DNA of 64,000 nucleotides from Dudresnaya verticillata (GCA_977862235.1 OZ374557.1:3162001-3226000); one strand, 5' to 3'. Positions 1 to 64,000 are shown, counted from the stretch's first letter. Numbers and translations: made by a program. The notes: generated from the letters alone by a model not told the origin.

Positions 1-1361
1 TCAGCCAGGAGAACTGCTCCAGTAACATGAAGGGAACCGGGTTCAAAACGCGTTTTCATATTCACTTTCACACCTTTCCAGTCAACAAGAATCGCGGTCC
101 CGATATCCAAATATTCTCCCTTCACCCTAACCCTTCCAAGACTGTTCTTCGGCCATGACACAGGACGGCAAAGGAGGCTGTCCTTGCTTGGATTTTCGTC
201 GTCTGCACTCCACGTCCCAGAAAAATAGGTGAGATCGTGTCCCTCCATTATGGAGCAGAACTGAAGTGATGTATTTCCGGAAGGAACAGGTCGGCCCAGG
301 ACGTGTGTTTCGAACAGGTCAACTTTTCCAGTCCCAAGCTTCCTTACTCGCAAATTGTCTTGGAAAATATCGCAAGTTGCAGTTGGCTTCTCAGGGCAGT
401 TCCGAGGACAAACTGAGCAGCCTTCTCTATCGTATCCAGAGAGCGCAATGTCCCTTAAAATCTTACCCACTGCGATATGTCTTGGATTCTTCTGCAGAAG
501 AATTGAGAGGAGAGCGTAGTGAACATCTCGTCCATTTCTGCTCACCTTGCTGATCTGTAACGTCACAGAGTGAGAACCGTTAACTTGAAATGGGCGACCA
601 TTCAAGCCCTCCCTCAGCGTGGACCGTGCGAAGGACACTTTTCCCCCACGAACACCGTTCGGGACAATGCTGTTATACTTAATTCCAGAAGTCCTTTGTC
701 CGTCATCTTTCATTTTCTTCTTTGCCGCTTCAAACACGGCAGATACAGCCTGGTTGAGGATTGTTTTCGGTATGAGATCGAAACTGTCGACGTCAGTACT
801 CCGCTGCCGAGAACGACAACCAGCTGCGCTAAGCATCAGAGAAAGGCATCTTGCTGCGTCCTCATCCCGAATGTGGAACGTTGAAGAATTTAGACTGGAC
901 AGCTTTTCGATCGGGTTGCACTCGGCCTATTTCGTTTCCCATGGTTGCGTCACCGACCCGGATTATACCCGGTTGATCGGTACTAGTTCCATCACGAATG
1001 GATGGAATAGCCCGATCTGCGATATTGCCTTGAACAGCGCTTCTTCTCACGCCAGGAAGAATATTTCGGGTCTCGGTAAGAGACGCACGCGTCCGAAGTT
1101 GGTTTTCGACCACGTTCGGGCCCCAAAGTACGACGATGTTTTGGCTGTCCCGGCTTTGGTTGTTTTCCTTACCGTATGACTTTGCACTGAGGAGCAGTGA
1201 TATTTTCCAGCTCGCGGATCAGTGTTAATGACGTCTTGAACGAACTGTGCGTTGTGGCGCATATTTTCCAAAGCAGACTTCACCAAACTGCGTTCTCTGC
1301 ATTGTACGGACCCGTATATCGTGTCCAGACAGCGCTCAAGACTGTTGTTAGTGCGAAGCAT
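1..1361 (-). pseudogene. Degenerate or partial ORF of unknown function running off the left edge
   Basis: One minus-strand frame is open from ~926 to the window edge (~308 codons; not in the ORF track because it has no stop). The same frame extends up to 1361 through three stops (1047, 963, 927). No recognisable domain. Confidence 0.45.
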
Positions 1362-1482
1362 AGTGAGGATGACAGTTATTCGTAGTTGCCGTCGGTAGGA
1401 GAAGGATGGACATGAAAGGGACAGAGATATTTGAGATCGGGTACTAATTGTTTCAAGTAGGAGAGGGGTGCATCCAATGACC

Positions 1483-1598
1483 AGAGGTACACTTTGACAT
1501 GTAAAAGTGTACCTCTCTACCCGGTGTACCCCGTCTCTGCCAATGAAAATCGTGAACGGGGTAGAGAGGTACGTTTTTCATGCTCAAAATGCACCTCT
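1483..1598. repeat. Pair of related short palindromes (possible MITE-like remnant)
   Basis: AGAGGTACACTTT-gacatgta-AAAGTGTACCTCT at 1483-1516, with a degenerate copy at ~1565-1598. Confidence 0.6.
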
Positions 1599-1902
1599 GC
1601 TGTTATTATAAATGTGCATTGCCGATGAGTAGTTTGGCTGTCCTGATTAACGAAGTACTCGTCCCCGTAACAGCTGTTTGTACTGAGACCGGCTTGTAGC
1701 TTGCATCTCCGTTCGAGTCGGAACGATAGAATGCACCACGGGACTCTTCAATACTACCGAAGGATGGTCCCTTTTAGTTGTAGGACGCACGCGTCGTACT
1801 AAGCTAGTTTCGAATATGAATAAGTGCTTGGTACAGTAACAAAGGTTGTGTTTACTTGTTCGATACTCTTTGCCGTTCATGAATGCCTTTAAGTACAAGG
1901 CA

Positions 1903-1961
1903 AAACTATTTTTTAGTTTACTAGCCTTACAAGGCAAGGCTAGTAAACTAAAAAATAGTTT
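1903..1961. repeat. Perfect 26-bp inverted repeat with 7-nt loop
   Basis: aaactattttttagtttactagcctt (1903-1928), loop acaaggc, then the exact reverse complement (1936-1961). Confidence 0.9.
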
Positions 1962-3505
1962 ACTGGGCAAAGGAGGGGTGCCACGAAGAAGATAACTCTA
2001 AACTATGCAATATGTCTATGTCTCTAAACATTCTCCTCGATCTTGAAGTCGGCTGTGCCTGTTTCGCGTGGGTAGCCTTCAACAGTGAATCGTACATGCG
2101 TCATCGGTTCTGAACGTCTCGTTTACAGTGGCCTTTTTGCTATTTTCAAAGCGCTGTACTGGAGAACGGCAACGGCAGTCAGTATGGCTCTCGTAATGCC
2201 GCGGTGGGCCCTCTCAGGCCTCTCGGTTCTACCGCCGCGTTACAATTACCGCAATTACTCGCCGTGGCGTAACGCGTAACGCTCCTGCGCTCACCGTCGC
2301 CGCAGACGTTCCACAGCCACCCACGTGTTCCGCCAACTCCACACACGCGCTCCTTCCACTCCTACACTAGCACGGTACACCGTAGACCCCATCTACCCCT
2401 AAAACGCCCGCCCAAATGTACCCCTACTATTTCCCACGTTCCATCGTCTCAACATATGAAACTACAGAGGCGGCAGAAGCCGGTGATTATCGCGGCAGCC
2501 CCAATTTATTGCCGCCTTAATTTTCAAACAGCGCACTGGGACCCCGACGCTGCCTCCGAGAAGGCAAGGCCCAATTCCACTAAATTTGTGTCAATCATTT
2601 AGTATGCGCCGTGTCTAGCACGTGGCTAGCACCACCGTCGCTGCAACCGTCGCGCTGACCCCCTCTGTCCGCCGGCCGCCCAACAGGCTGCTGCCAAGGG
2701 AGCGTTCCATCAGAGTTGGAACCGCTTGACAGTGCAAGGTACTACTGTGATAGAAGGGGGTCACGGTCACGCTTGTACAGTAAAATTGACATATGCACTG
2801 CCATCTACAGCCGCAGGGCGTGTGTGCTACAGCGGCACGACCGCGGCTGCTGCAGCGCTGCAGCCAGCGCATTGCAGTGCATTGCAGCGCGGCCGTAACG
2901 GCAGTATTCCGCGCAGCGCAAAAGCGCAGACGGGCCTCGTGAGCCGTTCGAATTTCACTCGCATTCCCTCATCACCCCTCAACGGCAAGATAACTCTACA
3001 GAGTCTGCTTTGCCCTTCTCGTTTCCTGTTATCAGCTACTCTCTGAACAACATATTTCTGCCTCACACACTATGCCACTTCCCCCGCATCTCTTTCAATT
3101 CCTACCCATTTCTCGAGTGCAATCTGGGACACTTCCACCAACCACCGCGTGCACAGTTCTCGGAAACCTGTGCACATTGCTCAAAACCTAAGCAACGTTC
3201 GCCAATCCATCAACCATAAGGCCCTCTCACTGCGGTTTCTTCTGGTGGGACGTTTCTGTCTTCAGCCCTTTCGTCCGTGCAGTCTTTTTGTCTGTAGCTC
3301 CCATCATCGGATTGAACGGGCTTGACCGGCTACAGCCTGGGACTTCCAACTTTAGCTGGAACCTGGGAATTTTTCAACCTTTGCTACCATACACGGAACT
3401 ACAACTACCGTAGGATTCATCCCTACCCGCTAGGACAGTTCTGTCTTACTCTTCTTTTTCGGTGACCAAAAGCTGCTTGCAGGCTTCCATCCCTTTAAGC
3501 TAGAG

Positions 3506-4810
3506 ATGTCTCGGAACTCTTCAATCATGCGCATGAGCAAGACAATGTCTTCCATCGGCAAGCCGCAAGATCCTTTGAAGAAGATTAAAATTTATGTAAG
3601 AGGTTCTTATCTACACTGGATGAAAGAACTTAACAAGACCGGCTTCCATGGGTTTCTGTGGTCCGACTTTGAGCACTTTATGAGAGCTTCTGGAGACACA
3701 GACGAGCCGCATGCCAATACCACCGGGGTTTTGTCCAAGGATTGGAACATAGAAGACCAAGAGGTTACTTTGCAGAAGGTATACAGTCCTTTGGACCATT
3801 CGCCTGGTGCTGGGTGGTTCACGATGGAGTCGTTTTTTGATAGCGCGTGTGACATTACTCTCGTCATGGCTACAGTTACGGAGGTTATGAAGGTTTGCCT
3901 TTGTTCTCAGTTGTTCTCGTCAACCACGCAGTTCTTGTTCGCTTCAAAGGGCAGCTTTGCGAACACGTACTATATTGATGAAGGAAACACGCCACTTTAT
4001 CGCTGCTTTCTGTATCTGGGTGGAGAGGTTGTGCCTCCGCAGCACGTGCTGGAACAGATAGGCTGGAATCGACAGTACGCAGCCATTACTCCAGCCAATC
4101 TGTCTCATGTTGTCCCGGTGACTCAGCGACAGCGACCGGTTCGGAAGGCTCTGCTTCCGTTGGCTTACTACTCAGAGGGAGAACGCACGAAGCGGATGCA
4201 TCCTGGGGACATTTTGGTCCTCAAAGGCGTGCCTTTTGCTGTAGATCTACCTATGGCAACGCGAGTCAAAGGTGCCCGAATGCTCACATGGGGGCTGTTC
4301 GACCGCATTGGTTTACAGTCGGCTGCCGTTGAGCGTTCAGGGAAAAGGTTTGTCGTCCTCCCCAAAGTCCCGGATACCATTCATCCTGTGAAAGATCTTT
4401 CGGTGGAGTACCCAGAAGCGAAGATCCTGTACAGGAAAAATATGAGGGTTCTGAAGTACAGGGACCTCGACAACCCATCTCTGGACTCTCTCGAAGATAG
4501 CCGTGTATTCCCATCGCTGTACACTCCAAAGGAAATAAGAGAGGTTCTTTGTGGAGATGATGATGTGTTTGAGGTTCACAGTGCTGCATTTTGGGATGAT
4601 GAAATGAACGATTCCGATGAGGACGGCCGTGCTTCTGAGACCCCGAAGCTCAACATATCCGAGGACGCCCCAATCGTGGTCCCCCAGACAACGACGAGGC
4701 CCCGCCTAGACGCAAAAGGGCAAACAAGGCTCCTCGTCGCTCTATTCTCGACGCCGGCAAAAAATAAGAAACCAACGGATTGTAGAAAGTGCCTTGGTAC
4801 GATCAGCTAG
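3506..4810 (+). CDS. Hypothetical protein, 434 aa (probable transposon accessory gene)
   Basis: Long ATG-initiated ORF with globular composition and an acidic C-terminal patch. Contains one copy of the element palindrome (4206-4221). Confidence 0.65.
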   Translation: MSRNSSIMRMSKTMSSIGKPQDPLKKIKIYVRGSYLHWMKELNKTGFHGFLWSDFEHFMRASGDTDEPHANTTGVLSKDWNIEDQEVTLQKVYSPLDHSPGAGWFTMESFFDSACDITLVMATVTEVMKVCLCSQLFSSTTQFLFASKGSFANTYYIDEGNTPLYRCFLYLGGEVVPPQHVLEQIGWNRQYAAITPANLSHVVPVTQRQRPVRKALLPLAYYSEGERTKRMHPGDILVLKGVPFAVDLPMATRVKGARMLTWGLFDRIGLQSAAVERSGKRFVVLPKVPDTIHPVKDLSVEYPEAKILYRKNMRVLKYRDLDNPSLDSLEDSRVFPSLYTPKEIREVLCGDDDVFEVHSAAFWDDEMNDSDEDGRASETPKLNISEDAPIVVPQTTTRPRLDAKGQTRLLVALFSTPAKNKKPTDCRKCLGTIS

Positions 4811-4924
4811 GTAGTAAATGTGGATACCTGCTATCGCTCTCTGGCAGCGCTGCGCAGTATTAATCTCTGTCTTTCAATCTTTGCAACTTTTTCTGCATGG
4901 ATGCAGCTGTATTCTAGACGTGCA

Positions 4925-5520
4925 CTTCAGCACTCCGGGACATGTCCAGGGCACTCCGGGACATGTCCAGGGCATGCCTGGATGATGCGAACGCGATGAG
5001 GACACAAATGTCCCACATCGAGATTGAGACATAAATGTCCCACATCGAGAATGTCCCAGAAAGTTGTAATCATGATACATATAGATTGTCGCCATATGGC
5101 GACAATCGATATGAATGTACTGGGGGAGACAGAAGTGTCATGGGCATGCCCGGGGGCGCGGATGCCAACTCGACTGGGACATAAATGTCCTAGGAACTTC
5201 AAAAAAACGATATGCACCGTCGCCATCATGGCGCATGATGCTGCTGCTGGTGGAAAGAAATGTGTCATGGGCAAGCCCGCGGGCATGCCCATGACAAATC
5301 GGATTTCCGCGGATTCCGCGGATAACGCAAACTCGATTGGGACATAAAAGTCCCAGAAAGTTGAAAACACTGTATACAGCGTTTGTCGACAATCGGCGAT
5401 CACCATGTGGGGGCAGAAAGAACTGTCTCAGGCGTGCATGGATGATTCAAACTCGATTGGGACATAAATGTCCTAGAACGTTTAAACCACGATATGCATC
5501 GATTGTCGCCATGGCGCTTG
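4925..5520. repeat. Degenerate repeat array carrying GGGACA-N4-TGTCCC sites
   Basis: 21-bp tandem (gcactccgggacatgtccagg x2), a 27-bp tandem, then alternating ~120/160-bp units each beginning aactcgaYtgggacataaa. Motif copies at 4999, 5026, 5176, 5339, 5459. Confidence 0.8.
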
Positions 5521-5580
5521 ACGCTGATGCTGGTCTTGTTCAGTTCAACGTTTATATACGATCAGATTACAGCTCTAGCA

Positions 5581-7637
5581 TTATCGTAGTTTCTCAGCGA
5601 AATCTCTCTGTAACTTTTCAAGCTGCTCTCTTGTCATGCCGTCAAGGGAAATACTGCTCGAGAGCACGGTATTCCTACGAGATCTAGACTTCAGAGCCTG
5701 GAGTTCCTGCTTGGCTTTCGCAAGCTCTTCTTTCATTTTCGACATCTCAGAATTGGCCTTCCCTTTCATCTCTTCCAACCTTTCCTGAACGTTTGCATTC
5801 ATTGCATCCTCAGGAATTGCAACGGTCTGCGCAGTAGGGGCAATCTGGTTGTTCTTTCGCAACTCTTCCAATTCGCGCTGAAGCCTCAAAATAGTTGCCT
5901 CGCGGAGATCCGTCGTCACTTGAAATGTGTCCGGTACATTTTTTTCTGAGGTGACTTCGGGACATTTATGTCCCCAACTTCCTTGCTCGACAAAATTGGT
6001 GGCCCAGTTGCGAGTAAATCCGCCTCACCTGGGACATTTCTGTCCTCGACGTTCTCACTACCGGTGGGAATGACCTTTTCGTCTCCATCCACTTCTATTC
6101 TTCTGCCATCTTCCGTCTTAATGTACGACTTCTTGAGCTCCTTGCGAGTCACTGCCGGAATCCATTCAAGAGCATATGGAATCGTGAGGTCGAAGTTTTC
6201 AATGTAGTTCGTCGGCTGATCTGTTTCATCCCCAGACTTCTTCTCTGGTACGACAGTGGTTGTCTCGAGACCACCAGCGGGAGCAACCTATTCCACAGCT
6301 CCACCTGAAGGTGCAGCGGTTACGCAATCATCATCTTGGCCTGTTATTTCCTGTTCCCTGTCTTTTCCTTCCAGCTCTGCATTGCTGTACTCCGAATCAG
6401 ATTCTGTCGTCGCTGCGTCTTTCCTCTTCCGGCCAGGCACACGGTTCGAACCTGCATTTCTTCGCACCGCTCTCTTCTTCCGTGATACAGCTGGGCCCTC
6501 CGCGTAAGAGATATCAGTGTTGCTTGCACGCAGGTTCGTAGTTCCTGGAGCGAACCCGTGCTTTTGCATGTAGGATGCATCGAAAACGTCCCCATCGGAC
6601 CCAGCCTTAACCGCATTGGAGAAAACGGGCTCCACCAAGGCACCATTAGACTCCATTCCAGTTTTCTTCTCCAACCCAATAGCGCACTGCTGGATAATGT
6701 ACTGGAGGTGAGATGTAGGTACCTGTCCTGCCATAATTAGCGCCGTGCTTGTAAAGGACGGCATTTTCTTACACTGCTCCCAATACATGAGAGTATCTAG
6801 AATGGAATTTCTGCCTCCAAGTTCCGGTAATGGATGGGACATTTCTGTCTCAATGAGGTAGTAATCCCCAGCCACCCTACGGTTGTTGTGGCGAGAACAC
6901 TTCTGGTCCAGCAAAAAGTGCTGCGAACCTCCGACGAAATCTGGCGACCCTTGCAGCCGCTTCTTTAATGAATCAGTACCCCCGTACTTCGGTAGGATCT
7001 TGGCTACCTTCCGCTTGATACTTGGGTCAGTCTCGATGAGCGTACGGACCAGGGCAACTTGCTGCAACCTTGTGTACTCTGTCGAGGACTCCACCTGTGT
7101 GTTCGCCACAATTAACAGTGTTTTGAGAACAATTAGCACGCGTTTCATGAACATATCATGAGTGACGGCAGCATATTCAGCGGGCGTTCCTTGCTTCTTG
7201 ACGGCGTGATAAAGAAGTCGAAACTCTTCTTCTGTGATCACCCGAGCATGTGTTAGGGGAAAAACAGTGTCCCTCACGCATGCAGTTCGATGCTTTCGGC
7301 CAGCCACACAAGATGGGACATAAATGTCCTGTACATCCAGTTCGAATATGGGCGCAGTGACGGTAAGGGGCTGCTGCCGCCTGAAGCCTTCATAATACAT
7401 TCCTTCTCCCATATGGAGTACCTCGATCATGTCTACAGCTCGAGAAGCTGCGTCGAAGCCGGGAATGTGCTCTATGAGTCTTGTGGCAATCGGCACTGGA
7501 TTGCGGAGATCTACTCGATACATTATCTTCCGAGCAGTTCCAATTAGGGAAAGGTTCATGGCAGCAAGATTGAAAAGGAACTCTTGGTCGGTGAAACTTC
7601 GCGGCGGGGCACGGCTTGGTCGCGGCTTGTTCACCAT
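5581..7637 (-). pseudogene. ~680-codon gene of unknown function with basic (NLS-like) patch and C-terminal coiled coil, disrupted
   Basis: ORF 6288-7844 (likely ATG at 7637, MVNKPRP) reads through an in-frame TAG at 6288 into ORF 5916-6152 (same frame). It then shifts frame at an A-run near 5940 into ORF 5581-5919 (LRLQRELEELRK...KMKEELAKAKQELQAL). Confidence 0.6.
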
Positions 7638-8441
7638 CTTGGCTTGAAAAGATGGGTAGACGTCGGCGTGAAGTCGAAGGCCGGTGTGTCGGCCAATGTT
7701 GAAGGAAGTGCGCCGCACTGTGTGTTGGTGTGTGCGCCGCGCTGTGTGATGGTGTGTACACACCACGTGTGCCGCGGGGCGCGCGCTGTGTGTTGGAGTT
7801 TGTGCCGCGCTGTGTTGGTGTTGTGTGTGCAGCGATGATAACACTGGAGGTGAGTGCGTTGTGCTGGAACGTCGCGCCGCGGAAATTCCTGTCGTTAACT
7901 AGACTTCCAATGACGTAGATTGTCGCCTGGGACATTTCGGTCCCACCGTAAGCTTCTCAATTTAGCGGCTATTTCCAGTCAAACGATTGGTGTATACATG
8001 CCCCTAAATCACTTTGGCGGGCCGCTTTACAGAAGGCGCAAGACTGATTCGTCGGGCCCGAGACAGCGATGAGCAATGCCCCTCGACGATCGTCGAGCCG
8101 CCCGCGGGCGGCTCACACGGCCGTTACGGTACACGCGTGTATCGTAATCGCGCGCGCGCGGAATTGTTCATCGCAACGCAAATTCTTCGATGCGTCGAGC
8201 TACAACTATTCCACGCATCATTACATCCAGACGTCTGGCGCACGCCAACTGTTGACCCTACCCCTCCAGAGCTAGCAGCAGAGCATCCGTCTCACCCAGA
8301 ACACTCTCGCCTGTTCCGAGCGCTGCACCCAACAAATCAACTATGCCGGACAACGCTGAGGAAGAGGCCTATGGTGACCCGTGGCTCTCCATCCTGCGGA
8401 CCGAGGCGTTTGCAGAATAACGCGGCCCTGCTGACATTGAG
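7638..8441. promoter_or_regulatory. Putative bidirectional promoter region
   Basis: Lies between divergent ATGs (7637 minus, 8442 plus). GC-rich, with GT-rich ~24-bp tandem repeats at ~7707-7830 and a palindrome copy at 7929. Confidence 0.35.
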
Positions 8442-10061
8442 ATGCCGTCCATCGAGAAAGAACTGCCCTGGGGACGCCAACCCGCCGAGGATGTCGAGCA
8501 GAACAAGGACGACCGCATCGTCGAGCCGCTGACCAGAAAAGACCGCAAGTTCCTTCGTACACATACGGAGCCGTTTACAAGTCATGGGCAGGTTTTGGAT
8601 CATAAGAGCCTCGATGGCCTTCGCGGGAAGGAAGCGTATCTTGACGACCAAGTCATGGACTTGTTCGGGATTCTCCTCAGCCACCGCAGTAAGGAACGCT
8701 CCGACTCCATAAGAATTGGATTGAAGACCGTCGTTTACTCCGTTTTCTTCATGGACGCTCTGCTGCAAAAGGGTAGGACTGTATTCAACTACAGTGCCGT
8801 ACAGAACTGGCTCGGCAAGTCGGAGTGGCCTCGTGAGGACATTAATGTCCTCATGTGCCCAATCAACTTGGACTGGCGTGGCGTTCGAGCCCCGCAGCAT
8901 TGGGCATTGTTGGCCGTGAACTTTCAAGAGGGCATGTTCCTCGTCTACGACAGCCTTAATATGGGGACATCTAATCTCGTCTTGGCACAACTCTTCCGAT
9001 TTTTTAAGATGTACCTCCAAGAAGCGGTGGGAGATTTGCACAACGGAATGGGGGACTGGCCGGTAGTTGAAGCTCACGGTCATGGATACCCAGTTCAAAT
9101 GGATTCCGAATCTTGCGGTTTGTATGTTTTGTGGGTAATGGAACACATGGAGAGGGGTTTTATCCCCTGTTTCGCGCATCAGGACATTCGAGTTTTACGG
9201 AAGAGAATCGAGCTATTTGTGCGAGGCAGACAAATTATCCTGCTCGATTTTGTGGGGTCCGCCTGGGCTACGGAGAAGTTGCCCGCTACGAAGAAGCTGG
9301 CCGCCGCTGCGGCTACCAACGACTGTGCAGCTTCCGCCTCCAAATCGAGAAAGGTAGATGAACAAGATCTGGAAGAAATTGTCGCCGTTGTCGCAACTGC
9401 AGTGATTCCTGCTGGGACAGAAATGTCCCCCCGTCAACAAGATTCGGAGAGAGTGGGGGCTGTTGCATCAGTTTTGGTTGAAACGCAGTCTAGACTGCGT
9501 AAATCAGCTGCTTTTGTGCTCCCGGATTCTACACCGACTGTAACACACCCGCCCGGAAAGGAGGTATCAAGTAATGGTGCTTCTGTTGTGGAAAGCAGGG
9601 CTGGTAAGGAGAACCGTATCGAGTACAGGGATGCTGTCGGTGGACAGTCAGCCGTCAAGAGGGGTGAAGCTGGTGGGACCTTTGCTACCGAGCAGAACAG
9701 AAACGATTCCCGGAAAGGGACTGAGTCAAAGAAGCGTGCTGACTTGGGTAGCCGCAGGGAGAGTGAGAACGGTACAGATTTATCATCGCATTCCACCGTG
9801 GAGAGGTGCATGGATGACCTCGATAATATCATTTCTAGTGTACCACTGGGTGACGGAGATAATACTACGGTTTATGCCAAAGACGCGTCTTCCTGCGGGA
9901 TACCCGGATTGCAAGCGCCAGGTTTATCTCTCGAGACAGTAATGTCCCAAGAGTGCAAGGAGAAAGCACATACGCCACCGGCAGCTGCTGAGGTTCTAGA
10001 GGCAGGAAAACGTGTGGGGGGGAAGGTGGTGAGGATGGTACGGATATCAAGAAGAACGTGA
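8442..10061 (+). CDS. Ulp1-like SUMO protease (peptidase C48) with low-complexity C-terminal extension
   Basis: Motifs YLDDQVMD, PINL...QHWALL, VYDSL and PVQMDSESCGLYVL give an intact His-Asp-Cys triad plus the oxyanion Gln. It probably continued past a frameshift at the G-run ~10016-10022 into ORF 10058-10333. Confidence 0.88.
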   Translation: MPSIEKELPWGRQPAEDVEQNKDDRIVEPLTRKDRKFLRTHTEPFTSHGQVLDHKSLDGLRGKEAYLDDQVMDLFGILLSHRSKERSDSIRIGLKTVVYSVFFMDALLQKGRTVFNYSAVQNWLGKSEWPREDINVLMCPINLDWRGVRAPQHWALLAVNFQEGMFLVYDSLNMGTSNLVLAQLFRFFKMYLQEAVGDLHNGMGDWPVVEAHGHGYPVQMDSESCGLYVLWVMEHMERGFIPCFAHQDIRVLRKRIELFVRGRQIILLDFVGSAWATEKLPATKKLAAAAATNDCAASASKSRKVDEQDLEEIVAVVATAVIPAGTEMSPRQQDSERVGAVASVLVETQSRLRKSAAFVLPDSTPTVTHPPGKEVSSNGASVVESRAGKENRIEYRDAVGGQSAVKRGEAGGTFATEQNRNDSRKGTESKKRADLGSRRESENGTDLSSHSTVERCMDDLDNIISSVPLGDGDNTTVYAKDASSCGIPGLQAPGLSLETVMSQECKEKAHTPPAAAEVLEAGKRVGGKVVRMVRISRRT

Positions 10062-10911
10062 AGAATCCAGGTGGAGGGACACCGCTTCACCTCGTGCTGG
10101 ATGAATTTGGTGAACAGTTGGATGAGGTGTGGAAGGAGTACATGGCCCTGGTAGAGCCCGCGCGCGTGGCCGCGGCCACGAATTCTGACTGCGGAACGGC
10201 TCAGACCTCTCAAGTTAATCAGAGCGGTTCGGAGTCGGTACGCGCGGGACCCGGTGGAACTAACGGTGCTAACGCGGAGAAAGGAAATGAGGGGGGAGGG
10301 GAAGGTCGCTCGCCACGTCTAGTACAGAAATAGGAGGCCGAACATGAACCGGAGAGTGCACAGCATGCTGAACCAGCCGTTCAGGCGGATCAGCCTCGCG
10401 AGGCGCGCCGCAACCCGAGGCGAGAGAGGAAGAGGCCACGACGATTTGTGAATTGAGAGTGGACCCATGGGTCCCCGCACGTACTTCGTACGAATTCTGG
10501 GGATTAAATGCTTCCTCGTTCGGGATTTGTGGGAGGGCTACTGGTCTTGGGCAGAGCTCCGACATAGCATAATGGAGCGAAGACATTTCTGTCCAACCTT
10601 TTAGAGAATAAATCTTCGGGCTCACATGACAGCTAGCTGTGTGTCACAACAGAAAGTGTAATGGCTCTTTTCCCGAAGTCGACTTGGCGATCGCGACTGC
10701 CGCGAAAATTGTACTTGTATACTGAAGTACCTGGTTTAAAGAGTGGCGCATTCTTCGGGTCAACACTCTTTTATAAATTGGGACTTGTTCATTTCTAAAT
10801 ACCAGGTTGAAGTCGACTTCCATGATCATGGATTCATGTTAGCCTAGGCTGCAGCTGAAGAGACACGTGCACGTGCACTCAGGCCTGCGTCTATGACCGG
10901 ATGCATCCACT

Positions 10912-10965
10912 CGCGAGCTCGACAGACAGCTCACCACATGTGGTGAGCTGTCTGTCGAGCTCGCG
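10912..10965. repeat. Perfect 54-bp palindrome with no spacer
   Basis: cgcgagctcgacagacagctcaccaca|tgtggtgagctgtctgtcgagctcgcg. Confidence 0.95.
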
Positions 10966-11267
10966 CGTTCATGGTGATCAACACAATTGAGGGCATTTAA
11001 GGGCGCACTTGGGACATTTATGTCCCGGAACAGTTCTGACGGAAAGATATATCCTTTTTTCACCTCATATGACGTGCCTCAATATGCAATCTCTGTTGCA
11101 TATTGTGCAAGCAATTGATTGAGTGTTACACTTAAATGATCTTCGGAAACGTAATGTTACTCTATTCATCGTACGATAGACGTCTATACAAAGTAACGTT
11201 GTACGCATTGCAATTGTGAGTTAATACTATAAATCTATAAATCTCTACTAGAATTGACAATTGACTA

Positions 11268-11361
11268 GTCATATGCTTGTGCAGTAGGCGATGAAATATG
11301 GCTACAGCCGCGTCATATGCTTGTACAGTACAGGCAGCGATGAAATAAGGCTACAGCCGCG
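11268..11361. repeat. Imperfect 2x tandem repeat (~44-49 bp)
   Basis: gtcatatgcttgtRcagta...gcgatgaaataWggctacagccgc occurs twice. Confidence 0.8.
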
Positions 11362-11964
11362 GATACTACACTATGTTTATAGATGATGCATCATATGTGT
11401 GCACATCTCCATAGAGATGTGTATACATAGATGGTGCATATGATATCATGAGCATATAGTGATGATTATTTCATCTTTCTACACATTAATATAGGACCTG
11501 TATATGCAGGTGATATCATGTGACAGGTACTGTCTGCAGACATGTAGATATGCATATCATGCCCGTCATGAATCACGTAAACATGTGTAAGTGATCCATG
11601 ACGCTCGAGCGTACACATATGTACCGAATATTATGTTCAACGGAATATGCAAACTTTGCATCAAAACTTGAAGGTACACAGCAGACATGGCTGTGTGAGT
11701 CTCGACCCACCGCGGCGAAATCATATCGCTGTAGGTATATTGTGTACATCTACAAACACAGTTTCTTGAAATCATGTATTCATGATTTCACCTCACCACT
11801 TGGTGAGGATTATGCCGAATGGGAGACATTTGTGTCTCACAAACACATGAATCGAGAGTGACCCCTTCGCTAGAGACATATACCACATGGTCTATTGACC
11901 TTTTAAGAATAATTCATGAGTAAAGCGCATTCCCATACATACACATGAGACCACATATACACCC

Positions 11965-12100
11965 AGGTGACTCTTATCATATGTGGAACACATTTCTGTC
12001 CCATACTCAGAGTCAATTGACCCCTTTCATCTGTGGAAGACATTTATGTCCCATATTCCATTACCCCTTTCATATATTGAAGACCTTTCGGTCCCATCCG
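11965..12100. repeat. Three ~43-50-bp degenerate units, each with a palindrome copy
   Basis: Motif copies at 11987, 12037 and 12080, each preceded by ...tcat(a/c)t(g/a)t(g/t)gaa. Confidence 0.7.
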
Positions 12101-12160
12101 TGAGAACATTCTGTTTGGATAACTGCGGGATGCAGACACATATGTGCACACAAATTTATT

Positions 12161-13960
12161 TCATTGCGAGTTGGAAGGACAACATAAACAACTCATTTCT
12201 AAACACTCGAAGTATCCCCATTCAAGGTCATGTTCGGATATGATTTTAGCCCTGCTTGAAAAGGAATATGGAGAGGTTGGAGTTGAACAAGATGAGAAAT
12301 GGAAGTCGCTTGACTTCGTTTACTGCAGTCGACCATCCGACATGGCTTATATCAGCTTTTCGGATGAGTTGCTGCGTGAACACAAACAAAACAAAACATT
12401 AAAGAAAAGCCCAAAATCCCTATCATCAAATGGGCGGGAAAAAGTAAAGCAATTAAATCTACCAAATCATACTCTCAGCACACTCACATCCGCCACCAAA
12501 ATGGGCGGGAACTTGCACACCAGTGTTGCTAACTGCTGACATCAGCAATCCCTCTTGCGACCGCATTTCCTGCCATCCATATGTACTCCAACTTTGGGCG
12601 GGAACGTGAAAGTATCGAGTGTCCCCGCATGGCTGCTGTCGGACAACACTGCACACCACGTGGCCGCACTTACGAGCTGAAGTCCGTCCATGAATATCCA
12701 ACTTGGATCATTGACCACGTAATCACCCAGATTTGCCTACGTGGCAGCTGTAAACCAACGTGTCGGCCGCACGACAGCTACGTCCCAACTGTAAACCAAC
12801 GTGTCGGCCGCACGACAACTGCATCTGCTGATATCACAAGCCAGGCTCCACGTAGCGCAAGTCCCTGCACACCAACTCAGACGCCATCAGCACATTGCAT
12901 GGCACGTTCATATGTACTTGTGGCATACAGTGCGCGTCATACCAATACCATTCCATGCCATACCACATGCATCCATGTGGTCCAATCAGATCGTTCCACT
13001 TGGCCGTTCCTGTTATAACCGCCAATTCCAGCACAACACTTGTAAGCCATATAGACCATGGAGGCGGTTTGGAACAACCAATCAGAAGCCCGTTTCACGT
13101 TGCTTTTGCAAAAGGCCTAAATGCGCCGTGATTTTGGAAGCCCGGAAAAAGGGCTGTCGTCTCCGGAAGGTTTGGTGACAGCGTGCCAGGGTGCCATCTG
13201 GGGTGCCTGACCCGTGACGTGAGGTGCCAGCGACCATGTCCTCAACACTGCTTTGAAACCTGATGGAAGCTCGAGTTTTTGCCTTCACATTTCCTATCAT
13301 AGTGTGGTAGGCAAGAAGTGCTGTGTATAGTTCATGGCCGCAGTTTCGTAATGTTCTAGCAATCAATTGAATTGAACTGTTTCGCTGCTCATGAGACACT
13401 GTGTTTGAAGAATCCAGTTCTGTGTACACCTTCGGATTGTAGGACGGCGAGCAAGCTGTATGGTTGCCGACATGAAACTTGTCACTCACTATTGTGGTTC
13501 CCTCTGGTGCCCACCATAAACAGTTGATAGCGCTACTGTATAGACCACAAGAGAAGTCGTAGACAAGGAACCTTGGAAACTTTGGAAATCTGGATAGCAC
13601 CATATCCAAAACTACTTTTGGTCCCTCGTTGCGGTAGAGTACCTTCATACCAAACATGATTGGATTTCGACATCCGCATGAAATGGTCATCGCACCTGGC
13701 GTGAAATGGTTCTGCTTTTGTTTGAAGTCTTTTCAACATGGCCCTAGCCCTTCAATTGAAGATGATATCTCATCTTTGTTGAAAGGAAGAGGCCGTACTT
13801 GTTCCCTCCCTGGGAAGTATTGACCTGTCCGGAAAGCCTCCTTCAAGTCACTGTTCCATTCGGTTGTCATCTCCGAATGATGTTGGCGTAATAAATTCTT
13901 CAGAACAGTTCTGTCCTGACTTTTCCATTTCGGTAGCACCGAGGTCGTTACAAATCATTC
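12161..13960 (-). pseudogene. KDZ (Kyakuja-Dileera-Zisupton)-type transposase, catalytic C-terminal part
   Basis: Motifs TGQYFPG..QVRPLP, C*KDF...FTPGAMTISCGC, EGPK, VYDFSC, SDKFHVGNHTAC, SNTVSHEQRN. In-frame TGA at 13733-13735. Interrupted by a Copia solo LTR (12257-13247); removing it restores ...FQSRAKIISEHDLEWGYFECLEMSCLCCPSNSQ* ending at 12161. Confidence 0.8.
12257..13247 (-). mobile_element. Copia solo LTR, TSD CTGCT
   Basis: 991 bp, TGTTGAGG...CCTTTTCA on the minus strand. CTGCT at 12252-12256 and 13248-13252. Confidence 0.95.
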
Positions 13961-14366
13961 TAGTACGAACCGTGGTCCGCGTTGACGCGCATTCGTGCTC
14001 ACGTAGTATTACTCAGCCAGTCGTCTGGCACAACCTCCGAGGGTTTCCGGCAAACGACTAGCGCCCGGACCTCGGAGTCTTCGGTAAACGCCTGCTTCTT
14101 CGAGTTCGGTGTCTTCGTCTTCGTGACCGCGGATACGGTCGAGCCTCGTTTTCGATAGCCCCGCGCACCCGTAGTTATCCCCGGTGATCGATCGCTCGAG
14201 TTCTCCCTTCCGCACACGAATACGTTGACACCATGGTCCTTCGTGTTGGTCGCTCCGCTCTACCACGCGACCACCCCTTTTCCTTTCTCCGTTAGGCTAC
14301 GAGGCCATTCGTTAGGCTCCGAGGCCATTCCTTACAGTGCGAGACTTCCCCGCGTCACCGTGGACA
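13961..14366. mobile_element. LTR-like remnant of a third family inserted in the KDZ gene
   Basis: GC-rich insert ending ...GTGGACA. Segment ~14235-14355 is clearly homologous to 45281-45411, and its start resembles 15096-15115. No clean TSD. Confidence 0.55.
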
Positions 14367-15115
14367 TTTTCATACCACAATGGATGAAATTGAAGCACTA
14401 CGCAAGCTGTTTCGCTGCGTTTCGAGCAATCGTTGGCAGACGATGTCCTTCACAAACGATAAAGGCTTCTATTCAGAACGGCAGTTGACGAAATGAAGCT
14501 TGAATGCTCTGTGAGAGACATTGCACCTAACTGAAGCGTTTTCGTTGTTCTGTTCATGAACCGGATCCTACAGCATTTGAAGGAGTGGAGCAATGAACTC
14601 ATCCGGATTCGCGAGCTCGCGGATGTGGTACAGCTTTCAGACATACACCCCTCTGTTTCTGTGCTGTTGCTCTCGCACACCACTGGTTTTAGCTTTGCAA
14701 AGACTATAGCTGTTTTGCGACAGTCGAAAAGCTCAGCACCCTCTCGGGAAAGGATCCGTTTCCTTGCAAACAACATTGTGGCATTTTCGGCAACTGGACG
14801 CGGCTGTGAAGGTCAAATGGAGTGGAATTCCTAATGCAATTTGACATGTCAACTGGGTGAGTTTGAACAAAGCTCACTAAGAAGGTTTTCGTTGTTCCAC
14901 TTTATCTTTTGGCTACTTTGGAAGAAGACCTCTACGTCAGAAGGGCCTTAGACAATCAGGTAAAGATGCTGGGTGCGCGTAAAGCAGAAAAGGAGGGCTA
15001 TTTTGTGGGTGCTATTGCCGATGCAATATTCAGGTTTGGGCTTGCGCTTTGCTCCAGGAGCCGCGAGGAATCGCAAGTCGAATCGGTGAAGAAACTGTAG
15101 TATAAACGTCGGGTC

Positions 15116-16016
15116 TGTGGTGCAAACGTCTGAAGACGGAACACCACCTAGCAGCTCGGGGCTCGGTGGGTAGCGGCGCCCGAGGCGGTGAGTAGCCTCG
15201 CCTTGGGTGGCTTGTGGTAGAGCAGTTGACACGCCTTGGGCGGACTGTAGACGCCCGAGGCGGAAAGGAAGGACAAAAGGGAACAAAAAGGAAACACGTC
15301 AAGGACGGTGATGAATGTGGAGGCACAGGAGGTAGACGCTCAGGCCGTAGGCAGCGGCAGGGTACGCGCGTGCGGAACGGGGAAGTCTGGACCAAGGCCG
15401 GCTTGCCCAGGCGTTTACTGTTACGTCTGGGACGGCTTACCTAAGTATAGTACGGCGGTGCGGCGGCGGTGCGTGTGCGTAGCGCGGGAACTCGGGACAC
15501 GTGTCGTCCCGAGGCGCGTCTGACAGATCACCCATCGTACGTAGCCGCGCGCCTGACAGGTTGCCGCGCAACCCCCTGCGTGGGCGCTTACACGCACATG
15601 TAGACGCGTGCGCCTTACAGCTGTGCGCGCGCGTGTACTGTAGAGCGTGCGCCCTTGTTCTAATCCGATACTTGTCCGATCCCGATCCCCATCTGGATCC
15701 GGGCCAGCAACGCGAACCCTCGCAGCCTTAAAGGCGCGTAACTTACAGCGTAGGCGATCCAGATAGCCAATCTGGATACCGGATCCGGATCCCATCTGGA
15801 TCCGTGTTACAGTGCCCCGGGGCGCCATATCGGCCCATCACCGTACAGTGCCCGCATGGCGCGCGGCGCGCAACGTGCGCGCGTGCCCCAGTGAGCCGTC
15901 GATGACGTGTTCGCGCGCCAACGGCGGTGGTGAGCGCCGGTGGCGGTTTCTCCGTCGGTCGACGTACTTGTTGCTCCGCTTTCAGCAAAAAAGGGGCTCA
16001 ACCCCCTTGCACCACA
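15116..16016 (-). mobile_element. 3' LTR of Gypsy-1
   Basis: 10-bp terminal inverted repeats TGTGGTGCAA...TTGCACCACA, adjacent PPT, and homology to the Gypsy-2 LTR at 44447-45280. Confidence 0.75.
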
Positions 16017-16027
16017 CCACCCCCTCC
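16017..16027 (-). other. Polypurine tract of Gypsy-1
   Basis: GGAGGGGGTGG on the minus strand immediately before the LTR TG. Confidence 0.65.
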
Positions 16028-16455
16028 AAAACGCGAACACGTCCGACCCTCAACCTGCTGCGTTTGCCTTCGCCTTTGACCGTGCCTGCGCTTCGTCTTG
16101 GTGTTTCTGTGCGCGCGTCTTGCGACTTCGGCTGTGCCGTGCGAAACCTCGCCCGTGTTGCGCGTCGCGTGCCCTTGCACTACGCCGACATCATCGCCTG
16201 TGGCGCCTCTCGACCCCCGTCGTTGACGTCGTTCAGATTCCCTCGCCTGTTGGCGTTCTTCTTTGTGTATCGCCTAGGGCGTAGTAACTAAATCGTCGTT
16301 GACGAGAGGTTGTAAGGTTTTCGCCAGTAGCGTGGGACAGTAATCGTCTTCGACGCACGCTTCGAGAACTTTCGCCAGTGGCGCCGGATACAAGTCGTCT
16401 TTGAGGTTTGTGTATTCATCGCCAGCGGCGCGAACCTATTCTCTTCTTCTACGTT

Positions 16456-18764
16456 ATGCCTACATTCAATGGCATGCAGGTGGCGGCGCCCTCGGCCGCG
16501 CCGGTGTACGCGTCACCTGTCGACTTCGCCGGTAAGAATCCTCGCGATCACGCGCATTTCTTCGCGCGGGCCCCCTGGTTTGACCGGAAGGCTTTGCATG
16601 AGGACGAGTTGGTCTCTCATTACACTACTAGCGGTTTCTTCCCAGGGGGCCTGCCCGTTGGCGTCGTCTGGACGTTAGAGTGGAAGTTGCGCTGCGTGTT
16701 CCGGTGGGGTGGCTTTGGGTGCGAGCGGGACAATCGCGTGCGGGCGTCCACGCGCAGTTCGTCTCAGACGTATATCGACGCTTTACGCGTTACCCCGGGT
16801 CGACGTTAACGCCGCCTCTCTTCAATTTCGATTCTGGGCAATACCGTACAGCCGGCGAGGCCGAATATGGTGCTCGTCTTGGGACGTTTCCATTGAAGCA
16901 CGTGAGCTTGTCAATTGAGCCTCGCATTTTGCAAGAGGCTTACCTCTTAGGTGTACGCTTAAAAGCGGGTTTTCGTTACTTACATCGTACGGGTACGTTC
17001 TTCTCGGAGCGTTGTATCCGTTGGGAATGTGAAACGCGTCGCCAAAAGGGCGTGTTTGTGCCGTACCAGGACATGCAGGTCGACCGCATTGAGCGTAGTA
17101 AGTTGCCTTATTGTTTTGTGAAGGTGCCGCCTGGATGGCGTGAGTTCGAGATATGCGAAGGTTTTGCAGCAGAGCTCCCCCCGTGTGTCACGTATCTTGG
17201 TTCCGAGCTGATGACCGACCCGTATTCCAGGTATTGGATCGTTTTCTACACCGAGTGGGTCGCCAACGTGGCGTATGCTTGGCTATGGGAGGTGTATAAC
17301 ACCTTCCGTATGTATCATCTACCACCGCGTGTGGTCGCCCATCTCGGTAGCCTCGACTTTTTCGAAATATTTGGTGGTTCCCGGAACTCCGAGGAGTTCT
17401 GGGACCTGCGCGCTATTGCGGATGAGATCGATTGGAACAACCCGGTCGCCGTGCCGCTAGCCAACAACCGCCGTAAGGTGAATCGTCCGCGTTACGCGAT
17501 GAGTCGTACTCATTCCGCCTGTGGCGATTGGATTTGGTTCAACCCTTGGACAAAGCGTCGTACGACGAAGAACATTGCAGAACGCCATCGCAATGCCGGT
17601 CGCTTCACGCCGGGTAATCACCCGCGCGGTTTACGTAAGACCTGCGACTTTGTCGGTGACTTTCCTCCTCACTTGAGCGCCTTAATAGCGGAAAAGGATG
17701 CTCTGCACGCCAACGGCGGACCGGATAACTCGTCTGGGACGGCTATTGCTACGCCTATGGCGGTGGAGTCTTCCGCTGAAGCGGCTGTGCCGTCTACGAC
17801 GTTGCCCACGGGGCCTCTTGCGGTGAGTGCGATGCCAACCGGCGTGGCCACTGTTGCGCCCTTGACCCTGCGGCGCCCGTTCCGGACAACGATGGTGACT
17901 TCATTATGGCGGTGCCGGTGTCTGAGCCACCCTCGTCCGCAATAGCAGCAGGCGGAGCATCGAGCGTCATAGACGGTTCAGGGAAAGCTCCCAGTGTGCC
18001 GGTATGGACCGAAGAACAGCGCCGTACGGTCCTCGCCTTGGTGCAGGCTGCCGGAGTCGCTACTAACGGTTTGAGCGGCTCACCCACAGAGTGGGTGAGC
18101 CAATCTTTGTCGGCTGCGGTTCCGCCTCAGAGTGGGTCCGCGCCGAAATCGACTATTTTCGTAGGCTTCGCGTCGAATGACGGTGTGGCAGCAAAGCCGT
18201 TGTAGCCTAAGGCGAATGGTTCAGCGTCCAAAGACGTGAGTATGACGTATGACTGTAACGCCTGCGGTGAGCGAAGCAAATACTGCTTTAGCGTCGTCGA
18301 CGGCTCAGAAGGGGCCAGGTGCTCCTGCGTCAGTGACGAGTGTAGAGTTAACGACGCCGAAGGCGAGTGAAGGTGCGACGCCGATCGAGGCGGTTTCTGA
18401 ACTTACGCCAAAGGCGGTTGATGAGTCGTTGACTGTGCCTAAAGCGGATGGGACTGGGCCTGCGCCTACGGCGAATGATAGCTTGAGCTCTGCGCCTATG
18501 GCGGGTGTTGTTGCTTCATCGCCTGTGGCGGATATTGTCGCGAAGACGCCAAAGGCGGTTGATAAGTCGCCCCTTTCGCCTGCGGCGCCTGTTGCGGCCA
18601 CTCCGGCATATGCAGTGGCAAGGCCTTTGCGGTCCGCCCCGGCTCCTGCCGTGATTGTACCGTCGACGACGGAGGACAACCTCTACGAAGAGCTGTTGCG
18701 TGAGTCCGCCGAAGGCGTTGCTCAGGATTTGCCAGCCGATTCGTCTGCGACGAGAGAGTCTTGA
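16456..18764 (+). pseudogene. Antisense extra ORF inside Gypsy-1 (unknown function), broken into 4 pieces
   Basis: Consecutive or overlapping ORFs 16408-16809, 16680-17945, 17906-18205 and 18249-18764. Aromatic-rich N-terminal ~420 aa, then an Ala/Pro/Ser/Thr-rich tail with TPKA repeats. Lies between pol and the 3' LTR on the opposite strand. Confidence 0.6.
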
Positions 18765-20114
18765 TGTCGTTTCAGAAACGGATAGTGGACGCGAGGGTGC
18801 GTATTGTGTTGCCCTTCGGCTCCCTTGCGGGACCGATGAGCGAGGTATTCCCCTTCGTCTTTGACAATTAATGTAGCTGTAGTGGTCGATCGCTAGGGCG
18901 AGGGGTTGTCCCCATTTGTTTTTAGTCCAGTACACTTCGGCCATTGTCAGCGTCTTTTCGTGTCGCATTTCGCGTTGGCCTTAGGGTGTAACCTGTGATC
19001 TCCTTTCGACTTTGCGTCGTGTTCTTTATTGCCCGCTACAGTAGCGTTGGTGTTTGATGCCTTTAGCCTTGGCCGCGTTGCGCTCCGGCTGTGTTTGGCT
19101 GGTAGTGTCCGCTGTAGTAGCGTTGTTCTTCGTGTTGCACGTGCGGCGGTTGGCGTATTTCCGCTGACTTCGCGCTTTTGTAGTGCGTGTGTCGCTCTGC
19201 GCCTTGGGTGTGGTTGCGTGTAGGTGGGGCTGGTGGAGAGCCCCTGTGCCTCCCACGTCGTCGCTACTATGGCGTATTGTTCTTTTGTTTTGTCGGCGTC
19301 TTGGACGAGGGTCGCGACGGCGGTGAGGTAGGTTTTGATGCCTTGGCGTTGTTGCGCCTTTCATCTCCGACGTTCCTCTTTAGGGGTAGGGAAGGGAATG
19401 GTCGCCCTAGCGTGACTGGGATCGCGGCGGCCGCAGGCAGCGGGGGAGGCATTGCGCGATTTGTTGGCGCGTCGTGCACGGAACCCACGGCAACTGCGTC
19501 TTCAACCACCTTCCCCCCCTTCGGTGGTGGGTTTCTCGGCACGCCCCCTCTTGGCGAGTTACGTCGGAGACGTTCAACGTGTGCTTTCGTGTGAGGCCGT
19601 GGCCGGCAGGGTGACGGTCCCAGGTACTTGGCCGCAGTGCGAGTGCACATCGCGACGTCGGAGACGGTTGTTGCGCACTGTCACTTGCGACTGTCGTCGC
19701 TGGTGCTCCTAGCACCTGCTCAGCCACTTGTCATGATTGCGTTCGTCACACGTTGACTGCCCGGTGATGCGCGCTGCCGTGTTTGCAAATTGAGAATTGA
19801 CCAAATACTTGCTCCGATTACCCGAGGGGCGCGGGCGGCGGATCTCGATTTGCGATCTGGATCCACTGTCAACCGCGCACCTATCCAGAGGTCCTGTATG
19901 GTGGCCGCTGCGAGGTGTTTGTGCGCGTGGCTGTCTATGACGCAATGAGTTGCGTCCGTGTTCGTCCATGACGCGCACACGTGTTCGGCGCTATCGCTGT
20001 GGCGACCGCGTCCACAGGCCATGGGTTGAGCTTCCGCGCCTTTGGCGACCGTAAGTCGAGCACGTGGTCTCGATCGTCCGTCCATTGGCTTCCAGTGGTA
20101 TATCCGGATTAGGA

Positions 20115-21726
20115 TTAGCCGCGCTGCGCGTCGTCGATGTTTGGCGGCAGATGCGTACGTTTTCGACGGTGGTACCGTGTGACGTGGGATCGCGGCAGAC
20201 TGGAGACTGGCTCCCAGGTGTTTGCTGAAGCGGGATATCCAAACCACTTGACGCGGTAGAGGATCGCATCATCATCCGCGTACGCGTGCGCCTCGATGCG
20301 TTCAATAACGTATTCTATCCCGCTCACAGCGATCGGCTTTGACGTGGGCCCTTCCAGCGCCTTTGGCGGTTCGTGTCGTTGCGTGATGGGCGTCTGTACC
20401 GGTTCGGCGAAGCGTACTCGACGGGTTGATCGCCGAAGGCGTTGGCCTTGGGCCTCAGATGCTCGTTCAGCGGTCACTGGGTTGCTGCGTCTTGAGATGG
20501 GTCCATCGCTTGCAACGCCTTGCCTCGTGCTTGCACGGTTAACATCTTCGTTATCGGACGCGCTTTCAGCGGAGTCATTTTTATCATTCGGCGGTGCCGT
20601 AGCGACGTGTTCCAAACGGGTGCGAATCCCTGGGGTATTGTCGTTGTTGGAGACGGATTGCGAAGCGTGGTCGTCGGGGTCGGCGGCGAAGGGCGAAAGC
20701 TCTGTCAACCCATGGCTGCGTGACGTTGCGATTGTACGCTCCTGCGGATCTCCCGCAGTATGCGAAGTCTCTGCGTCACCCTTTGGGCTCGCTGGTGGCG
20801 TGTCTGGGGTAGTCGTCCCTTCGTATTGTGACGTGGGGGCGACTGCGTCCTGGGCCGCGGGCGGGCCTGGTGGTACGACGATTGGAGGGGCCGCCTGACC
20901 CGGTGGGGTCGACGCCCAGACCACGCGGTCTCTGGACAAACGTTCCCGCTCGTCGCGTCCCTTGTCGACGGTTACTGCCTCGTTATCAACGTTAGTTACC
21001 CGAGATGGTCCGTCCGCCACTGGCACCAACTTATGGTTACGCTCTGGGCGATCAGTGCTCCCGCCTCGGGCGAAGTATTCCTTGCGTACGAATACGAATG
21101 GCCTACGGCGATTGCTTCCTTCGATTTCCTTAATCGGGTATCGAAGTTCCGTTGTAACGTGCTTGCGTTTTCTATAACGACGCTTTAGCGGTTCCCATCA
21201 GTGCGGCCAGCCAGATTCGCTACTTGGTGTAGTATTTTCCCGTGGTGGGTACGCTTTCGAGCGACAGTTCCGCTTCGAGCGACAATGGCCGTGGTGGTTT
21301 AGACAGCACCAATTCAAACGGAGCGAGATGCGTAGAAGAATACAACTGTGTGTTGTATGAGAACATCAAGGCATCCGTGAACAGGTCCCAGTCTCTCGGA
21401 TGATCTGCACGTAGTGACGCAGCGAGGCCAGGATAGTTCGATTGAATCGTTCTACCTGGCCATTGCATTGCGGGTGGTACGTCGTGGTGAAGAGATTCTC
21501 CACTCCCAAAAGACGGCAGATATCCTGAAACAACTTAGCCGCAAACTGTGCCCATTGTCGGACAACAGTTTCTTGGGGGGCCCGTACGCGAATACCCAAT
21601 GTCGTACAAACGCCTTGGCGATTTCCAATGCCGTAATACTACGTAGTGGGACCGTCCGGACCAGCTTCGAAACGCGGTCCACAATGACGAGTAGGAACTT
21701 GTTTCCTCGCTTTGTGCGTATGCGTT
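20115..21726 (-). pseudogene. pol: Gypsy-1 pol C-terminus: integrase core, linker and chromodomain
   Basis: GNKFLLVIVDRVSK, LLSDNG, TTYHPQCNGQVERFNRTI. Chromodomain EYVIERIEAH...YRVKWFGYPASANTWEP. Several frameshifts. Confidence 0.9.
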
Positions 21727-24700
21727 TGAAAAGGAATATGGAGAGGTTGGAGTTGAACAAGATGAGAAATGGAAGTCGCTTGACTTCGTTTACTGCAGTC
21801 GACCATCCGACAAGGCTTATATCAGCTTTTCGGATGAGTCGCTGCGTGAACACAAACAAAACAAATCATTAAAGAAACGCCCAAAATCCCTATCATCAAA
21901 TGGGCGGGAAAAAGTAAAGCAATCAAATCTACCAAATCATACTCTCAGCACACTCACATCCGCCACCAAAATGGGCGGGAACTTGCACACCAGTGTTGCT
22001 AACTGCTGACATCAGCAATCCTTCTTGCGACCGCATTTCCTGCCATCCATATGTACTCCAACTTTGGGGAACTCGAAAGTATCGAGTGTCCCCGCATGGC
22101 TGCTGTCGGACAACACTGCACACCACGTGGCCGCACTTACGAGCTGAAGTCCGTCCATGAATATCCAACTTGGATCATTCATTGACCACGTAATCACCCA
22201 GATTTGCCTACGTGGCAGCTGTAAACCAAGGTGTCGGCCGCAAGACAGCTACGTGGCAACTGTAAACCAACGTGTCGGCCGCACGACAACTGCAGCTGCT
22301 GATATCACAAGCCAGGCTCCACGTAGCGCAAGTCCCTGCACACCAACTCAGACGCCATCAGCACGTTGCATGGCACGTTCATATGTACTTGTGGAGTACA
22401 GTGCGCGTCATACCAGTACCATTCCATGCCATACCACGTGCATCCATGTGGTCCAATCAGATCGTTCCACTTGGCCGTTCCTGTTATAACCGCCAACTCC
22501 AGCACAACACTTGTAACCCATATAGACCATGGAGGCGGTTTGGAACAACCAATCAGAAGCCCTTTTCACGTTGCTTTTGCAAAAGGCCTAAATGCGCCGT
22601 GATTTTGGAAGCCCGGAAAAAGGGCTGTCGTCTCCGGAAGGTTTGGTGAAAGCGTGCCAGGGTACCATCTGGGGTACCTGACCCGTGACGGTAGGCGCCA
22701 GCGACCATGTCCTCAACACTCCTTCTCGATGGCTCCTCCAAGTCCAACCCTTGGTAGAATCCTATTGAGCAAAGTGGGCCCGAATGGCTTTGTCAGCAAG
22801 TCCGCGTCGTTGTCTTCTGACGGCACATACACCACTTCCAGAGCAGAGTCGGCGACAAGTTCGCGAATGAAGTGTACACGAACGTCAATGTGCTTGGCAC
22901 GACCAGATGGACAGCGTTCTCTAGTAGCCCAATTGATGGCAGACTGGTTGTCTGATCTCAATGGAACGGGGCCTTCGACGTTCAAGTCGGCCTCCTTCAG
23001 CACTCGCGTGACCCAAACCGTCTCTTTCGCAGCCAGAGTCATTGCATAGTACTCCGACTCGCAAGTTGAGAGAGCAACAGTTGACTGCTTCTTGGATCCC
23101 CAAATACACACTGCATCTCCCAGTTTCACCATGTAACCAGACATAGATTTTCGGTCTGTGGTGTCACCGGCATAGTCAGCGTCCACATAAGCTTGGATAC
23201 GAGTGCTTCCGGACTGGTACGTAACTCCATGCTTGTGAGTGCCTCGAAGATATCGCAGAACCCTCTTTGCACCACGGTAACAGTACGCAGTTGGAGCCTT
23301 CTGGAACCGTGCGAGGATAAGCACAGAGGCCAAAATGTCCAGCCTTGTGCGAAGCCCCAAGTAAAGAAGTGACCCGATCATCTGCTGGTACGTCTCAACC
23401 GACACGACGGCCTTGTCCTCTTCGGCGGCAAGTCCAGTGAAGAAAGACTCAACCATTGACCTACAAGCCGGCTTAGAGTTCTGAAGTCCAAATCGACGAA
23501 GAACACTTTCCTTGTAGACCTGTTGGGTCATCTTGAGGGACACAAATCTGCCATCACAGTCTAGATTCCATCCAAGCTCGACTCCGAGGAAGAGGTCAAC
23601 CCCTTCAGACAGCCGTAGATCGTAGAGGCCCTGCAGCTCCTTAACAATGGCGTGTCTCTCCGATTTTGTGGGCGCCAGAATGAGCAAGTCATCTACGTAC
23701 ACCAAGATGTATGCATATCCAGAAGAATTGGATTTGCGACGAAACACGCAAGGCCACTTGGCAATTCCTCAAACATCATCCTAGCAAGGTCACCACACAG
23801 CTTGGTGTGCCAAGCTAGGTGAGCCTGTTTTAGCCCATACATAGCTTTCAGAAGTTTGTAACAGAGAGATTCCCTTCCAGGAATCCCACGTGGTGACATT
23901 ACCCACACGTGTTCTGCCAGATCACCATTCAGGAAAGCCGTCTTCACATCTAGCTGTGCAACAAACAGGTTCAAACACAGTACCAAGTATAGGAACATGC
24001 GCACTAGCGAGAACGACACAACTGGAGCGTACGTTTCCATGTAGTCTTCACCATACGTCTGGAAGTTTCCACCAGCGACGACCCGCGCTTTGAAGCGCTC
24101 GACGGTCCCGTCGGACTTGCGTTTAACTTTCAGCACGGCGTGCGTCGGAAGCGGCTGTGCACCGGGACTGTCATCACGGACCCAAGTGCCTTTGGATTCC
24201 AAGGATGCGAACTCATCATCAATGGCAGATTGCCACAACCCACGCTCCTCCGGAGTGGCAGACATGGCCTCTCGAAGAGTGGGCTCATCTCCCGTTGTGA
24301 GGGCAACCTGTTGTTCAGCTTTTGCAGAGCTTGCCATAAACCATTTCGACGTCTGGCGACGTTGGCGACGAGGATATCGACTCTGTTCCTGGCGTTCTGG
24401 ATCTGAACTCACACCAGCCGGAGGACTGTCAGAGACGTTTTCTTCCTCAGCCGTGTCATCAGATTCGAATGAGCTGGGTTCTGATGAAGGTAGTGGAGCT
24501 GAAGAAGGTGTGTCAACTTCAATCACATCCTATTCATCCTCAAAGTTACCCAGCGATACATCGTCATCAGAGTCCGAGTTGCAAATAGAGGCCTCTGAGT
24601 TAGACTCGTAATCTTCATCCGAATCTGCCTCGTCCTGCCCATATTCCAACAGGCTTGGAGCACCCGGGAATTTGGACTCGTCGAATGTGACATGCCGCGA

Positions 24701-27700
24701 CTCAACCACATGAGGAATACCGTCACCGTCAGTGACCAATATCCTGTATATCCCATGCTCTAGAGTATCCAAGTTCACCCCCTCAAGTGCACGAGACTCG
24801 AACTTGGATCCGCGTGGGAGCCTTAGGACATATGCAGCACATCCAAACACTCTTAAATGTTTTAAATCAGGAACATCACCTGTCATGACCGAGTATGGCG
24901 TAGCCCCAACGGTTGAGTGTGGTACTCTATTGCGCACGTAGTTGACATGCTTCAGTGCAAACGGCCACAAACATCCCGGTAGATCAGCCTGGATCAGCAA
25001 AGTCAGGGCAGCTTCCACCATGGTTCGGTTCACCCTTTCCGCGATTCCATTGAGCTCCGGAGTATAAGGTGGGGAGAAGGATTTGCCACTGTCTCCAACT
25101 CCTCCCAAATCTTTCTGCAAAGCCAAATACTCCTGAGCCCCGTCTGAGTGGAGTTTTGTTATTTCCGCTCCTCCAAGCTCGATAAACTTTGTTCAAACTT
25201 GATCAAAGGCCGCACTCAACATACGGCGACTTCTCATACATGCGACGACCAAGAAACGGGATTTATCATCCAGAAACGTCGTGGCATACCGGAAACGATC
25301 GGGAAAGGAGATCTGGATTGGACCAACAATGTCGGAATGCACGAGATCACCGACAGCTTTGGCCGGGCGGAAGTGCCCTGGGAATGATTGTTTGTGTGCT
25401 TTCCCAAGTCTACAAGCCCGACACACTTCATGAGTGGAGCCCAACTCCGGAACTCCCTCAACATGCTCGTGCACTTTGGCCAAGTCCCGAAAATTAATGT
25501 GGGCAAGACGTCGATGCTAGAGCTCAGTAGTTTGCTGCGTGCTGGAGACAGCCAGTACTTGCTCCTCCGAAGTGTGCGGCTCGGGTTCTGGTAGTATGTA
25601 CATTCCAGAACTCGCATCGCGAACATCGGATCCAATATAATACCCATCAGAGTAGAGTACCAAGCGCACGTCCAAGCGGCGAAAGTGGGATTCAATTCCT
25701 TTATCTGCCAAACGCCCAGTAGAGACAAGATTGTATCCCATCTGCGGGATGAAGAGGGCCTTCTTGAGCCGAATATTGGCATGCTCAAACGGCAGAATCA
25801 CATCTCCACATAGGTCTGAGGTGACAGACGACTTGTCCGCAAGCACTACAGTACGCTTTTCGCAGCGCGATACTGAGCTCGGTACAAAAGAAGTCATTGA
25901 GTGGAAGCAATGCACAGTTGCTCCACTGTCGGCATACGTTCCTTGGTCGTTCGGAGGAACAACAGTAGTCATCTCAACCGATGCACCGGCGATTTCTACC
26001 TTTGCAGATTTACCATTATTCTTACCAGATGCAGCTACCGCCGAGTTGGCGTTGCCCTTTTTGCCCTGGTTGGTGAACATCTGTCGCACCTTTGGAGGAA
26101 GCTTGTTGTTGGGATTTTCCGGATTGAGGTAGCATCGATCCGCGGTGTGTCCATCCTTGTCGCAAACATCACAGTGAAGGTGCCGGTTCGGGGTAGAGTG
26201 AGCCTACTTGGCGGACTTGAGTGCAACCGCCAACGCATGGACGGTGGATTCAATATCAGAAGAGTCATCGGAGTCGTCGTTGTCATCCAGCGTGGTTTGT
26301 TGATGGCGAGAACCTGACGACGCGGACTTCTTTTTCTTCTTCCGACGACTCTTCGACTTACTGGATCTCCCACCTGCGTTTGATCCATGAGAATCTTTGG
26401 CGTTGTACTCATCGATCAGCGTGGTTGCGACGTAGTCCCAAGTCAGCTCAGCAGCATCTTTGGTGCGAAGAGCTGCAGCTGTTGAATCCAGGTGGCAGGA
26501 CGGATCAATGGAAACAAGCAGCATAGGTGCCTTATGTGTCTCCGGTATCGCCGAGTCGTTGCCCATGCGGTCGAGTTGGGCGAACAGTGACGTGTACTGG
26601 TCGACATAGCTGGACATATTCTGACCGGTGTACGTCATACGGAATAGCTTGGTCTGTACGGCGATACGGGATACGGTTCGACTGGACGCATAGCGCGAGT
26701 CCAATAGCTCCAGCATGCGTTTGGGGTCATCATCAACCTCCATAACGACACGAAGCGGAGCATCACCAAGTGCGGAGATAATGATCCCGCAAGCCTTCTC
26801 ACGTTTGGCCAAGGTTCTGGCGTGAAGAATGGAAGTATCCGCTGAGGCCTCTCCAGTTGACTGTGAGCTGCTCGGTGTGTCGTTTGAGGTGTGGACAACA
26901 TTCCAAACCCCTTTGATGCGGCATGCGGCACGAAGGCGATGACGCCAGAGACTGTAGTCGTCACCTCTCCTGCCGTGGAAACGGGGTATCTTGACCCCGC
27001 TCGAAGTATCCATCTCGGCTTCGGTATCAGTCATCGCTGTTGGGACTGATGGTGAGAAGAGATAACTTGAATAGTTTTAGAAAACTTGGTGAACTTGGGG
27101 CAGTGCTGTTAGTGCAACAGTGTCGATGCCCAGAGGGAAATAGTCGTGCTAAGCAGAGCAGTGCAGCTCACACAACGAAGACGTGACGACGAAACTGAGA
27201 AATGTGTCGAACACGTCGGTAATATAATACAGTCACAAGCGGAGCACACTTTGCCAAGTAGCTCCCACGCTTGGAGTAATCAAACTCTCAGGTGATGATG
27301 GGATCACCTGGACTGAAGAAGAAAAGTTGAAACTTGAAGTTGAAAAGTTGATTCTTGATAGTTGAACGTCTTTTTGACGCGGGATGTTCTGGCACCAGGT
27401 TCTACCTAGTCACCCCTAGGAGTCGGACTCCTGGCCCCCGGATATGATTCTCCGGGTGAAATGCGTCTTTCAGCAGCCCTTTCGTGTCGTGCGCACACAG
27501 ACACGAAGTATGCAATCCTTACGAGACGTCCACCTTATGGGTACAAAAACGAGTGTTCACCACACGAACAGGTCCAGTCTCTTGCAGGAATGGAACTAGG
27601 CCCAACCGTGTCAAGGTTCTGGATCTTACTGGAGGCTGCTCCCCTAGGCCAACGAGGTCCTGACTTAACGAGAGTCACCACGCACAACACTCAACCTCTC

Positions 27701-28968
27701 AGCAAGCTCACGGACCAAGACAACAGCGGACGAGAGCCTCGAGAACTCTCTCACAAAATCAGAGACACAAGCCGACACAGTGGGATAGGGACCACTTTCA
27801 ACAGACAACAAGCAGACAGGACAGGACACAAGCCGACAGGACAGGACACAAGCAGACAGGACAGACCAGAACGGGACCGGACAGTATCAAGAATGAAAAG
27901 AAAAAGGAAGAAGGTTGCAGCGAAGCGATGAAGTCTGCGTAGGTCGACCTTCTGGGCCCATAACCTAAAAAGGAATATGGAGAGGTTGGAGTTGAACAAG
28001 ATGAGAAATGGAAGTCGCTTGACTTCGTTTACTGCAGTCGACCATCCGACATGGCTTATATCAGCTTTTCGGATGAGTTGCTGCGTGAACACAAACAAAA
28101 CAAAACATTAAAGAAACGTCCAAAATCCCTATCATCAAATGGGCGGGAAAAAGTAAAGCAATTAAATCTACCAAATCATACTCTCAGCACACTCACATCC
28201 GCCACCAAAATGGGCGGGAACTTGCACACCAGTGTTGCTAACTGCTGACATCAGCAATCCCTCTTGCGACCGCATTTCTTGCCATCCATATGTACTCCAA
28301 CTTTGGGCGGGAACGTGAAAGTATCGAGTGTCCCCGCATGGCTGCTGTCGGACAACACTGCACACCACGTGGCCGCACTTACGAGCTGAAGTCCGTCCAT
28401 GAATATCCAACTTGGATCATTCATTGACCACGTAATCACCCAGATTTGCCTACGTGGCAGCTGTAAACCAACGTGTCGGCCGCACGACAGCTACGTGGCA
28501 ACTGTAAACCAACGTGTCGGCCGCACGACAACTGCAGCTGCTGATATCACAAGCCAGGCTCCACGTAGCGCAAGTCCCTGCAGTACCAACTCAGACGCCA
28601 TCAGAACATTGCATGGCACGTTCATATGTACTTGTGGAGTACAGTAACAAGTGCGCGTCATACCAGTACCATTCCATGCCATACCACGTGCATCCATGTG
28701 GTCCAATCAGATCGTTCCACTTGGCCGTTCCTGTTATAACCGCCAATTCCAGCACAACACTTGTAACCCATATAGACCATGGAGGCGGTTTGTAACAACC
28801 AATCAGAAGCCCTTTTCACGTTGCTTTTGCAAAAGGCCTAAATGCGCCGTGATTTTGGAAGCCCGGAAAAAGGGCTGTCGTCTCCGGAAGGTTTGGTGGC
28901 AGCGTGCCAGGGTGCCATCTGGGGTGCCTGAGCCGTGACGTGAGGCGCCAGCGACCATGTCCTCAACA
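21727..28968 (-). mobile_element. Full-length decayed Ty1/Copia element (copy A)
   Basis: 3' LTR 21727-22718, 5' LTR 27966-28968, PBS 27952-27965. Domain order gag-PR-INT-RT-RH. Outer flanks do not match each other because of the adjacent inversion. Confidence 0.95.
22713..27034 (-). pseudogene. gag-pol: Copia gag-pol polyprotein with nonsense and frameshift lesions
   Basis: Same protein as copy D, but with stops at ~26204, 25517, 25193 and 24530 and a frameshift near 23750. Motifs DSGAT, VHSDIVGP, NGIAER, LDVKTAFLNG, YVDD, DADYAG. Confidence 0.93.
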
Positions 28969-31336
28969 CCCCTCTTTGATCAGCTACTATCGTGTAGGAC
29001 TTATCGTCTCCAAGACGTAGGGCAAAAACGCTCGGGTAACGACACGGGTAAGGTCAAGGAACATATTAAGCGCCTGGAGCTGACCATGAAGGACGCCGTC
29101 TTCAACGACAGCGACCCCGTCATGGTCCCAGAGTTCCTAACGCATTTCGCGGATGAAGCCAATACGCTGGAAATGAGCGCAGCCCAAGCGTTTGTCGCAC
29201 TGCCATACTTCTTGCGAGGTACGGCAGCAACGTAGTTCCACTTCGTCAACTTGACGACTTCGCGCCATCGGCGGGGTGTCCTCGTATCCGGAGGCGGTAG
29301 AGTACCTCCTCCGTGTTGAGGACATGGTCGCTGGCGCCTCACGTCACGGGTCAGGTACCCCAGATGGTACCCTGGCACGCTTTCGCCAAACCTTCCGGAG
29401 ACGACAGCCCTTTTTCCGGGCTTCCAAAATCACGGCGCATTTAGGCCTTTTGCAAAAGCAACGTGAAACGGGCTTCTGATTGGTTGTTACAAACCGCCTC
29501 CATGGTCTATATGGCTTACCAGTGTTGTGCTGGAATTGGCGGTTATAACAGGAACGGCCAAGTGGAACGATCTGATTGGACCACATGGATGCACGTGGTA
29601 TGGCATGGAATGGTACTGGTATGACGCGCACTTGTTACTGTACTCCACAAGTACATATGAACGTGCCATGCAATGTTCTGATGGCGTCTGAGTTGGTACT
29701 GCAGGGACTTGCGCTACGTGGAGCCTGGCTTGTGATATCAGCAGCTGCAGTTGTCGTGCGGCCGACACGTTGGTTTACAGTTGCCACGTAGCTGTCGTGC
29801 GGCCGACACGTTGGTTTACAGCTGCCACGTAGGCAAATCTGGGTGATTACGTGGTCAATGATCCAAGTTGGATATTCATGGACGGACTTCAGCTCGTAAG
29901 TGCGGCCACGTAGTGTGCAGTGTTGTCCGACAGCAGCCATGCGGGGACACTCGATACTTTCACGTTCCCGCCCAAAGTTGGAGTACATATGGATGGCAGG
30001 AAATGCGGTCGCAAGAGGGATTGCTGATGTCAGCAGTTAGCAACACTGGTGTGCAAGTTCCCGCCCATTTTGGTGGCGGATGTGAGTGTGCTGAGAATAT
30101 GATTTGGAAGATTTAATTGCTTTACTTTTCCCGCCCATTTGATGATAGGGATTTTGGGCGTTTCTTTAATGATTTGTTTTGTTTGTGTTCACGCAGCAAC
30201 TCATCCGAAAAGCTGATATAAGCCATGTCGGATGGTCGACTGCAGTAAACGAAGTCAAGCGACTTCCATTTCTCATCTTGTTCAACTTCAACCTCTCCTT
30301 ATTCATTTTCACTCCGTACGTATGCTACGCCAGCGGCGATCAGAGACGCTGTACTCGCCCTACGGTCGACCGTCCAGAAGCAAGGCGAGGACGAGGTAAT
30401 CCATGGGATGCGACTTGCCGGTGCGTGTATCCGTTGCGGTAACGTATATCCCGATTGGGAAAAGATGACGCTGTACATCGACGGGTTAGACCTGTAGATC
30501 AGGTCCCTGGTCGCTCGTTTCCGAGAAGAAGCGCCAAGGGCGGAATTGTCATTCGAGCGGCTGGTTCACTTCGCGCAGGACGAGACGCCAACCGTGCACG
30601 ACACGGCAGGGCCGGCTCCGCATCAGCACGACGTGACATACTGGCACCGGCTCAAGCCGTACGCACATCGTGACCAGCCATCGGCGATGCCCGAGGTGTA
30701 CTGCGTCCACAGATGAGAGGCGCAAAGCCTGGAGCGCGCGCTATGATAGCAGAGTCCTCCGTTGAGTTCCGAGATGCTAGCCGCCCTTTCGATGAAATAG
30801 AAACACGCGCCGAGGGCGATCTATATTTGGCAGATGAGCAAGCGTCGGAGCCAACTTCGGCTCTACCGACGGACAGCTACGTCAATGACAAAGAAACAAG
30901 GGGCATGTACCCCGCTCTCGCCTTTGGGCGCTCGGTCGTACCCGCACCAGGCGTTCCATATTCCGCGTATGCCCCTCCCGGTCACCGGGCAAGGCCCGGG
31001 TGGAAGGACAGAGGTCCGCCCCGTCAAGACGCGCGTCGACAGCTGCTATTCCACCAATGTTATGCTCGCGGACACATCGCGCCGGATTGCCTCCTCCGCA
31101 TGAGCGACTTCATGAAGGTTATTACCAACTATGAAGGACTAACCGAGGCCGAGAAGGCTGTCGTCCCCGCTGATGCGTATGTCCGTTGCAAGGAACGCTC
31201 GACCCGCGATGCTGCCCGCCGTGCCGCACGACCGCAATCGCCACGAGGCGGACCCATGCCGCACGCGGCAGAACGTCACCCGAAGATGATTAATCGCTAT
31301 GTAGCGCCACAACCACCGCCGCAGGCGAAAAACTAA
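28969..31336 (+). pseudogene. gag: Gypsy-1 gag (5'-truncated, inverted, interrupted by a solo LTR)
   Basis: Homologous to Gypsy-2 gag (43120-41782). Degenerate zinc knuckle FHQCYARGHIAPDC. Ends GAAAAAC TAA. Confidence 0.8.
29314..30311 (+). mobile_element. Copia solo LTR, TSD CTCCG
   Basis: TGTTGAGG...TTTTCA, with CTCCG at 29309-29313 and 30312-30316. Confidence 0.95.
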
Positions 31337-34300
31337 CTCGGACACCAAATCCTGAGACTAGGGTGTCGCACCGTGAAGAGAGGCCTAGGCCTCGGGCGTT
31401 GACACGGAAGGAGGGCCCGAAGTTAGCTACTGATGACGCCAGCGGGCGGATAGAGTCGTCACAGACGTCATTAAAACGCCCATGGCGAAGGTACCAGCCA
31501 TCCCAGGCGCGGGGACAGTTGTTCGTAATGGCCAAAAGGAACTACAAGGTGTACGCCGACTTAGGCGCAACCGTTAGTACCTTGGCACGTATACGCACTG
31601 TCCTCGACACGGGGGCTGGTCCGAATTTCATTCGCATTGACGGCATTCCGCTGGAAGCGCGATCACACATCGTGGCAAAGAGCCTCCCCGTCATAGCCGA
31701 CGCCAACAATAAGGCGATCCAGACAAGAGGCACCATTGACCTGGTCGTTCGTATGGGACGGCGAGTCGTCAAGTTGGAACTGATCGTTTGCGGACGACTC
31801 GCTGCGTCGGTTATACTCGGCTGCGACTTTGGCGACCGTTTTGTCGAAGCAATCTATCCGCGAAGTCGCGAGGTCGAATTGGACGACGGGACTCGTGTTC
31901 CAATAACGCGCCGCCCCCTGCGCCGCCCCCCGTCGTATCCTCCGTTACTAACGGAACAGGAATCCGGCAAGGCCGAAGGAAGAACGTCGCCCAAGATGCG
32001 AGTAACAGAGCGCACGATCATCCGGCCTAAGTCACAGCAATGGGTATCGGTTACCACCGAGCGCGCCGGCGTCATCACAATTCAACTGTTCGGAACGCTG
32101 TACGACAAACAAGGTCTGGCCGTTACGAACTGGATTGCTCAAGTGGAGCCGCTAAAAGCGTTTCGAATTTTGGTTGCCAACTTCTCTCCCCGCCCGCAAG
32201 CGTTGGCCAAGGGCCAAGTCGTCACGACGGCGTTACCACATTCGACAGCAGTGTTCCCCAGTCACGTAAGTCTAGCCGATGTTTTGGGCCTCACCGAGGA
32301 ACAGGCCGAGGAGGAGAAGGCAAACCAAGATTTCCGTTTTCAAACGAACGATAACACTGCGGCACAGCCGGATACTTTCACGAAGTCGATCGAGGCAACC
32401 ACTGCCAAGCCTCCGTCAGTAGACGATTTGGACCTGGTAAATCTCCCCACCGAGCATCAAGGTCGGCTTAAGGAGATGTTACGCAAGTATTCGTCTATTT
32501 GGGAAGGTTCGTTGGGAGAAATCTCAACCACGGAGCACTACATCGACTTGCTTCCCGGCTCTAGACCAATATCGTCCCCGCCTTACCGAGCGGGGCCGAA
32601 GCAAAAACAACTCGCTCAAGCGGAAGTGGACCGCATGCTGCGTCAAGGAGTTATCGAACCCGCACAATCGCCGTGGGCGTGACCAGTGGTCTTCGCCCCC
32701 AAGAAGGACGGGACCCTCCGCTTTTGAGTAGACTACCGCCGTTTAAACGCAGTAACCGTACGGGATACGTACCCGCTGCCGCGTATCGACGAATGTATTG
32801 ACAGTCTAGGAGAAGCGAACGTCTTCAACACCCTAGACTGTAACAGTGAGTACTGGCAGGTGCCGATCAATCCGCTAGACCGTGATAAGACTGCGTTCAC
32901 GTGCCACACCGGACTGTTACGCTATAATCGTATGCTTTTCGGTGCCACAAACGCACCCGCTACGATTCAACGAACGCTGGACATACTGCTCGCTGGTTAC
33001 AAGTGGCGTTCGTGCCTCTTCTACCTCGACGACGTAATAATCTTCTCCAGCGACATTGACAGTCACTTCGGTCATGTTGACGAAATCCTTTCGACATTGC
33101 ACTGCGCCGGGGTGAAACTGAAGTTGACCAAGTGTGACTTCTTCACCCCGACCGTCAACTACTTAGGTCACGTCATACGTCCAGGACGGTTAGAAGTTGA
33201 CCGAACTTTCACTGCCGCGCTACGCGAAGCCAAGCATCCACTGGATCAGAAGGAGCCACGGAGCTTCCTCGGTCTTTGTAACGTCTACAGACGGTTCGTC
33301 TCGCGATACACGCATGTCGCTGCCCCCTCAACAAGTTGCTGAGGAAGGAACAGGGCTTTCGGTTACAACCGTTCGATGAGACACAAGCCAAAGCGTTCAG
33401 TACGCTCGTCGAGGCCGTGAATCATCCGCCTATACTGGCGCTACCCCAGCAGGGTCTCCCCTATTCCTTCGATTGTGACGCAAGCGAGTATCAGGTCGGC
33501 TGAGCTCTCTTTCAAACGCAGCCCGACGGGGAGCGTAAGCCACTCGGCTTCTGGTCTCGCTCGCTCACCGCTCCAGAGCATAACTACTCGGTCTCCGAAA
33601 AGGAGTGCCTCGCAGTAGTATGGTCCATCATTACACTGCTTCCTTACCTCCAGATGGAGTCATTCACAGTCCATACGGACCATTCGTCATTGAGGTGATG
33701 GAAATCAGCGACCCCTCTGGACGGTTAGTGCGGTGGCGCATTCGCCTTTCCGAGTTCGACTTTGTCGTGAAGTACAAAAAGGGGTACCTGAATACTCAGG
33801 CAGATGCCCTTTCGCGTCTACAGACGAAGGGGAAACCTTCGAGCCCATTGACGATGATATACCATGCTATCACGGAAGCTACGTCGCAGATGGCCATCAA
33901 ACGTCACAAGACGACCTGTAAGACGCCGAAGGCGAGGTCGACTTCTTCGAACGAGAGTTCGAATAGTTCGACCAAGTGTTGATCAACAACACGCCGCCGG
34001 CGGATGAGGTACTCCTTCGTCAAGTGACGCATGAAGAGTTGCTACACGCCCGACGCGATGACCAATACTGTAACGACATCAGGAAGCATCTGGATGACGG
34101 GATCATCTTACCGTTCGCAACGGATGAACAGGGTCTGTTGGTCCGAACAGTGGAAGTCCGCCCGCAAGTGGTCGTACCCTCCGCGTTACGTGCTCGCTTA
34201 CTCCACCTCCAGCACCACTCCAAGTTGGCAGGGCACCCAGGGGGCTTAAGTTGTATCATACGCTTCGACGCGAATAATATTGGCCATCGATGCCAGTGGA

Positions 34301-34436
34301 CTGCTATGCGACCGTCCACAACTGCGTAACCTGCGCTAAGAATTGCGTATTGTTGCGAAAGAACACCAAGCAATTGAAGTTATTCCCTGCAACCGAGCCT
34401 CTCGAGTTCGTATCGATCGACATCCTGGGCGAACGC
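31327..34436 (+). pseudogene. pol: Gypsy-1 pol: protease, RT, RNase H, integrase N-terminus (inverted segment)
   Basis: VLDTGAGPNF, PYRAGP, SPWA, DKTAFT, FYLDD, DASEYQVG, ADALSRL, LAGHPG. Several stops and frameshifts. Ends at ...DILGER, which continues at 21726 on the minus strand. Confidence 0.9.
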
Positions 34437-36520
34437 TGTTGAGGACATGGTCGCTGGCGCCTCGCGTCACGGCTCAGGTACCCCAGATGGCACCCTGGCA
34501 CGCTGTCACCAAACCTTCCGGAGACGACAGCCCTTTTTCCGGGCTTCCAAAATCACGGCGCATTTAGGCCTTTTGCAAAAGCAACGTGAAACGGGCTTCT
34601 GATTGGTTGTTACAAACCGCCTCCATGGTCTATATGGCTTACAAGTGTTGTGCTGGAATTGGCGGTTATAACAGGAACGGCCAAGTGGAACGATCTGATT
34701 GGACCACATGGATGCACGTGGTATGGCATGGAATGGTACTGGTATGACGCGCACTGTACGCCACAAGTACATATGAACGTGCCTTGCAATGTGCTGATGG
34801 CGTCTGAGTTGGTACTGCAGGGACTTGCGCTACGTGGAGCCTGGTTTGTGATATCAGCAGATGCAGTTGTCGTGCGGCCGACACGTTGGTTTACAGTTGG
34901 CACGTAGCTGTCGTGCGGCCGACACGTTGGTTTACAGTTGCCACGTAGCTGTCGTGCGGCCGACACGTTGGTTTACAGCTGCCACGTAGGCAAATCTGGG
35001 TGATTACGTGGTCAATGAATGATCCAAGTTGGATATTCATGGACGGACTTCAGCTCGTAAGTGCGGCCACGTGGTGTGCAGTGTTGTCCGACAGCAGCCA
35101 TGCGGGGACACTCGATACTTTCACGTTCCCGCCCAAAGTTGGAGTACATATGGATGGCAGGAAATGCGGTCGCAAGAGGGATTGCTGATGTCAGCAGTTA
35201 GCAACACTGGTGTGCAAGTTCCCGCCCATTTTGGTGGCGGATGTGAGTGTGCTGAGAGTATGATTTGGTAGATTTAATTGCTTTACTTTTTCCCGCCCAT
35301 TTGATGATAGGGATTTTGGGCGTTTCTTTAATGTTTTGTTTTTTTTGTGTTCACGCAGCAACTCATCCGAAAAGCTGATATAAGCCATGTCGGATGGTCG
35401 ACTGCAGTAAACGAAGTCAAGCGACTTCCATTTCTCATCTTGTTCAACTCCAACCTCTCCATATTCCTTTTTAGGTTATGGGCCCAGAAGGTCGACCTAC
35501 GCAGACTTCATCGCTTCGCTGCAACCTTCTTCCTTTTTCTTTTCATTCTTGATACTGTCCGGTCCCGTCCTGGTCTGTCCTGTCTGCTTGTGTCCTGTCC
35601 TGTCGGCTTGTGTCCTGCCCTGTCTGCTTGTTGTCTGTTGAAAGTGGTCCCTATCCCACTGTGTCGGCTTGTGTCTCTGATTTTGTGAGAGAGTTCTCGA
35701 GGCTCTCGTCCGCTGTTGTCTTGGTCCGTGAGCTTGCTGAGAGGTTGAGTGTTGTGCGTGGTGACTCTCGTTAAGTCAGGACCTCGTTGGCCTAGGGGAG
35801 CAGCCTCCAGTAAGATCCAGAACCTTGACACGGTTGGGCCTAGTTCCATTCCTGCAAGAGACTGGACCTGTTCGTGTGGTGAACACTCGTTTTTGTACCC
35901 ATAAGGTGGACGTCTCGTAAGGATTGCATACTTCGTGTCTGTGTGCGCACGACACGAAAGGGCTGCTGAAAGACGCATTTCACCCGGAGAATCATATCCG
36001 GGGGCCAGGAGTCCGACTCCTAGGGGTGACTAGGTAGAACCTGGTGCCAGAACATCCCGCGTCAAAAAGACGTTCAACTATCAGGAATCAACTTTTCAAC
36101 TTCAAGTTTCAACTTTTCTTCTTCAGTCCAGGTGATCCCATCATCACCTGAGAGTTTCATTACTCCAAGCGTGGGAGCTACTTGGCAAAGTGTGCTCCGC
36201 TTGTGACTGTATTATATTACCGACGTGTTCGACACATTTCTCAGTTTCGTCGTCACGTCTTCGTTGTGTGAGCTGCACTGCTCTGCTTCACACGACTATT
36301 ACCCTCTGGGCATCGACACTGTTGCACTAACAGCACTGCCCCAAGTTCAAGTTTTCTAAAACTATTCAAGTTATCTCTTCTCACCATCAGACCAAGCTAT
36401 TCCGTATGACATACACCGGTCAGAATATGTCCAGCTATGTCGACCAGTACACGTCACTGTTCGCCCAACTCGACCGCATGGGCAACGACTCGGCGATACC
36501 GGAGACGCATAAGGCACCTA
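34437..36520 (+). mobile_element. 3'-truncated Copia (copy B): 5' LTR, PBS, 5' UTR and gag fragment
   Basis: LTR 34437-35473, PBS GGTTATGGGCCCAG 35474-35487. A 392-bp deletion at 36390 (CAG microhomology) removes the gag start. Homology stops at ~36520. Confidence 0.92.
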
Positions 36521-36949
36521 CGGTTACGCTTCTGTTACCTTCTTCCCTCTTGTCGCCCGACGGCGTGTGGTGTAGCGTACCGTTGTGGGCGGCGGCCCGT
36601 GATTGCCGAGACTTAGCGGTGGCGGCCGACGTGTCACGTAGTTGGCCGTTCGAGACGGCCAGCGTCCCGTCCCCGCGAGCAGTGGTAGTGAGACTTCCCT
36701 CCGACCGCTCGTAGCGACATTTGGCAATTCGGCAGACGCCTACGGCGAGTAATTATTTTTGTTGTTTTTGTTGTTTTCTCCCGTGAGCGGTCCCCCGGAG
36801 CCAAACGTCCAGAGGCGTTTGCAACACCCATGTCTCGGGTCCTTTTGGCTGACAGTTACGGTGTGGCGTGCACGTATGAGGGTCCGCGCTGAGCTTGCTT
36901 TCGCCTTTGGCGTTCCAGGACGCAAGTCCTTTCGTGATCGGTCGTGATG

Positions 36950-39900
36950 TCCTACCCTAAACAGGCTTCGGCGATATTCGGTGGAGGGTCCGTTTGCTTT
37001 TAGCGATGGTACCGCACGATATGCGAACGGGGTAGGTTCGACACTGGTTCCCACGTGTTCGCTGTGGCGGCGTATCCGAACCATTTCACGAAGAAGAGGA
37101 TCGCTCCGTCACCCGCTCCTCATCCGCGTACGCGTGCTTCTCGATCCGGTTGATGACGTATTCTTCTTCGCTACCAGCGACTAGTTCATTATACCTTGCC
37201 TTGGGCGGGCCTACGGGCTGTTTCGATCCTTCTCTATGGGCTTTTCCAGGTGAAGCGTACTCGACGCGAGGATCGCCGTGGGCGAGTAGCGACCCGTATA
37301 GCTGAGCGAACGCTTTCGGCGGGAGACGCGCTTGCTTCTGGCGTTTGTGTCGCCGACACAGTCGGGGTGTGACCTTCGCTCCTTAGCGTAGCTTTGGTTA
37401 CGTCGGGGGCGGTTTTAGTCGGGTCAGCCGGCGGCGTGGCCGGCGTATGTCTGGCTACGTCGAGTCGGATGTGTACGCCTTACGGTTGGTCGTCGTATGA
37501 GACGGAATGTGATGACTCATTACCGGGCCCAGCTGCGAACGGAGCCAACTCGGCCAAGCCGCGAATGGACGCCTGTGGCGAACGATCGCCACGCATCTGT
37601 TGATCGCTCCCATTCGGGGGTGTAGCGGTAGTGACGTACGCTCCGTCGTTGACGACTCCTTGGCTAGGCGGCGCCCCATTGGACGGGTCCGCGGTCGTGG
37701 GGGTGCTGATCGGGACATGACCCAGAGGGGTCGGCACCCAAACCACGCGGTCCCTCGACGAGCTTTCGCGTTCGTCACGTCGTTTCTCGACGGTAATCGT
37801 ACCGTCTTCGACGCTGATCACTCTCTAGGGTCCATCTGCCGCTAGCGCCAACTGGTGCTTGTGCACCGCATGATTCCTCGAGCCGCCCCTGGCGAAGTAC
37901 TCGTTTCGTACAAATACGAAGTTACCAGATAAAATCGTCTCGGCGCACTTCCGCAGTCGAGCGTCGAAGCTCCGCTTATAGCGTGCTTGCGTTTGCAACA
38001 ACGTCGCCGTCGCGGTGCCCATCAATGCGGTCAGCCATGCCCTCCACTTCGTGTAGTATTTACCACCGGTCGGGACACTTTCCAGCGACGGCTCCGCTTG
38101 AAGCGACAACGGGAGTAGTGGGCGGGAGAGTACCATCTCGAACGGCGATAACTGTGTGGACGAGTGGATCTACGTGTTGTAACCGAAAGTCAAAGCATCT
38201 GTGAACATATCCCCGTCACGAGAATAGTCCGCCACGTAGTGACGCAACGATGCTAGTATCGTCGGGTTAAACCGTTTCACCTGTATGTTTCACTGAGGGT
38301 GATACGTCGTGGTGAAGATATTCTCGACACCTAGTAGACTGCAGACGTCCTGCAACAGTTTGGCGACAAATTGTGGCCCATTATCCTACAGTAAGCGCTT
38401 TGACGGACCATACACGAATAAGCAATGTCGAACGAACGGTTTTGCGATTTCCAGAGCCGTAACTGTACGCAAAGGCACTGTCCTGACCAGCTTCGAAAAG
38501 CGGTCGACGATTACAAGGAGGAACTTGTTTCCCCGTTTAGTACGGATGGGTTCTCCAAGTGTGCCGATACAAACGAGCTCGAGCGGCTCGGTCGCGGAAA
38601 CAGCTTCATCTCTTTCACGTTCTTCCGCAACACGACGCGGTTCTTCGCGCAAGTAACGAAGTTACGCACGGTCGCGTAGCAGTCTATTGTCATTGACGGC
38701 CACTAGAATTCGCGTCGGAACGTCTGATACAGCTTCCTCCCTCCGGGGTGTGCCGCGAACTTAGCGTAATTCCTGAGGTGCACGAAGCGTGCGCGTAATG
38801 CGAATGGTACAACAACTTGTGGCCGGGCCTCCACGGTTCGTATGAATCGTGCTTGCTCGTCCATTGCGAACGGTATCGACTCCCCGTCATCGAGACGCTT
38901 CCGAATTCCAGCACAGTACTCGTCGTTGGCTTGAGCATGGATCAGTTCTTCGTGCGTCACTTGACGTAGGAGAAATTCATCCGCTGAAGGCGCGTTTGCG
39001 ACGAGTAGCCGGTCGAACTCTTCGAACTACCTTTCTGAAAAGTTGACTTCGCCTTCGGCGCCAATCGCACCGTCGGTTGACGTCTGATGTCCATCCTCGG
39101 CGTGTTCCCCATAGTAGCACGACACATCGTCGTCGATCGGTTCAACCGTCTCCCCATTCGTCTGCAGCCTAGAAAGGGTATCGGGCTGGGTATTCAAGGA
39201 ACCCTTCTTCAATTGGCACTTGCCAGCATCCACTATTACAGTATAGGGTGGGGAAGACGTGGGCATCCCCTAGACTATCGAGGCATTCGTCAATACGTGG
39301 TAACGAATACGTTTCCCACACGGTTACTATGTTCCGTCGACGATAATCTACGCAAAAGAGAAGATTACCGTCCTTCTTTGGGGCGAAGACGACTGGCGAC
39401 GCCCAAGGCGATTGTGCGGGTTCGATAACCCCTTGACAAAACATGCGATCGACCTCCGCTTGAGCGAACTGCCTTTGTTTCGGGCCAACGCGATACGGCG
39501 GGGAAGAGATCGGGAGAGAGCCGGGGAGTAAGTCGATGTAATGCTCCGTGGTCGCTATCTCTCCTAGTGAACCGTCCCACATCGACCAGTATTGGCGCAG
39601 CATCTCCTTCAACCGGCCTTGATGCTCAGCGGACAGATGAATCAAGTAAAAGTGATCGACTGACGGAGATTTTGCCGACCGTCGCTTCGATAGACTTCGC
39701 GAAAGCATTCGGCTTTGCCGTGACGCCATCATCCGTTTTGAAACGAAAGTCTTGATTGGCTTCCTCATCCTGCGCTTGGTCCTCTGCGATACCCAAGACA
39801 TCGGCCAGACTTATGTGACTGGGGAACACTGCTGTAAGATTCAGTAACGCCGTGGCAACGACTTGCCATTTTGTGAGCGCTTGCACCTGAGGCGAGAAGT

Positions 39901-41780
39901 TGGCGATTAGAATGGGGAACGCTTTGAGAGGCTCCACTTGGGCAATGCCGTTTGTAACGAACATGCGTTGCCGATCGTACATCGTTCCGAACGGCTGGAT
40001 CGTGATAACTCTGGAACGTTCCGTTGTTACCGAGGCTCATTTCTGCGCCTGTGGCGGGATGATTGTACGTTCGGTGGAACGAATCTTGGGTGAAGTCCTC
40101 CCTCTGGCCTGGCCTGAAAAGGAATATGGAGAGGTTGGAGTTGAACAAGATGAGAAATGGAAGTCGCTTGACTTCGTTTACTGCAGTCGACCATCCGACA
40201 ACGCTTATATCAGCTTTTCGGATGAGTCGCTGCGTGAACACAAACAAAACAAATCATTAAAGAAACGCCCAAAATCCCTATCATCAAATGGGCGGGAAAA
40301 AGTAAAGCAATCAAATCTACCAAATCATACTCTCAGCACACTAACATCCGCCACCAAAATGGGCGGGAACTTGCACACCAGTGTTGCTAACTGCTGAAAT
40401 CAGCAATCCCTCTTGCGTCCGCATTTCCTGCCATCCATATGTATTCCAACTTTGGGCGGGAACTCGAAAGTATCGAGTGTCCCCGCATGGCTGCTGTCGG
40501 ACAACACTGCACACCACGTGGCCGCACTTACCGGCTCAAGTCGGTCCATGAATATCCAACTTGGATCATTGACCACGTAATCACCCAGATTTGCCTACGT
40601 GGCAGCTGTAAACCAACGTGTCGGCCGTACGACAGCTACGTGGCAACTGTAAACCAACGTGTCGGCCGCGCGACAGCTACGTGCCAACTGTAAACCAACG
40701 TGTCGGCCGCACGACAACTGCATCTGCTGATATCAAAAGCCAGGCTCCACGTAGCACAAGTCTCTGCAGTACCAACTCGGACGCCATCAGCACATTGCAT
40801 GGCACGTTCATATGTACTTGTGGAGTACAGTGCGCGTCATACCAATACCATTCCATGCCATACCACGTGCATCCATGTGGTCCAATCAGATCGTTCCACT
40901 TGGCCGTTCCTGTTATAACCGCCAATTCCAGCACAACACTTGTAACCCATATAGACCATGGAGGCGGTTTGGAACAACCAATCAGAAGCCCGTTTCACGT
41001 TGCTTTTGCAAAAGGCCTAAATGCGCCGTGATTTTGGAAGCCCGGAAAAAGGGCTGTCGTCTCCGGAAGGTTTGGTGACAGCGTGCCAGGGTGCCATCTG
41101 GGGTCCCTGACCCGTGACGGGAGGCGCCAGCGACCATGTCCTCAACATGGCCGTACTCTTGCTCCGGTGGTAACGGGGGATACGATGGCGGTCGGTGAAG
41201 CGCGCGAGGTGTGATCTGAACTCAGGTCCCATCGTCCAATTTAACCTCGCGACTTCGCGGATATATCGCTTCGACAAAGCGGTCACAAAAGTCGCAACCG
41301 AGTATGACCGGCGCAGCGAGCCGTTCACAAACGATTAATTCCAATTTAACGACCCTTCGTCCGAGACGTACGACCAAGTCGATGGCTCCGCGCTTCTGTA
41401 TTGCCTTGTTGTTGGCATCGGAAATAACGGGCAGACTTTTGGCGACAATGTGCGAACGCGCTTCTAGCAGGATCTCGTTAATACGGATGAAGTTGGGACC
41501 AGCCCCAGTGTCGAGGACAGTACATTTACGGGCCCAGGTGTTGGTTGCGGTGCCCAAGTCTGCGTTCACCTTATAATTTCTCTGAGCCAATACGAACAAC
41601 TGTCCTCGCCCTTTCGGGGGCTCGCACCTACCCCATGGGGGTTTCAATGACGTCTGCGACGGTTCTATTCGCCCTTCGGCGTCTTCCTTAAGTGACTTCG
41701 GGCCCTCCTTCTGTGTCAACACCCGAGGCGGGGGCCTCCCGGTTGGGTGTGACATCTCCGTATCAGGAGTTCGTGTCCGG
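36950..41780 (-). pseudogene. pol: Gypsy-2 pol (PR, partial RT, INT, chromodomain)
   Basis: VLDTGAGPNF, SPWASPVVFAPKKDG, AAHPGG, GNKFLLVIVDRFSK. A ~0.9-kb deletion at ~39208 joins WQVPI to the end of RNase H. Interrupted by a Copia solo LTR. Confidence 0.85.
40115..41147 (-). mobile_element. Copia solo LTR, TSD TGGCC
   Basis: TGGCC at 40110-40114 and 41148-41152. 1033 bp, with three internal 41-bp units. Confidence 0.95.
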
Positions 41781-41781
41781 G

Positions 41782-44330
41782 TTAGTTTATCGCCTCCGGT
41801 AGTAGTTGCGTTACGTAGCGGTTTAGCATCTTCGGATGACGTTTAGCTGCCAGCGGTGCTAGTCCCGCCCTTGCCGATGATGAACGCGTGGCTCGACGAG
41901 CTGCTTCTTGCGTGGCTTCTTCCTTACTACGGTTATACGCATCAGCGGGTACTCCGTTCCTCTCAGTCTCCGTCAGTCTCTCGTAGTTGGCGACAACCTT
42001 CATGAAGTCACTCATTCGTAAGAAGCATTCCGGCGCGATGTGACGTAGCACTGATGGCAAATACGTTGTCGGCGTACGTCTTGACGAGGCGGACCTCGGT
42101 CCTTACATCCGGGACTTGCGCGGTGAGCATGCGGGGCACATTCCGAATATGGTACGTGCGGCGCGGGTACGTTCGAACGCTCAAAGGCGAAAGCGGGGTC
42201 AATTCCCTCTTCGTCTTCGACGTAACTGTCTGTCGGCAATGCCGACGTTGGTATCGAGAGTTGTTCGTCGGTCAGGTACAAGTCCCCATCGACGTGCGTT
42301 TCGACATCATCGTCCCGGTGGGTAATGTCCCAGAATTCGACGGACAACTCCGCCAGCATGGCGCGTGCCGCCGGCTTCGAACGCTTCGTCGGTTGGCGGT
42401 TGATCGCTACAGCTAGTCGTACGTTTCGAACGGATTGTGCCGGCACCAGTATATCCTGTCGACCCGAAGTCTGTCCCGCCCCGCCGTGTCGTGCGCGATG
42501 CGTGTCGCCCTCGTGTTGTGCGAAGTGCACCAATCGTTCGAACGACAGCTCCGCCCTTGGCGTTTCTTCGCAAAAGCGGGCGACGAGCGATCGTATCGTC
42601 GGGTCGAGTCCGTCAATGAATAGGGTCATCTCCTCTCAGTCGGGGTATACGTTCCCGCAATGGATGCCCGCTCCAGCGAGTCGCATGTCGTAGGCACTTT
42701 CGTCTTCGTTCCTCTTCTGCACTATCAAACGCAACGCCAGCACGGCGGATCGAATCGCCGAAGGCGTTGCATACGTACGGAGGAGGTATTTACCGCCTCC
42801 GCGTACGAAGAGACTCCGCCTCGATGTCGTGTTAACATCGACTTGACGGATTGGAACTGTGTTGACGTCGCACCTCGTAAGAAGTACGGCAACGCTATGA
42901 ACGCTTGAGCTTCGCAAATTTTAGCGTATCGGCCTCATCCGCGAAACGCGTAAGGAACTCGAGGATCAAGCCCGGGTCGTCGCCAGTGAAGGCGGCGTCC
43001 TTCGTCGTCGACGCCAGACGTTTTATGTAGTCCTTGACCTTCCCTGTTTCGCGTCAGGAACGTTTTTGCCCGACGTCTGCTAGACGGTAAGTACGATACG
43101 ACAAGAGTTGATCGAAGAGGGGGTTGGAGGGGCGTAGATCCTTCAAGCCCTTGAACCGTTTGCCAGCATGGCCTTACGGCCCCGCCGTGGGTTGGGTACT
43201 CTTCGTCATCCGTTGAAGTACCTGACGATTCTCCGTCACTCGAAGAGTCGGAGGAAGATGAGGAATCCCCGTGGCCTTGTGGACGATTCTTCTTTCGCCC
43301 TTGGAACTTCTTTGGTTGGTCGCGATGCTTGCGGCCTTTACGGCGACGACAATCTTGGTCGGCGCTTTAGTCCTCAGACGATGGTGGTTGTCCTTGACGC
43401 CACTTGAGGGTTTCAAATCGTTCCAAACGAGTCCCGAGCTGATTGAAACGTTCGGGCGAACTCAGATCGGACTGTGAGTTGATCGCTACTGCGGCGAGCT
43501 GCTTGGCGTTGGTACCCGGGTTCGTCATCAGACGGTCGAGGTCAGCTCGCAACCCTTGTACGGCGCCGTCTAGACCCTCCCCCAACGTCTGTAGGCGGCT
43601 GCATGCCCCCTGACACTGTTGTCGAGCATCTCCGCAAATCGCGCTACTAACGCATCGTCTTCGATGTCGCAAACTTATCGGATGCGGTCGCGGGGAATCG
43701 TGAGGTTACCCACGCGAGGGACGCAGGAGACGCCGCGGGCGAAGGGTGCGTTGGGCTTTGCCTCACCGGTGACATCTCGATGTTACCATGTTGACCAGAC
43801 GGCTCTGCCAGAGAACATTCGGCACTGTCGTGAGGTGTGGGACAACAGTCCCTTGCAGGTGGGGAATCGTCGACGACGTCCAAAAGCGCTAAACGGCTGC
43901 CATCCCGCTCGACGTTTTGGGGTGGTGGTTGTTGTTGTGGCTGTAGAGCCGGAGTTGGTTGTTGTGCCTGAGTTGGTTGCTGTTCCTCGACAAGGCCGGC
44001 TTGTGTTCCATCTACGACGCGTCGCTGCTCCGCCTGGACGGTGTCGGCGGAGTCAACGTAAGTGTCGTAGGTAGGGAGGGCGGAGCCTTCCGGGACCGAA
44101 GTACGAACGACGATCGAATTCGGCGGGGGAGCAGGTTGTCCCCTGTTTAGCGAAGCGTGTGACACTTCATGGTCCGGCGGTGCCGTAAATACTGAGGCAA
44201 TATCCGGGCTGACGTGACGACTAGATCGTGTCGTCATGGGTTGGGCCTGTCCCGACGGTGGCATAGTGCCAGGTGTCGAAGACGGGCGTCGGGAGGATCC
44301 ACGCGATAACGGTGGTCGCGGTGGACCCAT
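41782..44330 (-). pseudogene. gag: Gypsy-2 gag, multiple frameshifts
   Basis: ATG at 44330 (MGPPRPP) follows the PBS. LFIDGLDPTIRSLV and an eroded CHQCY...HIAPEC knuckle. Confidence 0.75.
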
Positions 44331-44426
44331 AATGGTATCGAAGAAGTAGGCGAACGTCGTGAACGATGGGCAGAACGTCAGAGTGACGGTTAAGCGAGAC
44401 GTTAAAGTTCGTAGAAACATAGCAGA

Positions 44427-44444
44427 ATCTAGGTCGGGAGACCA
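44427..44444 (-). other. Primer binding site of Gypsy-2 (probably tRNA-Tyr)
   Basis: TGGTCTCCCGACCTAGAT, 2 nt after the LTR end. Implies a tRNA 3' end ...GGGAG-A-CCA (G72, A73), as in eukaryotic tRNA-Tyr. Confidence 0.6.
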
Positions 44445-45411
44445 GTTGTCGTGCAAACGTCGTCTAGAGACGGAAAACATCTCCGGGCCGTTCGGGAGCC
44501 CGGTGGGTAGCCGCTGGTGGCGAACTTGGTAGAGAAGGTTGAACACGCCTAGGGCGTACTGTAAACACCCAAAGCGAGAGAGAAAAGGGGCAAGGAAAAC
44601 CAAAGGAAAACACGTTAGCAACGGTATGGGCGTGAAAGCACGGGTAGGTAGACGCTTGGGCTTCCGGACAGAGGTAGGGTGTGCGCTGTCGCGGGAAGGG
44701 AATTCTAGACCCAAACCGGCTTATCAGGGCTTTACTGCTACGTCCTAGACGAGATACCTAAGCAATGCTATGGGGCCGCGGCGCGGCGGCTGCATGACGT
44801 GGTGCACGGGAACCCGGGAGGATTGTCGGGTGGAGGTGCGTCTGACACGTCCCGGGACAGTGCAGCCGCTGTGCGCCGGCGCAGGCGTCTTACAGAGACG
44901 CGCTTTCGCGGTGCTGTAGGCGATCCGGATTCGGATCGCGACTGGTACCGTATTACAGGCGCGCTTCCATTACAGTGGATCCCGATGTCTGATACGGATG
45001 TCGGATCCGAATTCAATCGGGATCCGGGCCAAACTGACAGTCAACCGGCTTACACGTTCTTGATCCTGATGTATCATCCAGATCCGCTCTACAGCGTTGT
45101 GCTGTACAGTGCATCGGGCGCGCACGGCGCTGATTTGTGGCGCCTGCGCATCCGTAGGCCGATTATCGATGACGTGTTCGCGCCAACGGCGAATCAGCCG
45201 TTTCAGCTGCCGTCCGTCGGTCGACGCGGCCTCGGTGCGCCCATGGCGAGGAAATAAGAGCCCCCGGCCAGTGCGCCACAACCAGTGTCCTTCGGGTTGG
45301 TCGCTCCGCACTACCACGCTACCACCCCTTTTCCTTTCTCCGTTAGACTACGAGGCCACACGTTGGGCTGCGAGGCCATTACTTACAGTGCAAGACTCCC
45401 CCGCGTTGTGG

Positions 45412-46438
45412 TGTAGTGAAAGGCACACCTGTAAGGAGAGCCGATCAGGCAATCCCAATAAGGAGTGATCTCATACGGCACCGGGTGGTAGAGCTTAGTT
45501 CGTCGACCGAAGGGAGTACCTTGAGCGGCAACACCTGTAAGGAGTAAAGGGACGCAACAGACATGGGGACGGTACAGTGCCGGGACCGCTACACCGGGAC
45601 GGAGGTATGAGGAATCCGTGCACGGGGCTGGCGAGGGGAAACCGTGAAGGCGTATGAGGGTAAGGCTTAGGGTAAGTCACTTTGCCCAGGTTTGCGTACC
45701 CGTTCACTGTAGGACTCGTGGTGGGCACCCATTAATACACCCGGAGATACGCCCCGCGGTCCGGTCCATGTGGACCAGACCCCAATGGGTCTGGTCCACC
45801 AGATGTGTCCGACCCTACTGGTCCCGGTCACTGTTGCGGACATGTTCGGCATTCGCATTGGCCGGCTGACACTACGTACTGTACAGCATCATTAGAGTTA
45901 CCTAACTACAGATAAATCAACTACTTGGCTCCTATTGGTGGTGCGCGCAGACTCCAGCAGGGTATACAGTGCTACTGTGTCGCTGCACTCCCGCTTTGGC
46001 TTTTGGCGCCAGCTCACCGGTGCGCCGGTCGCGAGTCGGCTCAACCATCTTCGGCACTCCACAACGGCCGCTTCACCACACGCGCCACCGTGGACTTCTG
46101 TGACACAACAGGTCCAGCCCAGGAAGAGCAAGGAAAGCAAAGGCCACCTGTCCGGAACCGTTGTGCTCATGGGTAGCTCGGGTGTGGTAGAAGCTTGGTA
46201 GAATGGCACTAGGCAAGGAAAAAGGGGAACGGAAAGGGGGGACGCGACCGGGTATTCCGCAGGGAACCTGCCGTACGGTGACGAGCCGGTACCCTAGTAG
46301 AATCATATCGGGGGTTTGACGGGTATCCTACGGGTTAATGGGGGTGGCACGGGCAGGTGACTGGTGTTTGCTGGGCAAATTACACCACGGGCCACAGGCT
46401 ACTGCGCGCACGGGTGCGCCTGACCGGGTGAATTACAG
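45412..46438. mobile_element. Unassigned LTR-like or repeat-derived sequence
   Basis: Starts TGTAGT, with ACTACA at 45905-45910 and another TACA end near 46438. Internal short repeats (acctgtaaggag x2; tgtggaccagaccc...gggtctggtccac hairpin). No TSD found. Confidence 0.35.
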
Positions 46439-47000
46439 GTGTTGCTGCGGCTCTCCGTTTTATTGTGGGTAAACGACGGGGAGATGGAACTGCTGTGCAG
46501 CACCACAATATTTCGGGAACAATTTTCAGTTTCTATTCGATTTTGAAAAGGAATATGGAGAGGTTGAAGTTGAACAAGATGAGAAATGGAAGTCGCTTGA
46601 CTTCGTTTACTGCAGTCGACCATCCGACAAGGCTTATATCAGCTTTTCGGATGAGTTGCTGCGTGAACACAAACAAAACAAATCATTAAAGAAACGCCCA
46701 AAATCCCTATCATCAAATGGGCGGGAAAAGTAAAGCAATTAAATCTACCAAATCATACTCTCAGCACACTCACATCCGCCACCAAAATGGGCGGGAACTT
46801 GCACACCAGTGTTGCTAACTGCTGACATCAGCAATCCATCTTGCGACCGCATTTCCTGCCATCCATATGTACTCCAACTTTGGGCGGGAACTCGAAAGTA
46901 TCGAGTGTCCCCGCATGGCTGCTGTCGGACAACACTGCATACCACGTGGCCGCACTTACGAGCTGAAGTCCGTCCATGAATATCCAACTTGGATCATTGA

Positions 47001-47720
47001 CCACCTTGCCAGAGGCGGGGTCGACAACGTAGTCGCTTTGTCCCATGAACGACACAACGGGGCGCCGGGCAGGTTGGCGGCCATGGCGAGGGTCCAGCGG
47101 GTGCGGACGGTGTTGCCTGGGGCGTCGATTGCGAGCGCTTGCAGGGTGAGGGAGGCGGACGAGAAGACCGGGGACTCGTTCAGAAAGGCGATGTTCGAAG
47201 CGAAGCGAGACACGCGCACGAACGTGTTCAGCGGGTCCTCAAAGGTGACCGAGGGAGCATAGAGCGAATAGTCCTTCTCGCCCGGCGCGAACAGCGTCGG
47301 AAGCTCATGACGCAGCCGGTTCGCGACGACCTGCAACGCACGCGGCGCGGACGATTTCGGCGGCGAGCGAGTGGCGAACGGGCATATCGGGGCTTGCGGG
47401 CGCGGGCGTACGCGGTGTGGGAGTGGTGCTGGCTGCGGGAGGAAGGCTGGCATCGCGGGAGCGACAAAGGGCATGGAGGGTGGGAGCTTGACATCCCGGG
47501 ACGGGGCCAGCGGGTGAGTGCAAAGAAAAGACTGTAAAAGATCAATACGCAGTCCACGCGCCGTGATTTCAGTCAAGAGAGGCGTTTCGGCGCGCCACGA
47601 GGGGCCACGCCGGCCATACAGCGCGCCAGGAGAACGAGTTAGGACACCCGGACAGTTTGCGTGGGGCGTGACGCGGTACAACGAAGAGCACGAGATCTGG
47701 GTGCCATCGATTAGAAAATC
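47001..47720 (-). repeat. Inverted duplicate of host sequence 61460-62179
   Basis: 720-bp reverse complement; two substitutions noticed (NTFVRV vs NKFVGV). Joined to the LTR by CCAC microhomology at 47001-47004. Confidence 0.95.
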
Positions 47721-48712
47721 TGTTGAGGACATGGTCGCTGGCGCCTCACGTCACGGGTCAGGTACCCCAGATGGTACCCTGGCACGCTTTCACCAAACCT
47801 TCCGGAGACGACAGCCCTTTTTCCGGGCTTCCAAAATCACGGCGCATTTAGGCCTTTTGCAAAAGCAACGTGAAACGGGCTTCTGATTGGTTGTTACAAA
47901 CCGCCTCCATGGTCTATATGGCTTACCAGTGTTGTGCTGGAATTGGCGGTTATAACAGGAACGGCCAAGTGGAACGATCTGATTGGACCACATGGATGCA
48001 CGTGGTATGGCATGGAATGGTACTGGTATGACTCGCAGTGTACTCCACAAGTACACATGAACGTGCCATGCAATGTGCTGATGGCGTCTGAGTTGGTACT
48101 GCAGGGACTTGCGCTACGTGGAGCCTGGCTTGTGATATCAGCAGATGCAGTTGTCGTGCGGCCGACACGTTGGTTTACAGTTGCCACGTAGGTGTCGTGC
48201 GGCCGACACGTTGGTTTACAGCTGCCACGTAGGCAAATCTGGGTGATTACGTGGTCAATGATCCAAGTTGGATATTCATGGACGGACTTCAGCTCGTAAG
48301 TGCGGCCACGTGGTATGCAGTGTTGTCCGACAGCAGCCATGCGGGGACACTCGATACTTTCGAGTTCCCGCCCAAAGTTGGAGTACATATGGATGGCAGG
48401 AAATGCGGTCGCAAGAGGGATTGCTGATGTCAGCAGTTAGCAACACTGGTGTGCAAGTTCCCGCCCATTTTGGTGGCGGATGTGAGTGTGCTGAGAGTAT
48501 GATTTGGTAGATTCAATTGCTTTACTTTTTCCCGCCCATTTGATGATAGGGATTTTGGGCGTTTCTTTAATGATTTGTTTTGTTTGTGTTCACGCAGCAA
48601 CTCATCCGAAAAGCTGATATAAGCCATGTCGGATGGTCGACTGCAGTAAACGAAGTCAAGCGACTTCCATTTCTCATCTTGTTCAACTCCAACCTCTCCA
48701 TATTCCTTTTCA

Positions 48713-48726
48713 GGTTATGGGCCCAG
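48713..48726 (+). other. Copia PBS GGTTATGGGCCCAG (internal tRNA-iMet type)
   Basis: Abuts the LTR CA directly and does not start with TGG. Identical in copies A and B. Confidence 0.85.
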
Positions 48727-49648
48727 AAGGTCGACCTACGCAGACTTCATCGCTTCGCTGCAACCTTCTTCCTTTTTCTTTTCATTCTTGATACTGTCCG
48801 GTCCCGTCCTGGCCTGTCCTGTCTGCTTGTGTCCTGTCCTGTCGGCTTGTGTCCTGTCCTGTCTGCTTGTTGTCTGTTGAAAGTGGTCCCTATCCCACTG
48901 TGTCGGCTTGTGTCTCTGATTTTGTGAGAGAGTTCTCGAGGCTCTCGTCCGCTGTTGTCTTGGTCCGTGAGCTTGCTGAGAGGTTGAGTGTTGTGCGTGG
49001 TGACTCTCGTTAAGTCAGGACCTCGTTGGCCTAGGGGAGCAGCCTCCAGTAAGATCCAGAACCTTGACACGGTTGGGCCTAGTTCCATTCCTGCAAGAGA
49101 CTGGACCTGTTCGTGTGGTGAACACTCGTTTTGAGTTAGTACCCATAAGGTGGACGTCTCGTAAGGATTGCATACTTCGTGTCTGTGTGCGCACGACACG
49201 AAAGGGCTGCTGAAAGACGCATTTCACCCGGAGAATCATATCCGGGGGCCAGGAGTCCGACTCCTAGGGGTGACTAGGTAGAACCTGGTGCCAGAACATC
49301 CCGCGTCAAAAAGACGTTCAACTATCAAGAATCAACTTTTCAACTTCAAGTTTCAACTTTTCTTCTTCAGTCCAGGTGATCCCATCATCACCTGAGAGTT
49401 TCATTACTCCAAGCGTGGGAGCTACTTGGCAAAGTGTGCTCCGCTTGTGACTGTATTATATTACCGACGTGTTCGACACATTTCTCAGTTTCGTCGTCAC
49501 GTCTTCGTTGTGTGAGCTGCACTGCTCTGCTTAACACGACTATTACCCTCTGGGCATCGGCACTGTAGCACTAACAGCACTGCCCCAAGTTCACCAAGTT
49601 TTCTAAAACTATTCAAGTTATCTCTTCTCACCATCAGTCCCAACAGCT

Positions 49649-51483
49649 ATGACTGATACCGAAGCCGAGATGGATACTTCGAGCGGGGTCAAGATACCCC
49701 GTTTCCACGGCAGGAGAGGTGACGACTACAGTCTCTGGCGTCATCGCCTTCGTGCCGCATGCCGCATCAAAGGGGTTTGGAATGTTGTCCACACCTCAAA
49801 CGACACACCGAGCAGCTCACAGTCAACTGGAGAGGCCTCAGCGGATACTTCCATTCTTCACGCCAGAACCTTGGCCAAACGTGAGAAGGCTTGCGGGATC
49901 ATTATCTCCGCACTTGGTGATGCTCCGCTTCGTGTCGTTATGGAGGTTGATGATGACCCCAAACGCATGCTGGAGCTATTGGACTCGCGCTATGCGTCCA
50001 GTCGAACCGTATCCCGTATCGCCGTACAGACCAAGCTATTCCGTATGACGTACACCGGTCAGAATATGTCCAACTATGTCGACCAGTACACGTCACTGTT
50101 CGCCCAACTCGACCGCATGGGCAACGACTCGGCGATACCGGAGACACATAAGGCACCTATGCTGCTTGCTTCCATTGATCCGTCCTGCCACCTGGAGTCA
50201 ACAGCTGCAGCTCTTCGCACGAAAGATGCTGCTGAGCTGACTTGGGACTACGTCGCAACCACGCTGATCGATGAGTACAACGCCAAAGATTCTCATGGAT
50301 CAAACGCAGGTGGGAGATCCAGTAAGTCGAAGAGTCGTCGGAAGAAGAAAAAGAAGTCCGCGTCGTCAGGTTCTCGCCAGCAACACAACCCGCTGGATGA
50401 CAACGACGACTCCGATGACTCTTCTGATATTGAATCCACCGTCCGTGCGTTGGCGGTTGCACTCAAGTCCGCCAAGCAGGCTCACTCCAGCCCGAACCGG
50501 CACCTTCACTGTGATGTTTGCGACAGGGATGGACACACCGCGGATCGATGCTATCTAAATCCGGAAAATCCTAACAACAAGCTTCCTCCAAAGGTGCGAC
50601 AGATGTTCACCAACCAGGGCAAAAAGGGCAACGCCAACTCGGCGGTAGCTGCATCTGGTAAGAATAATGGTAAATCTGCAAAGGTAGAAATCGCCGGTGC
50701 ATCGGTTGAGATGACTACTGTTGTTCCTCCGAACGACCAAGGAACGTATGCCGACAGTGGAGCAACTGTGCATTGCTTCCACTCAATGACTTCTTTTGTA
50801 CCGAGCTCAGTATCGCGCTGCGAAAAGCGTACTGTAGTGCTTGCGGACAAGTCGTCTGTCACCTCAGACCTATGTGGAGATGTGATTCTGCCGTTTGAGC
50901 ATGCCAATATTCGGCTCAAGAAGGCCCTCTTCATCCCGCAGATGGGATACAATCTTGTCTCTACTGGGCGTTTGGCAGATAAAGGAATTGAATCCCACTT
51001 TCGCCGCTTGGACGTGCGCTTGGTACTCGACTCTAATGGGTATTATATTGGATCCGGTGTTCGCGATGCGAGTTCTGGAATGTACATGCTACCAGAACCC
51101 GAGCTGCACACTTCGGAGGAGCAAGTACTGGCTGTCCCCAGCACGCAGCAAACTACTGAGCTCTGGCATCGACGTCTTGCCCACATTAATTTTCGGGACT
51201 TGGCCAAAGTGCACGAGCATGTTGAGGGTGTTCCGGAGTTGGGCTCCACTCATGAAGTGTGTCGGGCTTGTAGACTTGGGAAAGCACACAAACAATCATT
51301 CCCAGGGCACTTCCGCCCGGCCAAAGCTGTCGGTGATCTCGTGCATTCCGACATTGTGGGTCCAATCCAGATCTCCTTTCCCGATCGTTTCCGGTATGCC
51401 ACGACGTTTCTGGATGACAAATCCCGTTTCTTGGTCGTCGCATGTATGAGAAGTCGCCGTATGTTGAGTGCAGCCTTTGATCA
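49649..51483 (+). CDS. gag-pol: Copia gag, protease and integrase N-terminus (interrupted)
   Basis: Zinc knuckle CDVCDRDGHTADRC, protease YADSGAT, integrase HHCC (WHRRLAH...CRAC), VHSDIVGP. Confidence 0.93.
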
Positions 51484-52516
51484 TGTTGAGGACATGGTCG
51501 CTGGCGCCTCACGTCACGGGTCAGGCACCCCAGATGGCACCCTGGCACGCTGTCACCAAACCTTCCGGAGACGACAGCCCTTTTTCCGGGCTTCCAAAAT
51601 CACGGCGCATTTAGGCCTTTTGCAAAAGCAACGTGAAACGGGCTTCTGATTGGTTGTTACAAACCGCCTCCATGGTCTATATGGCTTACAAGTGTTGTGC
51701 TGAAATTGGCGGTTATAACAGGAACGGCCAAGTGGAACGATCTGATTGGACCACATGGATGCACGTGGTATGGCATGGAATGGTACTGGTATGACGCGCA
51801 CTGTACTCCACAAGTACACATGAACGTGCCATGCAATGTGCTGATGGCGTCCGAGTTGGTACTGCAGGGACTTGCGCTACGTGGAGCCTGACTTGTGATA
51901 TCAGCAGATGCAGTTGTTGTGCGGCCGACACGTTGGTTTACAGTTGGCACGTAGCTGTCGTGCGGCCGACACGTTGGTTTACAGTTATCACGTAGCTGTC
52001 GTGCGGCCGATACGTTGGTTTACAGCTGCCACGTAGGCAAATCTGGGTGATTACGTGGTCAATGATCCAAGTTGGATATTCATGGACGGACTTGAGCTGG
52101 TAAGTGCGGCCACGTGGTGTGCAGTGTTGTCCGACAGCAGCCATGCGGGGACACTCGATACTTTCACGTTCCCGCCCAAAGTTGGAGTACATATGGATGG
52201 CAGGAAATGCGGTCGCAAGAGGGATTGCTGATGTCAGCAGTTAGCAACACTGGTGTGCAAGTTCCCGCCCATTTTGGTGGCGGATGTGAGTGTGCTGAGA
52301 GCATGATTTGGTAGATTTAATTGCTTTACTTTTTCCCGCCCATTTGATGATAGGGATTTTCGGCGTTTCTTCAATGATTTGTTTTGTTTGTGTTCACGCA
52401 GCAACTCATCCGAAAAGCTGATATAAGCCATGTCGGATGGTCGACTGCAGTAAACGAAGTCAAGCGACTTCCATTTCTCATCTTGTTCAACTTCAACCTC
52501 TCCATATTCCTTTTCA
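51484..52516 (+). mobile_element. Copia solo LTR inside its own family's integrase, TSD GATCA
   Basis: GATCA at 51479-51483 and 52517-52521. Confidence 0.95.
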
Positions 52517-52521
52517 GATCA

Positions 52522-55009
52522 AGCTTCAGCAAAGTTTATCGAGCTTGGAGGAGCAGAAATAACAAAACTCCACTCAGACGGGGCTCAGGAGTATTTGGCT
52601 TTGCAGAAAGATTTGGGAGGAGTTGGAGACAGTGGCAAATCCTTCTCCCCACCTTATACTCCGGAGCTCAATGGAATCGCGGAAAGGGTGAACCGAACCA
52701 TGGTGGAAGCTGCCCTGACTTTGCTGATCCAGGCTGATCTACCGGGATGTTTGTGGCCGTTTGCACTGAAGCATGTCAACTACGTGCGCAATCGGGTACC
52801 ACACTCAACCGTTGGGGCTACGCCATACTCGGTCATGACAGGTGATGTTCCTGATTTAAAACATTTAAGAGTGTTTGGATGTGCTGCATATGTCCTAAGG
52901 CTCCCACGCGGATCCAAGTTCGAGTCTCGTGCACTTGAGGGGGTGCACTTGGAGACTCTAGAGCATGGGATCTACAGGATATTGGTCACTGGCGGTGACG
53001 GTATACCTCGTGTGGTTGAGTCGCGGCATGTCACATTCGACGAGTCCAAATTCCCGGGTGCTCCAAGCCTGTTGGAATATGGGCAGGACGAGGCAGATTC
53101 GGATGAAAATTACGAGTCTAACTCAGAGGCCTCTATTTTCAACTCGGACTCTGATGACGATGTGTCGCTGGGTAACTTTGAGGATGAAGAGGATGCAATT
53201 GAAGTTGACACACCTTCTTCACCTCCACTACCTCCATCAGAACCCAGCTCATTCGAATCTGATGACACGGCTGAGGAAGAAGACGTCTCTGACAGTCCTC
53301 CGGCTGGTGTGAGTTCAGATCCAGAACGCCAGCAACAGAGTCGATATCCTCGTCGCCAACGTCGCCAGACGTCGAAATGGTTTATGGCAAGCTCTGCACA
53401 AGCTGAACAACAGGTTTCCCTCACAACGGGAGATGAGCCCACTCTTCGAGAGGCCATGTCTGCCACTCCGGAGGAGCGCGAGTTGTGGCAATCTGCCATT
53501 GATGATGAGTTCGCATCCTTGAAATCCAAAGGCACTTGGGTCCGTGATGACAATCCCGATGCACAGCCGCTTCCAACGCACGCCGTGCTGAAAGTTAAAC
53601 GCAAGTCCGACGGGACGGTCGAGCGCTTCAAAGCGCGGGTCGTCGCTGGTGGAAACTTCCAGACGTATGGTGAAGACTACATGGAAACATACGCCCCAGT
53701 TGTGTCGTTCTCGCTGGTGCGCATGTTCCTATACTTGGTACTGTGTTTGAACCTGTTTGTTGCACAGCTAGACGTGAAGACGGCTTTCCTGAATGGTGAT
53801 CTGGCAGAACACGTGTGGGTAATGTCACCGCGTGGGATTCCTGGAAGGGAATCTCTCTGTTACAAACTTCTGAAGGCTATGTATGGGCTAAAACAGGCTC
53901 ACCTAGCTTGGCACACCAAGCTGTGTGGTGACCTTGCTAGGATGATGTTTGAGGAATTGCCAAGTGCACCTTGCGTGTTTCGTCGCAAATCCAAGTCTTC
54001 TGGATACGCATACATCTTGGTGTACGTTGATGACTTGCTCATCCTCGCACCCACAAAGGCGGAGAGAGACGCCATTGTTAAGGAACTGCAGGGCCTCTAC
54101 GATCTACGGCTGTCTGAAGGGGTTGACCTCTTCCTCGGAGTCGAGCTTGGATGGAAGCTAGACTCTGATGGCAGATTTGTGTCCCTCAAGATGACTCAAC
54201 AGGTCTACACGGAAAGTGTTCTTCGTCGATTTGGACTTCAGAACTCTAAGCCGGCTTGTACGCCGATGGCTGAGTCTTTCTTCACTGGACTTGCCGCCGA
54301 AGAGGACAAGGCCGTCGTGTCGGTTGAGACGTACCAGCAGATGATCGGGTCACTTCTGTACTTGGGGCTTCGCACAAGGCTGGACATTTTGGCCTCTGTG
54401 CTTATCCTCGCACGGTTCCAGAAGGCTCCAACTGCGTACTGTCACCGTGGTGTAAAGAGGGTTCTGCGATATCTTCGAGGCACTCACAAGCATGGAGTTA
54501 CGTACCAGTCCGGAACCACTCGTATCCAAGCTTATGTGGACGCTGACTATGCCGGTGACACCACAGACCGAAAATCTATGTCTGGTTACATGGTGAAACT
54601 GGGAGATGCAGTGTGTATTTGGGGATCCAAGAAGCAGTCAACTGTTGCTCTCTCAACTTGCGAGTCGGAGTACTATGCAATGACTCTGGCTGCGAAAGAG
54701 ACGGTTTGGGTCACGCGAGTGCTGAAGGAGGCCGACTTGAACGTCGAAGGCCCGGTTCCATTGAGATCAGACAACCAGTCTGCCATCAATTGGGCTACTG
54801 GAGAACGCTGTCCGTCTGGTCGTGCCAAGCACATCGACGTTCGTGTACACTTCATTCGCGAACTTGTCGCCGACTCTGTTCTGGAAGTGGTGTATGTGCC
54901 GTCAGAAGACAACGACGCGGACTTGCTGACAAAGCCACTCGGGCCCACTCTGCTCAATAGGATTCTACCAAGGGTTGGACTTGGAGGAGCCATCGAGGAG
55001 GAGTGTTGA
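52522..55009 (+). CDS. pol: Copia integrase core, RT and RNase H (open frame)
   Basis: HSDGAQEY, PELNGIAER, RFKARVVAGG, LDVKTAFLNG, YGLKQA, YVDD, DADYAG, STCESEY, SDNQSA, ADLLTK. Confidence 0.95.
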
Positions 55010-55995
55010 GGACATGGTCGCTGGCACCTCACGTCACGGGTCAGGTACCCCAGATGGTACCCTGGCACGCTTTCGCCAAACCTTCCGGAGACGACAGCCC
55101 TTTTTCCGGGCTTCCAAAATCACGGCGCATTTAGGCCTTTTGCAAAAGCAACGTGAAACGGGCTTCTGATTGGTTGTTACAAACCGCCTCCATGGTCTAT
55201 ATGGCTTACCAGTGTTGTGCTGGAATTGGCGGTTATAACAGGAACGGCCAAGTGGAACGATCTGATTGGACCACATGGATGCACGTGGTATGGCATGGAA
55301 TGGTACTGGTATGACTCGCAGTGTACTCCACAAGTACACATGAACGTGCCATGCAATGTGCTGATGGCGTCTGAGTTGGTACTGCAGGGACTTGCGCTAC
55401 GTGGAGCCTGGCTTGTGATATCAGCAGATGCAGTTGTCGTGCGGCCGACACGTTGGTTTACAGTTGCCACGTAGGTGTCGTGCGGCCGACACGTTGGTTT
55501 ACAGCTGCCACGTAGGCAAATCTGGGTGATTACGTGGTCAATGATCCAAGTTGGATATTCATGGACGGACTTCAGCTCGTAAGTGCGGCCACGTGGTATG
55601 CAGTGTTGTCCGACAGCAGCCATGCGGGGACACTCGATACTTTCGAGTTCCCGCCCAAAGTTGGAGTACATATGGATGGCAGGAAATGCGGTCGCAAGAG
55701 GGATTGCTGATGTCAGCAGCTAGCAACACTGGTGTGCAAGTTCCCGCCCATTTTGGTGGCGGATGTGAGTGTGCTGAGAGTATGATTTGGTAGATTCAAT
55801 TGCTTTACTTTTTCCCGCCCATTTGATGATAGGGATTTTGGGCGTTTCTTTAATGATTTGTTTTGTTTGTGTTCACGCAGCAACTCATCCGAAAAGCTGA
55901 TATAAGCCATGTCGGATGGTCGACTGCAGTAAACGAAGTCAAGCGACTTCCATTTCTCATCTTGTTCAACTTCAACCTCTCCATATTCCTTTTCA

Positions 55996-58900
55996 GATCA
56001 AGCTTCAGCAAAGTTTATCGAGCTTGGAGGAGCAGAAATAACAAAACTCCACTCAGACGGGGCTCAGGAGTATTTGGCTTTGCAGAAAGATTTGGGAGGA
56101 GTTGGAGACAGTGGCAAATCCTTCTCCCCACCTTATACTCCGGAGCTCAATGGAATCGCGGAAAGGGTGAACCGAACCATGGTGGAAGCTGCCCTGACTT
56201 TGCTGATCCAGGCTGATCTACCGGGATGTTTGTGGCCGTTTGCACTGAAGCATGTCAACTACGTGCGCAATCGGGTACCACACTCAACCGTTGGGGCTAC
56301 GCCATACTCGGTCATGACAGGTGATGTTCCTGATTTAAAACATTTAAGAGTGTTTGGATGTGCTGCATATGTCCTAAGGCTCCCACGCGGATCCAAGTTC
56401 GAGTCTCGTGCACTTGAGGGGGTGCACTTGGAGACTCTAGAGCATGGGATCTACAGGATATTGGTCACTGGCGGTGACGGTATACCTCGTGTGGTTGAGT
56501 CGCGGCATGTCACATTCGACGAGTCCAAATTCCCGGGTGCTCCAAGCCTGTTGGAATATGGGCAGGACGAGGCAGATTCGGATGAAAATTACGAGTCTAA
56601 CTCAGAGGCCTCTATTTTCAACTCGGACTCTGATGACGATGTGTCGCTGGGTAACTTTGAGGATGAAGAGGATGCAATTGAAGTTGACACACCTTCTTCA
56701 CCTCCACTACCTCCATCAGAACCCAGCTCATTCGAATCTGATGACACGGCTGAGGAAGAAGACGTCTCTGACAGTCCTCCGGCTGGTGTGAGTTCAGATC
56801 CAGAACGCCAGCAACAGAGTCGATATCCTCGTCGCCAACGTCGCCAGACGTCGAAATGGTTTATGGCAAGCTCTGCACAAGCTGAACAACAGGTTTCCCT
56901 CACAACGGGAGATGAGCCCACTCTTCGAGAGGCCATGTCTGCCACTCCGGAGGAGCGCGAGTTGTGGCAATCTGCCATTGATGATGAGTTCGCATCCTTG
57001 AAATCCAAAGGCACTTGGGTCCGTGATGACAATCCCGATGCACAGCCGCTTCCAACGCACGCCGTGCTGAAAGTTAAACGCAAGTCCGACGGGACGGTCG
57101 AGCGCTTCAAAGCGCGGGTCGTCGCTGGTGGAAACTTCCAGACGTATGGTGAAGACTACATGGAAACATACGCCCCAGTTGTGTCGTTCTCGCTGGTGCG
57201 CATGTTCCTATACTTGGTACTGTGTTTGAACCTGTTTGTTGCACAGCTAGACGTGAAGACGGCTTTCCTGAATGGTGATCTGGCAGAACACGTGTGGGTA
57301 ATGTCACCGCGTGGGATTCCTGGAAGGGAATCTCTCTGTTACAAACTTCTGAAGGCTATGTATGGGCTAAAACAGGCTCACCTAGCTTGGCACACCAAGC
57401 TGTGTGGTGACCTTGCTAGGATGATGTTTGAGGAATTGCCAAGTGCACCTTGCGTGTTTCGTCGCAAATCCAAGTCTTCTGGATACGCATACATCTTGGT
57501 GTACGTTGATGACTTGCTCATCCTCGCACCCACAAAGGCGGAGAGAGACGCCATTGTTAAGGAACTGCAGGGCCTCTACGATCTACGGCTGTCTGAAGGG
57601 GTTGACCTCTTCCTCGGAGTCGAGCTTGGATGGAAGCTAGACTCTGATGGCAGATTTGTGTCCCTCAAGATGACTCAACAGGTCTACACGGAAAGTGTTC
57701 TTCGTCGATTTGGACTTCAGAACTCTAAGCCGGCTTGTACGCCGATGGCTGAGTCTTTCTTCACTGGACTTGCCGCCGAAGAGGACAAGGCCGTCGTGTC
57801 GGTTGAGACGTACCAGCAGATGATCGGGTCACTTCTGTACTTGGGGCTTCGCACAAGGCTGGACATTTTGGCCTCTGTGCTTATCCTCGCACGGTTCCAG
57901 AAGGCTCCAACTGCGTACTGTCACCGTGGTGTAAAGAGGGTTCTGCGATATCTTCGAGGCACTCACAAGCATGGAGTTACGTACCAGTCCGGAACCACTC
58001 GTATCCAAGCTTATGTGGACGCTGACTATGCCGGTGACACCACAGACCGAAAATCTATGTCTGGTTACATGGTGAAACTGGGAGATGCAGTGTGTATTTG
58101 GGGATCCAAGAAGCAGTCAACTGTTGCTCTCTCAACTTGCGAGTCGGAGTACTATGCAATGACTCTGGCTGCGAAAGAGACGGTTTGGGTCACGCGAGTG
58201 CTGAAGGAGGCCGACTTGAACGTCGAAGGCCCGGTTCCATTGAGATCAGACAACCAGTCTGCCATCAATTGGGCTACTGGAGAACGCTGTCCGTCTGGTC
58301 GTGCCAAGCACATCGACGTTCGTGTACACTTCATTCGCGAACTTGTCGCCGACTCTGTTCTGGAAGTGGTGTATGTGCCGTCAGAAGACAACGACGCGGA
58401 CTTGCTGACAAAGCCACTCGGGCCCACTCTGCTCAATAGGATTCTACCAAGGGTTGGACTTGGAGGAGCCATCGAGGAGGAGTGTTGAGGACATGGTCGC
58501 TGGCACCTCACGTCACGGGTCAGGTACCCCAGATGGTACCCTGGCACGCTTTCGCCAAACCTTCCGGAGACGACAGCCCTTTTTCCGGGCTTCCAAAATC
58601 ACGGCGCATTTAGGCCTTTTGCAAAAGCAACGTGAAACGGGCTTCTGATTGGTTGTTACAAACCGCCTCCATGGTCTATATGGCTTACCAGTGTTGTGCT
58701 GGAATTGGCGGTTATAACAGGAACGGCCAAGTGGAACGATCTGATTGGACCACATGGATGCACGTGGTATGGCATGGAATGGTACTGGTATGACTCGCAG
58801 TGTACTCCACAAGTACACATGAACGTGCCATGCAATGTGCTGATGGCGTCTGAGTTGGTACTGCAGGGACTTGCGCTACGTGGAGCCTGGCTTGTGATAT

Positions 58901-59474
58901 CAGCAGATGCAGTTGTCGTGCGGCCGACACGTTGGTTTACAGTTGCCACGTAGGTGTCGTGCGGCCGACACGTTGGTTTACAGCTGCCACGTAGGCAAAT
59001 CTGGGTGATTACGTGGTCAATGATCCAAGTTGGATATTCATGGACGGACTTCAGCTCGTAAGTGCGGCCACGTGGTATGCAGTGTTGTCCGACAGCAGCC
59101 ATGCGGGGACACTCGATACTTTCGAGTTCCCGCCCAAAGTTGGAGTACATATGGATGGCAGGAAATGCGGTCGCAAGAGGGATTGCTGATGTCAGCAGCT
59201 AGCAACACTGGTGTGCAAGTTCCCGCCCATTTTGGTGGCGGATGTGAGTGTGCTGAGAGTATGATTTGGTAGATTCAATTGCTTTACTTTTTCCCGCCCA
59301 TTTGATGATAGGGATTTTGGGCGTTTCTTTAATGATTTGTTTTGTTTGTGTTCACGCAGCAACTCATCCGAAAAGCTGATATAAGCCATGTCGGATGGTC
59401 GACTGCAGTAAACGAAGTCAAGCGACTTCCATTTCTCATCTTGTTCAACTCCAACCTCTCCATATTCCTTTTCA
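55996..59474 (+). repeat. 3479-bp tandem duplicate of 52517-55995 (pol 3' half plus LTR)
   Basis: Same 804-aa ORF at 56074-58488. Starts with the same GATCA junction. Confidence 0.95.
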
Positions 59475-60547
59475 ACAGTAGTCATCTCAACCGATGCACC
59501 GGCGATTTCTACCTTTGCAGATTTACCATTATTCTTACCAGATGCAGCTACCGCCGAGTTGGCGTTGCCCTTTTTGCCCTGGTTGGTGAACATCTGTCGC
59601 ACCTTTGGAGGAAGCTTGTTGTTAGGATTTTCCGGATTTAGATAGCATCGATCCGCGGTGTGTCCATCCTTGTCGCAAACATCACAGTGAAGGTGCCGGT
59701 TCAGGGTGGAGTGAGCCTGCTTGGCGGACTTGAGTGCAACCGCCAACGCACGGACGGTGGATTCAATATCAGAAGAGTCATCGGAGTCGTCGTTGTCATC
59801 CAGCGTGTTGTGTTGCTGTCGAGAACCTGACGACGCGGACTTCTTTTTCTTCTTCCGACGACTCTTCGACTTACTGGATCTCCCACCTGCGTTTGATCCA
59901 TGATAATCTTTGGCGTTGTACTCATCGATCAGCGTGGTTGCGACGTAGTCCCAAGTCAGCTCAGCAGCATCTTTGGTGCGAAGAGCTGCAGCTGTTGACT
60001 CCAGGTGGCAGGACGGATCAATGGAGGCAAGCAGCATAGGTGCCTTATGTGTCTCCGGTATCGCCGAGTCGTTGCCCATGCGGTCGAGTTGGGCGAACAG
60101 TGACGTGTACTGGTCGACATAGTTGGACATATTCTGACCGGTGTACGTCATACGGAATAGCTTGGTCTGTACGGCGATACGGGATACGGTTCGACTGGAC
60201 GCATAGCGCGAGTCCAATAGCTCCAGCATGCGTTTGGGGTCATCATCAACCTCCATAACGACACGAAGCGGAGCATCACCAAGTGCGGAGATAATGATCC
60301 CGCAAGCCTTCTCACGTTTGGCCAAGGTTCTGGCGTGAAGAATGGAAGTATCCGCTGAGGCCTCTCCAGTTGACTGTGAGCTGCTCGGTGTGTCGTTTGA
60401 GGTGTGGACAACATTCCAAACCCCTTTGATGCGGCATGCGGCACGAAGGCGATGACGCCAGAGACTGTGATAAGGAATATGGAGAGGTTGGAGTTGAACA
60501 AGATGAGAAATGGAAGTCGCTTGACTTCGTTTACTGCAGTCGACCAT
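59192..60547 (-). CDS. Chimeric LTR-gag-LTR ORF, 451 aa
   Basis: ATG in LTR U5 is in frame with gag from about codon 28 through the zinc knuckle to EMTTV, then reads into the antisense of the D 3' LTR. Expression unknown. Confidence 0.4.
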   Translation of the reverse strand: MVDCSKRSQATSISHLVQLQPLHIPYHSLWRHRLRAACRIKGVWNVVHTSNDTPSSSQSTGEASADTSILHARTLAKREKACGIIISALGDAPLRVVMEVDDDPKRMLELLDSRYASSRTVSRIAVQTKLFRMTYTGQNMSNYVDQYTSLFAQLDRMGNDSAIPETHKAPMLLASIDPSCHLESTAAALRTKDAAELTWDYVATTLIDEYNAKDYHGSNAGGRSSKSKSRRKKKKKSASSGSRQQHNTLDDNDDSDDSSDIESTVRALAVALKSAKQAHSTLNRHLHCDVCDKDGHTADRCYLNPENPNNKLPPKVRQMFTNQGKKGNANSAVAASGKNNGKSAKVEIAGASVEMTTVEKEYGEVGVEQDEKWKSLDFVYCSRPSDMAYISFSDELLREHKQNKSLKKRPKSLSSNGREKVKQLNLPNHTLSTLTSATKMGGNLHTSVASC

Positions 60548-61705
60548 CCGACATGGCTTATATCAGCTTTTCGGATGAGTTGCTGCGTGAACACAAACAA
60601 AACAAATCATTAAAGAAACGCCCAAAATCCCTATCATCAAATGGGCGGGAAAAAGTAAAACAATTAAATCTACCAAATCATACTCTCAGCACACTCACAT
60701 CCGCCACCAAAATGGGCGGGAACTTGCACACCAGTGTTGCTAACTGCTGACATCAGCAATCCCTCTTGCGACCGCATTTCCTGCCATCCATATGTACTCC
60801 AACTTTGGGCGGGAACTCGAAAGTATCGAGTGTCCCCGCATGACTGCTGTCGGACAACACTGCATACCACGTGGCCGCACTTACGAGCTGAAGTCCGTCC
60901 ATGAATATCCAACTTGGATCATTGACCACGTAATCACCCAGATTTGCCTACGTGGCAGCTGTAAACCAACGTGTCGGCCGCACGACAGCTACGTGATAAC
61001 TGTAAACCAACGTGTCGGCCGCACGACAGCTGCATCTGTTGATATCACAAGCCAGGCTCCACGTAGCGCAAGTCCCTGCAGTACCAACTCAGACGCCATC
61101 AGCACATTGCATGGCACGTTCATATGTACTTGTGGAGTACAGTGCGCGTCATACCAGTACCATTCCATGCCATACCACGTGCATCCATGTGGTCCAATCA
61201 GATCGTTCCACTTGGCCGTTCCTGTTATAACCGCCAATTCCAGCACAACACTTGTAAGCCATATAGACCATGGAGGCGGTTTGTAACAACCAATCAGAAG
61301 CCCGTTTCACGTTGCTTTTGCAAAAGGCCTAAATGCGCCGTGATTTTGGAAGCCCGGAAAAAGGGCTGTCGTCTCCGGAAGGTTTGGTGAAAGCGTGCCA
61401 GGGTACCATCTGGGGTACCTGACCCGTGACGTGAGGCGCCAGCGACCATGTCCTCAACAGATTTTCTAATCGATGGCACCCAGATCTCGTGCTCTTCGTT
61501 GTACCGCGTCACGCCCCACGCAAACTGTCCGGGTGTCCTAACTCGTTCTCCTGGCGCGCTGTATGGCCGGCGTGGCCCCTCGTGGCGCGCCGAAACGCCT
61601 CTCTTGACTGAAATCACGGCGCGTGGACTGCGTATTGATCTTTTACAGTCTTTTCTTTGCACTCACCCGCTGGCCCCGTCCCGGGATGTCAAGCTCCCAC
61701 CCTCC

Positions 61706-62661
61706 ATGCCCTTTGTCGCTCCCGCGATGCCAGCCTTCCTCCCGCAGCCAGCACCACTCCCACACCGCGTACGCCCGCGCCCGCAAGCCCCGATATGCCC
61801 GTTCGCCACTCGCTCGCCGCCGAAATCGTCCGCGCCGCGTGCGTTGCAGGTCGTCGCGAACCGGCTGCGTCATGAGCTTCCGACGCTGTTCGCGCCGGGC
61901 GAGAAGGACTATTCGCTCTATGCTCCCTCGGTCACCTTTGAGGACCCGCTGAACAAGTTCGTGGGCGTGTCTCGCTTCGCTTCGAACATCGCCTTTCTGA
62001 ACGAGTCCCCGGTCTTCTCGTCCGCCTCCCTCACCCTGCAAGCGCTCGCAATCGACGCCCCAGGCAACACCGTCCGCACCCGCTGGACCCTCGCCATGGC
62101 CGCCAACCTGCCCGGCGCCCCGTTGTGTCGTTCATGGGACAAAGCGACTACGTTGTCGACCCCGCCTCTGGCAAGGTGGGCAGACATCTCGATTATTGGG
62201 ACTCGCTTGATGGTAGCGCTTTCTTGTCGCTACCGGCCGTCCGTGACCTGCTGGCCCAGTGTATGCCCGGCCGCGTTACCCCAGCTGACCTAGGCGGCTT
62301 TGAGCTACTCAGACGTACGCATATGGTGGAGGTGAGGCGCTTTGGGGATGACGGGAGTGGTGTTGCTCTTGAGAAGGACACGTGGCGAAGTGGCATATTG
62401 CAATGGGCTATTGGGAGCCACTCTGGTAGAAGAAGAGAGGAGCGTGTTGTTAGTGTTGTCGCTGTTCGCACGCTGACGGGGCCGCCGTCATCCCAACTGG
62501 TACTGGATTCCATCGAACGCGAGATGCGCGCGGAGCTGCAACGCGCTGGCTACGCGGAGCCGAGCCAAAACGCTTTTTATGTTTCAGCTATAATGCGCGG
62601 CCGCCGCTTGCACGAATTTTGGGCTGAGCTTCAGCACGTGAGCACTGATGTGGAGTTCTAG
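61706..62661 (+). pseudogene. Plastid-targeted DUF2358 (SnoaL/NTF2-like) plus SOUL-like protein, 1-bp frameshift
   Basis: Transit-peptide-like N-terminus (MPAFLPQ...), then DYSLYAPSVTFEDPLNKF, TVRTRWTL, LP(W)RP, RHLDYWDS, FELLRRT..VEVRRF. The frame shifts at ~62112, where a T of the Trp codon is missing. Confidence 0.75.
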
Positions 62662-62982
62662 TGTCGATAACATTGTGCGGTGAAAGAGCAACTAGGCATC
62701 GACTGTGGAAGAGGGATGGGCATTCGAAGCGTTCCCATTAAAGCGCATCTGAGGCGCGACAAGGGACGGGCATCATGAGAAGTTTTAAAACACTTTCATA
62801 GTTGTTCAGAAGAACATTTTCTTCTTGCAAGCAGCGTTTACATGCCGCCGTCTGGGTATATTCATATCCTATTTTGTTTGCTGATGTCTCCTTTGAGTGA
62901 GTCACACCCTCTTCGAAACTAAGCACTGCGAAGGACCCTTTCTATGTTGAAACCATTCTTTCTTGCCTCGCTATTCTGGTGC

Positions 62983-63975
62983 TCAACTCGGCGGCCTCTC
63001 GGGAAGATCTGATTGTGCTGCTGCGAGCAACGAAGAGTGAGACGGTATCCTTGACTGTTCTTCTTGAAGATCCAAAGCCTCCTCAAGACGTTCCATGCTG
63101 TGGTGAGACAGCTCCAGTCCAGCACCACCCGTTCCGCTGCTGTACACTGAGAACTCATCGTCACCATCGGTAACAAAATTCAGACGAACTTGCCCACGCC
63201 CGAAGAAATCCCTTTCTACATAATTTTCCAACATCGCTGCTTCTTCGTCTTCCACTATTGCTGCAAACAGGGTTGTGAATAGCGTATATGTCAGACCAAC
63301 TAGGAGTAAAGTGATCAACAAGATACCCTTCAGAATTCCACTTAGTTTCGTTACACTCCCTCCCACAAAGGAGGATGTCCCAAAGAGTCCAACCGAGCAT
63401 GTTGTTTGACAAGCCCCGTACAAACCGAGAATATTTGAAAGCGCTACAACTGATCGAGAGTCGTTTCGAGTTTCAGGAGTAACTTTCACTCCGACTGTCC
63501 TTCTTTGGTAAAGGCCACTCTCAAACGGCCGAGATAACTGGTGACCAAACGTCTTCCGTGGCCACGTATGATATGGGACGTTTTCAGAGCATTCGTCGGA
63601 CCGCGCCATAGCCACATCTCCCACTGTCAACCCGATGCTATAGCAAGTTTGTACTTCATTCACTTCTGAGCTATTGGATTCAGCTTGAGCCGTCACCGCA
63701 TTGTCAGACATCGCAGAAACGAGTTTGTTGCTCTCACTTAACGTTGTGATATCAACCATAACGAGGCGAGCACTGTCTGATTGATTCAGTCCCTGTACTC
63801 CGGATGAAATCGCGGGATGTGGTTGGACGCGGGGTTCTCGCGACAGGCGGCAGGTCGGCGACGACCACCCCTGCCAAACAGAGTTGTCTACTGTACCTCT
63901 CTTGCTCTCTCTCGCTCTCTTGAGAAGCGCAGGGGCGTGGCTGAGAAGGGGGCAGTACGCGCGCAGCAGTAGCAC
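62983..63975 (-). CDS. Hypothetical membrane protein (may extend beyond the window edge)
   Basis: 330-aa ORF with one hydrophobic segment (GILLITLLLVGLTYTLFTTLFAAIV). No recognised domain. Confidence 0.5.
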   Translation of the reverse strand: MLLLRAYCPLLSHAPALLKRARESKRGTVDNSVWQGWSSPTCRLSREPRVQPHPAISSGVQGLNQSDSARLVMVDITTLSESNKLVSAMSDNAVTAQAESNSSEVNEVQTCYSIGLTVGDVAMARSDECSENVPYHTWPRKTFGHQLSRPFESGLYQRRTVGVKVTPETRNDSRSVVALSNILGLYGACQTTCSVGLFGTSSFVGGSVTKLSGILKGILLITLLLVGLTYTLFTTLFAAIVEDEEAAMLENYVERDFFGRGQVRLNFVTDGDDEFSVYSSGTGGAGLELSHHSMERLEEALDLQEEQSRIPSHSSLLAAAQSDLPERPPS

Positions 63976-64000
63976 GGGGCGCGGAGAGCGGGCGCAGCGT

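Follow-up and report, generated by a model that had tools for sequence, protein, structure and literature searches.

A 16-bp word recurs 23 times across a DNA transposon of the red alga Dudresnaya verticillata, where it is regularly spaced and under DNA-level selection within coding sequence. The gene set comprises an orphan gene (ORF1), a predicted ParB-like gene (ORF2), a Ulp1 protease gene (ORF3) and a transposase gene; this copy of the element is broken and dead. We give a probability of about one half to a model in which the word would be the site of ORF2, dimers of ORF2 would load there and the whole element would be marked as self. Motif statistics cover the window, meaning the whole analysed stretch of 64 kb (GCA_977862235.1 OZ374557.1:3162001-3226000), and five related loci.

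Form and distribution of the word

The earlier note had listed 23 starts for a palindrome GGGACA-N4-TGTCCC, and comparison of each start with that consensus confirmed them all: three copies are exact, 17 have at most two mismatches and six have three or four. Scanning the whole window at no more than two mismatches returned 22 matches, where shuffled sequence averaged 3.24 (maximum 8, n = 100 shuffles), with 18 of them within 4206-12052 and the four elsewhere carrying two mismatches each. One scan match, at 7258, was absent from the earlier list and scores <6 bits by position weight matrix (PWM). When only the 14 intergenic copies were used to train a PWM, it regained all nine in-gene copies (15.5-26.3 bits); outside 3000-14000 it reached at least 15.5 bits at just three places, which share one 16-mer in Copia-region sequence, and in the remaining 50 kb of the window the mismatch scan gave no copy with fewer than two mismatches. 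When copies are oriented by T content, the spacer reads T, T, T and C or A in 21, 23, 21 and 20 of 23 copies, respectively, and word positions 4, 5, 12, 13 and 14 are invariant. The sequence of the spacer, given earlier as N4, is thus constrained, which makes the word a polar near-palindrome, RRGACATTTMTGTCYY.

Copies lie in intergenic DNA at 3247..3262 (+; 20.0 bits despite three mismatches to the earlier consensus) and upstream of ORF1 at 3432..3447 (+; 19.9 bits), and one falls within ORF1 (4206..4221, +; peptide GDILVL; per-site chance 0.005 by synonymous permutation). Where the 3′ ends of ORF1 and ORF2 face each other, a five-copy cluster (4999, 5026, 5176, 5339 and 5459; 4999..5474, −) consists of degenerate tandem units, with weaker copies also at 5126, 5251 and 5414. 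ORF2 bears copies in its read-through part at 5959..5974 (+; GDINVP) and 6031..6046 (+; EDRNVP), and further copies at 6836..6851 (+; ETEMSH), collinear with homologues, and 7315..7330 (−; QDIYVP), collinear with the closest homologues, which have different residues there. Another copy lies between ORF2 and ORF3, whose starts diverge (7929..7944, +), followed by one in the Ulp1 catalytic domain of ORF3 (8836..8851, +; EDINVL) and two in the ORF3 tail (9414..9429, −, GTEMSP; 9933..9948, −, ETVMSQ). Two intergenic copies (10580..10595, +; 11011..11026, +, the latter an exact consensus) precede a four-copy cluster (11823, 11987, 12037 and 12080; 11823..12095, +) that lies downstream of the transposase stop and consists in part of tandem units of 43-50 bp. 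The weakest in-gene copy, at 15.5 bits, is in the transposase (13902..13917, +; QDRTVL). The nine in-gene copies and their peptide traces stand as claimed earlier, except that those at 5959 and 6031 lie past the in-frame ORF2 stop; the different frames asserted for them amount to two codon phases out of three. Four genes bear copies, as had been said, and a fifth, broken gene of the same class at 1-~1700 has none above 11 bits in the PWM scan.

Constraint on coding DNA and spacing

That the constraint acts on the DNA rather than the protein was borne out: with peptides held fixed, synonymous permutation gave a mean of 1.87 in-gene sites against the nine found (maximum 6, n = 3,000), and shuffling codons gave 0.03. 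Flanks of in-gene copies are unrelated to one another (27% identity, 36 pairs) and to those of intergenic copies (25%, 126 pairs), whereas flanks of intergenic copies reach 78% identity among themselves. No indel relative to the closest homologues was seen at the two ORF2 sites compared (6836 and 7315). A control Copia frame also holds one 15.5-bit site, with a per-site chance of 0.002, so the copy at 13902 is no proof by itself.

With the length of an inserted long terminal repeat (LTR) subtracted, the largest gap between copies is 907 bp (P = 0.004 against 23 uniform points), and the 13 gaps of at least 200 bp are far more even than an exponential distribution (CV 0.34, P = 3.5e-5). This evenness holds when four weak sites are added (P = 8.5e-5) or the six weakest removed (P = 0.014), and is sensitive both to the cut-off used for merging (P = 0.024 when this is 100 bp) and to the LTR discount (P = 0.07 without discounting).

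ORF2 and its predicted ParB-like fold

ORF2 (5581..7637, −) is predicted to encode a ParB/Noc/KorB-like protein. It is damaged twice, by an in-frame stop (6288-6290) and by a shift of frame near 5945; the stop is the end of a 36-nt in-frame GT-AG stretch, so an intron could excise it. It has 12 homologues, and cluster members include three named Gracilaria domingensis proteins. In the structure model (pLDDT 72.5), a ParB-type N-terminal domain (~aa 45-188) is followed by a helical domain (to ~aa 350), a linker and a C-terminal coiled coil, the last being a coiled-coil-like helix whose position is conserved among homologues.

Foldseek rows 1-13 were all Noc, ParB or KorB chains, although the best E-value, 4.5e-3, is weak. 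In an independent search, seven of 48,161 chains reached Z of at least 5, every one with the ParB/sulfiredoxin fold, the best at Z 7.6 and rmsd 5.2 over 227 aligned residues; structures 7nfu, 6t1f and 8qa8 are among the fold matches. A second structural comparison gave Z 8.0-8.6 against Noc, ParB and KorB, values of ~8 being close to the background that the tool states. The N-terminal domain alone superposes at rmsd 3.2-3.5 over ~98 residues (for Noc, 3.2 over 99, Z 8.1), and the helical domain after it aligns to Noc and ParB at rmsd ~5-10 only. Because the two-domain rmsd is ~10, Z is near background and the E-values are weak, good support is limited to the N-terminal domain, which we predict to have a ParB/Srx fold. 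ORF2 matches an Atlas PF02195 cluster at 0.92 and has no ParB match in Pfam, PHROGs or NCBIfam. The motif GNHR, present in all nine homologues that cover the site, is RKHR in the window ORF2, which also has RA for RP; by fold it coincides with the ParB arginine patch, although its sequence is unlike GERRxRA. In bacterial ParB, as described in the available text of PMC7333895, an arginine patch at that position is accompanied by an HTH domain and, at the C-terminus, a zipper for dimerisation. The element-encoded dimeric binder that had been postulated without naming a protein thus has, in the predicted ORF2, a plausible candidate. No ParA-like Pfam match occurred in the long frames scanned in the window, which does not take in the element ends.

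Other genes of the element

ORF1 (3506..4810, +; 434 aa, frame intact) had no homologue among 3,645 candidates and no weighty match in Pfam, PHROGs, NCBIfam or PDB. Atlas rows at 0.85-0.91, under the recognition threshold, give a weak lead to a 2OG-Fe/DUF1826-like fold; the single-sequence structure model (pLDDT 29) is unusable, and by eye ORF1 is without the metal-binding His expected of such a fold. ORF3 (8442..10061, +; 539 aa) encodes a Ulp1/SENP-family cysteine protease followed by a low-complexity tail (Pfam Peptidase_C48, E 1.6e-11; SENP1, E 1.1e-6; His, Asp and Cys motifs present), and Ulp1-like genes lie close to the transposase at three of the five related loci. A broken accessory gene with in-frame stops (3..1700, −) runs off the left window edge; its homologue in locus L003 is head-to-head with the transposase (tblastn E 1.7e-28; BLASTP 31%, 195 aa), it is unrelated to ORF1 on comparison, and it belongs either to the motif-bearing element or to a neighbouring relative.

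Of a large transposase gene, the window includes the 3′ portion (12161..13930, −), which has a stop at 13733-13735 and is split by a solo LTR; ~1,050 leading codons fall outside. This piece is 53% identical to residues 1055-1286 and 50% identical to residues 1284-1313 of the family member P0014, for which nothing else in the window scored E ≤ 1. Members of the family, 1,100-1,300 aa long, carry Cys/His clusters and the motifs YDFxC, DxFHxxNH and HEQ, which resemble those of KDZ/Zisupton elements. The KDZ label given earlier amounts to a resemblance; the Pfam KDZ model matched neither the window piece nor P0001, P0014, P0017 or P0018. KDZ/Zisupton elements have terminal inverted repeats and 7-8 bp target duplications, according to the accessible part of PMC12730594; in our data, 1-3400 has no repeat partner elsewhere in the window, which covers part of the element only. 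The solo Copia-type LTR (12257..13247, 991 bp, 5-bp target duplication) is 93-98% identical to nine other full-length LTR copies in the window, where Copia domains also occur, and is a later insertion free of motif copies. CpG ratios show no contrast between ORF1-3 (0.88-0.92) and Copia (0.87-0.90), and so no sign of methylation protection in the window.

Related loci and a variant word

Transposase searches with alignment A3 yielded five related loci; searches with the single window piece found none in metagenome contigs, and none were found in viral contigs or prokaryote genomes. The exact core GACA-N4-TGTC is absent from all five, and de novo dyad and 16-mer searches, which recover the word in the window, returned nothing from these loci clearly over shuffles except A/T-rich words. 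The L003+L002 element has five matches to a variant word altered at mirror positions, GGCATWWATGCC, one of them within its transposase. This variant was spotted through its nearness to the window word, and the test was then corrected over 16 variants with one changed pair, among which it ranks first (shuffle best mean 1.17, P = 0.001). Its sites are irregular, with 1.6-5.6 kb between them, and in ~15 kb no ParB domain was detectable, a downstream coiled-coil remnant reaching merely E 0.9. The same test was positive at none of the three other loci; L001 has three PWM matches against 0.14 expected. A tandem array in L002 (6444-6606, 8592-9184) was rejected as the word, being a different local repeat without dispersed copies.

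Proposed mechanism and alternatives

We propose that the word is a candidate binding site of ORF2, which probably binds it. A dimer would load at each copy and then cover the intervening DNA, so that the whole element, genes included, would be marked as self. Spreading in chromatin may be limited to a few hundred bases, to which we give even odds; short-range spreading would explain why no base lies >~450 bp from a site. More tentatively, the coat might counter silencing by the host, probably through recruitment of the Ulp1 deSUMOylase and ORF1. Intergenic copies would have multiplied through tandem duplication, and in-gene copies would have arisen by point changes wherever the peptide tolerated them. 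The fullest form of this proposal, which we consider possible but doubtful when its parts are taken jointly, is that red-algal transposons run a ParB-parS-like system in the eukaryotic nucleus, with a nucleotide-gated sliding clamp and private 16-bp sites; that selection wrote the sites through the genes, their spacing being the reach of the clamp in chromatin; and that the clamp delivers the deSUMOylase along the element, protein and site changing together between families.

The alternative that survives best, though unlikely, is that ORF2 binds the word as a KorB-like regulator or organiser, for remote promoter tuning or compaction for transposition, with no role in anti-silencing. KorB works from a dozen dispersed palindromic operators, KorB and Noc rank among the best structural matches, sites precede ORF1 and separate the divergent ORF2 and ORF3 starts, and CpG ratios carry no methylation footprint. 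However, the densest clusters lie at the 3′ ends of convergent genes, away from promoters; end pairing predicts sites at the ends, yet the interior is evenly tiled; and the Ulp1 gene at three of five related loci fits a chromatin role.

It is distinctly unlikely that the word is bound by a different element protein, be it the transposase, ORF1 or the left-gene product, with the ParB-like gene a passenger. L003+L002 does combine the variant word with a transposase, a left-gene homologue and Ulp1 with no ParB domain found, and the ParB motif of the window ORF2 is altered; but L002 may have lost that domain, and the contigs stop short of the element ends. In L004 and L005, both short (3.4 and 2.0 kb), remnants of the transposase and Ulp1 are present where the word is not, a ParB-type dimer would fit a 16-bp dyad, and a ParB/repeat pairing is seen independently in Plavaka elements, which have a different transposase, in the main text of 10.1101/2025.02.11.637652. 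Exploitation by the element of a host DNA-binding protein's site is very improbable, given that nothing under two mismatches occurs in the other 50 kb and that the mirror-changed word of the related element is expected from a private protein and its site. Neutral descent from an old internal repeat or a tiny inserted unit is barely credible: the intergenic copies are indeed found within degenerate tandem units, but in-gene copies share no flanks, cause no ORF2 indel against the closest homologues, exceed the synonymous null and are evenly spread. We retain self-marking by ORF2 as the preferred reading.

Comparison with known systems

Two papers, as far as their available text goes, propose that ParB-like proteins of algal transposons bind their own elements and modify them (10.1101/2025.02.11.637652, PMC12477816). 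The present element provides a 16-bp candidate site, exactly defined and in 23 natural variants; the related family, with its mirror-changed site, can serve as an internal control for specificity, and homologous proteins exist in intact form. If binding and sliding are true, a bacterial-type DNA clamp is at work in eukaryotic chromatin, and a binding-site spacing rule has been imposed on protein-coding sequence. Searches of the openly accessible literature turned up no eukaryotic transposon described as having dispersed ParB-type sites within its genes.

The earlier note's statement that nothing like this had been described does not stand. In the main text of their preprint (bioRxiv 10.1101/2025.02.11.637652), Petroll et al. 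suggested that PAG3, a protein with a ParB domain, binds arrays of inverted repeats in the red-algal transposon that encodes it; they also pointed to the parallel with VANDAL and placed PAG3 in Plavaka, Zisupton and Mutator-like transposons. Compared with PAG3 by that description only, ORF2 is likewise a red-algal accessory gene with a predicted N-terminal ParB-like domain and an adjoining repeat array, the cluster at 4999-5474 being directly downstream. PAG3 is fused to a putative 2OG oxygenase domain, whereas the ORF2 model is all-helical past the ParB domain, without a 2OG domain, and ends in a coiled coil like that of P0002, P0005 and P0016; any 2OG-like domain here would sit in the separate ORF1, on a weak lead. 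The PAG3 main text describes tandem arrays beside PAG3 only, without dispersed or in-gene sites, a spacing rule or a Ulp1 gene; relative to that text, the regular tiling of the whole element including its genes, the exact candidate site and the Ulp1 partner are new. Sola1-1_Ec32 of Ectocarpus also has a ParB-like domain within a giant algal DNA transposon, in an accessory gene whose proposed role is to bind its own element and modify it; it differs in its fused DNA methyltransferase and its transposase superfamily, and the accessible part of PMC12477816 reports no binding site.

The bacterial pairs ParB-parS, Noc-NBS and KorB-OB resemble this system in the (predicted) N-terminal fold, helical middle and C-terminal coiled coil, in their many short dyad sites and in a specificity changeable by mirror substitutions, as the available text of PMC7333895 has it. 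In contrast, the present element is eukaryotic and nuclear, without a ParA gene in the frames scanned, with GNHR rather than GERRxRA and ~10% identity, and its sites tile a 10-kb element. VANC of Arabidopsis VANDAL elements, as described in the available text of PMC5735166, is likewise encoded by its element and goes with a motif that is specific to the family, occurs many times and multiplies through tandem duplication in non-coding DNA. VANC motifs, however, are 8-9 bp, non-palindromic and mainly non-coding, whereas here nine of 23 copies lie in codons and spacing is regular; VANC has DUF1985/DUF287 domains rather than ParB, and neither these nor a MULE transposase gave a Pfam match in ORF1-3 or the transposase family. 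If binding and sliding are true, red-algal elements have a second means, unrelated to VANC, of achieving what VANC achieves in plants.

Results

The 16-bp word that the earlier note had described in the transposon-like unit is present at all 23 positions it listed (starts 3247–13902), with 17 copies within two mismatches of the proposed consensus GGGACA-N4-TGTCCC (three of them exact) and six at three to four mismatches. A scan of the window returned 22 matches at ≤2 mismatches against 3.24 expected, 18 inside 4206–12052 and four outside, each of the latter with two mismatches. A weight matrix trained on the 14 intergenic copies alone recovered all nine in-gene copies (15.5–26.3 bits); beyond the unit, its sole matches in the window were a single 16-mer occurring three times in Copia-region sequence (15.5 bits). 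The centre is not a free N4: oriented by T content it is constrained to TTT(C/A), and positions 4, 5, 12, 13 and 14 are invariant across the 23 copies, which makes the word a near-palindrome with a polarity, RRGACATTTMTGTCYY.

Using 3000 permutations of synonymous codons in the coding pieces, with peptides and codon usage fixed, we obtained a mean of 1.87 in-gene sites and a maximum of 6 per trial, against 9 observed; shuffling codon order gave a mean of 0.03. The word is therefore favoured by codon choice and residue choice alike, and the excess with peptides fixed supports the claim that the constraint acts on DNA rather than protein. Chance per in-gene site was 0.005 at the lowest and 0.48 at the highest, and a chance site also turned up in one of the four control frames. 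Flanks of in-gene copies show no relationship either among themselves (27%, 36 pairs) or with intergenic flanks (25%, 126 pairs), flank identity among intergenic copies reaches 78%, and neither ORF2-core site shows an indel relative to the closest homologues; from these flank and indel results we conclude that in-gene sites arose by point change and intergenic clusters by duplication. The word is a real feature under DNA-level selection.

After subtracting 996 bp (LTR plus duplication), the 22 gaps between sites fell into nine clustered ones shorter than 200 bp and 13 long ones of 431–907 bp, leaving no base more than 453 bp from the nearest site centre. Against 23 uniformly placed points, the largest gap of 907 bp gives P = 0.004, and the 13 long gaps have a CV of 0.34 in excess length (P = 3.5e-5 versus exponential spacing). 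This exact evenness P is soft because the cut-off was picked after the gaps were seen: it becomes 9.5e-4 at a 300-bp and 0.024 at a 100-bp cut-off, 8.5e-5 with four weak sites added, 0.014 without the six weakest and 0.07 with the LTR not discounted, the direction being the same in all versions tried.

Leftmost, in the element or a neighbouring relative, runs a broken gene (to about 1700, minus strand), followed by the orphan frame ORF1 (3506–4810, plus), ORF2 (7637–5581, minus), a Ulp1/SENP protease gene (8442–10061, plus) and a transposase 3′ end (13930–12161, minus; 53% identical to P0014, a related 1316-aa transposase). The transposase copy is dead, with a stop and a 991-bp solo Copia LTR (12257–13247) with a 5-bp duplication, and its first thousand codons left no trace anywhere in the window. 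Element ends were searched for within the window and not found. The transposase resembles KDZ transposases in its motifs, and the KDZ label is tentative. No Pfam family matched any of four transposases, and KDZ domains are reportedly missed by Pfam (PMC5751038). The left gene (3–1700, minus) and its homologue in related locus L003 (506–2081, minus) represent an accessory gene that is conserved alongside these transposases and matches no known family; stops interrupt the window copy, and a frame change interrupts that of L003. The stretch separating the left gene from ORF1 contains a 44-bp imperfect inverted repeat (1482–1599) and a 26-bp perfect one (1903–1961), which could be an end marker or small insertion; a loopless 70-bp palindrome (10904–10973; 35-bp arms, 91% complementary) shortly precedes the motif copy at 11011.

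Retroelements, Copia among them, make up most of the remaining window. One Copia LTR occurs in at least 10 copies across 12257–62200, 93–98% identical, nested and in either orientation, and thus points to a recent Copia burst into the region. DUF2358 frames, possibly a captured host gene, abut LTR copies in inverted repetition (46959–47750, minus; 61430–62290, plus). A GC- and CpG-rich element (14000–21726) starts where the transposase breaks off and contains a 437-aa orphan frame (16632–17945) and a chromodomain frame (20118–21197); a relative sharing ~70% identity lies near 36965–38552.

Among 1.84 billion representatives, ORF2 has 12 homologues, the only named ones being Gracilaria domingensis proteins such as KAI0566661.1 and KAI0564117.1, which makes a red alga the likely host. 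GNHR, which by fold lies at the ParB arginine-patch position but differs from GERRxRA in sequence, occurs in all nine homologues covering the site (14 aligned), preceded by RP and EP-like motifs. Foldseek placed Noc, ParB and KorB at the top for the ORF2 model (pLDDT 72.5, 14-sequence alignment), with weak E-values (best 4.5e-3); an independent structural aligner gave Z ≥ 5 for 7 of 48161 chains, all seven of ParB/sulfiredoxin fold, and a repeat comparison gave Z 8.0–8.6. Viral matches, where named, are mostly ParB, and the Atlas gave a ParB_N cluster at 0.92. The predicted ParB fold of the N-terminal domain (rmsd 3.2 to Noc, 99 residues) is well supported; the following helical domain aligns only loosely, so the HTH is putative. 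The C terminus is a predicted coiled coil whose last helix is common to homologues, and this predicted three-part layout matches that of ParB (PMC7333895). Counting against ORF2 are RKHR in place of GNHR in the window copy, a stop at 6288–6290 and a frame change near 5945, and the lack of any ParB match in sequence libraries.

Three of five loci with related transposases (L001–L005) have a nearby Ulp1-like gene and L003 has the left-gene homologue, both genes thus being regular cargo. L003 and L002, parts of one related element (276-bp overlap at 99.6%), carry a variant of the word in which mirror positions are changed, A to G and T to C: three matches in L002 and two in L003 versus 0.06 expected in each (P = 0.001, corrected for 16 variants), one inside the transposase frame, and zero in the window. 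Against ORF2 as binder, a ParB domain was undetected in all five loci, site gaps in L003 plus L002 are 1.6–5.6 kb, and L001, L004 and L005 failed the variant test; L001 has three matrix matches versus 0.14 expected. L002 also contains an intact-looking PIF1 helicase gene (2611–4134, minus; Pfam E 4e-24) between transposase and Ulp1, and two arrays of ~72-bp units (6444–6630 and 8592–9184; 22-bp core with complementary ends) that flank a decayed coiled-coil gene and are unrelated to the 16-bp word. Three copies of a different short palindrome near the L003 contig start (117–204) are possibly a subterminal repeat.

Discussion

The copies of the word are most readily interpreted as sites targeted by a ParB-like protein that the element itself encodes, and we put the probability that ORF2 binds the word at about 0.7. 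ORF2 dimers would bind the word and then cover the intervening DNA, and site spacing would be set by how far they extend along chromatin; such a coat would label the entire element and recruit the Ulp1 protease and ORF1 against host silencing. This full chain is tentative, at slightly under even odds, and protection from methylation is unsupported by CpG ratios. The strongest alternative keeps ORF2 as binder in a KorB-like regulatory or compacting role, consistent with KorB among its top structural matches, as are Noc and ParB. Binding by another element protein would suit the related loci in which no ParB domain was detected. A host factor sits less easily with the mirror-changed word of the related element and with a window in which copies outside the unit are no better than two mismatches. 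Neutral repeats would accommodate the duplicated intergenic clusters and leave the in-gene excess unexplained.

The earlier note knew of no such description for KDZ elements; self-binding by a ParB-type accessory protein has already been proposed in print. Petroll et al. (bioRxiv 10.1101/2025.02.11.637652) describe Plavaka accessory gene 3 (PAG3), whose product joins a ParB domain to a 2OG oxygenase and which occurs in Plavaka, Zisupton and other elements of red algae, adjoined by inverted-repeat tandem arrays, and propose self-binding, citing VANDAL; an Ectocarpus survey proposes the same for a ParB-methyltransferase gene (PMC12477816). The literature searched yielded no account of evenly spaced sites in coding sequence, of a ParB gene standing alone beside Ulp1, or of a sister family whose site is changed at mirror positions; the supplementary material of Petroll et al. 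may be relevant to these points. VANC motifs are mostly non-coding and tandem (PMC5735166). As described, PAG3 is a ParB fused with a 2OG-oxygenase and its arrays adjoin the gene, whereas the window's element has a stand-alone ParB-like ORF2 with a Ulp1 gene and evenly spaced sites, some in coding sequence.
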